Sequence record: AP018399.1
Length of the DNA stretch: 64,000 nt
Strand: one strand, 5' to 3'
Position numbers and translations under genes: made by a program. The notes below the pieces were generated by a model. The model made no database searches. It had not been told where the DNA came from and saw only the letters and a program-made list of their open reading frames with translations. This document shows, one piece after another, positions 1 to 64,000 of the stretch (positions within the stretch are counted from its first letter, which is position 1; the number at the start of each line of letters is the position of its first letter).

Positions 1-253
1 CGGCCATACCCATCGTCGTTTCGATGCTGATGTAGCCGCTCTTACTCTTGGCCGACAAGTCCTTAATCAATTGGCTTGCTCGTAGCGTCTGATAGTTCTC
101 GTCATTCCAGACCGCGTAGGAGTAGATGAGCCAGTCTTCCGGTTGGTACTCCGCGACGATGGAGTCAAGCTTGTCGAAATTGATGTAAGTATCCATCTGG
201 TTCCAATGCGGAATGATGGTGCTTTCAAGGTCTAGGGCTAGCAGGGTTTTCAT
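1..253 (-). CDS. Partial CDS running off the window edge; possible HAD-like hydrolase
   Basis: Not in ORF track. ATG at 253 overlaps the TGA of the upstream gene (ATGA); reads MKTLLALDLESTIIPHWNQMDTYINF...; DLEST resembles HAD motif I (DxD/ExT). Confidence 0.5.
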   Translation of the reverse strand, partial: MKTLLALDLESTIIPHWNQMDTYINFDKLDSIVAEYQPEDWLIYSYAVWNDENYQTLRASQLIKDLSAKSKSGYISIETTMGMA

Positions 254-795
254 TCGGATTCCTCTGTGGCGATTTCCACACGCGGTTCGGTTACCGTGCA
301 GAAGTATCCGAGCTTTTCGTTGTCCACGATGGCGTCCGGATAGCCTTGAGCCTCAATCTTTTCACTCAACAATCCACCACCACGAACCTGTGTTGTCTTG
401 GTGATGTAGGTTCCCTTGGGGATTTCAATTTCGTTGAGTGACTTGAACTTACTCTTGGTGATGAACTTGGTCTGGAAGGTGTGCGTCTTGGCTGGGCCAA
501 GCGTCACAATCTCGCCCGTCATCTTGACGTACTTACTTAGATTTTCTTCTGACAGAAGAGCAGACTTCATAGTGAAGGTGTTCTTCTTGTGGTCATACGA
601 AGCACCCGTCACGATGTACACGGGTTCCACTGCCTCAATGTCTGTACACGTCACCGACACCAATTCGTTGTTGTGAAACAGTTCCTTGTCACCATACTGA
701 GCCTTGAATGGCTTGATGATACGGCCATTGGTCTGTTCATGACGTTCCCGCGCTTCAACCATGCGGGCATAAACACTCTTAAATTCTTCGGTCAT
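250..795 (-). CDS. Hypothetical protein
   Basis: 181-aa ORF in a run of overlapping minus-strand genes; no recognised motif. Confidence 0.75.
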   Translation of the reverse strand: MTEEFKSVYARMVEARERHEQTNGRIIKPFKAQYGDKELFHNNELVSVTCTDIEAVEPVYIVTGASYDHKKNTFTMKSALLSEENLSKYVKMTGEIVTLGPAKTHTFQTKFITKSKFKSLNEIEIPKGTYITKTTQVRGGGLLSEKIEAQGYPDAIVDNEKLGYFCTVTEPRVEIATEESE

Positions 796-1145
796 TGTGG
801 GATTTCGATGTTGATGTTCACGTCCACATAATGGTCGGGGAAACGTGATTGTAGTACGTTACGAATCAAATCTTGGAATGCGTCAACATCGACTTCTCCA
901 TCCTCTTCCGGAAGATTGAAGTCCATTGCCAGTACGGTATCTCCGGGCACAATGTTGATATCACCGCGACCATTAACCAGATACTTTGCATTATCTTGAC
1001 TCAAGATTTCCTTAAGACCACCAGAGCCTTTGGTGTCATATGTGTAAATCTTAAGGTTGTCGCGGACGGTGAACTCTTGCGTACCAGTCTTCTTGGTTAC
1101 AACAGTTCCGTCAGGAATGTATTTGGCTTCAAGTAGTAGTTTCAT
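792..1145 (-). CDS. Hypothetical protein
   Basis: ORF track 792..1190; ATG at 1145 (MKLLLEAKY) preferred; ATGA overlap with next gene. Confidence 0.7.
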   Translation of the reverse strand: MKLLLEAKYIPDGTVVTKKTGTQEFTVRDNLKIYTYDTKGSGGLKEILSQDNAKYLVNGRGDINIVPGDTVLAMDFNLPEEDGEVDVDAFQDLIRNVLQSRFPDHYVDVNINIEIPQ

Positions 1146-1249
1146 TCTGGCTCTTCTTGTATAGGTTCTTACAATACCAAATGACTCCACCCAACACTGC
1201 GAAGGGTAGAGCCATGATGGTTAGCAGCCCACCGGCTAGGGCATACAAT

Positions 1250-1663
1250 TTAATTATTTCTAGCGTGTCGCTCACTGGCGATTTCCTTTAGTTCCTCAAA
1301 TCTGACGAACTCAAAGTAAGGCGGATGTTCCGTCTCACTCATGAATCCATCTTGGATTTCCGTTTCATAATCATATTCTACCAGCTTGAACGTGTAATCT
1401 CTATAGTTCGGGTTCAGGAGGTACGGACGACTGGAAACGGACTTGATGGTAAGCTCTTCGCCTAGCACCAAATCCTCGTAGTCGTCATCGTTCACGCGAG
1501 TGACCCTGACTTTCTCGCCAACCAACTCTTCGCCCAATTTGGCGAAGATGAACTCGACCCACACTTCACGGGAGAGATTCTTGATTAGCTGTTCGCCGCG
1601 AGGGGTCTTGGCGAATCTTTCATACTCATCTTTCAGTTCAGGATTCCACTCGCTCATAGCCAC
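1250..1663 (-). CDS. Hypothetical protein
   Basis: 137-aa ORF overlapping the upstream stop. Confidence 0.7.
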   Translation of the reverse strand: MAMSEWNPELKDEYERFAKTPRGEQLIKNLSREVWVEFIFAKLGEELVGEKVRVTRVNDDDYEDLVLGEELTIKSVSSRPYLLNPNYRDYTFKLVEYDYETEIQDGFMSETEHPPYFEFVRFEELKEIASERHARNN

Positions 1664-1995
1664 TTCTTATCCATGTAAACATTGCGTTGGATGCAATCGG
1701 TATCCCGGCCGAAGCCACAGATGTGGGTACCATCCATCTTGTACAAATCGTAATTGGAAACTTTGTTCATCGCGTTGAAGGTCTTGACCAGCAGCACAAG
1801 TTCGTCTTTCTTGAACATCGGTTCCCGCAAGGTCACGATGGTCCGATTACGTTGGTGGTCCCAATCGTAATCGTATGCTTCTTGGTCTTTGACTGCATAG
1901 GTTTTGTAAGTGGTAACGGTCAGTGAAGAGAGGATGGTTTCCCTCTTCACCTGACCGCAATGCTTACGTAGCGGATTGGGTTGTTCGTCGCTCAT
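1654..1995 (-). CDS. Hypothetical protein
   Basis: ORF track 1654..2100 overlaps the helicase; ATG at 1995 (MSDEQPNPL) directly follows the helicase stop. Confidence 0.7.
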   Translation of the reverse strand: MSDEQPNPLRKHCGQVKRETILSSLTVTTYKTYAVKDQEAYDYDWDHQRNRTIVTLREPMFKKDELVLLVKTFNAMNKVSNYDLYKMDGTHICGFGRDTDCIQRNVYMDKKWL

Positions 1996-1997
1996 AA

Positions 1998-3677
1998 TTA
2001 CATTTCCGTGTATGCGTCTTTCCACCACTTCGGAATCATGTACTTCGAACGTCGGTACAGGTTTTCCCATGCCGAGTCCAGAATGTAGACGTGACCCCAA
2101 TCTTCCGGGCTACGAACCACGCGACCGCCGCCCTGAATGATGGCGATGAGCGCTTGGATGCTGTACCAAGTGTTCGAAAGCGACATACGCTTCTTCACCC
2201 ATGCATCGCCGAGGTACGGATACGGAACCTTCGCGAACAGCGCAAAGCGACCCTTGTCACCCTTCAAGTCCAGACCTTCGGTGACAGACGGTGAAATCAG
2301 GAGCTTCGGGATTCCATCATCAACTTGGAAGTCGTTGATTACTTGGTCACGGGTATACCCCGACTCTGGATTGTGGTGCATGATTTGATGTGGAATCTTG
2401 CCGCTCAATTCCTTCACCAGCCATGCGGCAACTTGGAAGCTACCGGTATGGATGACGCCAGTTTCGTCCGGGTGAACGTCACGGCACAGCTTGGTCACAC
2501 GCTCAATCATTTTCTTGCGTTCAGCACGAGCTACCGGGGTATCATCTGACCAGCCGAACGTCATCTTGATGGTCGGCATGTAGATAACCGGACGGTTGTC
2601 CTTCGGGAACTCTGACGGAATCGAAATGAAAGCCGTCTTGTCTGGGTCGATGCCCAAATCCGAGCAATACGAATCCTTGTCCAGAATCGTGGACGACATG
2701 AACAGGAACTTGTCAGCCATCGGCTCAACCAGTTCCTTGAAAATGTGGCGACCGTACAGTTCCTTGAACTTGAAGCTGGTCTTGCTTTCGTTCACCAGAA
2801 CGTAGCGACTATCAACTTCGCCAATGTCCTTGGAAATTAGCTGTTCGATGATGGCCTGACGATGTTCCTTCAACTCACGCAAATCCTTGATGGAACGCTG
2901 TTCGTCCATCGACAGGCGACGGCCGGGTTCGAATTCCATTTCAGTCAGGATGCGCTGAACATCCGGCGTCGATTTGGAAATCTTGTCCGTCACGGCCGGG
3001 ATGTAAATCTTGCGAATCCACTCCATCGCTTCGTAGATGCTCTTCGGCACTTGAAAGCGGATGTTCAGTCGCTTGCAGCGCATTTCGCTGAAAACAATCG
3101 AATTGAATTCGGTCAGGTGATGTTCCAGAGTGTGGGCTTCGTCAAACACCAGCAGCTTACGGCTACACACCGGACCATCGTCCGAAGCGACGTACTTGAA
3201 CAGGTTCAAGGCCAGCGTGTAGTTCAACACCACATTCGGAGCCATCGGCATACGCTGGATAGCGTCGCGGTGCGGACAGTTCGCACACTGCGGCTTGATA
3301 TCCGCGCCAATGTCGCAGTTGGTGTTCTTGCTTTCGCACTGGTAGTTGGACTTACCGTACAGGGTGTGCAGAAGATGCTTGTCGAACGACTCTTCGTACT
3401 GCTTCTGTAGGATTTTCTGCGGGGTCAGCAGGTAGGAATCACCGAACGAACGCGAGAACCAACCGCTCAGGTTGAGCGCCAGCGGAGACTTACCACCACC
3501 AACCGGGACTTCGCAAATGATGTAGCGGATATCAGGGCCAAGACTCTGGACCCAATCCTGAATGATTTCCTGCGACACACGCGGCGGGAACTCCCCGAAC
3601 GGCCAGAAGGAGAGGATATCTTCCTTGTCCAACTGGTTCAGGTCACGGGTGTTGCCGATATTACGCTGCATGGTCAT
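1998..3677 (-). CDS. SF2 DinG/Rad3(XPD)-like ATP-dependent DNA helicase
   Basis: Walker A PVGGGKS, DEAH, Cys cluster (CESKNTNC...CANC, likely Fe-S), SVTEGLDLKG, QGGGRVVRSPEDWGHVYILD; AAGGAA RBS before ATG at 3677. Confidence 0.9.
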   Translation of the reverse strand: MTMQRNIGNTRDLNQLDKEDILSFWPFGEFPPRVSQEIIQDWVQSLGPDIRYIICEVPVGGGKSPLALNLSGWFSRSFGDSYLLTPQKILQKQYEESFDKHLLHTLYGKSNYQCESKNTNCDIGADIKPQCANCPHRDAIQRMPMAPNVVLNYTLALNLFKYVASDDGPVCSRKLLVFDEAHTLEHHLTEFNSIVFSEMRCKRLNIRFQVPKSIYEAMEWIRKIYIPAVTDKISKSTPDVQRILTEMEFEPGRRLSMDEQRSIKDLRELKEHRQAIIEQLISKDIGEVDSRYVLVNESKTSFKFKELYGRHIFKELVEPMADKFLFMSSTILDKDSYCSDLGIDPDKTAFISIPSEFPKDNRPVIYMPTIKMTFGWSDDTPVARAERKKMIERVTKLCRDVHPDETGVIHTGSFQVAAWLVKELSGKIPHQIMHHNPESGYTRDQVINDFQVDDGIPKLLISPSVTEGLDLKGDKGRFALFAKVPYPYLGDAWVKKRMSLSNTWYSIQALIAIIQGGGRVVRSPEDWGHVYILDSAWENLYRRSKYMIPKWWKDAYTEM

Positions 3678-3700
3678 GAGGTTCCTTTGAATGTCCAAGA

Positions 3701-3729
3701 AGTATAAGACAGACAAGCGCCTAAGTCAA
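3701..3729 (-). promoter_or_regulatory. sigma70-type promoter for the helicase operon
   Basis: Minus strand TTGACT-N17-TATACT. Confidence 0.7.
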
Positions 3730-3773
3730 GGAAAAATTATTGGGAAGAGTCTTAAAGAAATTATTCTCAGGGC

Positions 3774-4163
3774 AATAAACCCCCCGTTCTCACTCTCCCT
3801 GATGGATAAAACGAACATTTCTTTCAAATATTCTACCAATGGGATTGCATGAGACGGATACCTCACCCAATTTATTCAACGCCCTACTGACGCTTAAGCC
3901 ATAGCTCTAAATTGTTTGAGGTCGGAGACTGACGGTAGGATTTGTTGTCTTGTCAAGTCTCGGTTACGGGTTGTCTAGCCAGCGCCGCTAGGGGAGTCAT
4001 TCCCTTCTCTTTGTATTCACGGCCAGAAATAACCTTTCGGTCAGGTGTCGTTTTAGCTGGTTTGTATGTTGCGGTAACTCGCAGCTTAGAAACTTCGGAC
4101 GGCGTAACCTTGCGGTCGGGCCACCCTCTTTGAATCTAAGCCCACATGGGCGGGGGGTTTATT
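3774..4163 (-). ncRNA. Candidate structured non-coding RNA (or origin) closed by a 13-bp inverted repeat
   Basis: AATAAACCCCCCG (3774-3786) pairs perfectly with CGGGGGGTTTATT (4151-4163); internal GNRA-capped hairpins on the minus strand; no credible ORF. Confidence 0.4.
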
Positions 4164-4361
4164 TCAATCAGTCTTTCTCTGATACGCACCCAACGGACAG
4201 TAGTGTTTAGCGTGTTGTCCGTTCCTTCACGGGTACCAATGACTCATAGTACCATTAGCATTCTCAATTAAATAAAGCGTTCTAAGAGCGTTCTCGACGC
4301 GAATGCTAACATAAAGCCCACTCTCATTGCAAGGTGGGCATATGGGTCTAAAGACTAGGGA

Positions 4362-5417
4362 TTAATATTGACGTAGAGTGTCACGTACACCCTGACGACG
4401 TGCATGAGTCTTGTCGGCTGAGCGGTCAAGAGATTTGAAGTCTACACGGCTATCAAAGGCATCGTCAATCTGCTGCAATAGTTCATCAGCATTGTTCGCA
4501 TCAGGGAAGGAACGAATGACAGATGGGACAATGGTCGTTAGAAGCTGGTATGCATCATCGGATAGGTCTTCCTGACGAGGCTTCTTACCATTCTTCAACA
4601 TGGTGTATGTGGCTTGAGGTAGGTTCTTCATCATATCCCATACCTGACGACCCTTCTCAGTACGGTTACGAGAAGATGGGTGGATAGCAAATAGGATACG
4701 GTTGATGTTACGGGCAGTGTTACCAGCCGAGTGAGTAGCCCACTGGTAGAAGCCGGGGATTAGGGTCTTGACACGGGCTGGGTCAAGAGCGTTGATTTTA
4801 CCAACAAATGAGTCCCAAGCACCCTTGTTGAATCCACCGGTACGAGGGTCGATGAATCCTAGAGATTCCAAACGTGCTAGGCGGTCCGGATTCTTTTCCT
4901 TCATTGCCTGAACGTAAGAAGCACGTTCACGATGGTTTTCAGCACGGTCACGGATACCGTTCAGGATGGCGATATCTTCCTGCTCAAGCTCACGAGCCTG
5001 AGCAACCGCTTTCAATGTATCTTCATCTAGAGTTTCAAGATATTCGCGGGTAGCTTCATCGGTAACATCCATGAAGAAACGGCGAAGAGCCTTGTAACCC
5101 TGACTAGCAGCCTTAGTTAGATTTGACTCACCGGTACCACGCGACGGAGCGGCTAGCGACTGGCGCAGTTCCGAACCGCGAGCGGTCGGGACAACCATTG
5201 AACCTTTCTGCTGTAGGAAACCCTTCTTGGTAAACCAATTGGTAATGTAGTCAGTGATTTCATCCTGACCCGGCTTCACCGTGCGACGGTTTAGTAGGCC
5301 GACTAGCTTCTGTGCAGACGGTGCTTCCTGTCCAGTATCGCGCTGGAAATCCTGAGCAAACTGGTTGTAGACGTTAGCGTTGTTAGAAGCTTCGATTAGA
5401 TACTGTACAAATCGCAT
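4362..5417 (-). CDS. Putative internal head protein with capsid-targeting-like N-terminus
   Basis: N-terminus MRFVQYLIE-A resembles T4 IP targeting sequence MKTYQEFIAE; TAAATA late promoter at 5442-5447. Confidence 0.55.
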   Translation of the reverse strand: MRFVQYLIEASNNANVYNQFAQDFQRDTGQEAPSAQKLVGLLNRRTVKPGQDEITDYITNWFTKKGFLQQKGSMVVPTARGSELRQSLAAPSRGTGESNLTKAASQGYKALRRFFMDVTDEATREYLETLDEDTLKAVAQARELEQEDIAILNGIRDRAENHRERASYVQAMKEKNPDRLARLESLGFIDPRTGGFNKGAWDSFVGKINALDPARVKTLIPGFYQWATHSAGNTARNINRILFAIHPSSRNRTEKGRQVWDMMKNLPQATYTMLKNGKKPRQEDLSDDAYQLLTTIVPSVIRSFPDANNADELLQQIDDAFDSRVDFKSLDRSADKTHARRQGVRDTLRQY

Positions 5418-5440
5418 TGAAAGGGTTCCGGTAATACCCC

Positions 5441-6175
5441 TTATTTATTCAACGGCTGCGGAGCCTTGATGATTTCGTATAGGGTCTTGGCGTCGTTGAT
5501 ATCTTCAATAGGTTTCGGGATGGATTTCATGTCCAGAATTTCTTCGGACTGTTCACGAATGAACTCAACCCACTTGTCGCCCTTGAGATTGGTGTTGTGT
5601 AGGAGTGCCTTATAAATTTCCGGCTTCTTGAATGAACCACCGGCCACACCATCTGGATTACGGTACTCAGTTTTCTTACCTTTCTGGATAGCTGGGTAAA
5701 CTAGAGCAGCCGCTTTCTGCTTAACTTCGGTTGGCTGATAGATTCGTAGTTCTGGAATCTGGACTCCGGAAATATCATCCGAAGCTCGGAATCTATTGTA
5801 AATTGCACGACGCAGTAGGGTACCAAAGGTTACCAAGTCGATGAGTGGACCGGCTGCTGATGAATAGCTGTACCCTTCAATGGCTACGACGATACCCTTT
5901 GATGAATCACAGAAAATGTCGATATCTTCCGAAATGGTATCCACGATACGACTGAAATGTCCAAGCTTACGAAGCTCAAGTTCACTGTGGGTCAGGTCAC
6001 CCTCAATCTCATCGAACACACGAATGCGAACACCTTGGTCTTCACATTCTTGGAACCAACGCTTCAATTCACCCTTCTTGGTGTGAGCGACAGTTGGAGT
6101 CGTGTAAACGAACTTCTTATCGTTCACAACCATTGCAGTACAGCTTAGGGAAGGGTCAATTGCCACATAGTTCAT
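5441..6175 (-). CDS. ruvC: RuvC-like Holliday junction resolvase
   Basis: VAIDPSLSCTA, VAIEGYSY, C-terminal DINDA acidic catalytic pattern. Confidence 0.8.
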   Translation of the reverse strand: MNYVAIDPSLSCTAMVVNDKKFVYTTPTVAHTKKGELKRWFQECEDQGVRIRVFDEIEGDLTHSELELRKLGHFSRIVDTISEDIDIFCDSSKGIVVAIEGYSYSSAAGPLIDLVTFGTLLRRAIYNRFRASDDISGVQIPELRIYQPTEVKQKAAALVYPAIQKGKKTEYRNPDGVAGGSFKKPEIYKALLHNTNLKGDKWVEFIREQSEEILDMKSIPKPIEDINDAKTLYEIIKAPQPLNK

Positions 6176-6360
6176 TAGTACACTCTCGCCATTGTTGGCG
6201 GTTTCGAACCTTCGTCCTTCAACCGCTTCTCAATAAAATTACTGATTCTCTGTCTTTCATGGAACGTTGTCTCCATCATGTCAAAGTATTGGATAGCCCC
6301 TCGCATGAAGTAGACAAGTTCTACGGCTTCGTCCACGATTTTCGTTCGTGAATCCATCAA
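6175..6360 (-). CDS. Baseplate hub assembly catalyst (gp51-like)
   Basis: 61 aa directly after the gp26-like gene; Y..MM..T..ER..I...I.KR pattern. Confidence 0.6.
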   Translation of the reverse strand: MMDSRTKIVDEAVELVYFMRGAIQYFDMMETTFHERQRISNFIEKRLKDEGSKPPTMARVY

Positions 6361-6380
6361 GTCCGCATAAACTTTACCGA

Positions 6381-7220
6381 TTAGTTTTGCGTCTTTGGAC
6401 TTGATGGCGGAATAAAAAAAGCTGTTGGGTTGAGTTCAGTAGTCAACTCATTTGAGTGCTTACACTTGCTGCACTTGGCGTTGTACTTGAAGGTCGGACC
6501 CCAATCCTGTAGACCAGCTACAGCCTTGGTGATGAGTTCAGTGTCGCTACGCGGAATGTGGTTCAACCATTCCTTAATGAATTCACGCTGTTCTTCACTG
6601 GTGTTTTCAACTTCACCCACCGCTGCGATGACTGATGAGAACGAATCTAGAACATATTCTTCAAGAACGTTCGGGTCGGTCAGGCTGTCAGCATTAATCT
6701 GCTGCATCATTAGGAAGTCACGGAAGGTAATCGGCTTCAAGCGGACGGTGTGACCATCGGTAGGAGTGGTCAACGAGAACTTGGCATCGAAGTCGGTAAC
6801 GTCGATTTCCTTTGAGCCGTTGGTAAAGTATTCAAGTGGAACACGGACTTCGTTCTCATGCTTACACTTTGGGTTCGAACAGGTAAACGGAACTTCCACA
6901 AATGGTCCGAAAGAAATTCGACGTAGGTGGGTCAGGATGAAGTCAACGTCAGAAGTCAACAGGTCAAGTGGCTTCTTGATGTTCGGGGAGCAACGCTGGA
7001 ACACACGTTCAATAGCTGTGCCTTGGAAGAGCATGTCCGGAGACTTCATCATAATCTCGTCGGTCATGGTCATCGGATTTAGGACGATTTCGCCGTTCAC
7101 AGTGTCTTCGGTCAGTTCACCGTTGGTGTAGAACTTACCTAGCGACGGTAGACGAATGGTTTCACCCGGCATACGGTTCAGACGGGCTAGAAGGGGATTG
7201 GCTGGTTTATTGTCACTCAT
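6381..7220 (-). CDS. Baseplate hub assembly protein (gp26-like)
   Basis: ANPLL..LPSLGKFY, MT..DEI.MK.PD.L, D.DFIL..LR..S.G, two CxxC pairs; ATG at 7220 follows TAAATA at 7250-7255. Confidence 0.75.
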   Translation of the reverse strand: MSDNKPANPLLARLNRMPGETIRLPSLGKFYTNGELTEDTVNGEIVLNPMTMTDEIMMKSPDMLFQGTAIERVFQRCSPNIKKPLDLLTSDVDFILTHLRRISFGPFVEVPFTCSNPKCKHENEVRVPLEYFTNGSKEIDVTDFDAKFSLTTPTDGHTVRLKPITFRDFLMMQQINADSLTDPNVLEEYVLDSFSSVIAAVGEVENTSEEQREFIKEWLNHIPRSDTELITKAVAGLQDWGPTFKYNAKCSKCKHSNELTTELNPTAFFIPPSSPKTQN

Positions 7221-7320
7221 GAATTTGCTCTCTAAAAGAATTATGGCTTTATTTAGAGTGGTGCCAAAACGCATTTTTGCACACAAATAAATAGTCCTAT
7301 ACTTATGTAGGTTCATAAAA

Positions 7321-8109
7321 ATGGCGAGTAGCACGTCGAGTCAAAACACCCAGCAGAACTACAACAATGCTAACGCAAACAATCCGGACGATAAGACCAC
7401 CGTTACTTCGGTGACAGAATCCCCCGGTGAATTCGTTAGCAGCGCTGACGCACGCAACCGCCAGTCTGTAGCTGCCGCTGCTGAGCGTGAGTGGTTGACG
7501 CGAGTTTCCGAAGCACCGAAAGATGGTGAATCACCGTATTCGAACGGTCGTAGCAACAAGATTCGCCTTGTCAGCACCATCGTTGCCAAGGAAGGGAATG
7601 GGCAGGTAAACACCGGTCTGGAACAGGTAGAGTTCAACCTGTCACCGGAAATCTCAGAATCAAAGCAGGTTATCTACGCGGAAATCGGTGACATTCGTCA
7701 GGCCGCGTCGATTCTAATTTATGGTGGCTCACCTAGCCGTAAGTGGTCAGTGAACGCCAAGTTCCTGTCTCGTACAGCCAAGGAAGCTGACCTGACATGG
7801 AAATCAGTTCAGCTAATGCGTTCATGGGCCAATCCGGATACCAATTATAAGTATGGTATCGACTCGGGTACCCCACACGTCCTTCGTCTCTACGGATATG
7901 GTCGTACTTGGCAGGGTATTCCAGTGGTGTTGTCATCTATCAACGTAGACTATCCAAGTGATATCGACTACATCCCGACCGCATATGGCACGAACGTCCC
8001 GGTCATCCAGAGCGTATCGTTCCAACTAACCGAAGCCCGTACACCTGACGACCTTCTAAAGAAGTTCGACCTAGAGAAGTTCAAGCTCGGCGTCCTACCG
8101 GAGTGGTAA
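7321..8109 (+). CDS. Baseplate-tail tube initiator / tube-fold protein
   Basis: Tube-like beta pattern (FNLSPEISESK...IY.GSPSR.W...AKF...; VVLSSINVDYPSDIDY) and position before the gp53-like gene. Confidence 0.55.
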   Translation: MASSTSSQNTQQNYNNANANNPDDKTTVTSVTESPGEFVSSADARNRQSVAAAAEREWLTRVSEAPKDGESPYSNGRSNKIRLVSTIVAKEGNGQVNTGLEQVEFNLSPEISESKQVIYAEIGDIRQAASILIYGGSPSRKWSVNAKFLSRTAKEADLTWKSVQLMRSWANPDTNYKYGIDSGTPHVLRLYGYGRTWQGIPVVLSSINVDYPSDIDYIPTAYGTNVPVIQSVSFQLTEARTPDDLLKKFDLEKFKLGVLPEW

Positions 8110-8114
8110 TCTAA

Positions 8115-8474
8115 ATGAAATTCAAGCTATATCAAAACAAGTCATCGGTCAAGAAAAAGAACTCCCGCTACCTACAGGGTGGCGAAACCGACGTGTTCAA
8201 GGAACGTCTCGGTTGGTGGGAGAAGCGCACCGACATTCCTAATGAAGAAATCAGCGATACCGTCTTCGTTCTAACGAAGCGTTATGAACACCGTCCATAT
8301 CTGGTCGCCAAGATTTTCCTTGACAGAGAGGATTTGGAATGGTTGATTTTGCAATACAATGAAATTGTTGATATAATGGAAGAGTTTGTTGCTGGACGTG
8401 AAATCCGCATTCCAAGTAAGAATCGCGTGAATTTCAGTATCATCACCAAGCCAACCACAAGTAACAAGCTATGA
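8115..8474 (+). CDS. Baseplate wedge protein, LysM-like (gp53-like)
   Basis: YEHRPYLVA...LEWLILQYNEIVD...G.EIRIP. Confidence 0.75.
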   Translation: MKFKLYQNKSSVKKKNSRYLQGGETDVFKERLGWWEKRTDIPNEEISDTVFVLTKRYEHRPYLVAKIFLDREDLEWLILQYNEIVDIMEEFVAGREIRIPSKNRVNFSIITKPTTSNKL

Positions 8475-10318
8475 CCCCAGAAGAACAGAACCCGCTTTCG
8501 CGATTCCAATCCTACGACATTAAGCACGTAATCATCGGATTCCGATTCTCGGAAGACGCTTGTATGTTCGATATCAAGGGTGACGTGGGCGTAACGGGTA
8601 GCACTGTGACCGGACCAAACTGTAAGGGTCCGGGTATTGTGGTCATCAATGAACTTGAAGACCCCACTTTTGTAATGTACAGCGCAGAAACGGTCTGGGA
8701 TTATTTCTCGGCCGCTAGTGCTACAACCGGCTCTTATGTTGGATACATGAATATCCAAGACCGCGTTGGTATGCTATTTGCCCAGCGTCTACGAAAGTAT
8801 TGCGAACAGCTAGGTATGGCCCTCGGTCACATTACATTCGCATGGAAGACATTCTACATCGGTAACCTGCCAGACGGTTCCAAGGAAATTGTAACCGCCA
8901 ATCCGATGATTTTTCACATCACCGACTTCATGCAGTCACTTTCGGCTCTTGACGGTCGTACTTACATTATGACATTTGTGTCATCTTATAACACATTTGG
9001 TCAGCTTCCTCAGTTCTCCAAGATGTTCCAGACCACCTTGACCCACGCTGACGGTAACGCTCAGAAGGAAATTCCGGGTGCAAACTCGGCAGGAAGTGGA
9101 TTGGTCAGCCGCGAAGAGGAAGACCGAATCAAGGAAGCTGCCCGTAAGGCTCGTCAGGATAAGACAAAGCCGATGAAGAATCTACAGGATGTGTTCGACG
9201 CCTTGCAAACCGAAATGACGGAGCAGAGCTATCCACATAAGACTCAGATTCAGGAATGGCAGACGACAATCCGTGATGACTATACCAAGAAGCTGATTCC
9301 ACCGAAGCAGTATCTACCGGAACTTCCAATCAAGTATACCGTCAAGCTTGAAGACAAATTCACTTCGTATAAGATTGACAACCGTAACCTACCGTTTGAA
9401 CAGCCGGAACAAGACCAGCGTCTTGAAGGTATCCGTTCAATTCCGTTCCACGTTGGGACGGATATGCCAACGGCCATTGACACATTGATGCTCATGTCCA
9501 AGTCTGTTGGTAAGGATTACCAAGGGGCATCACCACAGGGCTATCGCTCAACTGTGACCGTGCTTCGTGGCTGTTCCGGGGCATACAATGTCCACACTAA
9601 CATCAATTCGTATAAGATTCCTATCAACCGCGTAGACGGTCCAGATACCGGACCCGGTGACGGTGTGATTGGTGGTCCACTTGAATATGTTTATCAGGAC
9701 TCGGAACACAAGGGTCGTGACATTATCTCCATCCTATACCGTTCAAACGTTACCCCACTCCAACGCAATCTTGAGGAAGCTACGGAAGGTGCTGACGATA
9801 TCGGTGTGGTCTACGGTAATCGTGAACCTATTTCCATTCAGCGTATGCCACAGGTCGGTGATGACTTCTTCACTTCGGGCTATGCTGGTAACCGTGGTGC
9901 GGTCGGTCTATTGGACATTAATGGCCTTGAGAGTGCGGATACCGCCTCGGTCATCAAGTCCAACCTAGTCCCGTCATTGGTGAAACAAACAACAAGCTAC
10001 AACATCAAAATCGTCGGTAATCCGTACATCATCAATGACCTGAACCGCAACCCTATGGACGTTCGTGAGGGTCTTGGTCAAAATGTAGGTAAGAAACCCC
10101 GCTGGACTTACATTCTATACGACAAGCCGGAATACATTCCAATGTATTTGAAGCTAACTGTGTACATGCGACCGGAAGGTATGCTCTCCGGTGAGACGGA
10201 CGTTGACCAAACGTACTTCTATTCCGGGTACCTACATATTACGAGAGTCACCACGTCCTACGTCATGAGTTCATTTACTCAAATGATTGAAGGTGTTCGT
10301 ACAGAAGATAGCATCTAA
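8471..10318 (+). CDS. Putative baseplate hub protein (gp27-like position)
   Basis: 615 aa between gp53-like and gp5-like genes; C-terminal IKIVGNP...YSG.L.ITRV..SY..SSFTQ.I hub-like pattern. Confidence 0.5.
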   Translation: MTPEEQNPLSRFQSYDIKHVIIGFRFSEDACMFDIKGDVGVTGSTVTGPNCKGPGIVVINELEDPTFVMYSAETVWDYFSAASATTGSYVGYMNIQDRVGMLFAQRLRKYCEQLGMALGHITFAWKTFYIGNLPDGSKEIVTANPMIFHITDFMQSLSALDGRTYIMTFVSSYNTFGQLPQFSKMFQTTLTHADGNAQKEIPGANSAGSGLVSREEEDRIKEAARKARQDKTKPMKNLQDVFDALQTEMTEQSYPHKTQIQEWQTTIRDDYTKKLIPPKQYLPELPIKYTVKLEDKFTSYKIDNRNLPFEQPEQDQRLEGIRSIPFHVGTDMPTAIDTLMLMSKSVGKDYQGASPQGYRSTVTVLRGCSGAYNVHTNINSYKIPINRVDGPDTGPGDGVIGGPLEYVYQDSEHKGRDIISILYRSNVTPLQRNLEEATEGADDIGVVYGNREPISIQRMPQVGDDFFTSGYAGNRGAVGLLDINGLESADTASVIKSNLVPSLVKQTTSYNIKIVGNPYIINDLNRNPMDVREGLGQNVGKKPRWTYILYDKPEYIPMYLKLTVYMRPEGMLSGETDVDQTYFYSGYLHITRVTTSYVMSSFTQMIEGVRTEDSI

Positions 10319-13098
10319 TGAGTAACATTAATCCAAACAAAATCGCAGAAAACTTTGCCAAGCAATACTCTACCGATGGTGAGGGTGATAACTACTCGCG
10401 TGCCCAATTCTCGGGCCTAACCCTTGGTGTTGTAGTCGATACTGACGACCCGCTACAGATGGGTCGCCTACGTATCTTCTGTCCATCCCTGAACGACAGT
10501 CCGAAGAAGCCACAACTTCTACCGTGGGCCACGTACATTACACCGTTTGGTGGCAGCATCAATAACAGTGAATTTTACCGTGGTACCGACGAAAACAATG
10601 CTACATCGAACGGCAGCTTGCACTATGGTTTCTGGGCCGTCCCAGAAATGGGCGCTCAGGTTCTAGTTGGCTGTGTTGACGGTGACCCGCGTCGCCGTTT
10701 CTGGATTGGCTGCGTTCCGGAGCATCAGCAGACCCACACGCTTCATAACGGTCGTTGGAAGTGGAAGGATGGTGTTGTCGATGGTCCGTTGACTGGCAAC
10801 GGAAATCCGATGCAGCCAGCACACGCTAATGCCACGAAGGCATTTGATGGCCGCAATGACTCTCCGGAATGGCGTTCACGTATTGCTGACTACCAGACTA
10901 CCGCTAACAGTGAGGACGTAGGTCAGCTTCCAAACAGCAAGATGACTGAATCGCTTGACCAGCAGAATTCCCAGATTCGCGCAAACGACCCGGATACTTG
11001 GGAACGTGCAACCCTAGGTTCGCATGGATACGATTGGTCGGGCTTTAAGAAGTTGGATTACAAGTCGTCTCGTGTGGTCGGTCTATCGACACCGGGTATG
11101 CACTCATTGGTGATGGACGACCGTCCATTCAATAGCCGTATCCGTTTGAAGACCACGGCAGGACACCAGATTCTTCTAGACGATACCAACGAACGCATCT
11201 ACATTTCCACTTACGATGGCGAGAACTGGATGGAGTTCGACCGCAACGGAAACATTGATATGTTCTCGTCTAATCGAATTTCGATTCATGCAGCCAAGGA
11301 CTTGAACTTCAACGCTGGACAGACCATCCGCTTCTTCGCAGGCGAAGGTATTCACGGTTACTGTGGTTCGGATATCGTGACTCAGGACGTTTTTGATTAC
11401 GAAAACCCGACAGGTATCCTACGTCAAGACCCACTGGAACAACCGCCGCAGGCCGGTGAAATCCGCTTCCACGCGACTGCTGACATGCATCTAAAGTCGG
11501 AACAGAACATCCGCACGCTATCGCTAGTCGATACGTTCATGGAAGCCAACGGCAACTTCTGGGGTAAGGTTGATAAATCGTACTACCTACAGGTAGCTAC
11601 GGATATCAACATCAGCACCGAAACCGGTGACTGGAACCTAACCACAGCCAACAACATCAATGAAACTACGAAGGGTCACGCCAAGCGTTTCAGCTATGGC
11701 AATACCTCCGTGGCAGCAAACGGTCGTGCCGAACTATTCAGCTTCGAAGGTACCGTGGATATCGGTGCCCAAGGTGGCTTGAACATGAAGTCCAGTAATG
11801 GTGACGTTATGTTCGAAGCACAGGGTAATGGTAGCGGTGCTGGTCGTGTCCAGATTCGTACTCCGGTATCTCAATTTGAAGTTGGTGACGATGGTATCGG
11901 TGCTATGACCGAGAAGTCGGTTCGTGTGAAGTCGCAGGAAAATCAGGAATTCGAAATCACTCCGACCGGTCCGAAGCTATCTTCGCCAGTGTCGATTGAA
12001 GGTATTCCAGATATCAGCGACGTTGCATGTGGCGCTCCTACCACACCGATTCCGTGGGACGGGTCACGTACCACGATTACACCAGATGAAGCCGCTCAAG
12101 TTTGCTACAACGCGGGCTTCCGTGGCAAAGACCTTGTTATCGCCGTGGCAACCTGTATGGGGGAATCATCACTACGCACTAGCGTCTTGAATCCGGCTGC
12201 ACCGCAGAACTCCAAGTGGGGTGAAGTTGTGGGACTATTCCAGATTCGTACCCTAAAGAATCCAGATGCATACACTGGCATTGACCGTCTACGTGATAAC
12301 CGTAACCGCCAGCTTGAAAACCCAAATACAAACGCTCAGGTCGGATACAAGATTTTCTCCGAAGCCTCGCCACCCGGTCAATGGACTGTTGGTAAGTGGG
12401 AATCCTTCGGTGGCGTACATGGTGGCGAATTGATTACCAAAAACCTAGCTGCGGCGTCGGCTGCGGTGAATCGCCTATGCGGTAACCCACTTCCAATGTC
12501 TCTGATGGCTTCACTGAATGAAGATTCATTCAGCCTTGGTTACGTAGTGGAAGATGAAGTGATTCCGGCTGAACCGATGATGCTAATGTCATCATTTGAT
12601 GATGAGCCAATGACACTACTACAGAGCTTCGGCCCGGTAGGCAACGCGGTAACTGCGGCTCAGGGTACTTTGATGCAGCTATCGAAGGTCAGCGGTGCCA
12701 AGCTACAGTCAATGGTTGACATTGAATTGAAGAGCCTAAGTGCGGGTCTACAGACCAAGTACACCGACCTAGTTGCTCAAGTCAATGCGAACATCCTGTC
12801 TAACGACTTGCTATCGTACTCAATGGGTACAATTCTACCTGTAATTCAGGCGGCTCTATCGGCTGTAGACGGTGGTATCGACATTGACATTCCGTTCTCA
12901 TTCGACATGGATGGACTATTGAACGTTCTGAACATGGCTGGTGTACCATTGGATTTCTTGGGTGCTGTCATGCCGCTACAGAACATCATCACTCAGATTA
13001 AGACTCTGGACGTTCCGGTCATCGAACTTCCACGATTCGACAACCTAGTTGACCGCATTTTCAGCAACAACTCAATTCCATTGAAGTTGGATATCTAA
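10318..13098 (+). CDS. gp5: Central tail spike (gp5/VgrG-like) with inserted lytic-transglycosylase-like domain
   Basis: OB-fold GVVVDTDDPLQMGRLRIFCP and VPEMGAQVLV; RIRLKTTAGHQILLDDTNERIYI; later IAVATCMGESS...GLFQIR SLT/lysozyme-like motif. Confidence 0.8.
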   Translation: MSNINPNKIAENFAKQYSTDGEGDNYSRAQFSGLTLGVVVDTDDPLQMGRLRIFCPSLNDSPKKPQLLPWATYITPFGGSINNSEFYRGTDENNATSNGSLHYGFWAVPEMGAQVLVGCVDGDPRRRFWIGCVPEHQQTHTLHNGRWKWKDGVVDGPLTGNGNPMQPAHANATKAFDGRNDSPEWRSRIADYQTTANSEDVGQLPNSKMTESLDQQNSQIRANDPDTWERATLGSHGYDWSGFKKLDYKSSRVVGLSTPGMHSLVMDDRPFNSRIRLKTTAGHQILLDDTNERIYISTYDGENWMEFDRNGNIDMFSSNRISIHAAKDLNFNAGQTIRFFAGEGIHGYCGSDIVTQDVFDYENPTGILRQDPLEQPPQAGEIRFHATADMHLKSEQNIRTLSLVDTFMEANGNFWGKVDKSYYLQVATDINISTETGDWNLTTANNINETTKGHAKRFSYGNTSVAANGRAELFSFEGTVDIGAQGGLNMKSSNGDVMFEAQGNGSGAGRVQIRTPVSQFEVGDDGIGAMTEKSVRVKSQENQEFEITPTGPKLSSPVSIEGIPDISDVACGAPTTPIPWDGSRTTITPDEAAQVCYNAGFRGKDLVIAVATCMGESSLRTSVLNPAAPQNSKWGEVVGLFQIRTLKNPDAYTGIDRLRDNRNRQLENPNTNAQVGYKIFSEASPPGQWTVGKWESFGGVHGGELITKNLAAASAAVNRLCGNPLPMSLMASLNEDSFSLGYVVEDEVIPAEPMMLMSSFDDEPMTLLQSFGPVGNAVTAAQGTLMQLSKVSGAKLQSMVDIELKSLSAGLQTKYTDLVAQVNANILSNDLLSYSMGTILPVIQAALSAVDGGIDIDIPFSFDMDGLLNVLNMAGVPLDFLGAVMPLQNIITQIKTLDVPVIELPRFDNLVDRIFSNNSIPLKLDI

Positions 13099-13112
13099 GG
13101 GAGACATGAGAA

Positions 13113-13952
13113 ATGGCTAATTGGGATTGGGCACTAAACACAATTTTCCCTGACCGTGGTGGTGAACGCGCTCGTATTACAAGCACGTTCGCCCAGCACT
13201 TGGCACGTAACCCGCCGTCAAAGGGTGGTGTGGACGTGTCGTACCCGTCAGCGGTTGCTCCACCAGTATTCACACCGATTGCCGGTAAAGTAATTTCGGC
13301 CGGTTCCGACAGTTGGAACACTGTCAACATTGTGGACAAGGACGGTAACAAGCACGGATTCTTGCATATGTCCCGCGTCACTGTCAGCGTCGGCATGGAA
13401 ATCAAGGCCGGTACGCAGATTGGTAACGAAGGTGGTATGGGACCGGTTGAAAAAGGTCGCCGCAAATCGAACACCGCGTATACGGCTCACTTGCATTACC
13501 AGATTACGGACAACGCAACTGGTAAGCGTGTGGACCCTGTTGCATGGTGGAACGGTAATCGTGACCCCGGCGAAATCGACCCTAATGCGGATTCAAGTGA
13601 AGTAGCACTGGACGAAAACGGCCAGCCTACCGACCCATCTACGCTACCGGATACATCGTCTCCACCGCCGCCACCAGTCGGTAGTGTTGAGGAATACAAG
13701 CCGAAACAGGCCGCTCCTAGCCAAGTCTCACAGACTTCACTAGCCGTGTGGACAAATCGTATGCCAATGCATGAGCCGTGGCCGCGTGTATTGTTGGTTG
13801 ACTCTACAACAAACAAGCCGACAGATAGTTACCAATTCAATGTGAACCATCTTCCACAGATTGCCGACCTCGGAACTGAGAAAACTTCGGGTCAGATTGG
13901 CCGTCTTGAGGGTGATGAAATCACCGAACGTAACCCATTTTGGCGTAGGTAA
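13113..13952 (+). CDS. M23-family peptidase, virion associated
   Basis: FLHMSRVTVSVG.EIKAGTQIG..G..G, HLHYQI, VDPVAW; within the baseplate operon. Confidence 0.8.
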   Translation: MANWDWALNTIFPDRGGERARITSTFAQHLARNPPSKGGVDVSYPSAVAPPVFTPIAGKVISAGSDSWNTVNIVDKDGNKHGFLHMSRVTVSVGMEIKAGTQIGNEGGMGPVEKGRRKSNTAYTAHLHYQITDNATGKRVDPVAWWNGNRDPGEIDPNADSSEVALDENGQPTDPSTLPDTSSPPPPPVGSVEEYKPKQAAPSQVSQTSLAVWTNRMPMHEPWPRVLLVDSTTNKPTDSYQFNVNHLPQIADLGTEKTSGQIGRLEGDEITERNPFWRR

Positions 13953-13970
13953 CGGGGCTAAATACATTAC

Positions 13971-14348
13971 ATGGCTAATGAGAATCTTTATCGCGGTCTT
14001 TCATTCCGTAACTTTTCCAAGAACAAAAGCATCAAGCTTTATGATGTGGAATTGATTAAGAAAGACCTTTTGAATCACATCTTCACCCGTCGCGGTGAAC
14101 GTGTGAAGATGTTCACATACGGTACTCGCATCCCCGACTTGGTTTTCGAACAGTTGGATGACATTGCATTGACTGTTGTAACCGAAGACCTCAACGCCGT
14201 CGTGGCCTCAGAACCGCGTGTCAGCCTAGTTGACCTACGAATCGTTCCACTATATGACCGTAACGTAATCATCGCAAGCCTTGTCCTGTACTACGTGGAA
14301 CTGGATTTCACTGACCAGTTTGACGTTAGCATCCAGTTTGAATCGTAA
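13971..14348 (+). CDS. gp25: Baseplate wedge subunit gp25
   Basis: IKKDLLNHIFTRRGERV....YGTRIPDLVFE...EPRV. Confidence 0.9.
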   Translation: MANENLYRGLSFRNFSKNKSIKLYDVELIKKDLLNHIFTRRGERVKMFTYGTRIPDLVFEQLDDIALTVVTEDLNAVVASEPRVSLVDLRIVPLYDRNVIIASLVLYYVELDFTDQFDVSIQFES

Positions 14349-14388
14349 TACAGCATAAAATAAATACTCGGAATCGGAATTTTAATTA

Positions 14389-17304
14389 ATGAGACAGGTT
14401 AGCAAGGCAGAAAATTGGGAACGCGCTTATGAAGCCTTCCAGCAAATCAACTTCTCGGCGTGGGATTTCAACACCGTCAAGGAGTCTTTGCTTGACTACC
14501 TAAAGCTGTACTACCCAGAAGACTTCAACGACTTCACCGAAAACAGCGACATGATTGCTGTTTTGGAACTGTTCGCCTACATTGCGGAACAGTTTGCGTA
14601 TCGTTATGACCTTAACGCCCACGAGAATTTCATTTCGACTGCCGAGCGTAAGGAATCCGTTCTTCGTCTAGCGAAGCTACTGTCTTATAACGCTTCCCGT
14701 AATATCCCGGCTCGTGGTCTGGTCAAGGTTACCAGCATCATCACGACCGAACGTGTGTTCGACTCAAAGGGCAACGACCTATCGAACAAGACGATTTACT
14801 GGAACGACCCGAACAACCCAAACTGGAAGGAACAATTCACTCTAGTTATCAACCGCGTTCTTGAACAGGAATTTGGTTCGGTACTACCGTCCGACCGTGT
14901 ACAGGTCAACGACGTTCTATTTGAATTGTATCCGCTAAAGAACGACCCTCTTCTTCCGACCCTAACCATCCCGTTCAACGTCACAGTGTCCGGCAACAAC
15001 TATCCGATGGAAGTTGTGACCTCACGCCTAAACGAATACGGTCCGTATGAAAAGCGTCCGGAGAAGGACCAGCGCCTAAACTTCCTATACCTATCGGATG
15101 GTCTTGGCGACGCCTCTGAAAACACCGGCTTCTTCTACCTTGTCAAGCAGGGTACGCTAGGCCGTCAAGAAATGGTGTTCGATGGTGTAACCCCGAACCA
15201 GACCTATGACGTAACCGTAGTTGACTGTAATGAAACCGACGTTTGGCTGAACAACATCGACCCGGATACCGGCTTGATTATCGTCGGTGACGACGTGACC
15301 GCTGATACTCGCCTAGGTGAGTGGGAGCGTGTGGACATTGCGAACTCGCAGAACGTCATCTTCAACACCAATCCGCAGCGTAACAAGTACGAAGTCGAAA
15401 CTATCGCTCAGGGTGACCGTGAGGATATGTTCCGTCTCATCTTCGGTGACGGTAAGTTTGCGAACATCCCGTCAGGTACCTTCGAAGTTTGGTACCGTGT
15501 TTCGGCCAACGAAGACCTAGTAATCCCAACCTCGGCCATCCAGAATGTGGGTACCACGTTCACCTACCGTGATGCTGATGGTAAGGAACAGACGTTCTCA
15601 TCAAACTTCTCGCTGACAAATCCAATTCAGAATGCGGCTCCTTCGGAAACGATTGACCACATTCGCCGCATCGCTCCTGCCGTGTACTACACTCAGGACC
15701 GTATGGTCAACGGCCGTGACTACAATGAATTCCCGCTACAGGACAACACCATCCTCAAGCTACGTGCCATCAACCGCACGTTCGCTGGTGATTCAAAGTA
15801 TATCTATTGGCATGACCCGTCAGAATACTACGAGAATGTCAAGATTTTCGGTAACGACCTTGTAATCTATTACAAGAATTACGAAGACCAGACAACCATC
15901 CCTTCATCGGTTCTACCACCGGATGACGGCGGTGCCAACATCGCCCTAATCAATGCCCTAGTTTTGAACTGGATTCAGCCGGTCCTACAGTCCGAAGCGT
16001 ACTTCTTGAAGTGCGTCATCGGTGGTATGCCACCGACCGATATCCGTACCGAATTCACGGCTGCGGAACTTGTGAACATCGAAGCTGGTCTATTGACCAT
16101 CATCAACAACGTTCCGGGTTCGCTATACTTCTCGTACAGCATTCAGGACAACCTATGGACTGTGACCAATACTCCACCGGTCAACGGTTATTGGTTCTTC
16201 ATTCAGTCGAATACTGACGGTAGCTTCCTACGTTCATTCAACGCCATCAAGATGGTTGTTCATAGCTCAGACACCAAGTTCTGGGTGACCAATGATAACC
16301 AGAAGGTGACGACCTATGACACTTTCGCCAATCGTTACGACACTATCACCCTGCTACGTGCTAACGTCGGTACGACGGGTTGCTCACTAGGCCGTAACTA
16401 TGACTTCCGCGTTCTACGTCAGGATATCATCACCAACGGTACTGAGATTGGTACTGAAAGTATTCATGACCTAGTTGTCCTACCGAATGACGATAACAAT
16501 GACGGTATTCCGGACGACGTGGCCCTAAGCTACCTAATCGACCCTGCAAATCCTACTTACGTTTACTTCACTCGTGCCAGCACAAGTGATGAGTGGGTCT
16601 ATGTGCCGTGGTCGGAAGACGCTGTAGCTTCGTGGACAGCGGACCAAGCCGCTGGCCTAGGTCTATGGAAGCGTGAATGGGGTGTGGAAGGTTTGAACTT
16701 CCTATGGATGCACCGTACCCCACGTTACCACCTAATTGACCCAGCCGCTTCAAACATCATTGACTGGTTCATCATCAGCCGTTCGTACTATTTCAGCACC
16801 CGTTTGTGGCTAGCCGGTCAGCTTGACACCAAGCCGACACCGCCTACTCCATTCCAGTTGAAGTCAGACTACAACCAGTTGCTAGACAGTAAGATGATTT
16901 CGGATACGGTTATCCTACATCCGGGTCGCTTCAAGTTCATCATTGGTAACAAGGCTGACGCTGAACTACAGGCTACCATCAAGGTAATCCGTTCGCCGAA
17001 CAAGGTTCTTACCAACAACCAGATTAAGACTGTGATTGTTGACGCAATCAACGTCTTCTTCGACATTGAAAAGTGGGAATTCGGTGAGACGTTCTACTTC
17101 TCAGAGCTTGCAGCCTACATCCACACCCGCCTACCGGTCGATATCGACTCAATCGTTATCGTTCCGAAATACGTGTCTCAGGTGTACGGTGACCTACAGC
17201 AGATTTTCGCTAAGGAAGACGAAATCATCCAGCCAAGTATCTCGGTTGATGATATCGAAATCATCGAATCTTTGAACCCGCGCAACCTAAAACAAACGCT
17301 CTAA
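14389..17304 (+). CDS. gp6: Baseplate wedge subunit gp6-like
   Basis: DFNTVKESLLDYLK.YYPEDFNDF.E.S, TAERKESVLRLAKLLSY, FGDG.F..IP, ETIDHIRR.AP.VYYTQDRMVN..DY. Confidence 0.85.
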   Translation: MRQVSKAENWERAYEAFQQINFSAWDFNTVKESLLDYLKLYYPEDFNDFTENSDMIAVLELFAYIAEQFAYRYDLNAHENFISTAERKESVLRLAKLLSYNASRNIPARGLVKVTSIITTERVFDSKGNDLSNKTIYWNDPNNPNWKEQFTLVINRVLEQEFGSVLPSDRVQVNDVLFELYPLKNDPLLPTLTIPFNVTVSGNNYPMEVVTSRLNEYGPYEKRPEKDQRLNFLYLSDGLGDASENTGFFYLVKQGTLGRQEMVFDGVTPNQTYDVTVVDCNETDVWLNNIDPDTGLIIVGDDVTADTRLGEWERVDIANSQNVIFNTNPQRNKYEVETIAQGDREDMFRLIFGDGKFANIPSGTFEVWYRVSANEDLVIPTSAIQNVGTTFTYRDADGKEQTFSSNFSLTNPIQNAAPSETIDHIRRIAPAVYYTQDRMVNGRDYNEFPLQDNTILKLRAINRTFAGDSKYIYWHDPSEYYENVKIFGNDLVIYYKNYEDQTTIPSSVLPPDDGGANIALINALVLNWIQPVLQSEAYFLKCVIGGMPPTDIRTEFTAAELVNIEAGLLTIINNVPGSLYFSYSIQDNLWTVTNTPPVNGYWFFIQSNTDGSFLRSFNAIKMVVHSSDTKFWVTNDNQKVTTYDTFANRYDTITLLRANVGTTGCSLGRNYDFRVLRQDIITNGTEIGTESIHDLVVLPNDDNNDGIPDDVALSYLIDPANPTYVYFTRASTSDEWVYVPWSEDAVASWTADQAAGLGLWKREWGVEGLNFLWMHRTPRYHLIDPAASNIIDWFIISRSYYFSTRLWLAGQLDTKPTPPTPFQLKSDYNQLLDSKMISDTVILHPGRFKFIIGNKADAELQATIKVIRSPNKVLTNNQIKTVIVDAINVFFDIEKWEFGETFYFSELAAYIHTRLPVDIDSIVIVPKYVSQVYGDLQQIFAKEDEIIQPSISVDDIEIIESLNPRNLKQTL

Positions 17305-17369
17305 GCGGTCAAAAAAGGGCAAAATCACAACCACTAAATAGTTCTATAACATTTTAGGACTGACCAATC

Positions 17370-20300
17370 GTGGCCGATAATAATTCAGATTATAAGAAGA
17401 CAAACTTTAATCTAAACGACTTCCTTCCGGAAACCAATAAGGGTGAATTTCTAGATTCTCTAAACAAGAATCTGTTCAACCGTTATCTAACGAAGGATGA
17501 ATTCGACCACATTGTTGGCATCATCGGTGACGCTGACCCGAACGACAAGGTAACCAAGCCTATCAAGGAACGCACCGCGTTCCGTCAGGATAACCAGCTA
17601 CAGCCGGTTGTAACTGAAAAGATTGGTTCAGTGAACCACTTCATGGGCTTTGAAGACTTCATGACCCGCATCGGTCGTACCGGTGTGGACACTGAGAAGT
17701 TTGACCAGTGGGGCAACGCCCTACAGTTCAATTGGGTTCCACCGATTGACCTAGACAAGATTGTCAACTACCGCGATTATTACTGGAACAGCACCGCTAA
17801 CCCGGACCATGCTATTCCGCAGTACATCGTCATCAAGAGTCAGAAGAATTGGACCGCAGCCCGCTACGTGCAGGCTCTTAAGACCATCGTGGATATCACT
17901 GGCGTCGTGCCAGTTGAGAGCTTCGACATTCCAACACAGAAGCTAATGCTTCCGGGTAACGTGGCTTCCAGCTACGTTGCAGGTAACCACCTTGTTCTAT
18001 CACAGGCGGACGGTTCACTACAGCTAGTGACCATTGCCTCGGCTACCTATAATTTCGCTTCCACCAAGACTGAAATCGCAACCGTTGAAAGCTTCACGCT
18101 ATCGTCGGCTGCGAACCTGTCGGTGTACATCAGCCCGGTTGAACTACCGGTCGTGTCCATCAGCGGCGAAAACCTAACTCTAAACGGCAACTTCACGAAC
18201 CTCCTAATCGAAGGTTACGTGGTTGGTGTGAATACAAACCCAGCCCGTCTATACACTGTCAAGACAAGCACATTCGACACTGTTACCAACGTGACGACTG
18301 TGACCCTAGACGGCCTAACTGTGGTCGGTTTCAATACGCTGTCGCTATACCCGGCCCTAGCCTTGATTCAGGCAGAAGCCGAGTTCACGGCCGACAACGA
18401 TACGTCGTACCCGACTGGTGGTTGGGACAACAACAATATCGGTAAGATTTTCTGGTACCGTAATACAGAAATTCTAAATGGTACTCAAGGTTCAACGTCA
18501 CTAGGTTCAAACATCCTACAGGACTTGACCAAGAACTACCTTGTGTTCGGAATCCAGAACACCGACGAACTACAAATCAATGTGGGTAACAAGAATGCTG
18601 GTAAGTACACCATCAACTCTGTAACCCCGACAACTATCCAGACGAACTCTGGACAGTTCTTCTCGGCTAGCACAATTTCGTACCGTGTAATCCGTCCTTT
18701 CAGCTTCGAATCCATCAGCGATTCGACACCACCGCTGTCACCTTCGTTGAACCAGATGTGGTACAACACTGCAACAGATACATTGTCGCAGTGGAATGGT
18801 TCCACATGGAACCTCGTTTATATCGGTATCTCAAATCTAGCTAAGCTAGTAAACGACCGTATCGTTACCAACTTCTCAAACGAGAATGACTGGTCGGACG
18901 ACAACGAGTGGGTCCACACTTCGCAGATTACGGAATTCACGGGCATGATTCGTGCCCAGATGCCAATCATCGAATACTTCCCATACTTGGATATGTCAGA
19001 GACTTCATACTCTGAAAAGGTATGGCGTTACCGTAAGGACGACGCTCTATCCTATGTGGATTCGGCAGTCGGTCCGAAGATGATTGAATTGATGAACTTC
19101 ACCTACTCTGGTTCTGAGTTCACATTCCCAGACGTTAACACAATGCAGTTCGACCAGAAGTTCGGTAACTTCGTGGGCGAATTGGAAGTGGGTGACGAAG
19201 TGGTGCTATCCGGATTCACTCAGAACGATGGTATCTACACCATCGCTACAAAGGAATACTACCAACCGGGACCGGGACAGCGTTACGTTTCACGTATCAC
19301 CTTCACAACGCCAATCATTTCAACAACCGACCTACCAATGGGTGCGAACTTCGGTCCGTACCTAACGTCGAATGGTGACCTATTCGCTGGCCTAGACGCC
19401 AAGCAGTGGGAATTCGGTGGTGTACAGGATATCCGTGCTTCATCGCTAGCCCCAACCAAGAACCCGATGTTGGACGTGAACGTCGCAACCGGTACTTCAA
19501 ACGGCTTCGAATGGATTCTAGGTTTGAACTCTCAGACGTATTCGTCTCAGGGTAACATCGTTGTGGAACCAACATTCTTCTTCGATACCAGCCTACACGA
19601 CCTAGTTCTATACGACGACTATCAGGAAGGTGATATCCGCGTTTACATCAACGGTAAGCGTGTATACGGTGCGTTCGAAGACTTGGCTTCATGGGTTGAC
19701 CCTGACTACGTGGGTGGTATCAAGTTCATCAACGGCTATACCGTCTACGCTTCGGATATCGTCCGAATCGAACTAGGTGAATATGCCATTGAAGATATCG
19801 GCCTACGTGCCATCTTGGTTAACACTCCAATCGGCAACGAGCTATACAACCTAACCAATGTTCGTAAGATTGAACAGCGTAAGAGCGAAAGCAACCAATA
19901 CCCGTACTTCGCCCTGCGCGATATCTACGGCGAACGCTTGAACCTAGCAACTTCAATTTTCAAGTACGCTGAATCAGAAAGCTCAGCCATCAATGCCAAC
20001 GTGTTGAAGCGTATCGTTACCAACGGTGACGGTACCGACTACACATTCGTGCAGGAACTAAAAGACCCAGCCACCGGCCGTCTATACTGCTACTACGACT
20101 ATCAGGAAGTTGGTGACGAGCTACAGACCATTTGGAAGCACGGTACCTATTCCGAGCAGTACGTCCCTACCAAGGTTGACGGTGCTTGGGAAATGCCGAA
20201 TCAGTGGTACTACAACATCAGCCACGACAACTACACCGAAGTGAAGTTGACGGAAATCTTCCGTCACTTCAAGTCGATTATCGACCTACAGGAACAGCCG

Positions 20301-23300
20301 GGTCTATTCAGCAAGACCGCTGGCCTGTTCTTCCTAGACGACCAAATCAATTACGGTGTTGGTGGTACAATCAAGGAACATAACGACGGCTTCGATACGC
20401 TGGTGTCGTCAATCTTCGTGAACAACGGTAATCCGACAACGATTATCAACTTCGCCAAGAACGAATACGACAATCAGGTTCGTTACGTCAAGGAACGTTA
20501 CTATCAGGAAGCCGCTGACCTGTTCAGCAACACGGCTCTAAATGTTTCAGACCTACAGGCTGCTATCACAGAGTCCCTAATTAATTCAGTTGAAAACAAC
20601 GGCAAGTTTGACCAGTGGTTCGGCGATACGACCTCGTATGACGCCGCCACGGCCCTTGGCGTTCGTAATTGGATTGCTACGCTACCTCAGTTCGGCCTAC
20701 AGCCTCGTTCGGTACCGTTCAGCGTTCAGGATAGCTCGCTAGGAATGTACGAAGTTCATTGCCATGACGGCCACGTTACCAACGTCGCCTTCAACCCGGC
20801 AATGACTGAACAGCTAGTCCGTCGCATCACAGCCAACAATCCGTCAATCTCTCAGGTGGTTGCATCGGAAGCTGTGCCATTCCCAACCGACTATGAAGGT
20901 AACCCGCTATCGACTGGCATCTACCTAATCCGTACCAACACAACCGCTCGTACCCGTAAGCTATATCGCTTCGGTGGCGCTGCTGTGTGGGAATTGGTGG
21001 ACGTGAACGCCATCTTCGCAAACACCATCCTAGAAATCGAAAACCGTCTATACGCGGTTGCTCCGGAAGTGTTCGATGCTCGCTACGACTTTACTGACGT
21101 TGAAGCTGACCCAGCATTCGAAGACTTGATGGAAGTTCAGTTCCTAGAATACACACGTCTGGAAGGTATCAGCACACCGCTGAACAACAGCGACCGCTTC
21201 CGCCAGAACAACCCATTCACTTGGAATTACTACTACTCACCAATCCAGAACGACCCGCTAACCGGCCTAGTGTCTTATAACACTGCTGGTACATGGCAGG
21301 CTCTATACGAAAACGTGTTCGGTACGGCGTACCCGCACCTAGAACCGTGGGTTCTACAGGGCTATGACAACAAGCCATCATGGTGGGATGCTCAGTACGC
21401 CGACACAACCGGCTCACGTCGCTGGACTCTAACGATGTGGAGCAACGTGTTCGACGGCATCATTCCAGTTGGACAGACTGCACCGAACGGTAATCCGGGT
21501 ACGGGTACTGTCGGCCAGATTACCAACCGCTTCTCATACCTACCGGTCAACACCGGTTCGGTAGAGACTGATGATGGTTACGGTCTGGACGCAATCCTAC
21601 CACCATACTGGAACACCGTGAACACAACCGACGCTCGCATCCGTGGTCTATATGACCCGAATGCTGGTGAGTTGGTGACGACTCCGCAGTTGAACTTCGA
21701 ATTCGGCCAGAACGGTCTAGTTGAGTGGGAATGGCGTCAGTCGCTATCCTACCTATACGACCGCATGGTTGTTGCTTATAAGATTGACCCGATGCGTTTC
21801 ATGCATGAAACGTTTGGTATCGACTACCAGATTGTTTCGTGTCTACAGATTTCGAAGGAATCGGAGAAGGTGTTCTCACATAAGGACACCATCTTCCACG
21901 GTGACTTCATCGACGCGACGAACAACATCTACAAGGCTTACGGTCTAAATCAGTGGTACGTCCACTACCAGCGCTACAGCGGATTTGACGGTATCTCGTC
22001 AGAGTTCCGTTCGCTATGGAAGGATTGGGATACTGACCTAGCGTACCTAGTTGGTGCGTTCCTAGACACCCCAAGCTTCTCAATCGAATCAGATTTCTTC
22101 GACATTACAACGAAGGACTACGAAATCGCTGTTAAGAAGACCAAGGGTATTGCGGACGAATGGCTAACATCGTTGACTGCGACCGTTCTAAACGTTCCAT
22201 CACCGTATGCGAAGCTTCGTGACCAAGGTATCGGCTGGACCGTGGAAATCAGTGACAATTGTCCGGTTGCCCGTCCTATCCAGTACCACCCAACTCAGAA
22301 CTACTCGGTCAACGTCAACACGTCAGGCCAGCCGTTCCGCATCTTCTCGTACCCGCTAAAGGGTATTGAGCTAGTACCGGCTCGTGGCTTCCAGACTGTT
22401 ACGTACAATTCGCCAGTGGCAATGTCGTCTTCGACCGGCCTAAACCCGGCTACGACGTACACATTTGAAGTGGAATTCAACCAGACCACCCTAGCCAACG
22501 CTACGGTGCTAGGTTCGGATGCCCAGACATTTGGTGACCTGTTCAACGTTCTAGCTGACCAGATTGGTACGGCCGGTTCGTTCGGTATCGAAAACGGTAA
22601 CGTTGTTGTGTATAGCGCTTCGAACGCTCCTACATCGTCAGTGGTCATCACAGACAACACCGTGTTCGCAGCGACAAGTGGCTTCGTACAGCTAGAAACC
22701 CCAGCGTCAACTCCTAATAAGTTTGACGGTGCATTCCGCATTGAAGGTAACTTCTACAGTACGTTCGTTGACGCTGGTCAGATTACCATCACATATTCAA
22801 CGCTGTTCAACGGTACCTACACAATCGACCGTGTGTACTACGATGCGACGACCTACCAGACCTTGATTTTCGTCAAGGAAAACGTAACTCTACCATCGAC
22901 AGGTTCGGTGCTAGTGGATGGTCTACTTGAGCCATTGAACGCCAAGACCCTACCACCAGAGTGGACGACTGGTACGGAAGTGTACTTCAACACAACCGGC
23001 TACCTACCAAACAACTTCGATGACGAAGTTCCATACTACGTCATCCGTTTGAGTGACCGTGAGTTCCGCGTGGCGGAAACCAAGGATGCTGCGTTGAAGG
23101 GTGTCTACGTGACACCGACCAGCAACGCTTTGGGTGAAGTATTCATCGGCAAGATTCTAATGACGTTCCAAGCCCTAGGCGGTCAGTTGACTACCTACAA
23201 CTGGCGTCACCATGCCGTGGACTACCGTTACGTCGATAGCTCAAGCAGCAACTTGATGATTTCAGGTATCCAGCAGGTTGTCGATTTCCTAACCGGCTAT

Positions 23301-26300
23301 GATGCTTATACTCAGACCAACGGCTTCCGTTACCGTAACATCAACGGTGAGAACTACGACGCCACAACTGGATTGAACAACAACTGGCAGACTGTAACCG
23401 AGAAGTTCATCAACTGGCTATATGCCCTACGTAACTTCCAGCAGGAAACCATGCTGTCTTATAAGGTCACTGGCAATGCGTCAAACGACTCGCTAGTGAT
23501 GCTAAACGGCACGGTTCCAAACTGGCAAAACGGTACACCGGTCATCTTGTTGGATGATGCTAACTCAACGCTACCAGCAGAGTTCAACAACCCGCTATCG
23601 TCAATCATCCCTTACTACGTAATTCGTGTACAGGGAAGCCTAACTGAGTTCAAGCTAGCCGCTACGGCGTATGATGCTGCGCGTGGTAATGCCATCCCAA
23701 TGACCGACAGCGGCGTTGGTGCATTCCGTGTGCAGGTTTACAAGGCCGTGTCTCAGTACCCAACTTACGAGTTGAACCCATTCAAGCATTACATTTGGGT
23801 TCACCATGAGCAGGGTGTCCTATCGAACGTGTTGGACGATGACTACACTGACCCAACCAGCGCAGCCCGTCTATACGATAACAACGGTATCGAATTGACC
23901 ACGGCCAACGTACTTGTGTTCCGTGAAGACAAGGAAAGTCGTATCTCCCTAACCGAAGATACGATTGCCCAGAACCGTCTAGCCGAAGAGCAGAACAAGC
24001 CGACAATGCATATGTCGGGTATGCACCTGTTCTTCGACGGCTACGAACACATGATTCGTTTCAACGATTACTCGGTTGACAATTCGCTAATCTACGACTC
24101 GTTCCTAGGCTTGAACACTCCACGCTTCTACGTGGAATTCGACCGTCAGCAAGACTTCACCCTACGTCCTAACGTGGGTGGTTTCTACATGCTAGGCGAA
24201 AGCTTGGTTCAGAACTTCGAATCGACAGTCAACGACATGCGTTACTACTACGACAGCGTGAAGGCACCGGAAGGTCGCGTCACAACTGACCTAGTTCGCA
24301 AGTCGCTTGGCTACGATGGTCCGAAGGACTACATGAGCGACCTAAAGATTAACCCGAAGACACAGTTCCAGTTCTGGCAGGCTATGATTCAGAACAAGGG
24401 TACGAACCGTGCGGTCCGTGCTTTCACGAACCAGTCAATCTTCGACTCCGCTGTGGTTGACGAATTCTGGGCTTATAAGCTGGCTGAATTCGGTGACAAC
24501 AAGGAACGTAATTACATTGAAATGAAGCTCTTCCCATCTGACGTGGTGAAGAACGACCTACGTATCGAATTCATTGCTCCTGAGAATGCTGCCATCGACA
24601 GCACCTTCACTGGTGTTGAACTAACGGACATGAACCGTTGGTGGGACCAGCCAGACCAGATTGAAGCAATGCGTCCATACGAAGCGTTCTTCTTCAACAC
24701 GAAGGTGAGCAGCATCATCGACAACATCGCGTCGGTTGTCCAGCGTATTGACAACCGTATCATTTACGTATTCAACGATTTTGTTGATAGCGTGGTGATG
24801 ACGTACTTCGACCCAACTACTCAGACAACCAAGGTGTTGAACGAGGGCGTTGAGTATCGCTTCCTAAACTCAAAGGTAATTGAGTTCCTAATCGAACCGG
24901 GCGTTCTACCGCCGATTACTGCCAGCACGTTGTCTTACGACTACGACGCCCAGAATCCGGCCAAGCTAATCGACAAGGACGCTGGTATTGTCCTAGCTAC
25001 TGTTCCATTCTGGCACCCGGCTATCGGCCAATACTACAACGTACCGTACTACGCTGTTGACCTACGTCGTCCAACCGACCCGGCAATCTACACGACTTCG
25101 CTAGATGGTGGTAACACCGGTAGCGCAACGTGGAAGAAGAACCATGTCGGAACCGTGTGGATGGATAGCAGCATCGAACAGTACCTACCGTACTTCGACA
25201 AGACTGTATACCCAGCTATCAACGACCGTATCAACAAGTGGGGTAAGCTAGCTGATTGGGCTGATATCAACCTGTACCAGTGGACCGAATCTACCGTCCC
25301 ACCGGAATCATATGATGAATTGGCACGTCGCCAGTCATTCGATATGTCCATTCCGGACGAAGACAAGGCAACTGGTGAAACCTACAAGTTGCTATACCAG
25401 AACGTCAACTACGATAGCCCGGACGATGTGGACGCACCGCCATTCTGGATTCAGATTCAGGATACACACTACGACTTCATCGCTGGTCTAAGCTCACAGG
25501 GCATGGATACAACGTTGGCTGGTAAGAAGGCCGAAATCTTCATCAACGGTAAATTCCTAGAAGCAATCACGTTTGAAGACGCTCAGGCTGTACACGCTTA
25601 CTTCGCACAGTTCAACTTCGGTGACTACTGTCACGCGATTGTTCGTGCCCATGTTCCGACCGCTGACGAAATTCAGGCCGGTGCGTATGCGTACTACACA
25701 CCACACAGCATCGAAAAGCGTTTCGATGTGAAGTCGGGTACGACATACAATGTCTACTACTATTGGGTCAAGGACAAGAAGCAGCCGGTATCACCATTGG
25801 CTACCAGCGTTTCTCTATACTCGGCCAAGAAGCAGCTTGTCGATATGTCCGACCCGTACATGATTCTACAGGGTGTACGTACTCCGGACTTCGGTTACGG
25901 CCTAATCTTCGGTCACGTATTCGATGAATTCGCTTACAATCTACCTTACCGCTACACCCAGATGATTGCCAAGGGTCTACATGGCACAGTGAAGGACAAC
26001 AACCGCACGGTTATGCGTTTCACTCGTGACTTCACCCTACGCGACAAGCTGGACAAGGACAGCATCACTCCGAAGAACAAGCATGAAGAGTGGAAGCTAT
26101 TCCGTGAGCAGCAGCTAGAGAAGGTTGACCGCTACCTATGGAACAAGGTGACTGAGGCTCTAATCGGCTTCAAGTTGAACCTAGACGCTACAGCAGCGAC
26201 CGATGAGGCCATCCCATCGTTGAACCGAATCCTATTCGACCGTATCTACCAAGCTGATACTCAGTACGGTATGGGCGACGAACAGGTATTCACCAACAAG

Positions 26301-27311
26301 GACTTGTCACGCCAGACCATCCTAGCGGTCCTAACCGACCCTAACCGTGAGTTTGAATACGTAAACATCGAAGAGTTCCTAGCACGCCATGACTTCCTAA
26401 CACCGGAAGATATCATCGCTGCCATGAATGAAATCTACTTGAACTTCTCAGTGTCAGAAGTCAACACGATTTTCTTCGCGGTCCTACACGATGCTATGAG
26501 CTTGAAGATGGAACATTCTGAAATCTTTAAGACTTCGTGGGTTGCTCTACAGATTTCGCAGAATGTCGTACCGTCGATTCCGATGCCATATGACGAGCTA
26601 CGTCTAGTTCCGGGTCCAGACTGTGCGGCTCCACCGCCGTCACCGTCTCCGACACCAACACCGACAACTACGCCGCAGCTAAGCCCAACACCTACTCCGA
26701 CACCGGACACCTGTGGCAACGGTCCAGATGACCGTATCCTTGAAGATGGTGAGGGACGTATCACGGAAGACGGTCAGTGCCGTATCGTTGAACCGTATGT
26801 GCCAGAGCCTACTCCGACACCTACACCAACACCTACACCGATTCCTCAGTGTGGCGATGGCGACGATGACCGTGTAACAGAAGACGGTGAAGGTCGCATC
26901 ACCGAAGATGGTGAGTGTCGCATTGTGGAACCAGTGGTTAATAATCGCCAGATTGTAGGTACGATGTATGTCTATGACATGGGAGAAGGTGGTCAAAATC
27001 TATGGATAGCAACCACCGAAGGCTATTGTGGTCCAGAGGTTATTACATCACTGGAAGCCGTGGGGGACTATGTAACCGTTGACCCTATCAATGACACATG
27101 GGATTGTCCAGTTACCGACCAAGAGTTCAATGACCCGGTTACATACTCAATCATTCTAGGACCAGAAGTTCCGGAAGGAAATGGTAATTGGGTGGCAAAT
27201 ACGGGCGCATTGAGCGGTTACAGCCCATCGTCTCGTCAATATGTAATGGAATTGATTGTGAATGGAACTGACACAATTTATGTGTGGATGGTAATTTCCG
27301 AGGGTGTATGA
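17370..27311 (+). CDS. Giant baseplate wedge/structural protein (gp7-like position), 3313 aa, C-terminal Pro/Thr tracts
   Basis: Uninterrupted ORF after gp6; GTG start with AGGA RBS and TAAATA at 17335-17340. Confidence 0.7.
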   Translation: MADNNSDYKKTNFNLNDFLPETNKGEFLDSLNKNLFNRYLTKDEFDHIVGIIGDADPNDKVTKPIKERTAFRQDNQLQPVVTEKIGSVNHFMGFEDFMTRIGRTGVDTEKFDQWGNALQFNWVPPIDLDKIVNYRDYYWNSTANPDHAIPQYIVIKSQKNWTAARYVQALKTIVDITGVVPVESFDIPTQKLMLPGNVASSYVAGNHLVLSQADGSLQLVTIASATYNFASTKTEIATVESFTLSSAANLSVYISPVELPVVSISGENLTLNGNFTNLLIEGYVVGVNTNPARLYTVKTSTFDTVTNVTTVTLDGLTVVGFNTLSLYPALALIQAEAEFTADNDTSYPTGGWDNNNIGKIFWYRNTEILNGTQGSTSLGSNILQDLTKNYLVFGIQNTDELQINVGNKNAGKYTINSVTPTTIQTNSGQFFSASTISYRVIRPFSFESISDSTPPLSPSLNQMWYNTATDTLSQWNGSTWNLVYIGISNLAKLVNDRIVTNFSNENDWSDDNEWVHTSQITEFTGMIRAQMPIIEYFPYLDMSETSYSEKVWRYRKDDALSYVDSAVGPKMIELMNFTYSGSEFTFPDVNTMQFDQKFGNFVGELEVGDEVVLSGFTQNDGIYTIATKEYYQPGPGQRYVSRITFTTPIISTTDLPMGANFGPYLTSNGDLFAGLDAKQWEFGGVQDIRASSLAPTKNPMLDVNVATGTSNGFEWILGLNSQTYSSQGNIVVEPTFFFDTSLHDLVLYDDYQEGDIRVYINGKRVYGAFEDLASWVDPDYVGGIKFINGYTVYASDIVRIELGEYAIEDIGLRAILVNTPIGNELYNLTNVRKIEQRKSESNQYPYFALRDIYGERLNLATSIFKYAESESSAINANVLKRIVTNGDGTDYTFVQELKDPATGRLYCYYDYQEVGDELQTIWKHGTYSEQYVPTKVDGAWEMPNQWYYNISHDNYTEVKLTEIFRHFKSIIDLQEQPGLFSKTAGLFFLDDQINYGVGGTIKEHNDGFDTLVSSIFVNNGNPTTIINFAKNEYDNQVRYVKERYYQEAADLFSNTALNVSDLQAAITESLINSVENNGKFDQWFGDTTSYDAATALGVRNWIATLPQFGLQPRSVPFSVQDSSLGMYEVHCHDGHVTNVAFNPAMTEQLVRRITANNPSISQVVASEAVPFPTDYEGNPLSTGIYLIRTNTTARTRKLYRFGGAAVWELVDVNAIFANTILEIENRLYAVAPEVFDARYDFTDVEADPAFEDLMEVQFLEYTRLEGISTPLNNSDRFRQNNPFTWNYYYSPIQNDPLTGLVSYNTAGTWQALYENVFGTAYPHLEPWVLQGYDNKPSWWDAQYADTTGSRRWTLTMWSNVFDGIIPVGQTAPNGNPGTGTVGQITNRFSYLPVNTGSVETDDGYGLDAILPPYWNTVNTTDARIRGLYDPNAGELVTTPQLNFEFGQNGLVEWEWRQSLSYLYDRMVVAYKIDPMRFMHETFGIDYQIVSCLQISKESEKVFSHKDTIFHGDFIDATNNIYKAYGLNQWYVHYQRYSGFDGISSEFRSLWKDWDTDLAYLVGAFLDTPSFSIESDFFDITTKDYEIAVKKTKGIADEWLTSLTATVLNVPSPYAKLRDQGIGWTVEISDNCPVARPIQYHPTQNYSVNVNTSGQPFRIFSYPLKGIELVPARGFQTVTYNSPVAMSSSTGLNPATTYTFEVEFNQTTLANATVLGSDAQTFGDLFNVLADQIGTAGSFGIENGNVVVYSASNAPTSSVVITDNTVFAATSGFVQLETPASTPNKFDGAFRIEGNFYSTFVDAGQITITYSTLFNGTYTIDRVYYDATTYQTLIFVKENVTLPSTGSVLVDGLLEPLNAKTLPPEWTTGTEVYFNTTGYLPNNFDDEVPYYVIRLSDREFRVAETKDAALKGVYVTPTSNALGEVFIGKILMTFQALGGQLTTYNWRHHAVDYRYVDSSSSNLMISGIQQVVDFLTGYDAYTQTNGFRYRNINGENYDATTGLNNNWQTVTEKFINWLYALRNFQQETMLSYKVTGNASNDSLVMLNGTVPNWQNGTPVILLDDANSTLPAEFNNPLSSIIPYYVIRVQGSLTEFKLAATAYDAARGNAIPMTDSGVGAFRVQVYKAVSQYPTYELNPFKHYIWVHHEQGVLSNVLDDDYTDPTSAARLYDNNGIELTTANVLVFREDKESRISLTEDTIAQNRLAEEQNKPTMHMSGMHLFFDGYEHMIRFNDYSVDNSLIYDSFLGLNTPRFYVEFDRQQDFTLRPNVGGFYMLGESLVQNFESTVNDMRYYYDSVKAPEGRVTTDLVRKSLGYDGPKDYMSDLKINPKTQFQFWQAMIQNKGTNRAVRAFTNQSIFDSAVVDEFWAYKLAEFGDNKERNYIEMKLFPSDVVKNDLRIEFIAPENAAIDSTFTGVELTDMNRWWDQPDQIEAMRPYEAFFFNTKVSSIIDNIASVVQRIDNRIIYVFNDFVDSVVMTYFDPTTQTTKVLNEGVEYRFLNSKVIEFLIEPGVLPPITASTLSYDYDAQNPAKLIDKDAGIVLATVPFWHPAIGQYYNVPYYAVDLRRPTDPAIYTTSLDGGNTGSATWKKNHVGTVWMDSSIEQYLPYFDKTVYPAINDRINKWGKLADWADINLYQWTESTVPPESYDELARRQSFDMSIPDEDKATGETYKLLYQNVNYDSPDDVDAPPFWIQIQDTHYDFIAGLSSQGMDTTLAGKKAEIFINGKFLEAITFEDAQAVHAYFAQFNFGDYCHAIVRAHVPTADEIQAGAYAYYTPHSIEKRFDVKSGTTYNVYYYWVKDKKQPVSPLATSVSLYSAKKQLVDMSDPYMILQGVRTPDFGYGLIFGHVFDEFAYNLPYRYTQMIAKGLHGTVKDNNRTVMRFTRDFTLRDKLDKDSITPKNKHEEWKLFREQQLEKVDRYLWNKVTEALIGFKLNLDATAATDEAIPSLNRILFDRIYQADTQYGMGDEQVFTNKDLSRQTILAVLTDPNREFEYVNIEEFLARHDFLTPEDIIAAMNEIYLNFSVSEVNTIFFAVLHDAMSLKMEHSEIFKTSWVALQISQNVVPSIPMPYDELRLVPGPDCAAPPPSPSPTPTPTTTPQLSPTPTPTPDTCGNGPDDRILEDGEGRITEDGQCRIVEPYVPEPTPTPTPTPTPIPQCGDGDDDRVTEDGEGRITEDGECRIVEPVVNNRQIVGTMYVYDMGEGGQNLWIATTEGYCGPEVITSLEAVGDYVTVDPINDTWDCPVTDQEFNDPVTYSIILGPEVPEGNGNWVANTGALSGYSPSSRQYVMELIVNGTDTIYVWMVISEGV
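26712..26933 (+). repeat. Two 28-aa Cys-flanked acidic repeats separated by a PT linker
   Basis: CGNGPDDRILEDGEGRITEDGQCRIVEP (26712-26795) and CGDGDDDRVTEDGEGRITEDGECRIVEP (26850-26933). Confidence 0.9.
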
Positions 27312-27829
27312 TTGATGTGCATGTCCTAACCATGAGGAATCATCCGCCGTATGGGCGGCGGGAGAATCTTCCTTATATTCTGGACGCACTTTCCAGAGAG
27401 CCAGTCAACGTTCATCTAGTGGACGTTGACCAAATTGGTAATGAAACTGCCATGAGAATAAAGGCTCTACAGAAGGGTACCTCAGAATGGGTCGGGTGGG
27501 TTGACCCGGATGATGAAATCATTCCGGGTGCTTACCAGATGCTACTTGACCACAAAGGTAATACGTCATTCGCATGGTCAAATGAACTTGTCAATTCATT
27601 TGACCGAAATGGAAAATTGGTAAGTACGACAGTTTACCGCGAGCCGCATCACATGATGATTATTCATCGTGATGTTCTTGACCTAGATTATCTCGCAAAA
27701 CGAGAATTCGCAACAGTCATTGGACTCCATCCTCTTATGAAGATTGGAACCCATGTAAATGAAATTGGATATGTCTGGAATCGTCATCCTGATTCCGACT
27801 GTGAAGTAGCCAAACGCCTATATAAATAA
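27308..27829 (+). CDS. Small GT-A (GT2-like) glycosyltransferase
   Basis: Beta-strand start IDVHVLT, RIKALQKGTSEWVGWVDPDDEI (DxDD motif); ATG 27308 overlaps the TGA of the giant protein. Confidence 0.65.
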   Translation: MIDVHVLTMRNHPPYGRRENLPYILDALSREPVNVHLVDVDQIGNETAMRIKALQKGTSEWVGWVDPDDEIIPGAYQMLLDHKGNTSFAWSNELVNSFDRNGKLVSTTVYREPHHMMIIHRDVLDLDYLAKREFATVIGLHPLMKIGTHVNEIGYVWNRHPDSDCEVAKRLYK

Positions 27830-27849
27830 CATCAAGGAACCCTAAAACC

Positions 27850-28563
27850 ATGTCCCAACGTATCAGTGACCTAACCCCCGTTTCAAGTATTGCCGGTGAC
27901 GAGCTAGTTGAAGTTGCCGTTCCCAATAGTGAATCTCCGACCGGATATGTAAGCCGCTCGGCAAGTACCTCCCTATTCGGTGGCGGTGGTGGACTACCAT
28001 ATCGCTTTACTTTCGAAATCAACGACGAGCCTATCGGCAGTGACCTATCATTCCAATTGTATTTGGAAAAGGGACAGTTTGATAGTACAGCATTCCGCCC
28101 AAATGCAGATTCGGACCCTGATGGTGACTGGACCCTAGCTACTGCTATCATGAATTTCAATGCTATTGCTGGCTTCCATTTCTCTTCGGAAGATAACTTC
28201 CAGTTTTACGCATTTTCACCGCTTAATTCATCGGTATGGGTAAACAAGATGGGCGGCGCTCTAGGAAGTGGTGCTGACTCGGATGCTGACCAGTTGCGTT
28301 GGGGTACATTCAATAACAGCAATGACCTATCAATTTACCAGATTCCCGATAACTACCCATCAAGCAACTACATGAATAACACTCCGGTAATTGCTCCGGT
28401 TGAAGTTTATGAAGATGGTAACTTCGGTCCGGACGGTTCTATTGTGATTCGCTTCCGCGTTGTATCTCCGTATAATGGATGGGGTACATACCCACAGACA
28501 TTCAGCCTCAAAGGATACGCCGATATTAACATGGCATTCAGCAACTTCTATCGTCCGGCATGA
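27850..28563 (+). CDS. Putative tail fibre/appendage protein
   Basis: N-terminal RISDLTPVSSIAGDELVEV fibre-type motif; exact TATAAATA at 27821-27828. Confidence 0.5.
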   Translation: MSQRISDLTPVSSIAGDELVEVAVPNSESPTGYVSRSASTSLFGGGGGLPYRFTFEINDEPIGSDLSFQLYLEKGQFDSTAFRPNADSDPDGDWTLATAIMNFNAIAGFHFSSEDNFQFYAFSPLNSSVWVNKMGGALGSGADSDADQLRWGTFNNSNDLSIYQIPDNYPSSNYMNNTPVIAPVEVYEDGNFGPDGSIVIRFRVVSPYNGWGTYPQTFSLKGYADINMAFSNFYRPA

Positions 28564-29228
28564 TTTTAAATTTTGAAGGACAGCACTCAGGGGACGTGAT
28601 TATGGCATTGCCGGTAATCACGTCCCTTCGGCTTTCCGGGGTAGACGTTAAAATTTATGTAGCCGAAGACTACAGGTATCTTCTAACAGGGCTTGGTCTG
28701 GAATATGTAAGTGAACCTATTGGCCCTAGGCTATCAACCCAAAACATTACCGGCCACGCTACTGAATTCTGGTTGGATTACTTCCGAGTAGAGCCGGTGA
28801 AGATGGACGTTCCGACTCTTCCTGCTACACCAACGGTGGTACTATCTCCGGATGCTCGTACACACGTTCGTAGATTTCCAAATGAATTCTGGGAAGCGAT
28901 TGTATGGTGGTGTAGTGACCGGAACCTGCCAGTGACGGTGATTGGTCCCAAGGATGCTGTCAAACGTAACGCATTCCTAAGCGGCCCAAACGTCACCAAC
29001 CTCACGGGTGAGCAGACGATTGAAGAAACCTACGCGACGCTGAAACATGCTCTGGCGGTCGTTACGACGGACACCGGAACATCACATCTATCCGATGCTT
29101 TGAACGATGTAACGGTCACAGCATTCCGTGTAAATAATGATGAAAAGTTTGCGCCATATTGGAATCGGAGAGTCGTGAAAGACTTATCCGGTGCGATAAA
29201 GCACCTTGAAACATTGATAAATAAGTGA
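28560..29228 (+). CDS. GT9 (heptosyltransferase-like) glycosyltransferase
   Basis: SGDVIMALP..., NLTGEQTIEETYATLKHALAVVTTDTGTSHLSDAL (D.G..H.A motif); ATGA overlap with upstream gene. Confidence 0.8.
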   Translation: MILNFEGQHSGDVIMALPVITSLRLSGVDVKIYVAEDYRYLLTGLGLEYVSEPIGPRLSTQNITGHATEFWLDYFRVEPVKMDVPTLPATPTVVLSPDARTHVRRFPNEFWEAIVWWCSDRNLPVTVIGPKDAVKRNAFLSGPNVTNLTGEQTIEETYATLKHALAVVTTDTGTSHLSDALNDVTVTAFRVNNDEKFAPYWNRRVVKDLSGAIKHLETLINK

Positions 29229-29247
29229 ACTAACCAAGGTTGAAGAA

Positions 29248-30456
29248 ATGTCGAACCCCGTAACACTAAATCTGCCAGTTCAGATTGACACTCGTGTCAT
29301 CATTTCGAACGCTGAAACTGGCGAAGTTCTGGTTGATAAGCCGAACTCAATCCACAGCCAGAACATGGCTCGTGTTCTAGCCCGTGGCCTTGCTCGTGAA
29401 GCCAACTATTACATTCGCCGCATGGCATTTGGTAACGGTGGTACATTCCGTGACGCTGCTGGTAACCTAGTCTACAACCCGCCGAATGACGGCCGTGACG
29501 GTAGCTGGGAATCTCGTTTGTATAACGAAACTTATTCCGAAATCATTGACGACTCTGACCCGCTATTCGGTGAAGACCCCGGTTCAGCCGAATCAGGTAA
29601 TATTCGTCCGGGTGGCGGTGCAATCCCGACCGACGACCCGACTGGTGCCGGTGTGGTGTCACAGGAAGTTGGTACCAAGTCCAACGTCATCTGTACTGTT
29701 TATTTGAATAACAACGAACCAATGGGTCAGGTGGATTCACACTACGACCCGGCCACGATTGCCAACCCAGACAACCGCTGCTTCCAGTTCGATGAACTTG
29801 GCCTATACAGCCCCGGCGCTCCGGCAACAGCCACTAACGGCTATTCGTCCGTAAACGTCAACGACGCGACCTCTGAGACGGCTACCACGCTGGCTCCTAA
29901 TACAACCTACCAGATTTCCATTGACGTTGACGGAATCACGTACAGCGCGATTCTGACGACTCCGGGCGGTGGTTCAGGTCCGACCAGCCAGTTCACCTAC
30001 GGTGATATCTGTGAAGGTATCAACACCGGCTCATGGATTACTGGCGGTGACCCAATCAATGACGTTGTGTACGTCTACATCACCGACCGTTCAGGTGGTA
30101 CGTACCCAACCATCATCGGCAAGCAGTCCTACGGCTTCCTACTGTTCCAGAGCAAGACCCTTGGTGCAGGCTCAAGTGTGAACCTGAACTGTTCAACTGC
30201 CAGCCCAACCAATTTCTTCAATGTTTTGACAAGTGGTTCATGTGTTAACGTGAATGTCAATCAGGAACAGGGTGAAAATGCTGGTGTTGCGAACGACCCC
30301 ACAAATCCGAGCAACGAACGCGAACGCCTCTTGACACATCTGATTTTTGACCCTATCCTTAAGTCCACATTCCGCTCATTGAAGATTGTGTACATACTAA
30401 CGGTATCAGTTCCTAAGACTACGGATAGTCAGACAGAAGTGGTAACAGGGGCATAA
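29248..30456 (+). CDS. Putative baseplate/fibre-attachment structural protein
   Basis: MAFGNGGT...RLYNETY...FDELGLY...LLTHLIFDPILKS; TAAATA at 29218-29223. Confidence 0.55.
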   Translation: MSNPVTLNLPVQIDTRVIISNAETGEVLVDKPNSIHSQNMARVLARGLAREANYYIRRMAFGNGGTFRDAAGNLVYNPPNDGRDGSWESRLYNETYSEIIDDSDPLFGEDPGSAESGNIRPGGGAIPTDDPTGAGVVSQEVGTKSNVICTVYLNNNEPMGQVDSHYDPATIANPDNRCFQFDELGLYSPGAPATATNGYSSVNVNDATSETATTLAPNTTYQISIDVDGITYSAILTTPGGGSGPTSQFTYGDICEGINTGSWITGGDPINDVVYVYITDRSGGTYPTIIGKQSYGFLLFQSKTLGAGSSVNLNCSTASPTNFFNVLTSGSCVNVNVNQEQGENAGVANDPTNPSNERERLLTHLIFDPILKSTFRSLKIVYILTVSVPKTTDSQTEVVTGA

Positions 30457-30480
30457 GGTTAGTGGTTTTTCCTTCATGCA

Positions 30481-30547
30481 AGAAAATGTCCGCGAAAGCG
30501 GACATTTTCTTTTGTGCTAAACAAAATGTCCGCTTTCGCGGACATTT
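30481..30547. terminator. Bidirectional terminator formed by two inverted copies of one GAAA hairpin
   Basis: AGAAAATGTCCGC-GAAA-GCGGACATTTTCT then AAATGTCCGC-TTTC-GCGGACATTT, between convergent operons. Confidence 0.85.
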
Positions 30548-30550
30548 ATG

Positions 30551-32191
30551 TTAGTTCTTGTAGTGTTCATTCTCTCGTCGGGTCTTCCCGTCGTAATGGT
30601 ACACGCGATTGTGGTTGATGACCGTCGCTAGCAGGCTACCGACCTTCAACTTCCCTTCACGCATGTGCATCATGGTCTGGCTCATCCAAGTCTGTTCATA
30701 AAGGTGAGCGTACTGGACTTCCTTGAAGACGACCTGTGTACCCTTCTTCGTGAACATGATAGGCCAGTTGCAGTAGTGGTATTCACCTACTGCGTATGGC
30801 AGACCCTTATGGCTGTTGGTGTAGAACACCTTGGTCGCCCAATTCTCACCACCCTTCTCCGGTTCCGGGAAGTATTCCTGACGCTTGTGTTCGGGAAGAT
30901 TCTTGTAGGCCCAATTGTGGTGGTTGTCACCATAGAACTCGGTGAAGGCAAGCTTCAAGTAATCTAGCTGCTCATTCTTCATGATATCCATGCACTTGTC
31001 GAACACGTCATCGTGGAAGGTTGTGAAACCCATCTTACACGGAGCCGCACCACGCTGCTGCATTAGCATGTCGTCTTCGAAGAACACCATGTAATTGTGC
31101 TTGGATTCTAGGAAGTGTTCTGCTGCGAACTGACGACCGCCATTGATGCCGATGTTGTCCTTCTTGAACTCTTCGAAACCATACTTCTCAAACAATGCCT
31201 TGTACTTCTTGTCTACACGCTTGTCGGTGGAGTTGTTGATAACGTACTTACGAACCTGTTTGAACACGTCTGGGAACGCCGAAATGAATGACTCAGCCCA
31301 TAGTTCAAACTGCTGTGGTAGATTATAAGTTAGCACGTATACGGCTAGTTCCTCTTCCACGTCCGGCAAGGGTCGGTCTTTTAGGTCTTGTAGGTAACGG
31401 TAAACTAGACCGTTGCTCTCAATCATACGTACATTCACCTTTTCTGGATGCTTGTATGCGATGATAGTGAAGATGGATTCCTCGGTACCCATCAATCCCT
31501 GATTCAACGAGTCGTTCAACAAACCGTAGTAGATATCGTTGATATCGTTGATTATGTGCTTCGGACCACCGAAGATACCACCACGGCACACGTACTGCGT
31601 ATCAGCACCGGCCATACGGTTCATGGCATTCTTTTCAAAGCCGTGAACTTCTAGGGTACCGTCATACGGGAACGCGACGTAGAGCATCTTGTTCATGTCC
31701 TGCGTAACGCGACGTTCGAAGTCAGCGTCCAAGTAAGCAGTAGGGTCGCCAATGGTATTTGCAATACCGGCGTCAATCCATAGGTAATACTTGGTGTCGA
31801 AGAAGTTGAAGTGGGTAGCGTCGTTCAAGAAGAACTGCTTGGACATTACAAGTGGGTTGTATAGCTCAAGCTTGGCCTGAGTGGAGTCCGGTAGCCAACC
31901 TGCGTAATTGAACCACTTCTCATCGGTACGAATCTTTTGTACTTGGTCGTAGAACGGGAACGCACGAAGGTCATCCAGCGTCTTGAAAATCAGACGGGTG
32001 TTCTCCTGCTTACGATACTTCCAGATGGTTTCTGCGAGCTTTTCTTCACAGTAGATTACCATCGGATAATCCACCTTCAATAGCTTGCTGAACGACTCAA
32101 CGTAGTGGTCGAACGAACGCTTGAAGCCGGAATCCAAGTCTCCGCGACCAAGGTCAAATAGGGCTGTAACTAGGGTAAGATTGCCGGCCAT
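30551..32191 (-). CDS. HtrL/YibB-family glycosyltransferase-like domain fused to a GT-A (GT2-like) domain
   Basis: LTLVTALFDLGR, YLWIDAG, GGIFGG, GTEESI; second domain AVYVLTYN...YVINNSTD...NIGINGGRQ...MVFFEDDML. Confidence 0.75.
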   Translation of the reverse strand: MAGNLTLVTALFDLGRGDLDSGFKRSFDHYVESFSKLLKVDYPMVIYCEEKLAETIWKYRKQENTRLIFKTLDDLRAFPFYDQVQKIRTDEKWFNYAGWLPDSTQAKLELYNPLVMSKQFFLNDATHFNFFDTKYYLWIDAGIANTIGDPTAYLDADFERRVTQDMNKMLYVAFPYDGTLEVHGFEKNAMNRMAGADTQYVCRGGIFGGPKHIINDINDIYYGLLNDSLNQGLMGTEESIFTIIAYKHPEKVNVRMIESNGLVYRYLQDLKDRPLPDVEEELAVYVLTYNLPQQFELWAESFISAFPDVFKQVRKYVINNSTDKRVDKKYKALFEKYGFEEFKKDNIGINGGRQFAAEHFLESKHNYMVFFEDDMLMQQRGAAPCKMGFTTFHDDVFDKCMDIMKNEQLDYLKLAFTEFYGDNHHNWAYKNLPEHKRQEYFPEPEKGGENWATKVFYTNSHKGLPYAVGEYHYCNWPIMFTKKGTQVVFKEVQYAHLYEQTWMSQTMMHMREGKLKVGSLLATVINHNRVYHYDGKTRRENEHYKN

Positions 32192-32194
32192 TGC

Positions 32195-32935
32195 TTAAAT
32201 AATCCTCATAATTTTGTCGTGATGTAGATACCTAAATGTATGTAGAACTGGATTTGTTCGCATGAAATTCAGGATGGGTGTATTGGGTAGATTCGACTCA
32301 CTCATGGCGTAAGAAATCTCCAAAGCTTCAATGAACGGGTTGATTCCTCGGTCATGGCAGCGCTTGGTAATCTCAACCCATGTGTCCATGAATGTCTTGA
32401 ATTCCGGACAATTTGGCTTGAAGAACATGAACACTTCGATGGGCATCTTGGCCTTAATCTTATTCATGTCGATACTCAACGCCTGAGCCTTCGGGTCCAG
32501 TAGGAACGCGATACCACCTTCCTCGCATGGACGATTGCGGAAGCGAGCGATTAGACCCTGTTCCGGCTGTGCGATGAAGTTCTGGAAGTCTTCTTCGTCC
32601 CAGCCAATCAGGAAGCCGTCAGCATCCGAATGGATAATCATGTCGTAACCGCCACGTTCGTATGCTACCTTCGTAGGTAGAATCTTCAAATTGAAGTTGA
32701 ACATGCGTTCAGCAAACCAAATGTTTTGGTCAGACACCGACTTGAATTCCACGATATGGATTCGGTTGGCGTCAAGTTCCGGATGCTCATTCACGTAGGT
32801 CGTCAATTCCTTAACATCATCGGTGATGACAATCACATCACCCTTGGTTAGAAGGTTGACGCAATCAATCAGAGTGCGGACTTTGTAATTGTGTTCCACG
32901 CCAAGGGCGAGGCTTGCGAATGCATACTTATGCAC
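32195..32935 (-). CDS. GT-A-like glycosyltransferase (DxD)
   Basis: VIVITDD, FNFNLK, IIHSDADGFL; co-transcribed with the GT cluster. Confidence 0.55.
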   Translation of the reverse strand: MHKYAFASLALGVEHNYKVRTLIDCVNLLTKGDVIVITDDVKELTTYVNEHPELDANRIHIVEFKSVSDQNIWFAERMFNFNLKILPTKVAYERGGYDMIIHSDADGFLIGWDEEDFQNFIAQPEQGLIARFRNRPCEEGGIAFLLDPKAQALSIDMNKIKAKMPIEVFMFFKPNCPEFKTFMDTWVEITKRCHDRGINPFIEALEISYAMSESNLPNTPILNFMRTNPVLHTFRYLHHDKIMRII

Positions 32936-33788
32936 GAATCACCTTAAAGAAATCTGAGAACGCTACGTGAACGTTCGGGTCGTACAGGTCAATCGGCCAG
33001 TCGTCATGGTACCAGCTATTGAACTTGAAATTTGTGTAAAGCTCTGGCTCACGCTGGTGAAGGTAGTACATGATTTCCTCTTCCTTGAGAAGAACGTCAT
33101 GGTCAATCACAAGCTGCATGTGCGTCGTTGCCTTGCCGATGTAATCCAACAGTACGTCACGCTTGCCGCCGAAGATACCGCCGATTACGGCGTATTCTGG
33201 ACGGTCTGGGTAGACTTGTACGTAATCGTCAGAGCCGTGGTTCACGGTCTGTGACAGGATATTCAGCACCTTGTCGCCAGCGTGCTTGTTCAGGTCTTCA
33301 AATAGATTACGCTTCTGGTTGATGAGGTCGAAATCGTAGAACGACTTACTCTCTGGACTACGGAACTTATTGGTAATCAGGCCACCGTGGAAGATACCGG
33401 CATCAATCCAGTACAGGCTATCGCCAGCTTCTAGCTCCGTGGTATTCTTCCAGAGCCAGTAGAACTTACCCCACATGATTTCCACACAGCGGGAACGCCA
33501 TGCATCTTCGGTAGTGTACTTCGCCTTACGGTCCTTGATGGCTTCAATCTGCTGATGGAAGTAGTTCTCGGATAGTTCCTCGACAACCAACTTGACATTC
33601 GGATGATTCTCAAACCAATTGGTCAAGTCTTCCAGATGCGCAGAAGCAGTATAGCAGACGATGGAGTAGCCACCGTCTGCCAGAGAGCGAAGCGAAAGTT
33701 TGTAGCGGTCATAGATGGCCGCTGTGTTACCGTTATATCGTGTGCCCTCTAGTCCAGTATAGATTGCAGTTACGAATTGGGGCTTCAC
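32928..33788 (-). CDS. HtrL/YibB-family glycosyltransferase-like protein
   Basis: FVTAIY, MWGKFYWL, LYWIDAGI, GGIFGG, EEEIM; paralogue of 30551..32191. Confidence 0.7.
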   Translation of the reverse strand: MKPQFVTAIYTGLEGTRYNGNTAAIYDRYKLSLRSLADGGYSIVCYTASAHLEDLTNWFENHPNVKLVVEELSENYFHQQIEAIKDRKAKYTTEDAWRSRCVEIMWGKFYWLWKNTTELEAGDSLYWIDAGIFHGGLITNKFRSPESKSFYDFDLINQKRNLFEDLNKHAGDKVLNILSQTVNHGSDDYVQVYPDRPEYAVIGGIFGGKRDVLLDYIGKATTHMQLVIDHDVLLKEEEIMYYLHQREPELYTNFKFNSWYHDDWPIDLYDPNVHVAFSDFFKVIRA

Positions 33789-33790
33789 GG

Positions 33791-36088
33791 TTATTCCTCT
33801 ATCAATTTAACCTTGTCTACTGCGCCTAGAATGGCTGGGGCTAGGTATTCATGGTCTAGGTTACTGACCTTGCCTAGCTGGCAGTACCATAGGTACATTG
33901 CCTCCCACTGATTGCTTAGCCATTCTACATTTTCAAAATTGCCACCGAAGAACTTCACTGATGGGTGTAGTTCGCCCATACCACGACCGAACTTGTCACT
34001 CAACCACTTCTCATCGAATGTCGTGTTGACGATATCACGCTTAGCCGATAGGATTAGGTGTGAATTGTTCTGCGACATTGTAATTAGATTGTTCAAGTCC
34101 TTCTGGAAGGTCGCCGGGTCGAACTGAGCTAGGTCAACGAAGACGTGGTGTGAAGCCATGTAGCGGTCTTCGTTCAACGCTTCCTTCGTCCATAGCAGAC
34201 GAATCTTGTCATAGGCACCAACGACCGTCTTCTCTCCGTGGTAGTTCTTGAGGTACACATGACGCGGTTCCACAGTGTAGACATGGAAGCCAGTCAGGTC
34301 ATGCTTAGCCTTGGTGGACTCTTCGGTGATGATGACTACATTGTCCTTACCACGTAGAGCCGCTAGGTTCTTGGCAATCGTTTCGTGCTGGTCCGGAGAC
34401 TGTTCGAACACGAACGCATTGACGCCCATTCCTGCGCGAGCCTTCTTCGAAGTGAATACCGGCGAACGCTTGAACTTACGGGCATCCTTCTTCTTGAAGA
34501 TGAGGTTACCCTTGTAGTAGATAGCGTCCATTTCCGAGTTGTCTAGGATGGAGAATGCATCCGATAGACGGGTCAGAATTGGCTTACCATTCACGTTGAA
34601 CGAAGTGTTCAAGATGACAGCATGACCGGCGTGCTTTTCGAACTCGGTGATTAGGTCATAGATTAGTTCGTTCTGTAGACGGGTCACCGTCTGTAGACGA
34701 GCCGTACCGTCCGTGTGGGTGATGGCCGGGAGCGTTGCCTTGTACTCTTCACGCACGTTGGCGACGAACGTCATATGACGCGACTCAACGTTGTAGTCGT
34801 AGTGGAAATACTTGTTGGCATCCTCTAGACGCACGATAGGAGCGAACGGACGGTACCATTCACGATGCTTGACCTTGTGGTTCAGCACATCCTTCATGTC
34901 GCCTGACGGGTTACAGATGATTGAGCGATTGCCTAGCGCACGCGAACCATGTTCCGAATTACCTTGGATTAGACCGACGATGTTGTTGTCAGCCACGAAC
35001 TCAGCAAGCTCCTGAACCGTCACGTTCTCGTAAACGAAATACTTTGACTGGTCCTGAATGTAGGTTGAGAATTCCTTGTCGTCCAGAATCGGTAGACCGG
35101 AGTAGGTCAGGTCAACCGGGTACTTCGGAGCGATGTGCCATAGCAGGCCACCAGCGGAGATACCACAGTCGCTAGTGTTCGGCGGAACGAAGACGTTACC
35201 ACCCTTGATTTCAAGCAGACGAGCGTTCAGAAGAACGTTCAGACCACAACCACCAGACACGACTAGCGGAATGTGACTGTACTGTTCTAGGAACGGCCCT
35301 GCCAATTCAAGGAAGACTTCCTCAAAGGCTTTCTGGGTCGTAGCAGCGATATCCCAAGCGACCTGACCGCTAAAGCGCGTCTTTTCAAAGTCAAATCCTT
35401 CGAATAGACCGATAGCGGTTAGTAGGTCGGTGACAGCCTTGGTTCGCAGTTCTAGACCACCGATGTAGGAGTCTCCACTGTATACGAATTGCTTGTAGTA
35501 GTGTTTGAAGGCATCCATCCACTCTTCGCGGACGGTACCATACGAGCATAGACCCATCAGCTTACCGGCATACACAAGGTTGCCGATGCTCAAGGAATCT
35601 CGCTTGATATCCTCAAGGTAGTCGGCAAGCAGCATGTATGGGAAGCCAAGGTCATTAGGTAGACGATGGATGAGCTTGATACCTGTGTTTCGGTCAGCTT
35701 CGTAGAAATTGAAGTAGCTACCATCACCGCCACCGTCGAACGAAATGGCTAGAGCCTTGTCGAACGGTGACTGGTAGAAAGCAGCCGCAGCATGTGCAAC
35801 ATGGTGGTCTGCGGCTAGTTGCTTCTTGTACTTGAACTTCGGAACAATCTTGCTCACGTAACCGGTGATGTAAACGTCAACTTCTGTCTTACCAGCCTTG
35901 GCTAGAAGCCAATCGGTAATCTCATCGAACACCACCTGTGGATGTGAACACGGCATGTAATTCACCAAGCCGATGTTCTTTGAGTTCAACCAACGTTCTA
36001 CTTCAACTACAGTGTATTCGCCCTTGTAATACATTGAGATTGCGGCGTTATGGGAACCATACGCCGAAATCACCAGATAATCGTTCAT
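33791..36088 (-). CDS. NodU/CmcH/TobZ-family O-carbamoyltransferase with C-terminal degenerate HtrL-like domain
   Basis: HHVAHAAAAFYQSPF, FDGGGD, GKLMGL, GGCGLN, D.GIS.G, EHGSRALGNRSI, REWYRPFAP, H.DGTARLQTV, LNTSFN..GKPI. Confidence 0.92.
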   Translation of the reverse strand: MNDYLVISAYGSHNAAISMYYKGEYTVVEVERWLNSKNIGLVNYMPCSHPQVVFDEITDWLLAKAGKTEVDVYITGYVSKIVPKFKYKKQLAADHHVAHAAAAFYQSPFDKALAISFDGGGDGSYFNFYEADRNTGIKLIHRLPNDLGFPYMLLADYLEDIKRDSLSIGNLVYAGKLMGLCSYGTVREEWMDAFKHYYKQFVYSGDSYIGGLELRTKAVTDLLTAIGLFEGFDFEKTRFSGQVAWDIAATTQKAFEEVFLELAGPFLEQYSHIPLVVSGGCGLNVLLNARLLEIKGGNVFVPPNTSDCGISAGGLLWHIAPKYPVDLTYSGLPILDDKEFSTYIQDQSKYFVYENVTVQELAEFVADNNIVGLIQGNSEHGSRALGNRSIICNPSGDMKDVLNHKVKHREWYRPFAPIVRLEDANKYFHYDYNVESRHMTFVANVREEYKATLPAITHTDGTARLQTVTRLQNELIYDLITEFEKHAGHAVILNTSFNVNGKPILTRLSDAFSILDNSEMDAIYYKGNLIFKKKDARKFKRSPVFTSKKARAGMGVNAFVFEQSPDQHETIAKNLAALRGKDNVVIITEESTKAKHDLTGFHVYTVEPRHVYLKNYHGEKTVVGAYDKIRLLWTKEALNEDRYMASHHVFVDLAQFDPATFQKDLNNLITMSQNNSHLILSAKRDIVNTTFDEKWLSDKFGRGMGELHPSVKFFGGNFENVEWLSNQWEAMYLWYCQLGKVSNLDHEYLAPAILGAVDKVKLIEE

Positions 36089-36134
36089 TGTGTACCTTTG
36101 AATTGTTTTGACTTAGTATTTACCATTCTGCCAA

Positions 36135-37508
36135 TTAGACTGTAACTGGCTTGGCGATACGATTGCCCCAACCCTTCGACGCACTGTGCGGCCATACGAT
36201 GTACTGCGTAGCAGCCTGATTGCCACGCCAAATTAGGCGGAAGTCAATCCATTCGTTCTGGACGTAAGCCTTGATTTCGTGCGGCTGTGCGTCCTTACGG
36301 AAGATTTCCTTACCCTCTGCGTCAGCCGAACCGACGTACCAGAATGTCATGTCATCCGGTAGCGTTCCGTCTGGGAAGGTTAGTTCGTTGCGGTGGATTA
36401 GAACGCGGATATCATGCGAACCCACGAAGGTTCCCTTCCACTGTTCCTCATTCTCATACACGAAGTCGCCCGGTGGTTCTAGACGGTCGATGGTCTTCTG
36501 CTGAACACCACGGTACTTGAAGCTGATACCGGCGTACTGTTCGTACTCAAGCACGGTGCGTGCAGTACCGAAACCGTACTTGCCGAAATCAATCTGTGAC
36601 GGGTCTTCACCATCCATTCCAAATAGAATGCGGTTACGCTTGTGGCATAGGTCATTACGCTGGACCCAATCTAGCTCCACACGGCCCTTATTCTTCTGTG
36701 CAGTGGTGTGGTCGTCCCAAACCTTGGTACGGCCCTTACGGGTGTACTCGTGCCATGCGATTAGGCGGTGCGGGTGATACAGGTCATAGCCGTGAGTGTA
36801 TGCACGGACAGCGATGGAGATTTCTTCACCGTGGAAGAAGTATTCCGGGTCGTGCTGAACTTCTTCTGCGAAGATGCCATCGGCAAATGCGAAGTGAGCA
36901 GAGAAGAAGCGAGCGCGCATCGGTTCAGTGAGTTCCTTCCAGTTGTCGATAGTTGACGGAATGAAGAACACAGCACCTTCCGGAATGAAGCGGTCAAAGT
37001 CCATCTTCCACGGGTCTTGTACGCGAGCGCCGGGGTCATTCTCTGGGTCGAACGACGGAATGTAAGCGGTTAGAAGCGGCTTCGGTGACTTGGTACGAAG
37101 ACCTTCTAGCATTTCGATAGCGACCTCATCCCAGCCTTCAACGAAGCGGTGGTGAGAGTCAAGCTGCATGGTATACTTTTCCTTGGAGTATAGCTGCTGA
37201 ATCTGGTTACGTGCCCAGCAAGCGCCCTTGGTCTTATGGAAGTGAATGTCGATGACAGACAGCTTGGTGCCTTCTGGGCTTACGACGTTCAGGACAGTCG
37301 CACCACCAACACGCTGGTCTTCGGAAAAGCCTTCAACAACGAAGCCAGCATCTAGGAAAATGTCGGTCGGTTCGTCTTCACCATGCTGCCAGCAGATACC
37401 TACGTGTAGGTTCTCTGGATGCTTGGCGTTCTCAATCATGTTGCGTAGGGTAGGAATCAACTGCGGGTCGCGGTACGCGGCCATCTGAACGTAAATGGTA
37501 TTGGTCAT
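36135..37508 (-). CDS. GT60-like polypeptide/hydroxyproline alpha-GlcNAc transferase (Skp1 GlcNAcT/Gnt1 family)
   Basis: TIYVQMAAYRDPQL, GICWQ, KGACWAR, QLDSHHRF (DxH), KPLLTAY, FSAHFAF, FF.GEEISIAVRAYTHGYDLY.P. Confidence 0.85.
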   Translation of the reverse strand: MTNTIYVQMAAYRDPQLIPTLRNMIENAKHPENLHVGICWQHGEDEPTDIFLDAGFVVEGFSEDQRVGGATVLNVVSPEGTKLSVIDIHFHKTKGACWARNQIQQLYSKEKYTMQLDSHHRFVEGWDEVAIEMLEGLRTKSPKPLLTAYIPSFDPENDPGARVQDPWKMDFDRFIPEGAVFFIPSTIDNWKELTEPMRARFFSAHFAFADGIFAEEVQHDPEYFFHGEEISIAVRAYTHGYDLYHPHRLIAWHEYTRKGRTKVWDDHTTAQKNKGRVELDWVQRNDLCHKRNRILFGMDGEDPSQIDFGKYGFGTARTVLEYEQYAGISFKYRGVQQKTIDRLEPPGDFVYENEEQWKGTFVGSHDIRVLIHRNELTFPDGTLPDDMTFWYVGSADAEGKEIFRKDAQPHEIKAYVQNEWIDFRLIWRGNQAATQYIVWPHSASKGWGNRIAKPVTV

Positions 37509-37570
37509 GAATAGGTTCCTGTAAAAGTTACTCTTTTACTTATTACAAGTGTTTTAACAAGTAATCCATA

Positions 37571-37620
37571 TTAGAGGATACGATTCCATGTTAGTGGATA
37601 CGATTCAATCTTAGAGGATA
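37571..37620 (+). repeat. 2.5 tandem copies of a 20-bp unit in a divergent promoter region
   Basis: TTAGAGGATACGATTCCATG / TTAGTGGATACGATTCAATC / TTAGAGGATA. Confidence 0.85.
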
Positions 37621-37630
37621 AATATCCTTC

Positions 37631-38068
37631 ATGAATGTAAAAGAATTCCTCCAAACACCCAATTGGGCTATTCGCCTAAGCAAACTATCCTACGCATCAC
37701 GTAAGATGATTGAGAACAACATCGTCTTCCAGACACCCTTCCTGCCACAGACGGCTACCATTCCACAACGAGCATGGCACATCGTCCATGAAGTGAACAC
37801 GGTTCCAGTCTGTAGCATCTGTGGACAGTTCTTGAAGTTTCAGAAGACGAACAAGTATTCGTCCTACTGTTCGGTTAAGTGTTCCAGAAAATCACCTGAC
37901 GTGCATAAGAAGAAACTCAAGACAGAAATCGCCAAGTGTGGTAGTGTGGAGAAGTTCAGGGAAAAGAAAGCCGCTACATTCAGGCAAATTTCCCAAGAGC
38001 TTTACGGAGTGGACAATATCTCACAGGCCGAAAGCATCAAAGAGCAGATAAAGAAAAAGCGAGGATAA
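37631..38068 (+). CDS. Zn-finger protein resembling the N-terminal part of phage homing-endonuclease-like proteins
   Basis: CSIC...YCSVKC; YGVDNISQ.E.IKE.IK; no nuclease domain follows. Confidence 0.55.
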   Translation: MNVKEFLQTPNWAIRLSKLSYASRKMIENNIVFQTPFLPQTATIPQRAWHIVHEVNTVPVCSICGQFLKFQKTNKYSSYCSVKCSRKSPDVHKKKLKTEIAKCGSVEKFREKKAATFRQISQELYGVDNISQAESIKEQIKKKRG

Positions 38069-38104
38069 ATCCTCGCTTTTCTTATGCTTGATTGTCAGAG
38101 CTTA

Positions 38105-38647
38105 TTAGGCTTTGACCTTACGCGGGCGACCGGCCTTGCGCTTCGGAGCGGCAACCGCAACCGGTGCAGCTTCCTCGTCGCCTTCCTCTAGCTCGACGTA
38201 TTCAACGTCGTGGTCTTCGGTCACGGCAACAGCCTTAGCGTTCGGGTCGGTATAACCGGCCGATGCTGGACCCTTGTAGCCGAACTCGCTAATCGGTAGA
38301 CCGCGAGCCTGACCCGGAGACACGATTTCACCACCAATGGTGCGAACCTTGACGAACTGCTGGAAGAACTCAAGCGAATTCATGCCGTTCGGTAGGGTCT
38401 TCTGGCTCATCAAGTCCCATAGGGCGTAACGAGCGCTGTCACGGGTAAGGATAATCTGCTTTAGGCGCTTGATATCAATCGGGTCTAGGTGGTCTAGACG
38501 GATGAAGTACAAGTCACCGTTACGCTGGTCAATCGCCATGACGGCGACTTCTGTTGCAATCTGCTTGCCGAAAAGGTCAACAGCCGCAATGTGCGGGAAC
38601 TGGCGTGACCATTCGAAGTAGTAAGGTAGGTTCGGTTTGCTGCTCAT
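38105..38647 (-). CDS. Conserved-looking hypothetical protein with acidic/basic tail
   Basis: AGGAG RBS before ATG 38647; TAAATA at 38700-38705; C-terminal KRKAGRPRK. Confidence 0.75.
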   Translation of the reverse strand: MSSKPNLPYYFEWSRQFPHIAAVDLFGKQIATEVAVMAIDQRNGDLYFIRLDHLDPIDIKRLKQIILTRDSARYALWDLMSQKTLPNGMNSLEFFQQFVKVRTIGGEIVSPGQARGLPISEFGYKGPASAGYTDPNAKAVAVTEDHDVEYVELEEGDEEAAPVAVAAPKRKAGRPRKVKA

Positions 38648-38721
38648 TGTAATTTTCTCCTGAATATTGTACAATCACTGTGCAGTGTAAGCTGGAAAAT
38701 ATTTAGAACAGGAAAAATGTC

Positions 38722-39153
38722 GTGAGCGCGAATCAGAACATCTTTAGGGCGGGCATCATTCCGTACTTCATTAACGGCAATTCCGTACATTTCAAGTTCA
38801 TGAAGCCATCCGACCCGAAGTTCGGTGGACCGGATTGGCAGATTGCCAAGGGTCGCGTCGAAGGTGATGATGACAATTTGGTTACCGCTCTCCGTGAGGG
38901 TGCCGAAGAACTCGGCCTCAAGGAATCCAACATCATCAGCATCACCGAACTAGGTGTGTACCTTGGTCGTACTTGCGTCTTTATCTGTGAAGTCAAGGAC
39001 GCTTCGGACTTTGACCCGTTCCATTATGAAACGGGTGCTGTTGTATGGTTCACCCTAAATGAATTCATTCGCAGCAACGGTCGTGAACTTCACCTACCAA
39101 TCATTCAAGATGCGGACCGCTACATCAAGTCCCAGATTGCCGGTAAGGAATGA
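38722..39153 (+). CDS. NUDIX hydrolase
   Basis: Nudix box KGRVEGDDDNLVTALREGAEELG. Confidence 0.9.
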   Translation: MSANQNIFRAGIIPYFINGNSVHFKFMKPSDPKFGGPDWQIAKGRVEGDDDNLVTALREGAEELGLKESNIISITELGVYLGRTCVFICEVKDASDFDPFHYETGAVVWFTLNEFIRSNGRELHLPIIQDADRYIKSQIAGKE

Positions 39154-40054
39154 AGAACTGACCAAGAGCCATATTTAGCTCATGGATATTTCGGATTTGG
39201 TAGACGCCTTCACCTTCCCATGAAGGCTCACCGAATCCAAGTACAAAACTCTTCCAATCGAAGTCAGCCTCAATGGTGTAAGCGTCTACGAATTTCAAAT
39301 TGAATTTCTTGACGGCTTCTTGGATAGAAGACCATCCACCCACAGTCACACCGATACGGAACAGCTTATTGTTCTTGGCATCCGGAACCTGTAGCACGTA
39401 CAGAACCTTGTCGTTGACCACTTCAAGAGCCTGACCAAGAGCGACCTTACACTTCGGACCAAGGAACTCACGCCATGAGAACCAGTCACCGGTTTTGAAG
39501 TAAGCAATGTCAGGACGGTGCGGAATGTCATCCGGGCACTGTCCAGACTTGCAGAACGCGGTCCATGCGGGCACGTTCTCAAACCCCTTACCGTGTACGT
39601 AAGCCTTGGCATCCTTGTATGGACGCCAACTCTTCTTTTTCACGTAAGGGAACGGATTGTTGGTACCAAGGAAATGTCCCCAGCCTTGCCACTTTCCACG
39701 ACGGCGATAGAAGTCTTCCGGAGACTGAGGCATCTTGGCCGGATGATTCATGCGATGCCATGTGGTGTATTCGGCCATCGTGCGGATGCCTTCGGCTTGG
39801 ATGCGCTCTCTGGCTTCCTCGTAACCCAAGTAATCTTCATAGCGACGGCGTTTACGACGCTTCTTGGAACGGTATGTTTCCATGTATTCCTTTCGCTTCT
39901 TTCGGCTCTCGGCCTTTTCTTCTGCGGTCAGGAATGGGCGTCCCATCTTCTTGATTTCACCAGTGTTTACCTTGTTCCGGTACTCAATCATTTCCGGTGA
40001 ACCATCCGATTTAAGTGGATAATTCTTCTGCTTTTTCTTTTGGGAATCTGACAT
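39125..40054 (-). CDS. Putative DNA-binding protein with two phage-integrase-repeat-type units
   Basis: YEEAR...P..PE..Y...G.W.GW..FLG and YKDAK...IP.RPD..Y...G.W.SW..FLG; basic N-terminus. Confidence 0.6.
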   Translation of the reverse strand: MSDSQKKKQKNYPLKSDGSPEMIEYRNKVNTGEIKKMGRPFLTAEEKAESRKKRKEYMETYRSKKRRKRRRYEDYLGYEEARERIQAEGIRTMAEYTTWHRMNHPAKMPQSPEDFYRRRGKWQGWGHFLGTNNPFPYVKKKSWRPYKDAKAYVHGKGFENVPAWTAFCKSGQCPDDIPHRPDIAYFKTGDWFSWREFLGPKCKVALGQALEVVNDKVLYVLQVPDAKNNKLFRIGVTVGGWSSIQEAVKKFNLKFVDAYTIEADFDWKSFVLGFGEPSWEGEGVYQIRNIHELNMALGQFFIPYRQSGT

Positions 40055-40089
40055 AAACCGATAAATAATTATATAATTCTGGGATTGAT

Positions 40090-40458
40090 ATGAGAAAGTT
40101 TAAGACTTGGGCACTGAACGTAGCCGAAGCATTTGACGCATGGCGAATCGTCCCGCGTGCTATGCTGGTTTCGTATGGCTATTTAGTTTGGTCAATGTAT
40201 GTGTGGTATAAGAGCATTCCGCTATACCCACAGATGAAGTGTGACAGCGCCGTTCTGGAAGTCGTACTTGCTCGTGGTGTGAAGCTTGCTCAGGCCGCAG
40301 AAATTGCATGTGGATATATTGGTACGGTCGGTGGGCCGACTAGCGAACAAACCATGTTCGTCACTACCATCACTGGCCTGTCGGCTGGTATCTTCGCTCT
40401 CTACACCACAACGGGTAGAAAGTGGCAGAAAGAAACTGGCGTTGTACCAAAAGAATAA
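40090..40458 (+). CDS. Two-TM membrane protein (holin-like candidate)
   Basis: DAWRIVPR + hydrophobic helix; second helix FVTTITGLSAGIFALY; basic C-terminus; TAAATA at 40062-40067. Confidence 0.5.
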   Translation: MRKFKTWALNVAEAFDAWRIVPRAMLVSYGYLVWSMYVWYKSIPLYPQMKCDSAVLEVVLARGVKLAQAAEIACGYIGTVGGPTSEQTMFVTTITGLSAGIFALYTTTGRKWQKETGVVPKE

Positions 40459-40477
40459 GGGGAGCTTAGCTCCCCTT
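40457..40477. terminator. Bidirectional hairpin terminator
   Basis: AAGGGGAGC-TTA-GCTCCCCTT between convergent genes. Confidence 0.75.
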
Positions 40478-41416
40478 TCTTTTACAACTCAGCATTGGTA
40501 CGTATGAATCCGCTCGTTCTCGGATGGCATTTAGTTCATACTTGCCACAGAATCGCAAGAATTCCATGTAATTGAACTTGCCACGATTTTCGATGGCATC
40601 CGTAATCGTTTCATCAATCAAGTCACGAATGTAATCTGGCTGGGCAGTCAAGTCCATTAGAAGTACATTCTCATCAAACACTTCCTGCGTAACGAACTCG
40701 GTTTCCTGCGGAACGCCATCGTCATCATTCACTAGAACGGTGAACTTGTTCTGCATGATGTTGGTACGAACGAGAGGGTCACGGTACGCTTCTTCAATCT
40801 TCGTCTGACGGATACGTGGATAGGACGACATTACGTTGTCGCCAGTATCGCCACGTAGACACTTCTCAAACATGAAGAAATCAGGGTCGTTGTTGTGTTC
40901 CTCTAGGGTACGTTCCTTGTCTGTCATCGGGTCGATGATTTTCAAATTATTTCTGACAAGTAGCTGCATGAAGTCCTTGTCCGAACTGATTAGGATATGT
41001 TCGTCTTCCGGATGAGCTTGGATGTAGCCTGCAATCAGGTCGTCAGCCTCTAGGTACTTGCGGTGGAGAACCACTACACGAGTACGCTCACGGAACAAGT
41101 CAACGAACTCCTGAATGTGGGAGTCGAACTTCTCCATCTTTTCCTTGTCCGAAGGACTCATGTCCTTACGGCGGGTACCCTTGTACTTCTTGTAGGTAAC
41201 GCACTTAGATAGGTTCTTGGTGTAAGCCTTACGCCAAGAGTAATCATCGAATGCGAGAATCACGTCGTCAGCTTTGGTATTGATGAAATACTTGTTTATG
41301 GTTGACAGAGCGATGTGATGGCACATACCAACGTTCACATCAAGAGCTTCCTTGATGTGAGCGAAGAATGTACGGTACAGAATGTTACTTGCGTCGATGA
41401 CTAGCTTGCGGGCCAT
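40466..41416 (-). CDS. rnh: RNase H / 5'-3' flap exonuclease (T4 rnh-like)
   Basis: LVIDASN, YK..RR, EADDLIA, ISSDKDF.QL, LRGDTGDNV. Confidence 0.9.
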   Translation of the reverse strand: MARKLVIDASNILYRTFFAHIKEALDVNVGMCHHIALSTINKYFINTKADDVILAFDDYSWRKAYTKNLSKCVTYKKYKGTRRKDMSPSDKEKMEKFDSHIQEFVDLFRERTRVVVLHRKYLEADDLIAGYIQAHPEDEHILISSDKDFMQLLVRNNLKIIDPMTDKERTLEEHNNDPDFFMFEKCLRGDTGDNVMSSYPRIRQTKIEEAYRDPLVRTNIMQNKFTVLVNDDDGVPQETEFVTQEVFDENVLLMDLTAQPDYIRDLIDETITDAIENRGKFNYMEFLRFCGKYELNAIRERADSYVPMLSCKRKGS

Positions 41417-42027
41417 TAATGGTATTCCTCTCCGTTGGTGTCTTTCTCAAGAGCAGCCAACCAAGCCTGAACCAGTACGTCATCGGTCGCTCCACGGAAG
41501 CCGTTTAGTCGAAGGTACTTGACAAAAGCAGCGTTCCAGTCCAATTGTAGTTCAATTCGACCATCTTCGTCAATCTTCTCACCAACAACTTCAACCCACG
41601 GTTCAGCAGACAAACGCTTCTTCTCACGTTCTTCTGCAATGACACGCTGACGCTCTTCCTCATCCTGACGAGCAAGGTACGACTGGAAGACTTCCGAGTC
41701 CGTTTCACCCTTGTGACCCTTCTTAATCAAATCCTTGATGAAGGCTTGATTCCAGCGATAACGCTGGTGAATGAAGGTCGCATCCTCGCTACCAATGATT
41801 GGTTCAAACCACGGGGTATTGCTGTCCATCTTTTCTTGTAGAAGCTTGGCCTCTACTTCCTTTCGGATACGCTCTTCTTCGGCAGCACGTTCTTCGGCAG
41901 CAGCAACTTCGGCAAGTCGCTTAGCTTCTGCTTCCTCTTCGAACTTCTGACGTAGTGCGGCGTCACGAGTAGCTTGTTCCGCTACTCGTGTTGCTTCTGA
42001 TTTAAAAATTTCTTTTAGCCAATTCAT
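41416..42027 (-). CDS. Hypothetical protein with coiled coil and duplicated PW..WN.AF domain
   Basis: PWFEP...WNQAFIKDL.K.G..G.TD and PWVEV...WNAAFVKYL...G..G.TD. Confidence 0.7.
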   Translation of the reverse strand: MNWLKEIFKSEATRVAEQATRDAALRQKFEEEAEAKRLAEVAAAEERAAEEERIRKEVEAKLLQEKMDSNTPWFEPIIGSEDATFIHQRYRWNQAFIKDLIKKGHKGETDSEVFQSYLARQDEEERQRVIAEEREKKRLSAEPWVEVVGEKIDEDGRIELQLDWNAAFVKYLRLNGFRGATDDVLVQAWLAALEKDTNGEEYH

Positions 42028-42036
42028 GTGGGTTCC

Positions 42037-42768
42037 TTATACTTCCGGGAACACGTAGGCTGGGATGCCGTTGACTTCAATCTTCATGATTCCACGCTTG
42101 GTCACAACTACGTCTACCGGTGCTTCCTTAGCAGCATCGGAGATTTCCTTGAGAACGGGGAACAGAATCTTGGTCTTGTACGACGCAGCGAAGGTGTCCG
42201 TTGTCATCTTGATATCTAGTCCCGATTCCAACTCGTGAACCAGAGCATCACCCTCGGAAGCCGAAATGGTGTAGTTGACAGTCTGACCGTCCTTGGTGGT
42301 GAAGGTAACCGTGTCAGCCTGCATAGCAGCCTTGGCACTGACCATCATCTTGATATCGTCTGCGGTGAACTGGAAGCCGAAGGCATCAGGGTCTTTGAAC
42401 GCCTTGGGAGCGCGAACCTGAGCCGGGTCAGTACACTTGAAGTCAATCTTTGTCTTATTCTTCTTAAGTTCTAGGCGGAAGACAAATTGCTCTCCGCTGT
42501 CACGCTGCTTATACTCCGGTGTAATGGTGCCATCGGCACCTAGGAGCTTCAAGCGGGCCTTGAGAACAGGAACACGACCGATACCCATAGAACCGAAGTC
42601 TAGTTCAGTTCCGTCCGGGAACGGCAGCAGCATGAGCGTGCCGTTATCCTGAGACTCGCCACGGAGCGAAAGGTTGTCAATAACCAATCGCTCAATGCCG
42701 AGCATCGTTGCTGTATCAATTGCGTCTTGTAGAAGGGTCAAGGTGCCCTTTCCAAATGGTTTACTCAT
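42037..42768 (-). CDS. Probable DNA sliding clamp (gp45-like)
   Basis: 243 aa directly downstream of the polymerase; two-domain alpha/beta pattern; size and synteny only. Confidence 0.5.
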   Translation of the reverse strand: MSKPFGKGTLTLLQDAIDTATMLGIERLVIDNLSLRGESQDNGTLMLLPFPDGTELDFGSMGIGRVPVLKARLKLLGADGTITPEYKQRDSGEQFVFRLELKKNKTKIDFKCTDPAQVRAPKAFKDPDAFGFQFTADDIKMMVSAKAAMQADTVTFTTKDGQTVNYTISASEGDALVHELESGLDIKMTTDTFAASYKTKILFPVLKEISDAAKEAPVDVVVTKRGIMKIEVNGIPAYVFPEV

Positions 42769-42782
42769 CTAAATTTATTTCC

Positions 42783-45431
42783 TTAATATTCCACAAGGGA
42801 ATCAAACAGCAGCGACTTTCTAGTTGGAATACGTTCGCCAATAGCGCCAAGTATATGCTTAAGTGGGCTATCAATCAAGCGCAAGCCTTGTGCATCGCGG
42901 TCAATCAGGTGTTCGAAGTGTTCCGAGAACCACGGTGGCAGCTTCTTGGTATCCGTTGGAAGTGCAATGCTCTTGAATTGACCAAACTTCTCAGTTAGAT
43001 AGAAGGTCTTAATCTTTGAGCCTGACACAATCTTTTGGGATTCCTTGTCACCGTAGTGTTCCAGACAGGTGTTATAGAAAATCGACGCCGATACGTGGCC
43101 CGGTAGACGGAGGTCTGGTTCCTTACGCTTCCAGCGGTCGGTGTAGTCCTCAATACCCTTGATGCCCTTCGGAAGACCCATGTCCATGATATCCGTGGAC
43201 GCTAGAATTTCTTCCTTATATTCGACAATCTCTTCCTGAATGGTTCGCCAGTCATCACCCTTCAACAGACGTTCGATGAACTTGGTGAGCTTGATACCAA
43301 TCGGCTTCGGAATGTTGGTCTTCTTAATCTGTAGACCCATCACCTTCATCTTGTCCACATCGTTGTCTTCGAAGTAGTCAAGGTGCATGATGTACATCTT
43401 CGGCTTGATGAAGATTGAGCGTGACGAAATCAAGTCCAAACCGGCCTTAATGACGTTGTTGTCCGAGTTGAATGCTTCCTTGCAGAAGCCGGGGAACGAA
43501 GCGTTCGTCTTCTTCTCGACTAGGGCACAAATCTTCTTGGCTTCTTCCACTGATTCCGCATAGGTCTTGAAGTAACACGAGTCAGTGTCACCGTAGACGA
43601 TACATTCGGAGCTTGGTAGGAACCACGTATCACCATCCACAATCTGCTTCTCTGGCGGCGAGTACACGCCATCCATTAGCTGGGCAATATAAGCAATCAT
43701 GTGCATCAACACTTCACGGCCAGAACGAGTAGTCGATTCAGCCAGTCGAATGTCAAAGAACTTGAAATACTTGTTACCAAGCGCACCATAAGCCGAGTTC
43801 AGTAGAATCTTGTAGACGTACTGTAGGCGGTAGTAGTATTCGAACTTGGTATTGGCTTCGTTGTATTCCTTGGAACCCTTTGGTAGTTCCTTGGCCTTAG
43901 CCTTCCATTCCTTCGCGGTAGCCTGATATTCCTTACGCAGCTTGTACCACATCGCCAGAATCGTAGGTAGGAAACCCTGCGAGTCCTGATTGAACACGGT
44001 GCCGTAGCCGCTTAGGGTGAAGTTTTGCTCACGGAAGTAGTCGTACCACTCAGCCGCAGTCTTGATTTCCACTTCACCATCTTCGGTACGGAAGTACAAT
44101 TCCGCACTGGACTTGGCAAAGATTTCTTCATAAGCACGGTGGTTTTCGAAGAACTGACCCACAATCTTTTCTGGGCTGATGTTCACGGTACGAATGGCAG
44201 ACGGGTACAGCGAGTTCACGTCAAGAGCCGCGACACGCTCATGCATACCGACACGAGGCTTCAACACCGCCGCACCAGTAAACTTGCCCATGCTCATGTC
44301 CACTTCCTTCTTGGAGTCAGGGACAATCTTGTTCATTTCGTAGTGACAGAAGTTGATGATAGCGTTTTCTACTACCTTCAACGTACCCATCACGTTCTTC
44401 AAGTGAGTTGTTGAACCGTGCGTCATCTGCACAGCCAGACGGATGTAGCCTAGCTTCTTCTCAAAGCCGTCTAGACACTCTGAGTCTCGGATACCGTATC
44501 GAACGAAGTGTTCGAAGTCGTTGCGGTACAGCGAGTACAGGGTGCCTTCGTAATCCAGCTTCTTCAACTCAGGTAGGATTTCTTCTGAAATCGCATCTAG
44601 AGTGTAGGATGGACGCATGGACATTTCGAACTTCTGGAATGCCTTGAGGTAGTCAACATGCTCACGACCATAGATTTCCAGAACTTGGTCAATCTGGCCG
44701 AACTTACCTTCGACTTCCTTGTAGCGTGGCTCACGGGCTTCATCAAAGCACCACAGCTTCTTCGCACGGTCGCCCCATAGACGCAAGCAACGCTCATAGA
44801 CATACGGAACGTCGAAGCCTTCGGAGTTCCAGCCTGCGATAATGTCGGTGTCTTGGATTAGCTCAAAGAACTTAAGTAGAAGCTCTTCTTCGGATTCGAA
44901 GAATTGGATATCGGCCATAGCACGGGTTTCCGGCGATAGCATATCGACGGTCCATTCCGGTCCGGGATTCCATTGGCTTAGGTGTGGAGACACTAGCAGC
45001 ATGTACGACTTCTGGGACCAGAAGTGGAACAGGGAGATAGCATTCACAGGAGCGTAAGGATTCTGCGGGCTTGAGAAGCCCTGTTCCTTGTCGTAGTCAA
45101 CTTCGATATCGAAGAACGAGATATGCGAGTCAACTGTGTTTTCCTTCCCGTAGTAATGCTCGGAAAGAATCTTCTGGTCAACGGCAATATCCGACTCATA
45201 CACCTTCTCACCAAAATTCAAGTAGCGGTCACGCTTTTCCTTGAATGAGTTGTAGTCGGCGAAGTCGAGACGACGCAGCTTATTGTCGTGAATATCGGAG
45301 TATTCACCATCCTCGTCTTGCACGTAAAAATAATAAGGGGCCGGGTAGCGTTTAGTTACCCGGCCTGCCTTCGTGCGCTCCCAAACGAGGACTTCCTTCA
45401 TATTGGGTGTTACTTGTGCGCTGATGTACAT
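42783..45431 (-). CDS. gp43: Family B DNA polymerase
   Basis: Exo FFDIEV, GWNSEGFDVPY, YGIRDS; Pol DVNSLYPS, KILLNSAYG, YGDTDS. Confidence 0.97.
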   Translation of the reverse strand: MYISAQVTPNMKEVLVWERTKAGRVTKRYPAPYYFYVQDEDGEYSDIHDNKLRRLDFADYNSFKEKRDRYLNFGEKVYESDIAVDQKILSEHYYGKENTVDSHISFFDIEVDYDKEQGFSSPQNPYAPVNAISLFHFWSQKSYMLLVSPHLSQWNPGPEWTVDMLSPETRAMADIQFFESEEELLLKFFELIQDTDIIAGWNSEGFDVPYVYERCLRLWGDRAKKLWCFDEAREPRYKEVEGKFGQIDQVLEIYGREHVDYLKAFQKFEMSMRPSYTLDAISEEILPELKKLDYEGTLYSLYRNDFEHFVRYGIRDSECLDGFEKKLGYIRLAVQMTHGSTTHLKNVMGTLKVVENAIINFCHYEMNKIVPDSKKEVDMSMGKFTGAAVLKPRVGMHERVAALDVNSLYPSAIRTVNISPEKIVGQFFENHRAYEEIFAKSSAELYFRTEDGEVEIKTAAEWYDYFREQNFTLSGYGTVFNQDSQGFLPTILAMWYKLRKEYQATAKEWKAKAKELPKGSKEYNEANTKFEYYYRLQYVYKILLNSAYGALGNKYFKFFDIRLAESTTRSGREVLMHMIAYIAQLMDGVYSPPEKQIVDGDTWFLPSSECIVYGDTDSCYFKTYAESVEEAKKICALVEKKTNASFPGFCKEAFNSDNNVIKAGLDLISSRSIFIKPKMYIMHLDYFEDNDVDKMKVMGLQIKKTNIPKPIGIKLTKFIERLLKGDDWRTIQEEIVEYKEEILASTDIMDMGLPKGIKGIEDYTDRWKRKEPDLRLPGHVSASIFYNTCLEHYGDKESQKIVSGSKIKTFYLTEKFGQFKSIALPTDTKKLPPWFSEHFEHLIDRDAQGLRLIDSPLKHILGAIGERIPTRKSLLFDSLVEY

Positions 45432-45439
45432 TTAAAGTA

Positions 45440-45766
45440 TTATTCCTCTTCTGATTCGTCCCCAGCCGAATCATCCGCACGGAATAGAGTCTGGTAGGCA
45501 ATTTCGAACGACTCGTTTTCGATTGACTGCTTTTCGAATTCGTTACCGCGTTCATCGTCCTTCAACGAGATAGCAGCCATCTTCTTGGCGACCTTCGGCG
45601 GAACTTCTAGTTCTTCCTTCAAGCGCTGTTCGATAGCCTTGATGTGTTCCTTTGCGGAACTGATTGCGATAAGCTGTACCTTGATTTCCTCAATACCATC
45701 CTTGATGGCCTTGCGGTCCTTCGGGTTGCTCGGTAGAACGTATTCGTTTGTAGATTCAATAGTCAT
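45440..45766 (-). CDS. DsbA-like dsDNA-binding protein
   Basis: Helical RKAIKDGIEEI...IKAIEQRLKEELEVP.K..KKM pattern, acidic tail. Confidence 0.5.
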   Translation of the reverse strand: MTIESTNEYVLPSNPKDRKAIKDGIEEIKVQLIAISSAKEHIKAIEQRLKEELEVPPKVAKKMAAISLKDDERGNEFEKQSIENESFEIAYQTLFRADDSAGDESEEE

Positions 45767-45828
45767 TTGGGTTGTCCTTGTTGGTTAGGTCCGACAAGAA
45801 TACAACTCAAATTATAATTATCAACTGG

Positions 45829-46437
45829 TCAATCGAACCAAGTCTTATAATTGCCCGGAAACTTATTCATATCGTATTTGTACGGGTCCATTGCAACCAA
45901 TTGAAAGCGAATTTGATAGGTATCCCCAATCTTGGGACTGATTGTAGAATTGACGAAATTGGGGGCGCTTGGGAAGACGATGAGACGGCCACGGGCCGGA
46001 GGAAAGCCGAACTGATGGTTCGGGAACTGCAACTTGGTGCCGTAAACTTCAAACAAATCATCGAAGTTACGTTCTGTGCTATCATCCTTCAAGAAGATGA
46101 CACCGGTAAAGTCATGGTCGTTGACACGCTGCCACTTACCGTCCTTCACCATGCTGTTTTCAGCACGGATACCTTCCTGCTTACAGTTTTCCGGGTAATA
46201 CTCAATGCTGAGCGGAAGGATGCCACCATGTTCAAATCCAAAGTAGCTTTCTAGCTCTGGAATGATATCCTCCAAGTACGGTAGGATACGGTTTTGGGTT
46301 AGTAGATTCTGGGTGGTGGATTTAACCGGGACGCCATTGACGGTGTTTGGAAACTCAAAGTATGAGCGATTAATAATGTCCTCGCACTCTAGTGGTGAGA
46401 GGAATTCGTCCATGACGAAGAAGGGCGGTTTATTCAT
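45829..46437 (-). CDS. 2OG-Fe(II) oxygenase (prolyl-4-hydroxylase-like) fold with non-canonical metal ligands
   Basis: VMDEFLSPLEC, DFTGVIFLKD, G.KLQF, PARGRLIVFPS; HxD...H appear as RxE...N. Confidence 0.6.
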   Translation of the reverse strand: MNKPPFFVMDEFLSPLECEDIINRSYFEFPNTVNGVPVKSTTQNLLTQNRILPYLEDIIPELESYFGFEHGGILPLSIEYYPENCKQEGIRAENSMVKDGKWQRVNDHDFTGVIFLKDDSTERNFDDLFEVYGTKLQFPNHQFGFPPARGRLIVFPSAPNFVNSTISPKIGDTYQIRFQLVAMDPYKYDMNKFPGNYKTWFD

Positions 46438-46897
46438 TGGTTGATAGTGTTTTCGGATTCAACAGCATTATATAGTCCGAGTCACTATCGTGTGTCTTCT
46501 TCAACTTGAATGGAACGTTGCTGTGGTCTTTCTCATTCAGCATGACGTTCAGGTAGATAGTCGGGCCATCTTCCGACTCACATACGTTTGTGTAGATAGT
46601 TCTACCGAGAACTGTGACCTTCCCGGTAGAACATGCCATTGGAACGCTATCGTAGTCTTCCACGTATAGTACGTTCTCTGTTAGGGCTTCGTCAATCCCC
46701 GCCTTGATGGTAGGAGCGTCGGAGAATGACTTGATGCTTACAGCACCTTCAAATACATTAAAACTGACAGGAACCTCTACGGCCGGAACATTGTCCTCGA
46801 CCGAGATTGGCTTGAAAGTGATTTCAAATGATTTGAGACGGTCTTCACCAATGATGCTGACGTACTCAATTAGTTCCTGTGTATTTGAAAATTTCAT
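46430..46897 (-). CDS. Hypothetical protein
   Basis: 155-aa ORF overlapping both neighbours. Confidence 0.7.
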   Translation of the reverse strand: MKFSNTQELIEYVSIIGEDRLKSFEITFKPISVEDNVPAVEVPVSFNVFEGAVSIKSFSDAPTIKAGIDEALTENVLYVEDYDSVPMACSTGKVTVLGRTIYTNVCESEDGPTIYLNVMLNEKDHSNVPFKLKKTHDSDSDYIMLLNPKTLSTNE

Positions 46898-48300
46898 GCT
46901 GGTGGATTTGCCTGCTGACCCTGTTGCTGGTTGCCCTGCTGGCCGTTAGGCTGTTGCTGCTGACCACGCTGATTCGGCTGCTGTTGCTGCTGTTGATTTG
47001 GATTCTGTTCCTGCTGACCCTTCTCACGCTGCTGCTTGGCATAGATTTCGCGGGCACGGGCTGAACGCATACGAGCCTGTAGCTCACGCATTTCATTTGC
47101 CTGCTGCTGGTTCTTGTATGCACGAGTTGCCATGTCATCGTTCGGGAACACTTCCCACTTCTGTGGTAGAGCGGCCATCAACTTACGTACAAGAGCAACG
47201 GTTTCACCACTGTCGCTTTCATTAACGCCAAAGCTTGAAGTCTGTTGGACGCGATACTTGGCAATGTCGGCTAGCTTCTTGGCCTGCTTTTCCTGAGCCT
47301 TCTGCTTTTCCATGTCAGCTTCCATACGGGCAAGCTCTTCCTGCTGGGCTACGGTAGCCTGTGCAGCACGGGCAGAGTATTCGGCTTGGTCAGCACGATA
47401 CTTTTCAGCTTCGGCGTTAGCCTTGGCAGTTTCAGCTTCGGCCTGAGCCTTTAGCATGTCCAGAACGCGGTCAAGGATTGAACCTTCATCGGCTGGTGGC
47501 TCTTCAAAGCCTTCAACGCCTTCGGCATCACCTTCTGGTTCCAGAGCATCTAGCTCTCCACCCGGCTCACCTTCACCACCCATTGCATCGCCTTCTAGGT
47601 CATCAATACCTTCACCAGAAATGTCATTCAAATCCATTCGGTCCTTACCGTTGGCAACCGGACCTAGGTCGTCTTCACCTTCCATTCCACCCGGAGCGCC
47701 AATGTCACCACCTTGGTCAAGGTTGGTCTGGTCGTCGGTAACTTGGTCGTTTGCTGGCATCTGGCTAGCAGGCTGCACAGTAGCTTGGTCGGCGTTGTAC
47801 ACTACGTCGGTAGGAATCTTAGGGAATTCTACGTCGATAATGTCGAACTTGTCCTTTAGGTTGTAAAGTAGTTCGGCCATCGACACATCCTTACCCTGTT
47901 CACCAGTAACGGAGAATGCTTCAATGTCGGCTAGCTCATGAGCTAGAACCGCTTCGAATTCGGCAGCTTGGTCCTTGCGGACCGTGACCTTCATGATGTT
48001 ACCTTCGTCGTCTTCAACACCGTAGGTTACGTTGTCACGCGGCTCGACTGACTTACCTTCAATACCACGTAGACGTGATAGTACGTCCTGTAGGTCAAAG
48101 GCTTCGCCTAGACGAATCGGGAACGGAGTTACAGGAGCGAACTTGTAGCGGTTGACTACACGCTTCTGGAACTTACGTAGGTAATCTTGTAGGCTACGAC
48201 GCTGCTTGCCGGAAATACCCGGACCGTCAGTACGAACAGCGACGCCACCGGCACCCGTTGCACCGCCGCCTGCTGTCTCGTTTAGCTTCTGCTTAGTCAT
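46894..48300 (-). CDS. Putative prohead core/scaffold-like protein
   Basis: Acidic Gly-rich middle, long coiled coil, Gln-rich tail, LxE motifs; exact TATAAATA at 48328-48335. Confidence 0.45.
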   Translation of the reverse strand: MTKQKLNETAGGGATGAGGVAVRTDGPGISGKQRRSLQDYLRKFQKRVVNRYKFAPVTPFPIRLGEAFDLQDVLSRLRGIEGKSVEPRDNVTYGVEDDEGNIMKVTVRKDQAAEFEAVLAHELADIEAFSVTGEQGKDVSMAELLYNLKDKFDIIDVEFPKIPTDVVYNADQATVQPASQMPANDQVTDDQTNLDQGGDIGAPGGMEGEDDLGPVANGKDRMDLNDISGEGIDDLEGDAMGGEGEPGGELDALEPEGDAEGVEGFEEPPADEGSILDRVLDMLKAQAEAETAKANAEAEKYRADQAEYSARAAQATVAQQEELARMEADMEKQKAQEKQAKKLADIAKYRVQQTSSFGVNESDSGETVALVRKLMAALPQKWEVFPNDDMATRAYKNQQQANEMRELQARMRSARAREIYAKQQREKGQQEQNPNQQQQQQPNQRGQQQQPNGQQGNQQQGQQANPPA

Positions 48301-48337
48301 GGAATGAGGAACCCTTTATGTATTAGGTATTTATAAC

Positions 48338-48817
48338 TTATTTCCGAAAAATGCTCTTTTCTGACAGTACAGAGAACTTGACGTTGTTCTGTTGGCACCA
48401 ATTATTGGCTGCGGTGAACTTTGCCATGTTGACAATGTACTGCATATTTTCAAATGCCTTGGTGGCACTGTTCCTTGCTCGCGATGCTCGGGTGAACTTT
48501 TCGGGCTTTACTTCAATCAATTCTTTAATCAAACTACCTTCACGGTCCACGTATTCTACGTACAGGTCCGGGAAGTAACGGGCAGGCTTGTACCCACCCG
48601 GAAACGGCTTCATGTAAGGGATGGCAATTTCTTCCGACCCCCACCTTAAAACATTTGGATTGTTGTCGCAGAACTGAAACACCCGCAATTCCCATGAGGA
48701 ACGGATGATGATATTGTCCGCATCACCCATGTATTTCTCAGGGTGATTGGGTCGGAATCGCTTCTTGTCGTCGTCTGCTGTTGAGACTTTTGTCTTTTTA
48801 ACTAATCTAGTTGCCAT
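48338..48817 (-). CDS. gp4: Head completion nuclease (T4 gp4 / TnsA-N fold)
   Basis: FRP.HPEKY.GD...I..RSSWE...CD.NPNVLRWGSEEIAIPY, YFPD, LIEVKP. Confidence 0.88.
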   Translation of the reverse strand: MATRLVKKTKVSTADDDKKRFRPNHPEKYMGDADNIIIRSSWELRVFQFCDNNPNVLRWGSEEIAIPYMKPFPGGYKPARYFPDLYVEYVDREGSLIKELIEVKPEKFTRASRARNSATKAFENMQYIVNMAKFTAANNWCQQNNVKFSVLSEKSIFRK

Positions 48818-49596
48818 TAAGGTACATTTTCTACTGCATCACCGTCGCCAGTGCGACCATCATTTACGATGACACGGCCACCATCGAACGTTCCTTCATT
48901 GTGTTCGACGGTGATATTTACTGAATCGTAAACGAATGTGACACTAATCATCGAAACGTCCGAAGCTGACATATCCAATTCATCCCAATTGAATTGCTGA
49001 ATCTTAGGATTGATGTAGTCGTAATGGACCTTGGAGAAGTAAGACGGGTCCGCCGAGTTACCAGAATTATAGTGATGGGTAACACGAAGCGACTTGATTA
49101 AGCCATCGGCATCATTCTGTGGTAGCGGTCCTAGAGAAGCCCACTGTTGAATGTTATCCTGTAGGTAGTAGTTCGTTCCGCGCTCTTTGTTGGAAACTGG
49201 ACTGATAGCATTCAAGTAATCTTGTAGGATACCATGAGCCGTGTTCTTGTTGTCGTCATAGAATGTGACTGTGACGGTACCAACATCGGTACGAGTAGCC
49301 ACCTTGTAACGATAGTTGTACGAATTCACTTCAACATAGTTGACATTGATGTTTGGTCGGGTAGCTGACTTACATGCATAGACAATCTGGCCCATGTCAT
49401 CATTACCCTGATTAAAACCAAGTGTCTCACCCAATTCAAATGAAAGAGTGAACAGGAACTTTAGCTTCGGAGCATCGTAACCGGCAAATTCGGAACCAAT
49501 GTTAACCGGCAACGCTCCGGGAGTACCCGGAATGTCGTTGGACAATTGCCAAGCTGTTAGTGGTTGTGGTGTGCGGTCGCGGACAAATCGTGCCAT
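48817..49596 (-). CDS. Tail tube-like protein (gp19/gp54 family)
   Basis: PKLKFLF, KSATRPN.......VNSYN, VTVTFYDD, WDELDMS.S....ISVTF.YD. Confidence 0.7.
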   Translation of the reverse strand: MARFVRDRTPQPLTAWQLSNDIPGTPGALPVNIGSEFAGYDAPKLKFLFTLSFELGETLGFNQGNDDMGQIVYACKSATRPNINVNYVEVNSYNYRYKVATRTDVGTVTVTFYDDNKNTAHGILQDYLNAISPVSNKERGTNYYLQDNIQQWASLGPLPQNDADGLIKSLRVTHHYNSGNSADPSYFSKVHYDYINPKIQQFNWDELDMSASDVSMISVTFVYDSVNITVEHNEGTFDGGRVIVNDGRTGDGDAVENVP

Positions 49597-49606
49597 TTCT
49601 ATTCTC

Positions 49607-51571
49607 TTAAATTATTGGTGTTGGAGTCGGAGTGATTGTAGCTGAAACCGTAGGTGTTACAGTCAATCCCGGTGTGGTGCTTGGGCTAGGAGTTGGAGTC
49701 GGTGATACCAATCCAGCCGTTGATGTTGGAGTTGGTGTCGGAGACAGAGTTGGTGTTGGAGTTACCGTAGGAGTCGGAGTCGCTGATGCTACCGGTGGAC
49801 CCTCTTCCGGGAACGGTCCGGCTACTGGCGTGTAGCTGCCAGTGTAGCGGCAAACGCCCTGAGTGTAACGAATGTTGGTGAAGTAACCACGGAACGATTG
49901 CAAATCGCTTCGACCCACAATACCAAACACCGCAAATGGAGTAGAGTCACTGGTCGTCTCAATGCTATCAATATTGGTTCCTATTAAAACGCCATCCTTA
50001 AATGCATAGATGGTACCGTCAGCATCACGACAGAATGCCACTGATACCCATGTGTTCATACCAAATGTAGAATCTAGGTTTGGAGTACCCCACAGGTTTG
50101 TATAGATTCCTGTAGTGTCGAACTTACCCATATGACGAACTCCGTCATTGGATAGCATATAGCCACCGGTATCTGTAGCCTTATACCAGAACTCCATTGT
50201 ATAGACTTGCTCTAGAGCAAAGTCAATACTAGACGCGAAGGAATAGAATGTACCAAATTGAGTTGAGTTATGATACGAAGTATAACTGCCACCAAATGGG
50301 CTATCAGCCACTAGAGATACGCCAGTGGTATTGTCTGGGAGACGTTCGTAGCTACTCGTATCGGCTAGGGTCTGTCCATTCAGCAACAAAACTACATTGT
50401 CAAAATATGGGTCATAGTTGATGACCGGAGTAACTGTAGGCGTCAACGTCGGAGACACGGTAGCTGTTACCGCTGGGGTAGCTGATGGAGTTACCGTTGC
50501 CGTAGGTGTTGGGGTAGGCTGAATCGGCGAAGCTGTTGGGCTTCTAGTAATTGTAGGGGTTACCGTTGCAGTAGGCGTTGGAGTAGCCGAAACCACGGCC
50601 GGGGTAACCGTTGGGCTTGGAGTCAAAGTAATAGCAGCCGTAGCACTCGGGGTAATTGTTGGAGTGATGGTCGCTGATGGAGTTGGAGTAATTGTGATGC
50701 CCGGTGTACCAGTCACCGTCTGTGTCGGAGTCACGGTTACCACTGGTGTTCCGGAAATCGTCGGCGTCACACTTGCAGTCGGAGTGATTGTACGTGTAAC
50801 AGTCGGCGTGACCGTCGCAGTTGGTGTTGCGGTAGTCGTCGGAGTAATGGTTGGGGTCGCCGTTACCGATGGGGTAAACGACGGAGTAGGTGTCGGAGTC
50901 GGCTGAATTGGCGACGGAGACGGGGTTATAGATGGAGTCGGTGTTGGGGTAGGAGACGGCTTGAGAATATCAACGTCAGTGACACCCGGAACATACTGGC
51001 TTGAACGTGCAGCAGCTACAGAAAGCTTCTTACCGTACACAAGCATCTGTGACTCAACGTTTTCCTTCTGAAAGACGCCCGAACGAACCTGATAACCAAT
51101 CTGGAAACATGCATTGCGGAAAGCTGCTACCAAACTAGGAGCTACCGTAACTGCATTGGCTTCAACATCCGTCAAGCCAAGGTTCTCAACCACGATATCA
51201 ATTAGCTCTTCGCGGTTGGCATTCTTGACGGCATTAGGGTTGGACGAGTAGATGACGTTGTTGAACAGATATAGATTCTGAGCAGGAACGCCCTTACACA
51301 GACGTGAGAGTAGTTCCAGACCACGAAGACCTTTCGACACACGTCCATTACCGCTGTCTAGGAAGATATTCGAATTCTGGTACAATGCTGTCTGTTCGGC
51401 CTTGGGCTTCTCTGGTACGTAGCCGTTGTCCGACTGGCTAATGGCAACAGGGAACTTAAGCGAATCAATGTACTTGACCACTGCACTGACTGACTGGTTT
51501 ACAAAACGCTGGTCAATCTCTTCAAAAGTTGTCAGGTTTCGGATAAGTTCGGAATCTTTTTTGTTTGCCAT
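49607..51571 (-). CDS. Virion protein: N-terminal domain, Thr/Pro tract, LamG/concanavalin-like domain, Thr/Pro tail
   Basis: ~180-aa TPT-rich tract; DPYFDNVVLLLNG...YTMEFWYK...WVSVAFCR...FRGYFTNIRYT; ATG 51571 after TAAATA 51589-51594. Confidence 0.75.
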   Translation of the reverse strand: MANKKDSELIRNLTTFEEIDQRFVNQSVSAVVKYIDSLKFPVAISQSDNGYVPEKPKAEQTALYQNSNIFLDSGNGRVSKGLRGLELLSRLCKGVPAQNLYLFNNVIYSSNPNAVKNANREELIDIVVENLGLTDVEANAVTVAPSLVAAFRNACFQIGYQVRSGVFQKENVESQMLVYGKKLSVAAARSSQYVPGVTDVDILKPSPTPTPTPSITPSPSPIQPTPTPTPSFTPSVTATPTITPTTTATPTATVTPTVTRTITPTASVTPTISGTPVVTVTPTQTVTGTPGITITPTPSATITPTITPSATAAITLTPSPTVTPAVVSATPTPTATVTPTITRSPTASPIQPTPTPTATVTPSATPAVTATVSPTLTPTVTPVINYDPYFDNVVLLLNGQTLADTSSYERLPDNTTGVSLVADSPFGGSYTSYHNSTQFGTFYSFASSIDFALEQVYTMEFWYKATDTGGYMLSNDGVRHMGKFDTTGIYTNLWGTPNLDSTFGMNTWVSVAFCRDADGTIYAFKDGVLIGTNIDSIETTSDSTPFAVFGIVGRSDLQSFRGYFTNIRYTQGVCRYTGSYTPVAGPFPEEGPPVASATPTPTVTPTPTLSPTPTPTSTAGLVSPTPTPSPSTTPGLTVTPTVSATITPTPTPII

Positions 51572-51601
51572 TGAAAGCCTCGTTTTAATATTTATCCAAT
51601 A

Positions 51602-51627
51602 AGAAAAGGGGCCGAAGCCCCTTTTCT
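51602..51627 (-). terminator. Intrinsic terminator after the tail tube gene
   Basis: Minus strand AGAAAAGGGGC-TTCG-GCCCCTTTTCT (UUCG loop). Confidence 0.85.
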
Positions 51628-51646
51628 GTTGAACCAAGTTGGTTGA

Positions 51647-52231
51647 TTATAGCGTTGGAGCCATACCACCAGTTGCACGGCCCGGTAGACCCAAGATTTC
51701 CTGACGAGCGTGGTCGTAGGAGATAGCTAGCTGAATCTTGATTGTTTCAGAAGCAGCGTAGTCTAGGTCGGTGAAGTCGGCATTTTCAATCCAAGCACCT
51801 TCAACGTACCACACTTCGATAGGAGTGTTGTCACCGTCTAGGATTTCCTGAGTGATTGAGAACTTGTAATCCTGACCCGCAAGAGCGGCCGGTAGACGCG
51901 GAGCGGCAGTCATGCCGATGATGCGTTGCTGACGTTCTAGCTGGTTGCGGATTACCGAAGCAACATTACCACCGATATCGGCTTCGAATGTTACGTTGAT
52001 TGGGTCGAACTGATGCTTACCGGCGATGTAGGCACGAGAGTTGTAGCGGTCAAGTGTGACCTTTTCGAAGGATAGCTTTGGACGGTCACAAGTGATAGCT
52101 TGGAACGTAAGAGCCTGACTATCCAGTACGCCGCCGATACCATTGAAGGTCAAGCGCCACTTGTTTTTCATCTGGGGGTGCAGAATTTCGCCGCCGTTTC
52201 CGCGTACACCCATGTCGAGAATCAAAGCCAT
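51647..52231 (-). CDS. gp19: Tail tube protein
   Basis: PQMKNKWRLTF, DRPKLSF, YIAGKH.F.PI.VTF, W..EGAW......DLDYA.SE...I.L.I.YDHA; strong RBS and late promoter. Confidence 0.85.
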   Translation of the reverse strand: MALILDMGVRGNGGEILHPQMKNKWRLTFNGIGGVLDSQALTFQAITCDRPKLSFEKVTLDRYNSRAYIAGKHQFDPINVTFEADIGGNVASVIRNQLERQQRIIGMTAAPRLPAALAGQDYKFSITQEILDGDNTPIEVWYVEGAWIENADFTDLDYAASETIKIQLAISYDHARQEILGLPGRATGGMAPTL

Positions 52232-52328
52232 TGTGTGAACTCCTAAAAAATTTGTGTTCGATTATATTTATTGCTGACGACAAGAAAATTCGATAAATAT
52301 TAACAAGCGAACATCCAAGGCATAAGCA

Positions 52329-53063
52329 ATGAGATTCACATCCTATTTAATCGAAACGCACAAAACACCGCAGACTCTTGTGGAGAAGCACGAGCTTGTT
52401 CTACAGAAGGTCATCGACGCTGTGGACAACGGTCACGTAGAATATGGCGATTCCAAGATTACCTTTGACATTGGTGATATCTCGGACACTCCACAGCTAC
52501 GCGGCTTGAAGTTGGTCATCCGTCCGGCTCAGGACAACGAAATCAAGCTAGGCCGTACCAAGGACGGAACCTACGCTATCGTCATCCACACCACATCGGA
52601 TATGCCGGGTCGTAAGGACATTGACACCTTCCTAGCCAGTAAGCCCATCTATGCAGGCTTCCGCCGAGCATACGAAAAGTATGTGAAAAACTTCCACGAC
52701 CACTCAAAGGAATATGAGCCTAACGAAACCCAGCAGAAGGTCGCAGCTAACAGCCGTGACAACTTCGAAGGTTCCTATACTGAGCTAATGCAGGCGGTTG
52801 CCGAACATAACAAGAAGTACACCGATTCCATCAAGGAAATCGACAAGGAAATGGACAAGATTGCCAACATCGGTCGTAAGAAGACCCTTGAGCTTGCCAA
52901 GGAACAGCTAAAGGCTGAATACTTGGGCAAGGATGCCAAGGAATTTGTGTCCAAGGTTATGCAGCTTCCACAGGCCGACTTCACCAAGCATTTGGAGAAG
53001 GAATGGAAGGAGAAGCTAGAATCGCGTCTAGCCAACTACTATGGCAGCACGTATGCTAAGTGA
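52329..53063 (+). CDS. Putative internal head protein with capsid-targeting-like N-terminus
   Basis: MRFTSYLIE-T, near-identical to the 4362..5417 N-terminus; TAAATA at 52294-52299. Confidence 0.55.
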   Translation: MRFTSYLIETHKTPQTLVEKHELVLQKVIDAVDNGHVEYGDSKITFDIGDISDTPQLRGLKLVIRPAQDNEIKLGRTKDGTYAIVIHTTSDMPGRKDIDTFLASKPIYAGFRRAYEKYVKNFHDHSKEYEPNETQQKVAANSRDNFEGSYTELMQAVAEHNKKYTDSIKEIDKEMDKIANIGRKKTLELAKEQLKAEYLGKDAKEFVSKVMQLPQADFTKHLEKEWKEKLESRLANYYGSTYAK

Positions 53064-53081
53064 AAATGACTTCGGCCTGTT

Positions 53082-53837
53082 TTAAGGCCGATAAAGAAAT
53101 AGATTGTTGTACGCATCTACATCACTAAGCAGATGCGATGAAATAGCGGTATGGCCCACACAATCGAACTTGTGAATAGTGACACGAGGGAAGTGGGCCA
53201 GTTCCATACAATCCGCATAGTCTCGGAAGCCTTCGGTTTCCAACCTCTCCCCACAAGCCTGTAGAATGATTTCCGCGTCCGGAGAACCATGCTTCTCCCA
53301 TAGCTCGCGGATAGAACGGTATTGTTCAAAGAATTTGTCTTGGATTTGTGGGTACTTCTTGGCGACAAGATAGTCCGGAAATACGGTCTGTGGCGAACTT
53401 GCCACAATCTTGTCCACTCTCTTCGCCCAAGTCGGATACAATAGGGCACCATACGCACCCATAGAAAAGCCAGCGTAGACCACGTTCTTGATGTGTGGCT
53501 TGCTGTTGATGAACTTGTCTAGATTCTTCGCTACATTCTCTGGACAGCTTCCGTGAGGGAATGGCTGTAGATACCAGCTAGCCTCATCCGAGCGCATTAC
53601 CAACGCATTACAGTTCAGGCTACGGATGGTTGTAAGTCCGCGAGCGTGGCCGTTGTAGTTGCCAAAATACACCAGCATGTCCGGTGAATTCTTATTCTCG
53701 ACGTAGGTAGCGAATGGGAGGTTTGGCGAACTCTTCATTCGCTCAATATCATGTAGAGGCCAGCGTTCGAACATGCAATTATTTATTTTCTTTAAGTTGA
53801 CGTTCACATTGTAACACGCTATTATATGGGTCTTCAA
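53082..53837 (-). CDS. Alpha/beta hydrolase (esterase-like)
   Basis: Nucleophile elbow GFSMG, downstream D and C-terminal GH. Confidence 0.65.
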   Translation of the reverse strand: MKTHIIACYNVNVNLKKINNCMFERWPLHDIERMKSSPNLPFATYVENKNSPDMLVYFGNYNGHARGLTTIRSLNCNALVMRSDEASWYLQPFPHGSCPENVAKNLDKFINSKPHIKNVVYAGFSMGAYGALLYPTWAKRVDKIVASSPQTVFPDYLVAKKYPQIQDKFFEQYRSIRELWEKHGSPDAEIILQACGERLETEGFRDYADCMELAHFPRVTIHKFDCVGHTAISSHLLSDVDAYNNLFLYRP

Positions 53838-53850
53838 TTAGTTTAAGACC

Positions 53851-54474
53851 ATGAAAGCTTACCCTAGCATTACTACATCCATTGACTTTTCAAAGCCTTA
53901 CTACCTGTTCGACAAGCTCGACGGGTCGAACATCCGTGCCGAATGGGCACCGAAGAAAGGCTTCTCCAAGTTCGGCAGTCGCACGCAGCTACTAACGCCG
54001 GACCAATCCGTTCTGTACCCGTCCATTGAGGCGTTCAAGGAAAAGTACAACGAGGAACTTGAAGCCCGTTTCCGCAAGGCCAAGTTCGAACGTGCCGTCG
54101 TGTTTTTCGAATGGCTTGGCCCGAATTCATTTGCCGGGTCACATCCTGACCCACTTGACCAGATGGATGCTGTTGTCATCGACATTGCCGTCTACAAGAA
54201 GGGCATCCTTCCGGCACAGAAGTTCCTAGACTTCATGGAAGGTTTGCATCACCCGCCAGTGCTTCACAAGGGCCACATTAGCGAAGAGAAGTTCCAGTCC
54301 GTGCGTACAAGCACGCTTCCGGGAATGACCTTTGAAGGTGTCATCGGCAAGAGCGAAGAGTTCTCACAGAAGGAAGGCGGTCCCATCATGTTCAAAATCA
54401 AGAGCAATGCTTGGTTGAACAAATTGAAAGAAATCTGCAAGGGCGATGAAGCCCTCTACAATAGGCTCAAATAA
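53851..54474 (+). CDS. ATP-dependent RNA ligase-like nucleotidyltransferase (single domain)
   Basis: Motif I FDKLDGSN, FFEW, VIDI, EGVIGK, MFKIK. Confidence 0.75.
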   Translation: MKAYPSITTSIDFSKPYYLFDKLDGSNIRAEWAPKKGFSKFGSRTQLLTPDQSVLYPSIEAFKEKYNEELEARFRKAKFERAVVFFEWLGPNSFAGSHPDPLDQMDAVVIDIAVYKKGILPAQKFLDFMEGLHHPPVLHKGHISEEKFQSVRTSTLPGMTFEGVIGKSEEFSQKEGGPIMFKIKSNAWLNKLKEICKGDEALYNRLK

Positions 54475-54692
54475 TGAAATTCAAATACCTTCTCATCCCG
54501 GTTCTCGCAATTCTGGCTATTGGTGGGTGCCGCAAGCTGACTCCTGCCGAAGTTGCACAGATGAACAAGCAATCCGCCACGTTCCAGACTACGTGCATTT
54601 CCGGCTATACATTCACGTACAACCGTTACAACGTATCTGACCGTCCGGTTCAGGTGATGGACAAGGACGGTAACGGAATTCCCTGTGAGTAA
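54474..54692 (+). CDS. Small lipoprotein
   Basis: Signal peptide MKFKYLLIPVLAILAIGG-C (lipobox); two further Cys. Confidence 0.7.
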   Translation: MKFKYLLIPVLAILAIGGCRKLTPAEVAQMNKQSATFQTTCISGYTFTYNRYNVSDRPVQVMDKDGNGIPCE

Positions 54693-55425
54693 TCCGTACA
54701 TCACCATCAAGTACAACAAACTGCGTGACCGTCTCCGCGAGAAGGTCAAAATGTCGGCTACTGAGATTCAGGGATTTGTAGTTGGATTGAGTGGAACTGA
54801 CTCAATCCTGACCTACATGCTTCTGACGGAGCTTGCCAATGATGAAGCTTTGAAGAAGGTCAATCGCCACTTCAAGGTTCATGGAATTCATTATGTGGAT
54901 TCTCTGGCGGTTCCTGATACGTTCCAGAAGGTGGCGGTTCCGTTCCTGTCTAACCTTGGTGGGAAGATTGAGACATTTGAGCTTCCGAACAATGTAGACC
55001 AGTTCCGTTGGGCGGACCTACATTATCGTGCAGCCAACCGTCCAATGCGCGGTCCACGTCGGGATATCCCTGAACGCTTCTGGGTAGCCAGCACCGTAAA
55101 TGCAACGGAAAAGGCTTTAGGTACGTACAGCATCATGGCGAAGAGTGCCAGCATCGAACCCATCGCATCGCTCTACAAGAGCGAAGTGTTGGATATCTGC
55201 CATGAGTTGGGAGTTCCGGAACAGTTGATTAAGAATTCCCAGATTCCGGATTGCGCTTGTGGCCGTGAAGAATTTGCTGCCGAGAACATTGAATTGATTG
55301 ACGCTCTGATTAGGAATTCAATTCCGGAGGGGTATTCAATTGAAAAGGTTCGTGAAGCTATGAAGTACATTGCTGACACCAAGAAGGAATTTGGCTTTAA
55401 GCAACGAACTCCATACAACGTTTGA
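54685..55425 (+). CDS. nadE: NH3-dependent NAD+ synthetase-like (NadE fold)
   Basis: FVVGLSGTDS (variant PP-loop), TVNATE..LGTY, PIASLYKSEV...LGVPEQLI. Confidence 0.7.
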   Translation: MSNPYITIKYNKLRDRLREKVKMSATEIQGFVVGLSGTDSILTYMLLTELANDEALKKVNRHFKVHGIHYVDSLAVPDTFQKVAVPFLSNLGGKIETFELPNNVDQFRWADLHYRAANRPMRGPRRDIPERFWVASTVNATEKALGTYSIMAKSASIEPIASLYKSEVLDICHELGVPEQLIKNSQIPDCACGREEFAAENIELIDALIRNSIPEGYSIEKVREAMKYIADTKKEFGFKQRTPYNV

Positions 55426-55450
55426 CTATTTTAAGTAGATACGTTATCAT
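55422..55450 (+). promoter_or_regulatory. sigma70-type (early) promoter
   Basis: TTGACT-N17-TATCAT upstream of AAGGA RBS and ATG 55493. Confidence 0.7.
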
Positions 55451-55492
55451 TGTTGTGGATGTTAAATATCATCCACGATAAGGAAAATTAAA

Positions 55493-55729
55493 ATGTCTCA
55501 CAATATCAAAGAAATGGTTTCCGGTGGGAAGCTAGTGAACTTCCAGTATTACCGCAAGGGAGAGCTTTGGTACAAGACGGAATGTGGCTTCATGTTCCCG
55601 GTACCAGTCTCCGATGTTGGTGATGGTACCTTCAATGCAACAGAGAAGGCCATGCTGATGATGCGATATATTCGCAAGCAGATTGAAGCACACGTAGCTG
55701 AACACGGAGAAGCCCATGAAGTACAGTGA
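55493..55729 (+). CDS. Hypothetical protein
   Basis: 78 aa, good RBS; YYRKGELWY...GF.FPVP..D.G...F. Confidence 0.75.
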   Translation: MSHNIKEMVSGGKLVNFQYYRKGELWYKTECGFMFPVPVSDVGDGTFNATEKAMLMMRYIRKQIEAHVAEHGEAHEVQ

Positions 55730-55943
55730 CGCCCAAGAACGTCTCCTAGAGACTTTTAAAGAATTTGCCCTAGCCAAACAGGAATTCCTGATGCTGGGTG
55801 GCGAACTGGAATTTTCTGTCCATCGACAGGAACTTCACATGAAGGTCGAAGATGGCCCTTCCATTTCTTTCCCGTTTATTGTAGACTCTACCGCCCTTGA
55901 AAGATTCAAGGCCGCTAACCCACAACACGAGTATAAAGAATAA
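55716..55943 (+). CDS. Hypothetical protein
   Basis: 75 aa, overlapping neighbours, GGAG RBS. Confidence 0.6.
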   Translation: MKYSDAQERLLETFKEFALAKQEFLMLGGELEFSVHRQELHMKVEDGPSISFPFIVDSTALERFKAANPQHEYKE

Positions 55944-56128
55944 TGGAACGCCATTCTCATTCCCAGATTCACCTTGAACGCGGTTCAATGAACCGTGTTC
56001 ATCACGAACAAGAGGCTAAAAAGAATGGCGTCGATTTTCAGTCTACGCCAGTTCAACGACGACTGGTGAAGAAGTCTCGCAACAAGAAACGTCGTCAATA
56101 CAACAACGAAGAAGTCCCATCAATATGA
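55943..56128 (+). CDS. Small basic hypothetical protein
   Basis: TAATG/ATGA coupling on both sides. Confidence 0.55.
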   Translation: MERHSHSQIHLERGSMNRVHHEQEAKKNGVDFQSTPVQRRLVKKSRNKKRRQYNNEEVPSI

Positions 56129-56568
56129 GTACGCTAGAGAAAATTAAAGCAGACCGCATCGCTGCCATGAAGGCGGGTCAGGGCGTTCGCAAGGACACAC
56201 TGGCTCTAGTTCTGGCAGGCATCAAGCAGGTTGAAGTCGATACCCGCAAGGAATTGACCGAAGCCGACGTTATTGGCCTTCTGACCAAGATGGCGAAGCA
56301 GCGTCAGGAATCCATCAATCAGTACGTCGCAGCCGGTCGTAACGACCTTGCTGACGTTGAGATTGCCGAAAAGGTAATCATTGAGGAATACCTGCCGCAG
56401 CAGCTTTCCGAAGAGGAAGTTCGTCTCAAGGTTGCAGAAGCCATTTCGGCCACTGGTGCAACAACCATGAAGGACATGGGCAAGGTTGTGGCTCTGTTGA
56501 AGCCGGACCTTGTGGGTAAGGCTGACATGGGCTTCGTTTCGAAGCTTGTGAAGGACTCCCTACAGTGA
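56125..56568 (+). CDS. yqeY: GatB/YqeY-domain protein
   Basis: AMKAG...L.LVLA.IKQ.EVD.R, KQRQESI.QY..AGR.DLA..E, EYLPQQLSEEE, KDMGKV...GKAD. Confidence 0.92.
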   Translation: MSTLEKIKADRIAAMKAGQGVRKDTLALVLAGIKQVEVDTRKELTEADVIGLLTKMAKQRQESINQYVAAGRNDLADVEIAEKVIIEEYLPQQLSEEEVRLKVAEAISATGATTMKDMGKVVALLKPDLVGKADMGFVSKLVKDSLQ

Positions 56569-56912
56569 AGCTAGCACTTAAGGTGATGGCGGTTATCGCC
56601 CTGATAGCCGTCGTCACCTATGCTATTTTCACCAAGGACAGAGACGCAGTAGCGATTCTGTTTGAGAAGAAGGGCTACACGCCAGACGAGATTGTGGTCA
56701 CCGACCACATCGTTGATACGTACTGTGGGTACATCACAGTCAATGGTAAAAATGAAAACCGAGTTTGGTACAAAATCGACAAGACTGGTCTAAATCTTTA
56801 TACCAATGGTGTTGTCGTTGACTCACCAAACAGCAGGACGATTTACATTCTTCAAGAAGGCGTAGCTCTTGAGGAATTTAGAGCAATTTGTAAAGTAGCA
56901 TATCGAACATGA
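56565..56912 (+). CDS. Membrane-anchored hypothetical protein
   Basis: GTGA overlap; N-terminal hydrophobic helix. Confidence 0.65.
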   Translation: MKLALKVMAVIALIAVVTYAIFTKDRDAVAILFEKKGYTPDEIVVTDHIVDTYCGYITVNGKNENRVWYKIDKTGLNLYTNGVVVDSPNSRTIYILQEGVALEEFRAICKVAYRT

Positions 56913-57097
56913 CAGAAGCAGAACAACACGGGTATCTTACCGGTGTTTCCGATTTGAGTAGTGCCCGCTGGGACGGGGATAACGTCATCCCACCAAGCGA
57001 GTACATGCACCACAGCCGTGAATGGTACACAGGCTACAACAAGGCGTATCAGGACCGCATTGGCCGACACGCATACCAGTCGTTCGCAGAGGATTGA
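56909..57097 (+). CDS. Hypothetical protein
   Basis: ATGA overlap; EWY.GY..AY motif. Confidence 0.55.
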   Translation: MTEAEQHGYLTGVSDLSSARWDGDNVIPPSEYMHHSREWYTGYNKAYQDRIGRHAYQSFAED

Positions 57098-57622
57098 ATG
57101 AAGCTAGACACAATTGACGTGGAATTGGTCCGTGGTAAGGACGACCGTGGCACTCCGTATGAAGTGATTGAACTCATTTTGAACGGAGAAAAGCTAAAGA
57201 ACCGCACATTCGACCCGTTCGAATTCGCGGTCCCGCGCATCAAGAACGCCAACTGGTACTTGATGACTTGTAGCTGTGGCATCGCAGGGTGCGGCGGTTA
57301 CCATTACGGCGTCAACATCAAGCGTCGTCTACACACCATCGAATGGCGTGACCACGAGAAGGACAAAGACACGTTCCTAAAGCCGTTCTATTCCTTCAAC
57401 CGTAGTCAGTACGAGGCGGTGCAGGAGAAGTGCATGGACATGATTCATGCTATTGTAAATGAGCGCGAGCAGGCTGGCCGTCCGTTTATCAGCGAAGACC
57501 CGGATGATTACGACTATGACCGCGACTCAATCATCAACTGGTACACGGTTGAGGACTTGAACCGCTCGGTTCAGCGCTACAACGATTTCATTAAGAAGCA
57601 CCGCTCAAGCTGGTCGTGGTGA
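57098..57622 (+). CDS. Hypothetical protein with CSCG..GCG motif
   Basis: 174 aa; LMTCSCGIAGCGG. Confidence 0.7.
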   Translation: MKLDTIDVELVRGKDDRGTPYEVIELILNGEKLKNRTFDPFEFAVPRIKNANWYLMTCSCGIAGCGGYHYGVNIKRRLHTIEWRDHEKDKDTFLKPFYSFNRSQYEAVQEKCMDMIHAIVNEREQAGRPFISEDPDDYDYDRDSIINWYTVEDLNRSVQRYNDFIKKHRSSWSW

Positions 57623-57626
57623 CCCC

Positions 57627-57669
57627 TTGACAAGCCCCACGGACTATGCTCTAATGCATTCCGTGGGGC
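57627..57669 (+). promoter_or_regulatory. sigma70-type promoter overlapped by a 10-bp inverted repeat
   Basis: TTGACA(57627)-N17-TCTAAT(57650); GCCCCACGGA 57634-57643 / TCCGTGGGGC 57660-57669. Confidence 0.65.
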
Positions 57670-57734
57670 CAAGCACTAAATAAGGTTTTGGGCAGTCCCC
57701 ACAATTACTTTAAACTTAACAGAGGATTAATACC

Positions 57735-57743
57735 ATGAAGTAG
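57735..57743 (+). other. AUG-AAG-UAG minigene in frame with the downstream CDS
   Basis: AGAGGA SD at 57721-57726, ATG AAG TAG ACC ATT AAA GCG ATG(57756). Confidence 0.7.
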
Positions 57744-57755
57744 ACCATTAAAGCG

Positions 57756-58595
57756 ATGAAGTTGACGGCACAGACCTCCGGGCAGAACATTCTGCAACAC
57801 GGTCTATCGGTGTTTCGGTACACCAACAAGCTACTGAACAAGGATTTTGAAGGATTCCGCCTACCGCAATGGTGGGGCCAGTATGAAGAGGCTATCTACG
57901 CCAATCTTCATGACTTCAAGACCATCAAGCATTACACGATTTGGCATGACATTGGCAAGCCTTTCTGTCTTGAAATCGACAGCGAGGGTAAGCGCCATTT
58001 CCCTAACCATGCCCAAAAATCCAAAGAAATCTGGGATTCCCTGTTTCCGGACCGGAAGGACGAGTCGCGGCTGATTGCCCACGACATGGCGTTCCATACC
58101 ATGTCCGCAGAGGATATCCTTGGCCTTGGACTGTCTACGAAAGACCTTTGCACCCTGATGCTGGCTTCGCTTGCGGAGCTTCATTCGAATGCAAATATGT
58201 TCGGTGGAATCGAATCGGATTCCTTCAAGATTAAGTTCAAGAAGTGGAGCAAGACGGCTCAACGTATCTGCGACAAGCTGTTCAACCATGCGTATATGTA
58301 CGTGCTGGTGCGAAACGACTTGTCGAAGGCTCAGCAGGCCGTGCAGTCCGCCCACGCTGCCATTGAATCGTCCCGCAACTACCTTGCCTCCGGCGACGAA
58401 CACCCGTCCGTGATTATCTGTTCCGTGAAGAGCGAACAGAAGCTACTCATGTGCGCGGATGAGTTCAAGGAGAAGGGTATCGACTTCCAGATTTTCCGTG
58501 AGCCGGATATCGGCAATCAAGCAACCGCACTGGCCTCCCGTCCGCTCCGTGGACAGGAACGTACAGCCTTTGCCCGATTCCAGCTAATGCAGTAA
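57756..58595 (+). CDS. HD-domain protein fused to a peptidyl-tRNA hydrolase II-like domain
   Basis: H..WHDIGKP...HFPNHA...HD (CCA-enzyme-type HD); MYVLVRNDLS..QQAVQSAHA...FREPDIGNQ.TA. Confidence 0.75.
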   Translation: MKLTAQTSGQNILQHGLSVFRYTNKLLNKDFEGFRLPQWWGQYEEAIYANLHDFKTIKHYTIWHDIGKPFCLEIDSEGKRHFPNHAQKSKEIWDSLFPDRKDESRLIAHDMAFHTMSAEDILGLGLSTKDLCTLMLASLAELHSNANMFGGIESDSFKIKFKKWSKTAQRICDKLFNHAYMYVLVRNDLSKAQQAVQSAHAAIESSRNYLASGDEHPSVIICSVKSEQKLLMCADEFKEKGIDFQIFREPDIGNQATALASRPLRGQERTAFARFQLMQ

Positions 58596-58599
58596 CCCA

Positions 58600-59283
58600 A
58601 TGGAGATAACCATGAATCGTGAAAAACTACTTGAATACTTTGAACAGAGCCTTGTCATGAACGTCGCAGTGGACGACAAGGAAGAGGAAGCTGCCGGTGA
58701 CCGACTGGACCGAATCTGGTACCACGAGTTCACCGAGAACGAACGTCGCCTTGTCAATTTGCTTCTAAAAGAAGCCTACCGCTCAGGCGAGAAAGTTACA
58801 CCGAAACACGCTATCAAGCAAATCATCGCAAAACTACAGGAGAAACCCGTCATGATGAATGTATTTGAAAACAAAGAAGATTACCTAAAGCTCCGCGACT
58901 TCTGGAAGACCTTCCACGCTGAGAAGAAGTACGCTGCGGTCCCGAAGGAATTCACCCGCTTCGATTACGGTCAGCGTAAGTCCGTGGTCGCAGGATACCA
59001 CATGGTATCGCCGCTGGAATTCCGTCATCACCTTGTCTACTTGGCCGCTGTGGGACGTGACATGGAGAAGGGTACGAAGGGTATGTGGCTAAGCACCATC
59101 GAAGGTATCCGCTCGGACCTGAGCTTTGTGCGCAACCGTCCGGCTGACCTCAAGAAGTATTGGTTTGAGTTGTTCGGTGATGCGATTGACGAGAAGTATT
59201 ACGGCGTTATCGCGGACCGCATCAAGGACTTCTTCGACGGCCAGTACGAGTCCTTCAAGGCCAATGGATGGAAGCGTCCATAA
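58600..59283 (+). CDS. Hypothetical protein
   Basis: 227 aa following the HD-Pth gene. Confidence 0.75.
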   Translation: MEITMNREKLLEYFEQSLVMNVAVDDKEEEAAGDRLDRIWYHEFTENERRLVNLLLKEAYRSGEKVTPKHAIKQIIAKLQEKPVMMNVFENKEDYLKLRDFWKTFHAEKKYAAVPKEFTRFDYGQRKSVVAGYHMVSPLEFRHHLVYLAAVGRDMEKGTKGMWLSTIEGIRSDLSFVRNRPADLKKYWFELFGDAIDEKYYGVIADRIKDFFDGQYESFKANGWKRP

Positions 59284-59287
59284 GAGA

Positions 59288-59308
59288 AAGGGGAGCTAAG
59301 CTCCCCTT
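59288..59308. terminator. Bidirectional hairpin terminator
   Basis: AAGGGGAGC-TAA-GCTCCCCTT flanked by A/T runs, between convergent genes. Confidence 0.8.
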
Positions 59309-59312
59309 TTCT

Positions 59313-60131
59313 TTACGCAATCTCAACTGAACTACCACATTCATGGCAGAACTTTGCTACTTGACGCACACTCGTCCCGCACATGCTACAACGCTTGAGC
59401 CGAGTCACCGTAACGGGTTTGGTCACTTCCTGCTGGCCTTCCACCAGACCCTTTAGCTGCATTGTTAGGACGTGCTTGACGCCATCGCCAATGAACATAC
59501 CAGCCGGTGTGAACTTCTGCTCCTGAATCGAACCGGGAGCCGTGATACCTGCTGAGTTCTTGGCGACTGCACGGGCAGTCTGTGGAGCCACGCTGGAAAC
59601 TACTTGAGAATAGTACGCATGGTTGTCACCCAACGAAGCCTGACCATCATGGATGGAGTCTTCGAAAGAATTGCTGGTGTACGTCCATGAAGTATCCCCG
59701 ATGCCGCGATAGGTTCCGCCGTAACCGAACGGGTCATACGGCTTGGCCGGAGTGATAGAACCTTGGATACGGTTCTGCCAATCTGATTCGAATTCGTACT
59801 CGACGGTGATTAGCCCGTCTTCCGCACGATTACCACGATGCTTCTCAATCTTCTCGGTCTTTTCAATGAACTTAAATGCATTACCAGCGTCCAGATTGCC
59901 ATTCTTGATGAATCGCTTTAGGTCGATGGAGTCATGGGGGTCGATGATAAGACTCTTTCCGTCTAGGGCGTCCTGACCGTCAATCTTGACGTGGACCTTG
60001 ACTTTCTTGCGGAAGAGATTCTTTAGAAGGATGCTATACTCGGTTCCGAACGGAAGATAGACGGTATCGTCAAATTCACGCAAAACCTTACCACTGGCTT
60101 TAACAGCCACAACGAAGTTGTTCTTAAACAT
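59313..60131 (-). CDS. Hypothetical protein with C-terminal zinc ribbon
   Basis: FVVAVK..GKVLRE...YLPFG.EYSILLKN; CSMC...CHECG; AAGGA RBS before ATG 60131. Confidence 0.75.
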   Translation of the reverse strand: MFKNNFVVAVKASGKVLREFDDTVYLPFGTEYSILLKNLFRKKVKVHVKIDGQDALDGKSLIIDPHDSIDLKRFIKNGNLDAGNAFKFIEKTEKIEKHRGNRAEDGLITVEYEFESDWQNRIQGSITPAKPYDPFGYGGTYRGIGDTSWTYTSNSFEDSIHDGQASLGDNHAYYSQVVSSVAPQTARAVAKNSAGITAPGSIQEQKFTPAGMFIGDGVKHVLTMQLKGLVEGQQEVTKPVTVTRLKRCSMCGTSVRQVAKFCHECGSSVEIA

Positions 60132-60226
60132 TTGATTTTCCTTAAGGCTCACCACCTAAGAGCCTAGTTAGTAAAGGTGGTTTGGGTATGATACCCGAAC
60201 TTATTTAGTATTGCAAGCCCATAAAT

Positions 60227-60254
60227 GAAAAGGGAGCCTTTCGGCTCCCTTTTC
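60227..60254 (-). terminator. Intrinsic terminator after the sheath gene
   Basis: Minus strand GAAAAGGGAGCC-GAAA-GGCTCCCTTTTC. Confidence 0.85.
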
Positions 60255-60271
60255 TGTCTTGCTCAATCGTC

Positions 60272-62416
60272 TTACTGACCGACTGTGATTGCACGTCCTG
60301 TACCAATGTCCGTACCAGTGTTGACGATGCGGATTGTTGTGTAGATGAATTCCACCACCTTGGTAGGCTTGATGGCTAGGTCTACTAGCAATTCGTTGTT
60401 GTCAACGTTCTGCGGAGTGTTGTTCGTGTCGTCAACGATTGTGGCGAAGTCGTACAGGGCACGACGGTTCACAAGGTCAAGACAGAAGTTGTCCACAGCG
60501 TACTTCACGTTCTTACGTGTAATGTCGTCGTTCGGTTCGAATAGGTACGCGAATAGAGCCTTACGGATTTCGCGCTTCATGAACTTCACTAGACGGCTCA
60601 CGTTTACGCGGTCCATAGCCGAAGTGATAGGTGAAGTTGTCTTCTGGCCTAGCACAAGGATACCACGACCCGGAATGAACGTGATTGGGTTGATGTTCTT
60701 AGGAGCTTCGTATAGTTCATCACGCTCGCCAGTGTTTAGGTAAGCAGAAGTGAACACAGTCGGACCACCTAGGGCACCAGACACATAACCAACGTCAGTT
60801 AGGAACTCACAGCGACCGCGTGAAGTACCAGCCGGGGCGAACCATAGCTCGGCTTCTGCGTCGTTGTATGCATACACACGTAGAGCCGACGAACCAGCCG
60901 TGGTCATGATGTTCTTACCGTCGATGTTTGACGAGATACCGTGACCGTAGTAGTACGCGATGTTCGGTGATGTAGCACGGGCCGGAGTACGTGCCCAAGT
61001 GTTGATGCCGTTCGGACCAGTCGGTGGCTTATCGAATGGAGTTTCGCCGATGACGAAGACTTCTTCTAGCATGTCGGTTGACAAGCGTAGTAGTTCGTCC
61101 GCACATTCGAAGTAACCCGGAGCGATAGCTAGGTTGTACTCTAGGTCTTCACCACGAGCGCCGTTGTTCGGGCTGTTGATTGTAGCCTGTAGGGCTTCAA
61201 CAATCTTGGCACGACGTTCTGCGTCGTTGGTACCGATTGAAGTGTCAGCACGGAATTCCTTCGTGTTATCGAAGTCAGCCGCAGCAGCTAGAAGTAGACC
61301 TTCCGCTTCATTTGGTGTGAATTCGTCAATCACGATTGAGCCTGAGTGCCAGTCGTTGATTAGAGCCTGTAGACCGTCGTATGTTCCAACGATAGTTGTG
61401 AAGCTGTCATCATAAACGATTAGCGGGTTCGGACCCTGACCGTTGATTGGAGTAGCTAGACGCTGGTATAGAGCTAGGTTGGCGAATAGAGGTAGTGAAC
61501 CGCTAGTTGCACCGTCCTGCACGATATCGACAGCCGAAGTTGCACCGGCTAGCGAGCTTTCGATACGTAGACGACCACCAACGAAGGCAGCAGTACCGGC
61601 AGCACCGAAAGTGGTGTTTAGCTTGTTGATTAGAGCGCCGAAAGTCACAGCTTCCGAACCTAGTAGTGAAACAGTGAACGTCTGAACGCCTGCACCAGAA
61701 GTGATGCTGACAGCAGCCGAGTAACGTGTTTCTAGCTCTAGGCCAGTGATATCGGCTGGGGTTAGGAAACCACCAGACGTGTCGAAGATAACGTCCTGAT
61801 AACCAGCCTGATTGATGGTGTGGTCATAGTCGAAGTCAACGAAGAACTGGTCGCTGCTGAATGAAGAGCTAGCGTAAACCGGAGCCATAGCTTCGGCAAC
61901 TAGGTCAGTTAGTTCAGCGGCAGTTACAGTCTGCTTGTAGTCTGGGTCTGATGGGAATAGCTGGTTGGCGTTGTTGTAGGCTTCGATGTAGTCAGCCACA
62001 AGAACGTTTAGTAGGTCAGCAGAGTCAGCAACCTTACGCTGCCACATGGCCTTGATATCCACATAGCTGTCGTTGTTGTTGATGTTTGCACGGATAACGT
62101 ATGCACGATTGCCGACTTCAAGATACTTTAGAAGAGCATCTAGGCCGTATTCGTTACGGGCATCACCGTGGTGCGGTAGACCGTCAGCAGAAGTGTAGAA
62201 CTTCGGCACGCCGTATAGTTCTAGAGCCTGCTTGGTTGAGGTCACAACACGTAGAACGTTTGCTTCATAGGTACCAAGAGCCGGAGTTACGCCGTCTTCC
62301 TGAGTCTTCTCCGCAGCAGTAGCGATGAAGATGATAGGAACGGTCGCAGCACGGCCGGGGATGTATACGCTTTCATCAACAATGTTGACTTCTACGCCGG
62401 GTGAAATGAGAGCCAT
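60272..62416 (-). CDS. gp18: Tail sheath protein
   Basis: LISPGVEVNIVDES, WFAPAG..RG, RDELY...INPI, GQKT....SAMDRVNVSRL, YLFEPND..TR. Confidence 0.95.
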   Translation of the reverse strand: MALISPGVEVNIVDESVYIPGRAATVPIIFIATAAEKTQEDGVTPALGTYEANVLRVVTSTKQALELYGVPKFYTSADGLPHHGDARNEYGLDALLKYLEVGNRAYVIRANINNNDSYVDIKAMWQRKVADSADLLNVLVADYIEAYNNANQLFPSDPDYKQTVTAAELTDLVAEAMAPVYASSSFSSDQFFVDFDYDHTINQAGYQDVIFDTSGGFLTPADITGLELETRYSAAVSITSGAGVQTFTVSLLGSEAVTFGALINKLNTTFGAAGTAAFVGGRLRIESSLAGATSAVDIVQDGATSGSLPLFANLALYQRLATPINGQGPNPLIVYDDSFTTIVGTYDGLQALINDWHSGSIVIDEFTPNEAEGLLLAAAADFDNTKEFRADTSIGTNDAERRAKIVEALQATINSPNNGARGEDLEYNLAIAPGYFECADELLRLSTDMLEEVFVIGETPFDKPPTGPNGINTWARTPARATSPNIAYYYGHGISSNIDGKNIMTTAGSSALRVYAYNDAEAELWFAPAGTSRGRCEFLTDVGYVSGALGGPTVFTSAYLNTGERDELYEAPKNINPITFIPGRGILVLGQKTTSPITSAMDRVNVSRLVKFMKREIRKALFAYLFEPNDDITRKNVKYAVDNFCLDLVNRRALYDFATIVDDTNNTPQNVDNNELLVDLAIKPTKVVEFIYTTIRIVNTGTDIGTGRAITVGQ

Positions 62417-62517
62417 TTGAGATTTCTCCTAAAATAATGGAATCGAACTTATTTATTGAATATGTTCAAAACCCCTAAAATATAGGAGAAAAAAGTGGCA
62501 GAAGGATAAATAGCGCC

Positions 62518-63327
62518 TTAGTTGGGCGGTATGTCGAGTTTGTCCACATCCACTAGTGTTTCGTACTCATCCGGAGCGCCCGGAACGTCTTCTAGCTTGA
62601 ATAGTTCGAAGCTGTCAGTACGAGCCAATTCTGAAATACGAAGCTTGATTTTCTTGATGTAGTTGTCACGAACGTTGACCGGTGGCGACAAGTAGCACAG
62701 AACCTTGAACTGTAGGTTCGTGGTGATGATACGGCGGTCAGCTTCGCTAGGGTACGGAGTCTCTAGTCCGACGCTCACCAATTCGACGTGAGTAATCTTC
62801 GTCCAGTCGTTGTAACCGTCCGAAATCTGAATCTGTAGGTCCGGGTTGAACAGAAGTAGAATCTGCTCAAGCATCTGCTGATGCTGATATTCGTTAGTTG
62901 CCAGAATAGCCGCTTCCATAGTTAGGAAGTACGGGAACGGCATGTATTTGTAAACTACCTTACCGTCGTCCGGCAAAGTACCACCAACCGGGAACACCGT
63001 GTTACGAGCCTGCTGATTGCTACCCTTTACGTAATCGAATGCTGGTTCCATGCCTAGCATGTTGGTCGCAATAACCGGGGCACGTACCGGCTTGTTCTGG
63101 GTGTTGCCAGCCAGAATCGAAGCCACTACACGGTCCATTGAACCAATCTTGACGGGAACAGTCATCAAGTTCGTCTGCTGTTCGTAGTCATTCTTACCCA
63201 CGGCTACTTGCAGTTCGGAGAAGATAGCCGCGAACTGAATCTGTAGCTTTCGAATTTGACCCGTGTAAAAGTAGTTGTCAAGCGACTTTGAGTATTGGGT
63301 ATTCTTGTAGGTACTTAGATTGGTCAT
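62518..63327 (-). CDS. gp15: Tail sheath stabiliser/terminator (gp15-like)
   Basis: YFY.GQIRK...QF..IFS, VPV..G...R, MP.PY.LT.E..I......Q.LEQIL.LFNP. Confidence 0.8.
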   Translation of the reverse strand: MTNLSTYKNTQYSKSLDNYFYTGQIRKLQIQFAAIFSELQVAVGKNDYEQQTNLMTVPVKIGSMDRVVASILAGNTQNKPVRAPVIATNMLGMEPAFDYVKGSNQQARNTVFPVGGTLPDDGKVVYKYMPFPYFLTMEAAILATNEYQHQQMLEQILLLFNPDLQIQISDGYNDWTKITHVELVSVGLETPYPSEADRRIITTNLQFKVLCYLSPPVNVRDNYIKKIKLRISELARTDSFELFKLEDVPGAPDEYETLVDVDKLDIPPN

Positions 63328-63341
63328 AGTTCAAATATTTA

Positions 63342-64000
63342 TTAGGCACATTCGTTGTCAATACCACCACAACGGCAACCGTTGAAGATTGGAGTACAGT
63401 TCATTGGGCATCCGCAGTTGTCTTCAACTGTGCCACCACAGCCCTGATTTGGTCCGCACTGTGTTCCACCGCCACCCGAAGGCGTCTGTGTAGGTGTGGC
63501 CGAAGGTGCCGGAGTGTTGGATGGAGCCGGAGTGTTGGATGGAGCCGGAGTATTCGAAGGTGCTGGCGTCTGTGTACGTGTTGGTGTCACTGGCGGCGTT
63601 GGTGATGGAGTCACAGCGGCCGTTCGTGTCGGTGTAGCAGTTACCGGTGGGGTCGGTGATGGAGTACGGGTACGTGTCACCGATGGAGTCACCGAAATTG
63701 TTGGAGTAACGCTTGGGGTCACTGTCGCGGTACGGGTCACTGTTGGAGTTACCGTGGCCGTTACAGATGGTGTTGGTGTGTATGTTCTTGTTGGAGTACG
63801 TGTAACCGTTGGAGTCGGCGAAGCCGTCGCTGTTGGGGTAAGCGTTACTGTTGGTGAAACTGTAGCCGTCACGGTAGGAGTAATCGTCTGAGTTACAGCC
63901 GGAGTTGCGGTTGGGCTAGCAGTGGTCGTCACGGTAGGAGTAATCGTAGCCGTGACCGATGGTGTAACCGTTGGAGTTACACCAGAAGTTGGAGTCACAG
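63342..64000 (-). CDS. Partial Thr/Pro-rich (mucin-like) protein ending in an 8-Cys mini-domain
   Basis: At least 170 aa of TPTVT repeats, (TPAPSN)x3, GGGG linker, CGPNQGC...CGC..NC...GCRC...EC; open to the window edge. Confidence 0.8.
   Translation of the reverse strand, partial: VTPTSGVTPTVTPSVTATITPTVTTTASPTATPAVTQTITPTVTATVSPTVTLTPTATASPTPTVTRTPTRTYTPTPSVTATVTPTVTRTATVTPSVTPTISVTPSVTRTRTPSPTPPVTATPTRTAAVTPSPTPPVTPTRTQTPAPSNTPAPSNTPAPSNTPAPSATPTQTPSGGGGTQCGPNQGCGGTVEDNCGCPMNCTPIFNGCRCGGIDNECA

Follow-up and report, generated by a model that had tools for sequence, protein, structure and literature searches.

Carbamoyltransferase genes of phages are usually labelled nodulation-like or assigned to pyrimidine synthesis, and since 2021 they have also been suspected of DNA modification. 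The literature on the Nol-like phage enzymes regards their genes as auxiliary metabolic genes of sporadic occurrence and, in one case, assigns them to pyrimidine synthesis. Phage enzymes that carbamoylate 5-hydroxymethylcytosine (5hmC), belong to the same Pfam families as the gene studied here and use ATP and carbamoyl phosphate are described by Yang et al. (eLife 2021, PMC8670742), where W408, G421 and R423 of TobZ are given as differentially conserved. Our window is a stretch of 64,000 nucleotides corresponding to positions 186001-250000 of Xanthomonas phage XacN1 (AP018399.1); coordinates below are those of the window. XacN1 is a jumbo phage infecting the citrus-canker bacterium. ORF333 (33791..36088, minus strand) starts with ATG and encodes 765 residues (BBA65481.1), annotated solely as "carbamoyl transferase". 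It joins a carbamoyltransferase core to an HtrL-like tail. The full-length fusion is kept in 20 protein clusters and 8 loci, and more than 25 independent sequences conserve it over its full length: the fusion is genuine.

Residues 1-531 constitute a complete carbamoyltransferase of the NodU/TobZ type, with both domains present and their motifs intact. The Kae1-like N-terminal domain (Carbam_trans_N, PF02543; residues 61-313, 35150..35908, minus strand) was matched by Pfam with an E-value of 5e-27 and contains HHxxH and DGGGD motifs. The His-His-Asp metal site of this domain (HxxxH, DGxG and SD motifs) is present; alignment with TobZ designates D307 as the metal-site aspartate, and H95, H99, D118 and D307 are invariant in all 81 relatives. 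The YrdC-like C-terminal domain (Carbam_trans_C, PF16861; residues 362-530, 34499..35005, minus strand) covers profile positions 1-168 of 170 (E 5e-57) and carries GNSEHGSRALGNRS, KxREWYRPFAP and NTSFN; the motifs GxxExGxRALGxRS, KxREWxRPFAP and NTSFN align with TobZ. G386 and R388, which correspond to TobZ G421 and R423, are invariant within the XacN1-type clade. The NCBIfam NodU model also matched (E 4e-52), under its equivalog cut-off. PHROG 1601 spans residues 5-531. The Pfam and PHROG spans thus confine the carbamoyltransferase signal to the first ~531 residues and confirm the split drawn in the preliminary description, which had placed all NodU/TobZ motifs within the first ~535. Judged by its motifs, ORF333 is probably an active O-carbamoyltransferase of the NodU/TobZ kind.

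ORF333 belongs to a tight co-directional operon on the minus strand. The first gene, ORF334 (36135..37508), encodes a protein of the PF11397 "GlcNAc" family (Pfam E 3e-77). ORF332 (32928..33788), previously unannotated, encodes an HtrL-family protein that keeps the WIDAG and GGIFGG motifs. The small product of ORF331 (32195..32935) is GT-A-like according to its language-model and structure neighbours; a Pfam scan gave no match, and a likeness to GT8 or nucleotide-diphospho-sugar transferases is taken as a lead only. ORF330 comprises an N-terminal HtrL_YibB domain recognised by Pfam (residues 5-254, 31430..32179) and a C-terminal half (residues 266-546, 30551..31396), possibly GT2-like, which travels invariably with the HtrL half. 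Comparison of ORF332 with the family of the ORF330 N-terminal domain gave an hhalign probability of 99.5% (E 3e-22). ORF334, ORF333 and ORF331 are followed by gaps of 46, 2 and 3 nt, respectively, with an 8-nt overlap between ORF332 and ORF331. Pattern matching located a perfect 10-bp-stem hairpin (30524..30547, without strand assignment) in the 94-bp gap between the convergent ORF329 and ORF330, a candidate bidirectional terminator closing the operon. ORF329 (29248..30456, plus strand; phrog_11259, function unknown) encodes a protein with 19% Ser+Thr. Of the 8 other loci with a tail, 7 have it next to the cassette, and no tail-less locus does; in the exception, L012, the sequence ends just past the carbamoyltransferase gene. 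This link between ORF329 and the tail may reflect shared ancestry only.

The same gene order is found in Xoo-sp13. Tail-bearing viral contigs keep the operon order, some of them without ORF331 or ORF332, and the order extends to a distant relative with 31% identity in the tail. Among 80 related viral loci, an ORF334 homolog lies within 8 kb in 67 and a homolog of the ORF330 N-terminal HtrL domain occurs in 65; the trio of carbamoyltransferase, PF11397 transferase and HtrL protein is present in about 65. The HtrL partners are frequently fused to methyltransferases of the FkbM, TylF or class-I type, and the cyanophage homologs are surrounded by nucleotide-sugar epimerases, UDP-glucose dehydrogenase and glycosyltransferases. 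The operon is a cassette for building glycans, and so are its relatives.

Beyond the core, residues 532-550 form a basic linker (34439..34495, minus strand), modelled with low confidence, whose RKFxRS core is invariant in 17 aligned close homologs. It leads into a degenerate HtrL-like GT-A domain (residues 551-765, 33794..34438, minus strand), assigned by its fold and by profile alignment with controls. Searches with the tail (residues 532-765) returned no match in Pfam at E≤10 or in NCBIfam at E≤1, the HtrL models included, and the threshold of the HtrL_YibB model (PF09612) was not reached. BLASTP against ORF330, ORF331 and ORF332 detected no similarity, and hhalign of a profile against single sequences was not significant. 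An exhaustive HMMER search matched only other carbamoyltransferase fusions or their fragments, none of known function; one match of 225 residues is possibly a fragment or a stand-alone copy. The signal came solely from family-versus-family profiles and from structure. An AlphaFold2 model of the tail, built with 22 homologs, adopts a GT-A fold (pLDDT 89, pTM 0.85). Its top structural match in Swiss-Prot is E. coli HtrL (E 9.6e-7), and in the ESM Atlas PF09612 HtrL occurs in 6 of the 10 nearest cluster sets, with TM scores of 0.65-0.74. Profile-profile alignment pairs the tail collinearly with the HtrL family of the cassette across 185-196 columns (P 0.001-0.005), and its score exceeds those of all 81 reversed or shuffled controls. 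The full-length ORF333 model (pTM 0.58) gives no fixed arrangement of the tail relative to the catalytic domains.

In this alignment the HtrL motif WIDAG becomes VDLA, and FGG is retained. The "DLA" (D652-L653-A654; 34127..34135, minus strand) aligns with the "DAG" of WIDAG and sits at the end of the strand that bears DXD in GT-A enzymes. Of the 52 conserved HtrL positions, 8 are identical in the tail and 16 are unaligned; an aromatic-x-D and FGG are the only motifs that persist. The tail does not carry the set of phage HtrL motifs (TxVT..R, WIDAG, EvHGF, RGGxFGG, GTEES), nor a conserved DXD or equivalent metal/diphosphate-binding motif. The missing DXD is not by itself proof of an inactive domain, because HtrL itself has "DAG" at this place. 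Moreover, we found no characterised member of the HtrL family in the literature, and the term glycosyltransferase is thus itself an annotation for HtrL. The preliminary description had likened the last ~230 residues to "neighbouring HtrL domains" with DAG eroded to DLA. The likeness is borne out by structure and profile alignment, without a family-model match, the erosion by the aligned position at the end of the DXD strand, and the plural by ORF332 and the N-terminal half of ORF330. We consider the last 215 residues of ORF333 to be probably what is left of a GT-A glycosyltransferase of the HtrL type.

The tail is under purifying selection, with pN/pS of 0.153/0.880 versus 0.085/0.784 for the core. 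It has a single origin, in a jumbo-phage clade (support 100/100); a separate fusion of a carbamoyltransferase with a bona fide HtrL domain was found in loci L017 and L086. Homologs of ORF330 in tail-less cassettes carry N-terminal extensions of about 200-270 residues, and we considered that these might be the same domain displaced by a shifted gene boundary. The extensions identifiable by motif are instead methyltransferases of the FkbM, TylF or class-I type. Since the tail domain is degenerate yet under purifying selection, an acceptor-binding role is plausible. The tail is nevertheless accessory and its role could be trivial, because most cassettes function without it.

We favour, as the probable explanation of the whole, that ORF333 is a glycan O-carbamoyltransferase equipped with a pseudo-glycosyltransferase module. 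By analogy with TobZ, carbamoyl phosphate and ATP would be turned into carbamoyl-AMP in the YrdC-like domain, and the carbamoyl group would then go to a hydroxyl bound at the Kae1-like domain's metal site. The acceptor would most likely be a sugar of a GlcNAc-initiated glycan, assembled in the cytoplasm by the products of ORF334, ORF332, ORF331 and ORF330 and likely carried by virion proteins. The tail, which has lost most of the conserved HtrL polar residues while selection persists, most likely transfers no sugar now; it would probably hold the glycan or a nucleotide-sugar, or dock the enzyme onto the glycosyltransferase assembly line.

The tail could instead still be an active, metal-independent glycosyltransferase, so that a bifunctional ORF333 would add a sugar and then carbamoylate it. 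Some GT-A enzymes are metal-free and use basic residues instead. The selection acting on the GT-A fold, the lack of DXD in HtrL proteins themselves, conservative replacements at charged positions (HtrL K118 to R/K, D124 to E, E238 to D) and the invariance of W102, K104 and E198 (tail numbering; W633, K635 and E729 of ORF333) across the tail family are all consistent with such an activity. However, the motif of the N-terminal nucleotide-binding strand, R16, R25 and R60 of HtrL have no aligned counterpart, and E181 and H183 (EvHGF), R203 (RGG) and E237 (GTEES) align with unlike residues. The Asp of "DLA" at the DXD position is itself variable, being present in 18 of 28 tail homologs and replaced by Asn in 6 and by Ser in 3, and the operon already holds five further GT-like domains. 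An active tail is thus unlikely.

The operon might also remodel a glycan of the host envelope during infection (LPS core, xanthan or another exopolysaccharide), which ORF333 would then carbamoylate. In E. coli, htrL/yibB is linked to loci of lipopolysaccharide biosynthesis, and HtrL is reportedly mentioned in a paper on the outer-core loci of Acinetobacter lipooligosaccharide. A truncated GT9 heptosyltransferase-like gene with its best match in Xanthomonas lies near the operon, but outside the conserved cassette. PF11397, the family of ORF334, is one that we take to be a cytoplasmic polypeptide GlcNAc-transferase family, and the operon products all look soluble, with no 19-residue window at the hydrophobicity usual for a membrane helix. 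XacN1 virions do carry glycoproteins, at least two of their proteins being periodic-acid-Schiff-positive (PMC5852040). We regard remodelling of a host glycan as quite unlikely.

The acceptor might alternatively be a nucleotide-sugar. UDP-GlcNAc or a comparable donor would then be bound by the tail and carbamoylated by the core, and a partner glycosyltransferase would afterwards transfer the modified sugar. GT-A domains are nucleotide-sugar binders by ancestry, the fusion puts one beside the catalytic core, and carbamoyltransferases have been fused to HtrL domains twice independently. Yet the HtrL nucleotide-binding strand motif is the part most clearly lost from the tail, the same cassette also works with relatives that have no tail, and NodU and TobZ act on finished scaffolds. 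Such an early carbamoylation appears improbable, and a sugar of the assembled glycan remains our preferred acceptor.

The preliminary description had preferred a glycan over DNA as the acceptor, and had proposed a phylogeny against the 5hmC enzymes and a genome search for a dCMP hydroxymethylase. Both analyses bear out the preference. In the tree, XacN1 falls outside a separate clade of carbamoyltransferases, defined by genomic context (Bacteroides-phage) as a stand-in for the published 5hmC enzyme, in which a dCMP hydroxymethylase is linked in 50 of 59 loci; a gp42-like gene was found in none of the 80 XacN1-type viral-contig loci. The two clades are split by a branch of length 4.3 with support 1.0. 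At the positions of TobZ G421 and R423, all 81 XacN1-type sequences have G and R, whereas the hydroxymethylase-linked clade has C in 50 of 54 and T in 54 of 54. With W408 included, the three positions read L, G and R in XacN1 and I/L/V, C and T in the context-defined clade. The single ThyA homolog of XacN1, ORF392, has PPCH and PFN with Asn at the E. coli 177 position; this Asn/His signature for dTMP marks it as a canonical thymidylate synthase, and no ThyA homolog with Asp at position 177, as in dCMP hydroxymethylase, was found in XacN1. Genome-wide searches of XacN1 found no homolog of the T4 gp42 hydroxymethylase, the gp56 dCTPase or beta-glucosyltransferase, and none of the Bacteroides-phage hydroxymethylases apart from ORF392. 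BssHII and NaeI are both blocked by C5-modified cytosine. XacN1 DNA was mapped with these two enzymes and with SpeI (PMC5852040). The preference for a glycan is strengthened because the cassettes, the ThyA signature, the lack of gp42-like, dCTPase and beta-glucosyltransferase genes and the separate clade all argue for it. Carbamoylation of 5hmC in phage DNA or nucleotides by ORF333 is thus highly improbable, despite the existence of such phage enzymes, the location of the operon within a few kb of genes for RNase H and DNA polymerase, and the strongly basic linker.

Several candidates were rejected in the course of this search. ORF197-202, a methyltransferase/dioxygenase cluster considered as a cytosine methylase and TET pair, is a Pnkp/Hen1 RNA-repair set with an AlkB-type oxygenase; the check for 2OG-dioxygenases (TET/5mYOX) in XacN1 was confined to annotated candidates. 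ORF186, named TS/DHFR in the XacN1 paper, is DHFR only, the true ThyA being ORF392. The carbamoyltransferases of Sf-FP1 and S-RIM44 beside a "thymidylate synthase" are short split genes near a 213-residue synthase and are uninformative.

Phage carbamoyltransferases thus form two clades told apart by context and by two active-site-proximal residues, one linked to dCMP hydroxymethylase and the other to glycosyltransferase/methyltransferase cassettes. This split provides a simple annotation rule for such genes, and the cassette points to a widespread, so far uncharacterised system of glycan tailoring in phages. A broader scenario, which we put forward as possible but doubtful, is that XacN1-like jumbo phages attach a GlcNAc-initiated glycan to their virion proteins by O-glycosylation and then carbamoylate it, with methylation added in many phages. 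Through the tail-less cassette, hundreds of mostly aquatic phages would do likewise, and in the jumbo lineage the carbamoyltransferase would have acquired a dead HtrL glycosyltransferase that serves as an integral reader of the glycan. In the literature we found no virus particle reported to bear a carbamoylated glycan. The glycan prediction is directly testable, because XacN1 is cultured, its virion has periodic-acid-Schiff-positive proteins and its virion proteome is deposited (ProteomeXchange PXD008065).

Compared with known systems, ORF333 shares its phage origin and two Pfam families with the 5hmC carbamoyltransferase, an enzyme of 63 kDa whose gene adjoins a thymidylate-synthase homolog (PMC8670742). 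ORF333 differs by its 765 residues, its place in a sugar operon, a genome in which no hydroxymethylase was found and its position outside the context-defined clade. The "Nol-like carbamoyltransferases" of cyanophages and pelagiphages (for example S-SCSM1, Bellamy, P-SSM2 and HTVC008M) have a homologous core (29-41% identity) and no tail; the two nearest, those of S-SCSM1 and Bellamy, also lie within sugar-metabolism clusters. With the NodU/NolO/TobZ/NovN/GdmN family (PF02543 and PF16861), ORF333 has in common both domains, all aligned metal-site and carbamoyl-phosphate/ATP motifs, and the residues at TobZ G421 and R423. In contrast to these enzymes, it bears a C-terminal extension of 234 residues with a GT-A fold, so that the best solved relatives match its core only, and it is phage-borne in a glycosyltransferase operon rather than in a Nod-factor or antibiotic cluster. 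In fold, the tail is closest to HtrL/YibB (PF09612), with which it is collinear and from which it keeps the aromatic-x-Asp and FGG; the tail differs in lacking a model match and most of the conserved positions, as well as the long insert that runs from the second strand to the SK motif. The tail would exemplify a glycosyltransferase fold put to new, non-catalytic use within another kind of transferase. One non-catalytic partner with a glycosyltransferase fold is GtfB, from the streptococcal GtfA-GtfB O-GlcNAc transferase; common to both would be a dead fold of this class that binds the acceptor and helps the catalytic unit beside it. GtfB, however, is a GT-B protein and a separate subunit that aids a glycosyltransferase, whereas ORF333 would have a GT-A relic fused to a carbamoyltransferase.

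The 8-kb stretch around ORF333 is 100% identical to Xanthomonas phage XacN1 (AP018399.1), a jumbo myovirus with a genome of 384,670 bp, whose coordinates are those of the window plus 186000. ORF333 (33791-36088, minus strand, 765 aa; BBA65481.1) is annotated 'carbamoyl transferase'. Pfam assigns residues 61-313 to Carbam_trans_N and 362-530 to Carbam_trans_C, and residues 5-531 correspond to PHROG 1601, 'Nol-like carbamoyltransferase', so that all carbamoyltransferase motifs lie in the first ~535 residues, as the preliminary description had stated. The NCBIfam NodU model matches with an E-value of 4e-52, well under its equivalog cut-off, and the top solved relatives (the unnamed carbamoyltransferase 7xb6, TobZ, NovN and GdmN) match only the first ~530 residues. 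Alignment with TobZ revealed the metal-site motifs HHxxH, DGxG and SD and the YrdC-like motifs GxxExGxRALGxRS, KxREWxRPFAP and NTSFN, none of which varies across 17 close homologs; the nine motif residues examined are invariant in 81 of 81 XacN1-type relatives. This conservation of the catalytic motifs suggests that ORF333 is an active carbamoyltransferase.

The C-terminal remainder of ORF333 (the tail, residues 532-765) has no match in Pfam or NCBIfam, and no similarity to the neighbouring proteins was found by BLASTP. It is present in twenty clusters of ~765-aa proteins (47-97% identity), and with the tail as sole query, an exhaustive HMMER search returned only more carbamoyltransferase fusions or their fragments. 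Between XacN1 and Xoo-sp13, synonymous differences are far commoner than nonsynonymous ones in the tail (pN/pS 0.153/0.880) and the core (residues 1-531; 0.085/0.784) alike, with synonymous sites saturated. The twenty clusters, the tail-only search and the rarity of nonsynonymous differences show that the fusion is genuine and not an artefact.

The tail was confidently modelled by AlphaFold2 from a 22-sequence alignment as a sandwich of alternating strands and helices (pLDDT 89, pTM 0.85). Foldseek matched it in the PDB to enzymes of the glycosyltransferase fold GT-A, KdsB and GT6 alpha-1,3-galactosyltransferase/ABO transferases (E about 2e-6), while the top match among Swiss-Prot models was E. 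coli HtrL (E 9.6e-7, TM 0.55/0.47). Searches of AlphaFold clusters and of viral models were topped by uncharacterised GT-A domains of viral sequence sets, several of which are fused to methyltransferases. Of the ten cluster sets closest to residues 540-765 in a search of ESM Atlas structures, six carried PF09612 (HtrL), with TM-scores of 0.65-0.74 by query. We compared the profile of the tail family (28 sequences) with that of the HtrL domains (59 sequences) from the cassette formed by the carbamoyltransferase, GlcNAc-transferase and HtrL protein genes. They align collinearly over 185-196 columns (P 0.001-0.005) with a score of 30.7, against 16.9 for the reversed control and maxima of 22.0 and 24.3 in 40 column shuffles and 40 block shuffles, respectively; the families of ORF331, of the ORF330 C-terminal half and of ORF329 scored at chance level against the tail profile. 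HtrL 'LWIDAG' and 'FGG' pair with tail 'VFVDLA' and 'FFGG'. The earlier proposals that the tail resembles the neighbouring HtrL domains, and that their DAG motif is eroded in it to DLA, are thus both borne out. The DLA triplet (34127-34135) lies at the end of strand 114-121 of the model and occupies the position of DXD, the GT-A metal-site motif; its Asp is found in only 18 of the 28 tail homologs. At 52 HtrL positions conserved at ≥90%, the XacN1 tail keeps the same residue in eight cases and leaves 16 unpaired. Nothing in the tail aligns with R25, R60 or the TxVT..R motif of the first strand, and the tail residues opposite E181, H183 (EvHGF), R203 (RGG) and E237 (GTEES) are unlike. Its fold and profile kinship and the few conserved positions kept mark the tail as a GT-A domain that is HtrL-derived or HtrL-like yet does not satisfy the HtrL family's own sequence criteria. 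It is probably a pseudo-glycosyltransferase that holds a glycan or nucleotide-sugar or docks onto a partner enzyme; the main rival, which has the GT-A fold on its side and the eroded motif against it, is that the tail is still an active glycosyltransferase.

ORF334, ORF333, ORF332, ORF331 and ORF330 form one co-directional block, with gaps of 46 nt after ORF334, 2 nt after ORF333 and 3 nt after ORF331, and an 8-nt overlap of ORF332 and ORF331. The convergent ORF329 and ORF330 are 94 bp apart, and a perfect palindrome with a 10-bp stem in this gap (30524-30547) is a candidate bidirectional terminator ending the block. ORF334 is a strong member of PF11397 (E 3e-77), to which the cytoplasmic polypeptide GlcNAc-transferase acting on Skp1 hydroxyproline belongs. 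The N-terminal half of ORF330 is HtrL_YibB. ORF332 (32928-33788, minus strand), annotated 'predicted ORF', has no HtrL match in Pfam; judged from its alignment with the ORF330 N-domain family (hhalign 99.5%, E 3e-22) and its unbroken WIDAG and GGIFGG, it is clearly an HtrL-family protein. The GT8/GT6-like neighbours of ORF331 and the GT2-like neighbours of the ORF330 C-terminal half are leads only. No hydrophobic window at membrane-helix level was found in ORF334, ORF332, ORF331 or ORF330. ORF329 (29248-30456, plus strand; phrog_11259; Ser+Thr 19%) adjoins the cassette in seven of the eight other tail-bearing loci, the contig of the eighth (L012) ending just past the carbamoyltransferase gene, and in none of the tail-less loci; it may be a substrate for glycosylation or a mere lineage marker. 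Next to it, ORF328 (28560-29228, plus strand, 222 aa), annotated 'glycosyltransferase family 9', aligns only to positions 104-225 of the 247 in the heptosyltransferase profile, its C-terminal half; neither Xoo-sp13 nor the conserved cassette has it. ORF325 (17370-27311, plus strand, 3313 aa, no Pfam match) directly follows baseplate wedge genes and a VgrG/lysozyme-like spike protein gene (10318-13098).

Scanning IMG/VR with the ORF333 alignment yielded 589 relatives; the analysis retained the 80 best loci. An ORF334 homolog lies within 8 kb in 67 of them, an ORF330 homolog comprising both halves in 65 (C-terminal half, 63) and an ORF332 homolog in 27, the commonest order being GlcNAc-transferase, carbamoyltransferase, (ORF332), ORF330. 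Besides XacN1 and Xoo-sp13, only seven of the 80 carry the tail, on contigs that range from 20 to 350 kb, with four above 100 kb. A maximum-likelihood tree built from the cores unites the tail-bearing enzymes in a single clade (support 100/100), and the five-gene order is unchanged around a remoter tail-bearing protein (tail identity 31%). Triple fusions of a carbamoyltransferase, a bona fide HtrL domain and the GT2-like half (L017:9645-12920 and L086:1-3405; 1092-1135 aa stop-to-stop) arose independently, in a separate clade (100/100); that of contig L017 stands beside a second, separate carbamoyltransferase gene. In 27 tail-less loci among viral contigs L016-L089, the ORF330 homolog has an extra N-terminal domain (e.g. 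L019:4201-6594, L024:10497-12854, L040:10644-13013); those identifiable by motif are methyltransferases of the FkbM, TylF or class-I SAM type. Among cultured cyanophages, S-SCSM1 and Bellamy have their homolog amid nucleotide-sugar epimerases, UDP-glucose dehydrogenase, glycosyltransferases and a methyltransferase.

We infer that the ORF333 core makes carbamoyl-AMP and passes the carbamoyl to a hydroxyl on a sugar of a glycan, which would be started by ORF334 and extended by the HtrL/GT-A products; the methyltransferase-bearing phages would then methylate and carbamoylate one product. A main rival is a nucleotide-sugar acceptor. The glycan carrier is probably virion proteins, at least two of which are positive for periodic acid-Schiff in XacN1 (PMC5852040); another main rival is a host envelope glycan as target. 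The carbamoylated-glycan reading is directly testable because XacN1 is cultured and its virion proteome is public. ORF333 already bore an annotation, and its core belongs to a well-known family; in the literature that could be searched, we came across no account of the tail, the cassette or carbamoylated glycans of phages.

DNA was also considered as the acceptor. Yang et al. (PMC8670742) showed 5hmC to be turned into 5-carbamoyloxymethylcytosine by a 63-kDa phage carbamoyltransferase encoded beside a thymidylate-synthase homolog, and reported that glycosyltransferases flank the carbamoyltransferases of unmodified contigs. Our gene survey of XacN1 covered the entire unique part and one terminal repeat. 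Its sole ThyA homolog there, ORF392 (L009:5246-6136, outside the window), matches canonical thymidylate synthases (E 1e-72) and has PPCH and PFN, i.e. His147 and Asn177 in E. coli numbering; no homologs of T4 gp42 (dCMP hydroxymethylase), gp56 or beta-glucosyltransferase were found in the same part. The closest solved relatives of ORF392 are eukaryotic and protozoan enzymes. ORF186 (L003:31584-32138, like the other L003 genes also outside the window), described as a thymidylate synthase/dihydrofolate reductase in the XacN1 paper, is a dihydrofolate reductase only, and the annotated methyltransferase/oxygenase cluster, considered as DNA-modifying, was rejected: ORF197-199 (L003:37019-40093) are a Pnkp ligase/Hen1 methyltransferase/kinase RNA-repair set adjoining an AlkB-type oxygenase. 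ORF185 (L003:31002-31574) is homologous to the anti-CBASS phosphodiesterase Acb1 (E 4e-43). BssHII, NaeI and SpeI were used to map XacN1 DNA (PMC5852040).

As a contrast group, we took the carbamoyltransferase of the Bacteroides sewage phage BF503P2 (L095:4990-6825), which has an annotated dCMP hydroxymethylase two genes away, and 58 viral relatives (L096-L153). A gp42-like gene lies within 6 kb in 50 of these 59 loci, a GlcNAc-transferase or HtrL homolog in none, and the BF503P2 hydroxymethylases that were aligned have Asp at the 177 position. This context-defined clade is probably 5hmC-modifying, and the XacN1-type enzymes split cleanly from it (branch length 4.3, support 1.0). In the Synechococcus phage Sf-FP1 (L094:3373-5625), the carbamoyltransferase is split in two genes and permuted, the YrdC-like part preceding the Kae1-like part, directly after a 213-aa 'thymidylate synthase'. 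Taken together, the ThyA and gp42 results, the clade split, the residue differences below and the observations of the XacN1 paper make a 5hmC role for ORF333 very unlikely; with the glycosyltransferase cassette, they favour a glycan acceptor, as first supposed. Two of the three positions flagged by Yang et al. differ between the two sets: that of TobZ G421 is G in 81/81 XacN1-type enzymes versus C in 50/54 contrast enzymes, and that of R423 is R in 81/81 versus T in 54/54. Together with the Asn and Met found in the contrast clade at the sugar-type K407 and R413, these differences may serve as an annotation rule.

Follow-up and report, generated by a model that had tools for sequence, protein, structure and literature searches.

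A GT60-family glycosyltransferase of Xanthomonas phage XacN1 is a candidate initiator of O-glycosylation on Thr/Pro-repeat phage structural proteins

We analysed a 64,000-nt stretch of the genome of Xanthomonas phage XacN1 (hereafter the window; record coordinates in AP018399.1 equal window coordinates plus 186000) and identified the product of ORF334 as a GT60-family glycosyltransferase which, with a probability we put at roughly 0.6, is the cytoplasmic initiating O-HexNAc transferase for Thr/Pro-repeat structural proteins of the phage. Across hundreds of uncultivated phages GT60 genes sit beside genes encoding Thr/Pro repeats and, because of this, it is probable that GT60-bearing phages cover structural proteins of their own with sugars, much as mucins are glycosylated in protists and animals. 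Mucin-type O-glycosylation, begun by GT27 or GT60 enzymes on repeats rich in Thr and Pro, is held to be a eukaryotic trait, and to our knowledge mycobacteriophages are the only phages whose own enzymes have been shown to glycosylate the virion. The features discussed below are collected in Table 1.

Table 1 Features of the XacN1 window around ORF334 (window coordinates)
Feature	Position	Strand	Description
ORF325 Pro/Thr/Ser-rich stretch	26586..26741	+	First and longer of two near the C-terminus; candidate acceptor from composition scans
ORF326, ORF327, ORF328	27308..29228	+	ORF326, weak GT2 match (PF00535, E 1e-3); ORF328, GT9 heptosyltransferase-like (PF01075, E 1.8e-15)
Palindromic hairpin	30524..30547	.	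In the gap of the convergent pair ORF329/ORF330, shortly after the final stop of the block; possible terminator
ORF330	30551..32191	-	Two-domain transferase, 546 aa: N-terminal HtrL_YibB and C-terminal GT2-like half
ORF331	32195..32935	-	246 aa; DxD (D104, D106) invariant in the family alignment; putative GT-A transferase
ORF332	32928..33788	-	Divergent HtrL_YibB-like glycosyltransferase, 286 aa
ORF333	33791..36088	-	NodU/CmcH-type O-carbamoyltransferase, 765 aa, of which about 230 form an uncharacterised tail; PF02543 and PF16861
ORF334	36135..37508	-	GT60 (PF11397) GT-A glycosyltransferase, 457 aa; predicted initiating polypeptide O-HexNAc transferase
ORF334 C-terminal domain	36138..36497	-	Residues 338-457; FN3/Ig-like beta-sandwich in the model
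ORF334 catalytic GT-A domain	36498..37508	-	Residues 1 to about 337; DxH D117/H119, GEE 227-229, putative metal-binding H253
Divergent intergenic region	37509..37630	.	122 nt upstream of ORF334; three local copies of TATCC(T/A)CTAA
ORF350	49607..51571	-	Mucin-like; candidate acceptor from translation and composition
ORF369, 3′ part	63342..64000	-	594 aa, runs past the window; about 235 aa of Thr/Pro repeats; adjoins the tail sheath stabiliser; candidate acceptor

The ORF334 reading frame opens with ATG and its entry in the record (BBA65482.1) reads 'glycosyltransferase family protein'; XacN1 itself is a jumbo phage, with the citrus-canker bacterium Xanthomonas as its host. In Pfam, residues 4-330 matched positions 1-350 of the 352 in PF11397, 'Glycosyltransferase (GlcNAc)' (E 3.2e-77; score 260.8 bits, cut-off 21). 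A match of this strength over the whole profile is not due to chance and bears out the GT60 assignment made in a preliminary description of the DNA. ORF334 also matched phrog_24687 (E 3e-233). The four motifs named in that description are all present, AAYRD at residues 10-14, G.CWAR (as GACWAR) at 95-100, DSH at 117-119 and GEE at 227-229, and they lie in columns with little or no variation: among 49 aligned full-length homologues G95, R100, D117, H119, E228, E229 and H253 are invariant, with A10, Y12, R13, D14, C97, W98, A99, S118 and G227 conserved in at least 90 %. GT27 and GT60 are sister families with a common DxH and a common activity in Ser/Thr polypeptide O-glycosylation (PMC7185993, PMC8724618), in which the DxD is replaced by DxH together with a C-terminal metal-binding His (PMC7185993); D117-S-H119 and H253 of ORF334 would form a metal site of the GT60 type. 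Neither ORF334 nor the four other proteins of its cluster has a predicted transmembrane segment (maximum 19-residue hydropathy ≤ 1.33), and in ORF334 no signal peptide or membrane anchor was found. In the reaction typical of GT60, alpha-GlcNAc passes from UDP-GlcNAc to a polypeptide Thr or Hyp with retention of configuration.

An AlphaFold model of ORF334 (pLDDT 95.7) adopts a GT-A fold whose best structural match in the AFDB Swiss-Prot set is Dictyostelium Gnt1 (Q8T1C6; E 2e-21, TM 0.60/0.64), the next matches dropping to about 1e-9; the structural alignment with Gnt1 spans query residues 1-361 at 21 % identity. Comparison with the PDB using VIA-align returned polypeptide GalNAc-transferases (ppGalNAc-Ts) as all of the top 29 (Z 18.6-21.8) before the first other fold, LARGE1 (Z 16.3). 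Residues 1-338 align with ppGalNAc-T catalytic domains over about 275 residues (rmsd about 3.5 Å, 12-16 % identity). The best matches are thus Gnt1 and GT27 enzymes and not an unrelated GT2. Since no solved relative emerged from PDB sequence searches, whether the query was the single protein or a profile of 49 sequences, the tie to solved structures rests on the predicted fold. GT60-like folds are also present in Megaviridae and Pandoravirus.

Residues from about 338 to 457 fall outside the Pfam match, and here the model contains the extra C-terminal beta domain of about 90 aa that had been proposed, as a seven-stranded sandwich with its core at about 362-457 (roughly 95 aa; pLDDT 93.4 when the domain was modelled separately). 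The domain is kept in phage and bacterial homologues, W447 being conserved in at least 90 %. It had no Foldseek match in the PDB at E ≤ 1e-3, its VIA Z scores of ≤ 6.9 against FN3 and GH2 sandwich domains lie in a range the tool calls common, and its best AFDB-cluster match (9e-5) is an unnamed 'Glycosyl transferase'; as modelled, it appears to be an FN3/Ig-like sandwich of a generic kind, none of its relatives being informative, and the role in substrate selection suggested for it in the preliminary description is hypothetical. Equivalence to the ricin lectin of GT27 was ruled out, the domain being a sandwich of this kind with no beta-trefoil matches. A ricin-type lectin domain sets GT27 apart from GT60 (PMC8724618), and on its model ORF334, which carries none, falls with GT60 and outside GT27.

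ORF334 heads a minus-strand cluster, as the preliminary description had it: it is the first of five ORFs running from 37508 to 30551 with spacings of 46, 2, -8 and 3 nt, and a divergent region lies upstream. A longer 12-nt form of the repeat occurs twice in the window, once exactly and once with 1 mismatch, each time in this region. Promoter and terminator scans yielded no more sites than shuffled sequence, and the hairpin at the other end of the block is a consensus match from a pattern scan only, in a region with no more such sites than its shuffles. Wastewater RNA libraries hold fragments of related phages (90-99 % identical) which, because such libraries can contain DNA, do not show transcription of the cluster. 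Downstream of ORF334, ORF333 matches phrog_1601 'Nol-like carbamoyltransferase' and a NodU model (4e-52). PF09612 was matched by 4/23 members of the ORF332 family (best 1.6e-9), in which a 'WIDAG' segment is conserved, and by ORF330 itself (E 2.5e-21; also TIGR02192), whose Atlas cluster numbers 3145 members, 99 % of them viral, with a GT2-like C-terminal half. No relative of ORF331 was found in Pfam or the PDB, its family profile included, and its invariant DxD is the sole ground for reading it as a putative GT-A transferase. The GT9-like gene on the plus strand also matches the NCBIfam heptosyltransferase I model (1e-11); ORF326-ORF328 show no conservation across 87 related loci and are possibly part of the same glycosylation island.

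HtrL/YibB and GT9 relatives sit in LPS-core gene sets, which would suit a cassette that remodels a host surface glycan (LPS core/O-antigen, xanthan or capsule), with a block to superinfection or altered adsorption among the possible purposes. Iyer et al. read jumbo-phage glycosyltransferase/carbamoyltransferase clusters as surface-polysaccharide or secondary-metabolite systems (PMC7824862), and the former is also assumed for the glycosyltransferase clusters of jumbo cyanophages (PMC12801897). We nevertheless consider such remodelling unlikely, as Pfam searches found no initiating phosphoglycosyltransferase, flippase, polymerase or ligase in the ORF334 cluster, which also has no transmembrane segments, the enzymes nearest to ORF334 in structure have polypeptides rather than lipid-linked glycans as acceptors, and the tight linkage to Thr/Pro-repeat genes would be left unexplained. 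Phage glycosyltransferases are classically DNA-modifying and the cluster adjoins the replication genes for RNase H and DNA polymerase. That these enzymes glycosylate hypermodified bases of phage DNA and so evade restriction is nonetheless highly improbable: BssHII, NaeI and SpeI cut XacN1 DNA and conventional sequencing worked (PMC5852040), the fold is of the GT60/GT27 GT-A type with no DNA glucosyltransferase among the fold matches listed, and no base-hydroxymethylase was seen in the neighbourhood.

Of the genes in the block it is the pair of ORF334 and ORF330 that recurs: an ORF330-like gene lies on the same strand 0-6 kb from the GT60 gene in 79/87 related loci, while ORF332-like genes occur in 27 of these loci and an ORF333-type carbamoyltransferase in only 11. 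The genes between GT60 and its HtrL-like partner vary (CmcI-like methyltransferase, GT25, carbamoyltransferase), a pattern expected of a lineage-specific glycan, and phage relatives include fusions of the HtrL domain to methyltransferases. NodU/CmcH-type carbamoyltransferases are best known from Nod factor and antibiotic tailoring, and a cluster making a carbamoylated small-molecule glycoside or free oligosaccharide, Nod-factor- or aminoglycoside-like, would match the secondary-metabolite reading of Iyer et al. (PMC7824862). The scarcity of the carbamoyltransferase beside a nearly universal GT60-HtrL pair argues against such a product, as do the lack of aglycone or scaffold biosynthesis genes and a GT60/GT27 fold that points to peptide acceptors, and we hold it to be very unlikely.

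Evidence for protein acceptors comes from the gene neighbourhoods of viral GT60 genes, IMG/VR holding at least 563 viral contigs which encode ORF334 relatives. Long Thr/Pro-repeat segments were present in 61/80 GT60-bearing viral loci and in 1/120 random viral stretches (Fisher p 4e-33), figures that come from related, non-independent loci with GT60 loci about twice the length of the random controls. The gene directly upstream of GT60 on the same strand is mucin-like in 29/82 loci and the median distance from GT60 to the nearest mucin-like ORF is 210 bp. The reverse test, on stretches picked only by a (TP)6-coding pattern, found a GT60 homologue in 9/120 against 0/120 controls (p 0.003). When the 82 GT60 proteins were clustered at 70 % identity they formed 19 clusters, 11 with a mucin-like ORF in the locus and 6 with one directly upstream; single linkage at 60 % left only 5 clusters. 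Loci centred on DNA polymerase from the same phage group had mucin-like ORFs in 22/30 cases with GT60 and 29/50 without. Thr/Pro linkers could therefore simply be common in this phage group, and these loci were set aside as a negative control, since GT60 may sit just outside a locus; the random-pattern viral sample took their place.

XacN1 encodes Thr/Pro-repeat proteins in ORF350, ORF369, ORF370 and the tail of ORF325, the genes lying 9.5-26 kb from ORF334 with none adjacent. ORF325 (3313 aa; 17370-27311) adjoins the baseplate wedge genes, and the second, shorter of its Pro/Thr/Ser-rich stretches follows about 45 residues downstream of the first, the equivalent of which is kept in the homologue from Xoo-sp13 (L002 18502-19329). 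In ORF350 an N-terminal domain leads into Thr/Pro repeats of about 200 aa, after which come a ConA/LamG-like domain, which matches a cyanophage protein, and a Thr/Pro-repeat tail; there are 118 Thr in the 677 codons translated. Its homologues in Xoo-sp13 and RAS14 are about 191-196 aa long and without the mucin part, in phages that retain the transferase; the mucin and ConA-like extension is thus specific to XacN1, which rules out ORF350 as a universal acceptor. At the position of ORF369 a Thr/Pro region spans about 130 aa in the Xoo-sp13 homologue and about 40 aa in a RAS14 protein, homology of the latter to ORF369 not being shown because its N-terminal region is different; no Thr/Pro region was found at this position in the GT60-negative relative RsoM2USA. 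XacN1 virions contain at least two periodate-Schiff-positive proteins, with band identities unpublished (PMC5852040), and characterised GT60 acceptors are Thr-rich, as in the T. cruzi peptide KPPTTTTTTTTKPP (PMC3769586). The link to trypanosome mucins drawn in the preliminary description is apt in that the phage and its relatives encode Thr/Pro-repeat proteins.

The label 'protist-type' given there does not fit the distribution of the enzyme: the nearest relatives of ORF334 are thousands of phage and bacterial proteins with the full architecture, C-terminal domain included, at 35-98 % identity, compared with 21 % for Gnt1. Nor did a Skp1-type hydroxyproline route find a counterpart, no 2OG-Fe(II) hydroxylase domain being present in ORF330-ORF343 or ORF326-329; 2OG-Fe(II) fusions exist in distant relatives (P0122, Chlorophyta). 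GT60 has already been recorded in prokaryotes (PMC7185993). The closest cellular homologues of ORF334 sit inside T6SS clusters of Yersinia enterocolitica, Burkholderia and one metagenomic contig, and one homologue adjoins an eCIS_core-domain protein. The Burkholderia cluster includes a VgrG with (PT)n, 3.7 kb away from the homologue, and in a Solirubrobacterales MAG a (TP)n ORF comes directly after the homologue, while no Thr/Pro-repeat ORF was found near the homologues in the Yersinia and metagenomic T6SS loci. Fimbrial-domain neighbours in T6SS loci are not Thr/Pro-rich and thus not obvious acceptors, and the genes that follow GT60 in a jumbo-phage contig (216 aa) and in Yersinia (215 aa) have no similarity to each other.

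A soluble, cytoplasmic enzyme with relatives in such loci might instead glycosylate a host protein (or, for the bacterial homologues, one of the target cell) and so serve in takeover or as an effector, as bacterial glycosylating toxins and effectors do. This we judge improbable. The phage GT60 is tied to three or four more transferase domains and to methyl- or carbamoyl-transferases, a set of genes more suggestive of an elaborate glycan than of one regulatory sugar; signals for secretion or packaging were not identified, and the (PT)n neighbour in the T6SS locus is the VgrG spike itself, an equally good fit to structural-protein modification.

Under the preferred reading, that of virion protein glycosylation, ORF334 would be a soluble, cytoplasmic, metal-dependent GT60 enzyme that starts mucin-type O-glycosylation of phage structural proteins. 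By analogy with distant relatives such as Gnt1, it would, before the virion is assembled, attach HexNAc to Thr or Ser in the long Thr/Pro repeats of proteins associated with fibre, baseplate or head, the sugar most likely being GlcNAc donated by UDP-GlcNAc. Its partner ORF330 and the accessory transferases ORF332 and ORF331 may then extend the glycan and the NodU-type ORF333 may O-carbamoylate a sugar, giving a lineage-specific glycan coat on the virion with possible roles in virion stability, protease resistance and adhesion to or shielding from the host surface. If so, the glycoprotein bands of XacN1 virions would be explained, a very common unannotated phage gene pair, GT60-like and HtrL-like, would gain a function, and a DxH GT-A initiator with Thr/Pro-repeat acceptors would be in use by many uncultivated phages and some bacterial secretion systems. 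Such a coat would have consequences for the stability, receptor interaction and immunogenicity of the phage, all of them relevant to phage biocontrol of Xanthomonas; it would also raise the origin of eukaryotic mucin-type glycosylation as a question. More tentatively, and with the balance at present against it, the GT60-plus-sandwich enzymes of phages and bacteria might constitute a prokaryotic mucin-type O-glycosylation, widespread in uncultivated phages, which acts on contractile injection machines (myophage virions, T6SS VgrG) by modifying Thr/Pro-repeat linkers of their fibres, spikes and decorations, and the eukaryotic GT60/GT27 mucin initiators possibly descend from this prokaryotic or viral lineage.

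Among known systems, Dictyostelium Gnt1 is the Skp1-hydroxyproline alpha-GlcNAc transferase and Dictyostelium Gnt2 and Trypanosoma cruzi TcOGNT-2 are polypeptide alpha-GlcNAc transferases. ORF334 shares with GT60 the full-length PF11397 match, GT-A fold, DxH and C-terminal His; like Gnt1 it is without signal peptide or membrane anchor, and its predicted acceptors are Thr/Pro-rich as are trypanosome mucins. It differs from Gnt1 in sequence and in an FN3/Ig-like C-terminal domain outside the Gnt1-aligned stretch, from eukaryotic GT60 enzymes in having a bacterial virus as its source and HtrL-like transferases as its partners, and from the Skp1 pathway in the absence of a prolyl hydroxylase partner from its cluster. 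The GT27 ppGalNAc-Ts, its closest solved structures, have in common with it the DxH and C-terminal His, the order of catalytic then C-terminal accessory domain and the association with Thr/Pro-rich acceptors. However, ORF334 has no Pfam GT2 (PF00535) or ricin match, so that the resemblance is one of catalytic-domain fold only, its C-terminal sandwich contrasts with the beta-trefoil lectin of GT27, and it is predicted to be cytoplasmic whereas GT27 enzymes are Golgi type II membrane-anchored proteins.

Phage-encoded cassettes of transferases and methyltransferases in mycobacteriophages reportedly decorate the phages' own virion proteins (Freeman et al. 2023), the enzymes being said to belong to other transferase families and the acceptors to be the C-terminal tails of capsid and tail-tube subunits. 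The XacN1 cassette is likewise proposed to modify its own virion, with Xanthomonas rather than an actinobacterium as host; we found no report of GT60 in mycobacteriophage virion O-glycosylation. Chlorovirus PBCV-1 and giant viruses also encode cytoplasmic, multi-domain transferases of the A064R type, some fused to methyltransferases, which place atypical glycans on structural proteins. The PBCV-1 glycans are N-linked to Asn, and these viruses differ from XacN1 in having eukaryotic hosts and other enzyme families. The analogy with chlorovirus and giant-virus glycosylation was drawn by the XacN1 authors themselves (PMC5852040).

ORF334 of the Xanthomonas citri jumbo myophage XacN1 (AP018399.1, 384,670 bp; record position = window position + 186000) is a GT60 enzyme with a C-terminal beta-sandwich domain, encoded within a phage gene cassette and linked to mucin-like proteins. 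The family assignment made in the preliminary description is close to certain, as a profile search matched the Pfam GT60 model PF11397, 'Glycosyltransferase (GlcNAc)', at E 3.2e-77 (260.8 bits against a cut-off of 21; profile positions 1-350 of 352, residues 4-330) and PHROG 24687 'glycosyltransferase' matched end to end. The four motifs listed there are all present (AAYRD at 10-14, GACWAR at 95-100, DSH at 117-119 and GEE at 227-229). Alignment of 49 full-length homologues, with identity down to 31 %, left Q41, G95, R100, D117, H119, F122, D127, F208, E228, E229, R235, G240, P246 and H253 invariant, and the motifs are therefore part of a conserved core and not chance strings.

An AlphaFold2 model of ORF334 built from a 49-sequence alignment (pLDDT 95.7, pTM 0.90) found as its best AlphaFold-DB Swiss-Prot match not an unrelated GT2 enzyme but Gnt1 (Q8T1C6), the Dictyostelium [Skp1-protein]-hydroxyproline N-acetylglucosaminyltransferase (E 2.2e-21, TM 0.60/0.64; 21 % identity over query residues 1-361), followed by the polypeptide GalNAc-transferases (GT27) at ~1e-9. 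Sequence searching of solved structures detected no GT60 relative; the top 17 Foldseek matches and top 29 VIA-align entries to the model were all GT27 (Z 18.6-21.8, ~275 residues, ~3.5 A), with model residues 1-338 superposing on the GT27 catalytic domain, and LARGE1 was the next fold (Z 16.3). GT60 and GT27 are sister families, and the only ones to have replaced DxD with DxH; GT27 enzymes use a C-terminal His as a further metal ligand (Taujale et al., PMC7185993). D117/H119 and H253 of ORF334 agree with this pattern, the catalytic core being GT-A with DxH and a C-terminal His.

Residues ~338-457 lie beyond the Pfam match and were modelled as a beta-sandwich, in keeping with the extra C-terminal beta domain already proposed. 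Modelled alone (pLDDT 93.4) the region forms seven strands with one or two short helices. Foldseek returned no PDB match at E<=1e-3, VIA-align scores to fibronectin type III and GH2 glycosidase sandwich domains were Z<=6.9, a range VIA-align itself calls common, and the best AFDB-cluster match was an unnamed 'Glycosyl transferase' (E 9e-5). Whereas GT27 enzymes carry a ricin-type lectin at the C-terminus ORF334 has a sandwich instead, and the fold searches together with the sandwich model rule out the lectin as its identity. The best 120 database matches and all 80 retained viral loci align to ~residue 452 and so keep the domain; other phage GT60-like proteins of ~310-350 aa lack it.

The description of the enzyme as protist-type was not borne out, its nearest relatives being mostly metagenomic, viral or bacterial, and GT60 had already been recorded from both prokaryotes and protists (PMC7185993). 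A word-indexed search gave 6389 matches, the best 120 of which were full-length (56-98 % identity), mostly metagenomic and in several cases on contigs of 290-390 kb, while an exhaustive search gave 4194 clusters (50 % identity) at E<=1e-3. At least 563 viral contigs in IMG/VR encode relatives, and viral (Uroviricota) or bacterial members make up 80-97 % of ESM Atlas clusters with PF11397. Among isolate phages the gene was found only in XacN1, Xoo-sp13 and the Stenotrophomonas phages CM1 and RAS14; full-length chromosomal homologues occur in Yersinia enterocolitica (35 % identity), Burkholderia sp. JSH-S8 (48 %) and Alphaproteobacteria and Solirubrobacterales MAGs. Metagenomes from soil, groundwater and wastewater contain copies of the cluster region that are near-identical or 90-99 % identical, so that XacN1-like phages are widespread in the environment. 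Copies also occur in wastewater RNA-seq libraries, such metatranscriptome contigs being no proof of transcription.

Coordinates and features of the ORF334 cassette, candidate acceptors and homologous loci (window positions for XacN1, locus positions otherwise)
Feature	Position	Strand	Description
ORF334 (BBA65482.1)	36135-37508	-	ATG start, 457 aa; deposited as 'glycosyltransferase family protein'
ORF333	33791-36088	-	NodU/CmcH-type carbamoyltransferase
ORF332		-	HtrL_YibB reached by 4 of 23 family members, best 1.6e-9
ORF331	32195-32935	-	Invariant DxD
ORF330		-	HtrL_YibB N-terminal domain and GT2-like C-terminal half
Cluster region	32000-37700		Metagenome copies
ORF334/ORF335 intergenic	37509-37630		Divergent; three local copies of TATCC(T/A)CTAA
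ORF350	49607-51571	-	~200 aa of Thr/Pro repeats, ConA/LamG-like domain, repeat tail
ORF369			594 aa, ~235 aa of repeats; adjoins tail sheath stabiliser gene
ORF370			Two repeat blocks; C-terminus matches PHROG 'virion structural protein' family
ORF325			3313 aa, beside baseplate wedge genes; two short repeat blocks near end
L052, viral locus	19201-20298	-	365-aa protein, Fe/Mn superoxide dismutase domains, ~165-aa N-terminal extension
L089, Yersinia enterocolitica	8001-9338		GT60 homologue
L090, Burkholderia sp. JSH-S8	8001-9407		GT60 homologue
L090, Burkholderia sp. JSH-S8	13081-15561	-	827-aa VgrG with long (PT)n run
L005, metagenome	10001-12394		GT60 domain in tandem duplicate, 797 aa
L006, Alphaproteobacteria MAG	7902-9236		GT60 homologue
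L006, Alphaproteobacteria MAG	9272-13003		1244-aa protein, eCIS_core PF13699 (E 3e-21)
L091, bacterial (P0122)	8001-15386		2461-aa fusion protein

ORF334 does head a minus-strand glycosyltransferase cluster, as first described, comprising five packed ORFs with gaps of 46, 2, -8 and 3 nt. Its pairing with an HtrL-like double transferase is conserved, an ORF330-like gene (two-domain, ~550 aa; Atlas cluster of 3145 members, 99 % viral) lying 0-6 kb from the ORF334 relative in 79 of 87 related loci and sharing its strand in every case. Between the two the content is variable, including a CmcI-like O-methyltransferase (31 loci) or GT25 (24 loci). Of the 87 loci, 27 have ORF332-like genes and 11 the carbamoyltransferase; direct BLAST placed ORF331-like genes in 6, a group that rose to 16 viral loci upon family clustering. 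An initiator and partner that stay constant while the tailoring genes vary form the pattern expected of a lineage-specific glycan. ORF332 itself has no Pfam match. For ORF331 neither Pfam nor the PDB gave a relative, a search with the family profile included; its 15 aligned family members, from XacN1 plus 14 of those 16 viral loci, share F-N-x-x-L-K besides the D-x-D and may constitute an unclassified glycosyltransferase family. Past its two Pfam domains ORF333 has a C-terminal extension of ~230 aa (residues ~535-765) that matches no family; the shorter homologues (525-542 aa) encoded in other phage loci lack it. The carbamoyltransferase could point to synthesis of a carbamoylated small glycoside, a very improbable reading beside the 11 loci that hold the gene. 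The cluster proteins are soluble, none of the five having a hydrophobic segment or signal-like N-terminus, and a Pfam scan of the cluster found no flippase, polymerase or phosphoglycosyltransferase; a set of transferases might serve to remodel host surface glycans, which we consider unlikely, if the least so of the rival explanations. A 12-nt form of the intergenic repeat matches twice in the 64-kb window, once exactly and once with 1 mismatch, each time within this intergenic region. In 22 viral loci a superoxide dismutase-domain protein of the L052 type is encoded close to the GT60 cassette.

A strong genomic link connects the GT60 genes to Thr/Pro-repeat proteins. Defining a mucin-like region as at least 40 aa with S+T+P>=65 %, S+T>=30 % and P>=15 %, we found a called ORF containing one in 57 of 82 GT60-bearing viral loci, at a median of 210 bp from GT60 to the nearest such ORF and directly upstream on the same strand in 29 (e.g. 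L037, L022, L057, L072 and L086). A six-frame scan was positive in 61/80 GT60 loci (1.46 Mb) against 1/120 random viral stretches (0.99 Mb) picked by an arbitrary 15-base pattern (Fisher p 4e-33), these being samples and not whole-genome phylogeny-corrected tests. In the reverse direction, 9/120 stretches chosen only by a (TP)6-coding pattern held a GT60 homologue versus 0/120 controls (p 0.003). Because the GT60 loci are interrelated the p-values overstate independence. Clustering of the GT60 proteins gives 64 groups at 90 % identity (43 of them with mucin-like ORFs), 19 at 70 % (11 with) and 5 at 60 % (3 with), and the effect is large despite this relatedness.

The candidate acceptors in XacN1 itself (ORF350, ORF369, ORF370 and ORF325) came from a composition scan of the window for long Thr/Pro(/Ser/Val) repeats. 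Xoo-sp13 homologues of ORF369 and ORF325 also have Thr/Pro blocks; RAS14 has at the ORF369 position a shorter block (~40 aa) in a protein with a different N-terminal region, not established as a homologue, and RsoM2USA, a related but GT60-negative Ralstonia phage, has no Thr/Pro block at the syntenic position. ORF350 is a mosaic whose N-terminal ~210 aa are common to Xoo-sp13, CM1 and RAS14, where the whole protein is ~191-196 aa; its mucin part is specific to XacN1 and its ConA/LamG-like domain is cyanophage-like. Characterised GT60 enzymes use exactly this kind of sequence as acceptor: the T. cruzi enzyme accepts KPPTTTTTTTTKPP (PMC3769586), and T. cruzi gp72 has a heavily glycosylated PTVTPTP... 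domain (PMC3630849). The XacN1 authors gave ORF328 and ORF334 as the two glycosyltransferases of the phage. In purified virions they observed two or more bands positive by periodate-Schiff staining and, taking chlorovirus PBCV-1 as an analogue, suggested that the phage glycosylates itself; they named neither the enzyme families, the bands nor any acceptor (PMC5852040). A soluble enzyme might instead glycosylate a host or target protein, which appears quite improbable.

The closest cellular full-length homologues (L089, L090 and L005) belong to type VI secretion clusters with the fixed order TssF-TssG-TssA-fimbrial-domain protein-GT60, an association for which we found no description in the literature. 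In Burkholderia the GT60 homologue lies 3.7 kb from the VgrG that bears the (PT)n run; this VgrG has Phage_GPD, Gp5_trimer_C and Phage_base_V domains and an adjoining PAAR gene, and is possibly a glycosylated spike; in the Solirubrobacterales MAG a (TP)n ORF immediately follows the homologue. In the Alphaproteobacteria MAG the homologue abuts a protein with eCIS_core, a domain named for extracellular contractile injection systems, another contractile-injection context; the domain marks cargo proteins of these systems. P0122 combines repeated GT60, GT2, AhpC-TSA and 2OG-Fe(II) oxygenase (prolyl-hydroxylase-like) domains, and the Atlas contains Chlorophyta GT60-2OG-Fe(II) fusions as well as phage GT60-GT7 and GT60-O-FucT fusions. 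Some GT60 branches may possess hydroxylation-coupled glycosylation.

We propose, with a probability of roughly 60 %, that ORF334 acts on the Thr/Pro-repeat proteins. In the host cytoplasm it would place the first HexNAc, probably alpha-GlcNAc from UDP-GlcNAc, on Thr/Ser of the repeat segments; the glycan would then be lengthened by ORF330, ORF332 and ORF331 and O-carbamoylated by ORF333, and the glycosylated proteins would enter the virion as fibres or decorations. DNA modification, to which phage transferases might also be turned, is the least likely alternative. Full-text literature on GT60, PF11397 or HtrL in phages and on phage virion O-glycosylation yielded no description of an XacN1-type system. 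The nearest precedent is the glycosylation of mycobacteriophage virions (Freeman et al. 2023, as cited in PMC12801897).

What the first reader, a model, noticed from the sequence alone, without database searches (positions are those of the whole stretch)
57721..57758. In-frame AUG-AAG-UAG minigene gates the peptidyl-tRNA hydrolase-like gene
Seen: the strong SD (AGAGGA, 8-nt spacing) serves ATG 57735, not the annotated ATG 57756, which has no clear SD. The frame is ATG AAG TAG ACC ATT AAA GCG ATG, and this is the only SD-led UAG stop I noticed. Established: two-codon minigenes (lambda bar) cause peptidyl-tRNA drop-off, and tRNA-Lys is the species first sequestered when Pth is limiting. Inference: a translational sensor in which UAG readthrough or reinitiation yields HD-Pth when RF1/Pth activity drops or a suppressor tRNA appears, i.e. 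feedback control by the product's own substrate.
Basis: partly seen in the sequence, partly recalled or inferred. Interest (0 to 1): 0.8.

Follow-up and report, generated by a model that had tools for sequence, protein, structure and literature searches.

The report
Amber-gated tRNA hydrolase gene in phage
The "minigene" is the true start of a phage gene for a tRNA-end hydrolase whose third codon is a conserved amber stop, apparently read by the phage's own suppressor tRNA; this gives jumbo-phage suppressor tRNAs their first candidate target.

Summary
The window is Xanthomonas jumbo phage XacN1 (record = window + 186000). It is not chance or error. The TAG is invariant in 12 relatives, and in 4 of them the 57756 codon is a Leu codon that cannot start translation. 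In about 130 further phage contigs, 88 of 96 HD gene starts and 43 of 51 PTH2-like gene starts have M-x(1-11)-TAG directly before the conserved domain, against 3% of control ORFs. In fused PTH2-HD genes the whole PTH2 domain often has no ATG after the TAG. XacN1 encodes two tRNA(CUA) genes per terminal repeat, and its authors found no target for them. The same tRNA lies a median 827 nt from the module elsewhere. A scan of the whole XacN1 genome finds this gene as the only such gate. Best reading: programmed amber readthrough makes synthesis of an HD (CCA-enzyme type) plus Pth2-like tRNA 3'-end hydrolase depend on the phage suppressor tRNA. The Lys minigene and drop-off feedback idea is not. 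Why the gate exists is still inference. No experiment exists.

The parts
57627..57655 (+). Promoter-like element: TTGACA (57627-57632), 17 nt, TCTAAT (57650-57655)
   Evidence: Read. Both hexamers and the spacing are conserved in Xoo-sp13. The consensus scan did not report it because position 2 of the second hexamer is C. Its function is inferred.
57635..57668 (+). Inverted repeat (9-bp arms 57635-57643 and 57660-57668) enclosing the -10-like hexamer
   Evidence: Read. Xoo-sp13 has a different 7-bp inverted repeat at the same place. No T-run follows it, so it is not a terminator-like site. Its role is unknown.
57721..57726 (+). Shine-Dalgarno AGAGGA, 8 nt before ATG 57735
   Evidence: Relatives have GGAG, AAGGA or AGGAA at the same distance from their upstream ATG.
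57735..57740 (+). True start codon ATG plus AAG (Met-Lys)
   Evidence: The ATG is conserved in all close relatives. The peptide before the TAG varies (MK, MKK, MSFT, MNLA, MNT).
57741..57743 (+). Programmed in-frame amber codon (TAG, followed by A)
   Evidence: Invariant in the 12-sequence alignment A3. The same gate is found at 88 of 96 HD and 43 of 51 PTH2 gene starts, against 3.0% of control ORFs. The base after the TAG is A 94, G 25, C 11, T 1 at gates, against A 47, C 35, G 40, T 45 at terminal TAGs.
57744..57755 (+). Four codons (Thr-Ile-Lys-Ala) between the TAG and the annotated start, translated as part of the protein
   Evidence: The length is fixed at four codons in the clade. The second residue is always hydrophobic (I, L, F or Y) and is encoded by six different codons. 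The homologous segment (x-L-I-x-D before the Met) is internal coding sequence in PTH2-HD fusions.
57756..57758 (+). Annotated start ATG: a conserved internal Met of the HD domain and a possible secondary reinitiation site
   Evidence: No SD precedes it. The codon is CTT, CTA or TTA in 4 of 12 close relatives. The Met is also conserved where the HD domain is internal to a fusion and needs no start.
57735..58595 (+). Full gene: 286 codons including the amber codon, plus the stop (annotated ORF364 is 57756-58595)
57756..58280 (+). HD-type phosphohydrolase domain, related to the HD domain of class II tRNA nucleotidyltransferases
   Evidence: H64-D65, H85, D110 and H114 are invariant. The profile matches the HD region of 3wfp/3wfr at E 0.0016. 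Foldseek finds the same entries. No Pfam hit. PHROG 14850, function unknown.
58281..58592 (+). Divergent PTH2-like domain (peptidyl- or aminoacyl-tRNA ester hydrolase fold)
   Evidence: Pfam PF01981 at E 1.8e-5, 25.3 bits against a cut-off of 23. The AF2 model has pLDDT 95. Foldseek matches archaeal Pth2 and human Bit1 with target TM-scores of 0.63-0.75.

Best explanation
ORF364 of phage XacN1 starts at ATG 57735, not at 57756. Its third codon, UAG 57741-57743, is a programmed amber codon. A ribosome loaded by the strong SD makes fMet-Lys and then meets the UAG. If a charged phage tRNA(CUA) is available, it inserts an amino acid, possibly Lys or Gln. XacN1 has two such genes per 66-kb terminal repeat. 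Translation then continues through Thr-Ile-Lys-Ala-Met into a 286-residue protein made of an HD phosphohydrolase domain of the CCA-adding-enzyme type and a divergent Pth2-like domain. If RF1 wins, only a dipeptide is released. Production of this tRNA 3'-end hydrolase is therefore switched on by, and scaled to, the activity of the phage's own amber suppressor. Suppressor tRNA, amber-gated HD and amber-gated PTH2 form a conserved three-part module in many large phages. Shown: the sequence anatomy, conservation of the TAG, absence of any alternative start in many homologues, presence and linkage of the cognate tRNA, and the fold assignments. Inferred: that the tRNA decodes this codon in vivo, which amino acid goes in, and why. 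My preferred purpose is dose or timing control of an enzyme that acts on tRNA 3' ends. This would be negative feedback if charged suppressor tRNA is among its substrates, because readthrough against RF1 reports the level of charged suppressor tRNA.
For: (1) The TAG is invariant in 12 close relatives while its flanks vary. In 4 of 12 the codon at 57756 is CTT, CTA or TTA, so the only start is the ATG upstream of the TAG. RAS14's annotators had to start at a GTG 18 codons inside the conserved domain. (2) Among non-redundant gene starts from IMG/VR and metagenome loci, 88 of 96 HD and 43 of 51 PTH2 starts are ATG, 1-11 further codons, TAG, then the domain. Controls show this in 42 of 1390 ORFs (Fisher p 5e-99 and 3e-50). 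The gate is the only state in 53 HD and 31 PTH2 clusters at 70% identity. (3) In most N-terminally TAG-gated PTH2-HD fusions the first ATG after the TAG lies 108-129 codons downstream. The whole PTH2 domain (Pfam E 1e-6 to 2e-9) therefore has no start of its own. (4) All 9 internal in-frame stops in homologues are TAG. CBB and XbC2 carry one in each gene. (5) The cognate tRNA is present. [quoted passage not shown] Xoo-sp13, CM1, RAS14, CBB, XbC2, Arash, ME3 and pT24 each have a tRNA(CUA) too, and the RsoM2USA paper reports one for that phage. In 64 loci that have one, the median distance to the module is 827 nt, and 52 lie within 2 kb. One of the three TGA-gated loci (L068) has a tRNA(UCA) in its flank. 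Homologues in isolate chromosomes and a plasmid, with no such tRNA nearby, are ungated. (6) The base after gate TAGs is A in 94 of 131 and T in 1 of 131, unlike terminal TAGs (p 3e-15). From my own knowledge, a 3' purine is the classical context for efficient amber suppression (Bossi 1983; Miller and Albertini 1983). (7) There is no conserved RNA structure at the gate, which fits a trans-acting tRNA. (8) This is the only such gate in the whole XacN1 genome.
Against: There is no experimental evidence: no proteomics, Ribo-seq or reporter data. XacN1 itself keeps an ATG 12 nt after the TAG, so termination followed by reinitiation could give protein without the suppressor. The XacN1 tRNA(CUA) anticodon stem has only three Watson-Crick pairs, with A27.C43 and C31.A39 mismatches, so its efficiency is unknown. 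Its charging identity is unresolved; the nearest relative is the phage tRNA-Lys(UUU). About 10% of modules are ungated, some with a tRNA(CUA) next to them. In XacN1 the tRNA genes lie about 207 kb from the gene. The loci were collected by homology and are not phylogenetically independent. The purpose of the gate is pure inference.
Confidence: 0.85

Rival explanations
1. Termination-reinitiation. The two-codon ORF only loads ribosomes. They terminate at the UAG and restart at AUG 57756, 12 nt downstream, so the 279-residue annotated protein is made without any suppressor.
For: ATG 57756 exists, is in frame and lacks an SD, and the strong SD sits before the short ORF. A Met at this position is present in 78 of 88 gated HD genes.
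Against: In 4 of 12 close relatives this codon is CTT, CTA or TTA. 42 of 43 gated PTH2 genes have no ATG between the TAG and the conserved core, and most PTH2-HD fusions have none for more than 100 codons. The same Met is conserved where the HD domain is internal to a fusion, so it is a structural residue. A loading ORF could end in any stop codon, yet TAG is used in 131 of 136 gates while only 10.6% of control ORFs end in TAG. The residues between the TAG and the Met are conserved at the amino-acid level.
Confidence: 0.1
2. One reading: a bar-like AUG-AAG-UAG minigene. Peptidyl-tRNA-Lys drop-off senses limiting Pth or RF1 activity and feeds back on synthesis of a Pth-like enzyme.
For: In XacN1 the short ORF is exactly two codons ending in Lys, and two codons is the commonest length (42 of 88 HD, 16 of 43 PTH2). 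The product contains a PTH2-like domain. Early stop codons are known to favour drop-off (my own knowledge).
Against: Length ranges from 2 to 12 codons. The last sense codon is Leu in 34 of 88 and 17 of 43 gates, and Lys in only 11 and 3. Stand-alone HD genes without a PTH2 domain have the same gate. The stop is specifically TAG and co-occurs with tRNA(CUA). XacN1 has a separate canonical, ungated PTH2.
Confidence: 0.03
3. Translational hop (T4 gene 60 type). Peptidyl-tRNA-Lys takes off at AAG 57738 and lands on AAG 57759, skipping 18 nt.
For: A matched AAG...AAG pair flanks the gap in XacN1, Xoo-sp13 and CM1.
Against: L011 (ACT before the TAG) and CBB (CAA before the TAG) have no matching landing codon nearby. 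The skipped codons are conserved as protein. There is no conserved structure.
Confidence: 0.01
4. Artefact or decay: a sequencing error, a pseudogene, or genome-wide TAG reassignment (code 15).
For: None specific to this gene. The annotators simply started the gene after the TAG.
Against: The TAG is found in independent assemblies and in more than 100 diverged homologues. The gene is otherwise intact, with invariant catalytic-type residues. The XacN1 paper counts 18 annotated amber stops, and this is the only N-terminal TAG gate of this kind in the genome.
Confidence: 0.01

Closest known systems
Stop-codon recoding in crAss-like, Lak and other gut phages (TAG read as an amino acid through phage tRNA(CUA); bioRxiv 10.1101/2021.08.26.457843; PMC9523058)
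   Same: A phage-encoded amber suppressor tRNA, in-frame TAG codons in phage genes, a host that uses the standard code, and the proposal that suppression gates expression of a set of genes.
   Different: In those phages tens to hundreds of mostly late, structural and lysis genes carry TAGs scattered along their length, and the genome counts as code 15. Here one gene in a 385-kb standard-code genome carries a single TAG at codon 3, and the paper counts 18 annotated amber stops. The gated genes are always the same HD/PTH2 pair and sit next to the tRNA.
Lambda bar minigenes (AUG-AUA-stop; my own knowledge)
   Same: An SD, AUG, one sense codon and a stop, and a thematic link to peptidyl-tRNA hydrolase.
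   Different: Bar minigenes stand alone and are not in frame with a downstream gene's conserved N-terminus. Their effect depends on the last sense codon and on Pth limitation. Here length and codon vary, the stop is specifically TAG, and sequence downstream of it is conserved as protein.
prfB (RF2) autoregulation by an early in-frame UGA (my own knowledge)
   Same: An in-frame stop codon early in a translation-factor gene serves as a sensor. The outcome of the competition at that codon sets how much product is made.
   Different: prfB escapes by a +1 frameshift and its product acts directly on the stop. Here the frame does not change and escape needs a dedicated suppressor tRNA. Whether the product acts on that tRNA is unknown.
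Engineered amber-suppressor gene switches, such as amber codons placed in essential phage or polymerase genes (my own knowledge)
   Same: The same logic: a gene is expressed only when an orthogonal suppressor tRNA is present and charged.
   Different: Those are synthetic. This one is natural, conserved across deep phage lineages, and tied to one enzyme module.

Membership tests
Suppressor-tRNA-dependent programmed amber readthrough | An in-frame TAG inside sequence conserved as protein on both sides or downstream, with no alternative start | tested here: met
   The TAG is invariant. No start codon follows it in 4 of 12 close relatives. 42 of 43 gated PTH2 genes have no ATG between the TAG and the conserved core.
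Suppressor-tRNA-dependent programmed amber readthrough | The cognate tRNA(CUA) is encoded by the same genome | tested here: met
   XacN1 record 36047-36122 and 36130-36205, repeated in the second terminal repeat. ARAGORN also finds a tRNA(CUA) in eight other cultured phages that carry the gate, and the RsoM2USA paper reports one.
Suppressor-tRNA-dependent programmed amber readthrough | The amber codon is decoded as an amino acid in vivo | not testable with these tools
   This needs N-terminal mass spectrometry, Ribo-seq or reporters.
Genome-wide TAG reassignment (genetic code 15) | Many genes carry in-frame TAG, and TAG is no longer a terminator | tested here: not met
   This is the only N-terminal TAG gate of this kind in the 320-kb unique genome. 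The paper reports 18 amber-terminated ORFs with nothing recognisable behind them.
Lambda bar-type minigene | A conserved two-codon ORF whose effect depends on the identity of the last sense codon or tRNA | tested here: not met
   Length ranges from 2 to 12 codons. The last residue is Leu, Thr, Lys, Ser or another.
Lambda bar-type minigene | Toxicity or response when Pth is limiting | not testable with these tools
   This needs pth(ts) genetics.
Termination-reinitiation leader ORF | A start codon close downstream of the leader's stop in all members | tested here: not met
   Present in XacN1 (12 nt away), but absent in CM1, RAS14, L018, L020 and L094 and in nearly all PTH2 genes.
T4 gene 60-type bypass | Matched take-off and landing codons | tested here: not met
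   Matched in XacN1, but not in L011 or CBB.
Pyrrolysine decoding | A tRNA-Pyl of unusual architecture plus pyl genes | tested here: not met
   ARAGORN's 'Pyl' label only reflects the CUA anticodon. The tRNAs fit the general tRNA model end to end at 64 bits, form a normal cloverleaf and are closest to the phage tRNA-Lys(UUU). The pyl genes were not searched for.
PTH2 (PF01981) | A sequence match above Pfam's gathering score | tested here: met
   25.3 bits against a cut-off of 23, E 1.8e-5, residues 181-263. The match is marginal; the canonical XacN1 PTH2, ORF295, scores 116 bits.
PTH2 (PF01981) | The Pth2 alpha/beta fold | tested here: met
   Foldseek matches 2zv3, 3erj, 1xty and 1q7s at E 1e-5 to 2e-4, with target TM-scores of 0.63-0.75, using a model of pLDDT 95.
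PTH2 (PF01981) | Catalytic residues and peptidyl-tRNA hydrolase activity | tested here: inconclusive
   The invariant D251 and T257-A258 motif resembles the Pth2 active-site region, but I did not map it residue by residue. Activity is not testable here.
HD domain of class II tRNA nucleotidyltransferases | The H...HD...H...D metal-binding motif and similarity to the CCA-enzyme HD region | tested here: met
   H15, H64-D65, H85, D110 and H114 are conserved. The profile aligns to residues 260-342 of 3wfp at E 0.0016. Foldseek gives probability 1.0 but low TM-scores. There is no Pfam HD hit, so the assignment is moderate.

The most novel reading that the evidence does not exclude
Suppressor tRNA, amber-gated HD and amber-gated PTH2 form a self-contained homeostatic circuit. 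The suppressor tRNA serves as a dedicated reporter of the charging and 3'-end state of tRNA, because readthrough against RF1 scales with charged tRNA(CUA). The enzymes it gates act on tRNA 3' ends: deacylation, peptidyl hydrolysis or phosphate removal. The circuit therefore regulates itself. This would explain why many standard-code jumbo phages carry an otherwise purposeless amber suppressor, and it would be a natural equivalent of synthetic amber-gated switches.
Probability: 0.25. Interest if true: 0.9.

Novelty: new variant of a known kind. Interest (0 to 1): 0.85.

Why it matters
Suppressor tRNAs are annotated in many jumbo phages that use the standard code, and their role is an acknowledged puzzle. 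The XacN1 authors read through all 18 amber stops and found no target. The RsoM2USA and phiKp24 papers also leave the question open. This result supplies a specific, conserved and testable target. An uncharacterised pair of tRNA 3'-end enzymes (PHROG 14850, function unknown) carries an amber codon at about codon 3-5 and sits beside the tRNA. It also shows a blind spot in annotation. These genes are routinely truncated, split or missed: RAS14 starts 18 codons too late, CBB and XbC2 are split into three CDS, the RsoM2USA PTH2 is unannotated, and the Arash tRNA(CUA) is labelled Phe. Finally, it is a possible intermediate between standard-code and fully recoded phages, with a single regulatory amber codon serviced by a phage tRNA.

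Tried and rejected
(1) No tRNA lies in the 64-kb window itself. The suppressors sit in the terminal repeat, about 207 kb away. (2) The hop hypothesis (AAG to AAG) looked attractive in four phages but fails in L011 and CBB. (3) RNA structure at the gate: z-score -0.62, and RNAalifold finds no pairs. Rfam finds nothing in 57500-57900. (4) The consensus scan finds no promoter or terminator in 57400-58000. By eye I did find a conserved TTGACA-17-TCTAAT. (5) Other amber-gated genes: none convincing in XacN1. Among neighbours of the module in other loci, the rate of TAG plus short ORF falls to background once unrecognised PTH2-HD fusions are removed. (6) Amino acid inserted: nearest-neighbour typing of 63 tRNA(CUA) sequences is scattered over Trp, Arg, Met and Lys. 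One internal TAG aligns with a conserved Lys column. This is not decisive. (7) Literature: six searches and four papers read gave no report of amber-gated HD/PTH2 genes. The library lacks most subscription journals. (8) A close-relative protein scan of IMG/VR found only one locus. The alignment-based scans were needed. The domains were searched apart.
Full report
WHAT THE WINDOW IS. The window matches Xanthomonas citri jumbo phage XacN1 at 100% identity (AP018399.1, 384,670 bp; record coordinate = window + 186000). The gene in question is ORF364, 'hypothetical protein', annotated from ATG 57756 to 58595.

OBSERVATION. It is exactly as described: AGAGGA at 57721-57726, 8 nt, ATG 57735, AAG, TAG 57741-57743, ACC ATT AAA GCG, then ATG 57756 in frame. 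ATG 57756 has no SD word of 4 or more bases. Stops just upstream leave ATG 57735 as the only possible start of the short ORF. In the whole unique genome, read piecewise (L005, L172-L176 and the window), this arrangement is unique. An SD-led ATG, at most 8 codons, a TAG and then a dominant ORF occurs once among 468 ORFs.

THE TAG IS CONSERVED AND MUST BE PASSED.
- All 12 sequences in the DNA alignment keep the TAG while the flanks vary. They are XacN1, two independent Logan assemblies, Xoo-sp13, Stenotrophomonas phage CM1 (RAS14 is identical to it in the four-sequence alignment) and seven metagenomic contigs.
- The peptide before the TAG varies: MK, MKK, MSFT, MNLA, MNT.
- The four codons after it keep their number, and the second is always hydrophobic, encoded by six different codons.
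- In 4 of the 12 the codon aligned with ATG 57756 is CTT, CTA or TTA. RAS14's annotation therefore starts at a GTG 18 codons inside the conserved domain.

I then collected about 160 loci with an alignment of 26 homologues. I located the HD part (XacN1 residues 1-175) and the PTH2-like part (176-279) by tblastn and read upstream in frame.
- Of 96 non-redundant HD gene starts with a stop within 30 codons, 88 are ATG, 1-11 further codons, TAG, then the domain. Three use TGA and one uses TAA.
- Of 51 PTH2 gene starts, 43 are TAG-gated, and 42 of those 43 have no ATG before the conserved Y-x-Y-x-x-x-R-x-D-L core.
- Control ORFs from the same loci show the pattern in 42 of 1390 cases, or 3.0%. Fisher p is 5e-99 and 3e-50.
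- 18 of the 39 HD domains with no nearby stop lie behind a TAG gate further upstream: 17 are the C-terminal half of a PTH2-HD fusion gated at its own N-terminus. In most of these fusions the first ATG after the TAG lies 108-129 codons downstream, and the stretch in between is a Pfam-recognisable PTH2 domain.
- The Met equivalent to 57756, and the x-L-I-x-D segment before it, are conserved in these fusions, where no initiation is needed. The Met is therefore a structural residue, not evidence for reinitiation.
- All nine internal in-frame stops found in homologues are TAG.
- At 70% identity the gate is the only state in 53 HD and 31 PTH2 clusters, so it spans deep divergence.
- Named cultured phages with the gate: XacN1, Xoo-sp13, CM1, RAS14, CBB, XbC2 (PTH2 gene M-A-Q/H-TAG, plus an internal TAG in the HD gene), RsoM2USA, Arash, ME3 (L085) and pT24 (L064).

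THE COGNATE tRNA.
- The XacN1 paper reports two tRNA(CUA) genes per terminal repeat. It states that reading through the 18 annotated amber stops revealed no target (PMC5852040). An amber codon two codons after an unannotated start was outside that test.
- ARAGORN and Rfam confirm the two genes at record 36047-36122 and 36130-36205.
- They share the D, anticodon and T arms. Their acceptor stems differ but are each fully paired, and the discriminator is A in one and G in the other. They are closest to the phage's tRNA-Lys(UUU).
- ARAGORN finds a tRNA(CUA) in every gated cultured phage for which I scanned a tRNA region; for RsoM2USA the genome paper reports one.
- Among 84 loci of at least 15 kb, 39 have one within 10 kb. 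Where one is present, the median distance to the module is 827 nt, and 52 of 64 lie within 2 kb.
- Contigs binned with Obscuribacterales and Melainabacteria carry a compact cassette: an HD gene starting M-T-TAG (M-S-TAG in one of them), with a tRNA(CUA) 100-200 nt downstream. HD homologues in isolate replicons (Sphingomonas, Psychromonas, a Pseudomonas fluorescens megaplasmid) have neither gate nor tRNA.
- One of the three TGA-gated loci (L068) has a tRNA(UCA) in its flank.

CONTEXT OF THE CODON. The base after gate TAGs is A 94, G 25, C 11, T 1. After terminal TAGs in the same loci it is A 47, C 35, G 40, T 45 (p 3e-15). From my own knowledge, a 3' purine favours amber suppression in E. coli. 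There is no conserved RNA structure and no Rfam family.

WHAT THE PROTEIN IS. AlphaFold2 on the alignment gives pLDDT 95.
- The C-terminal domain has the Pth2 fold: 2zv3, 3erj, 1xty and 1q7s, with target TM-scores of 0.63-0.75. It matches Pfam PTH2 marginally above threshold.
- The N-terminal helical domain carries an invariant H...HD...H...D...H set. It aligns with the HD region of class II tRNA nucleotidyltransferase structures, 3wfp and 3wfr, at E 0.0016.
- Both halves therefore point to tRNA 3' ends.
- XacN1 also has a canonical PTH2, ORF295 (Pfam E 1e-33), that is not gated. The gated domain is thus a divergent paralogue, probably with another specificity.
- PHROGs lists the family as function unknown.

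MECHANISM. Shown: the anatomy, the conservation, the absence of alternative starts, the linkage to the tRNA and the folds. Inferred: ribosomes start at 57735, and tRNA(CUA) competes with RF1 at codon 3. Success gives the 286-residue HD-PTH2 protein; failure gives a dipeptide. Expression is therefore conditional on, and graded by, charged suppressor tRNA.

Placing the stop at codon 3-5 makes failures cheap. From my own knowledge of minigene work, release factors act poorly on very short peptidyl-tRNAs, so an early stop may also favour the tRNA.

The purpose is speculative. One option is dose limitation or negative feedback for an enzyme that could deacylate tRNAs. Another is a translational delay after early transcription, since a conserved TTGACA-17-TCTAAT lies at 57627-57655. 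A third is coupling to ribosome rescue, because tmRNA genes often lie nearby.

RIVALS. Reinitiation at 57756 is possible as a side route in XacN1 but cannot explain the family. The bar-like Lys minigene model fails on conservation. The hop fails in L011 and CBB. Error, pseudogene and code 15 are excluded.

KNOWN OR NEW. Suppressor-dependent expression of phage genes with in-frame stops is known from recoded gut phages. A single, N-terminal gate specific to one module in standard-code jumbo phages, linked to the tRNA, was not found in the searchable literature. That library lacks most subscription journals. I rate it a new variant of a known kind.

CAVEATS. Everything is comparative. The loci are not independent samples. 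The amino acid inserted is unknown. My ORF-based count of TAG-terminated ORFs in XacN1 (45 of 425) is higher than the paper's 18, and I could not resolve the difference.

Noticed in passing
L005:37177-37621 (XacN1 record, terminal repeat; outside the window): A permuted (two-piece) tmRNA gene with tag ANANTFDYALAA lies 1 kb downstream of the two suppressor tRNA genes. The XacN1 genome paper does not mention it. tmRNA genes also lie within a few kb of the HD/PTH2 module in about 13 distinct metagenomic loci, for example L110, L115, L117 and L127.
   Followed up: partly
L005:36047-36122 and 36130-36205: The two tRNA(CUA) genes have identical D, anticodon and T arms. Their acceptor stems differ at six of seven pairs, each fully paired, and the discriminator is A in one and G in the other. 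This suggests two charging identities. The anticodon stem has A27.C43 and C31.A39 mismatches.
   Followed up: partly
window 57627-57668: TTGACA, 17 nt, TCTAAT is conserved with Xoo-sp13. The -10-like hexamer sits in the loop of a 9-bp inverted repeat. Xoo-sp13 has a different inverted repeat at the same place, so this may be an operator or a structured 5' end.
   Followed up: no
L195:2678-3890 (Salmonella phage Arash): The tRNA annotated as Phe has anticodon CUA by ARAGORN. The CDS annotated 'peptidyl-tRNA hydrolase' is a 50-residue fragment, because the real gene starts M-L-TAG.
   Followed up: yes
L194:2490-3984 (Ralstonia phage RsoM2USA): The PTH2-like gene is not annotated at all, and the HD gene is annotated from the Met after its TAG. 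Both are TAG-gated (M-L-TAG and M-K-S-TAG).
   Followed up: yes
L009:4981-5881 and L010 (Pectobacterium phage CBB, Xanthomonas phage XbC2): The domain order is swapped and the module is split into two coupled genes. It is annotated as three small CDS because of a TAG at codon 4 of the PTH2 gene and an internal TAG (L009:5453) in the HD gene. A tRNA(CUA) lies 3-4 kb downstream.
   Followed up: yes
L174:24042-24458 (-), XacN1 ORF295: XacN1 also encodes a canonical PTH2 (Pfam E 1e-33) with an ordinary start. The phage therefore has one ungated standard Pth2 and one amber-gated divergent one.
   Followed up: partly
window 56125-56568 (+), ORF360: A YqeY-like protein (Pfam E 1e-46; annotated 'glutamyl-tRNA amidotransferase') lies four genes upstream and is syntenic in Xoo-sp13 and the Logan contigs. 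RAS14 and one Logan contig have an aminoacyl-tRNA synthetase just downstream. The neighbourhood is rich in translation genes.
   Followed up: no
L017, L068, L077 (TGA) and L095 (TAA): A few homologues carry TGA or TAA at the gate position instead of TAG. L068 has a tRNA(UCA) in its flank. L039/L130 and L151 also have a tRNA(UCA) near the module.
   Followed up: partly
L182-L186, L188, L189 (contigs binned as Obscuribacterales or Melainabacteria): A minimal two-gene cassette: an HD gene starting M-T-TAG (M-S-TAG or M-L-TAG in two of them) with a tRNA(CUA) 100-200 nt downstream and no PTH2 hit. It recurs in seven MAG contigs. These are probably phage or prophage DNA.
   Followed up: no
XacN1 whole genome (L005, L172-L176, window): My ORF-based count gives 45 of 425 dominant ORFs ending in TAG. 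The genome paper states 18 amber stops among 592 ORFs. The discrepancy is unexplained.
   Followed up: no
window 17370-27311 (+): A single 3313-residue ORF, by far the longest in the window. I did not examine it.
   Followed up: no
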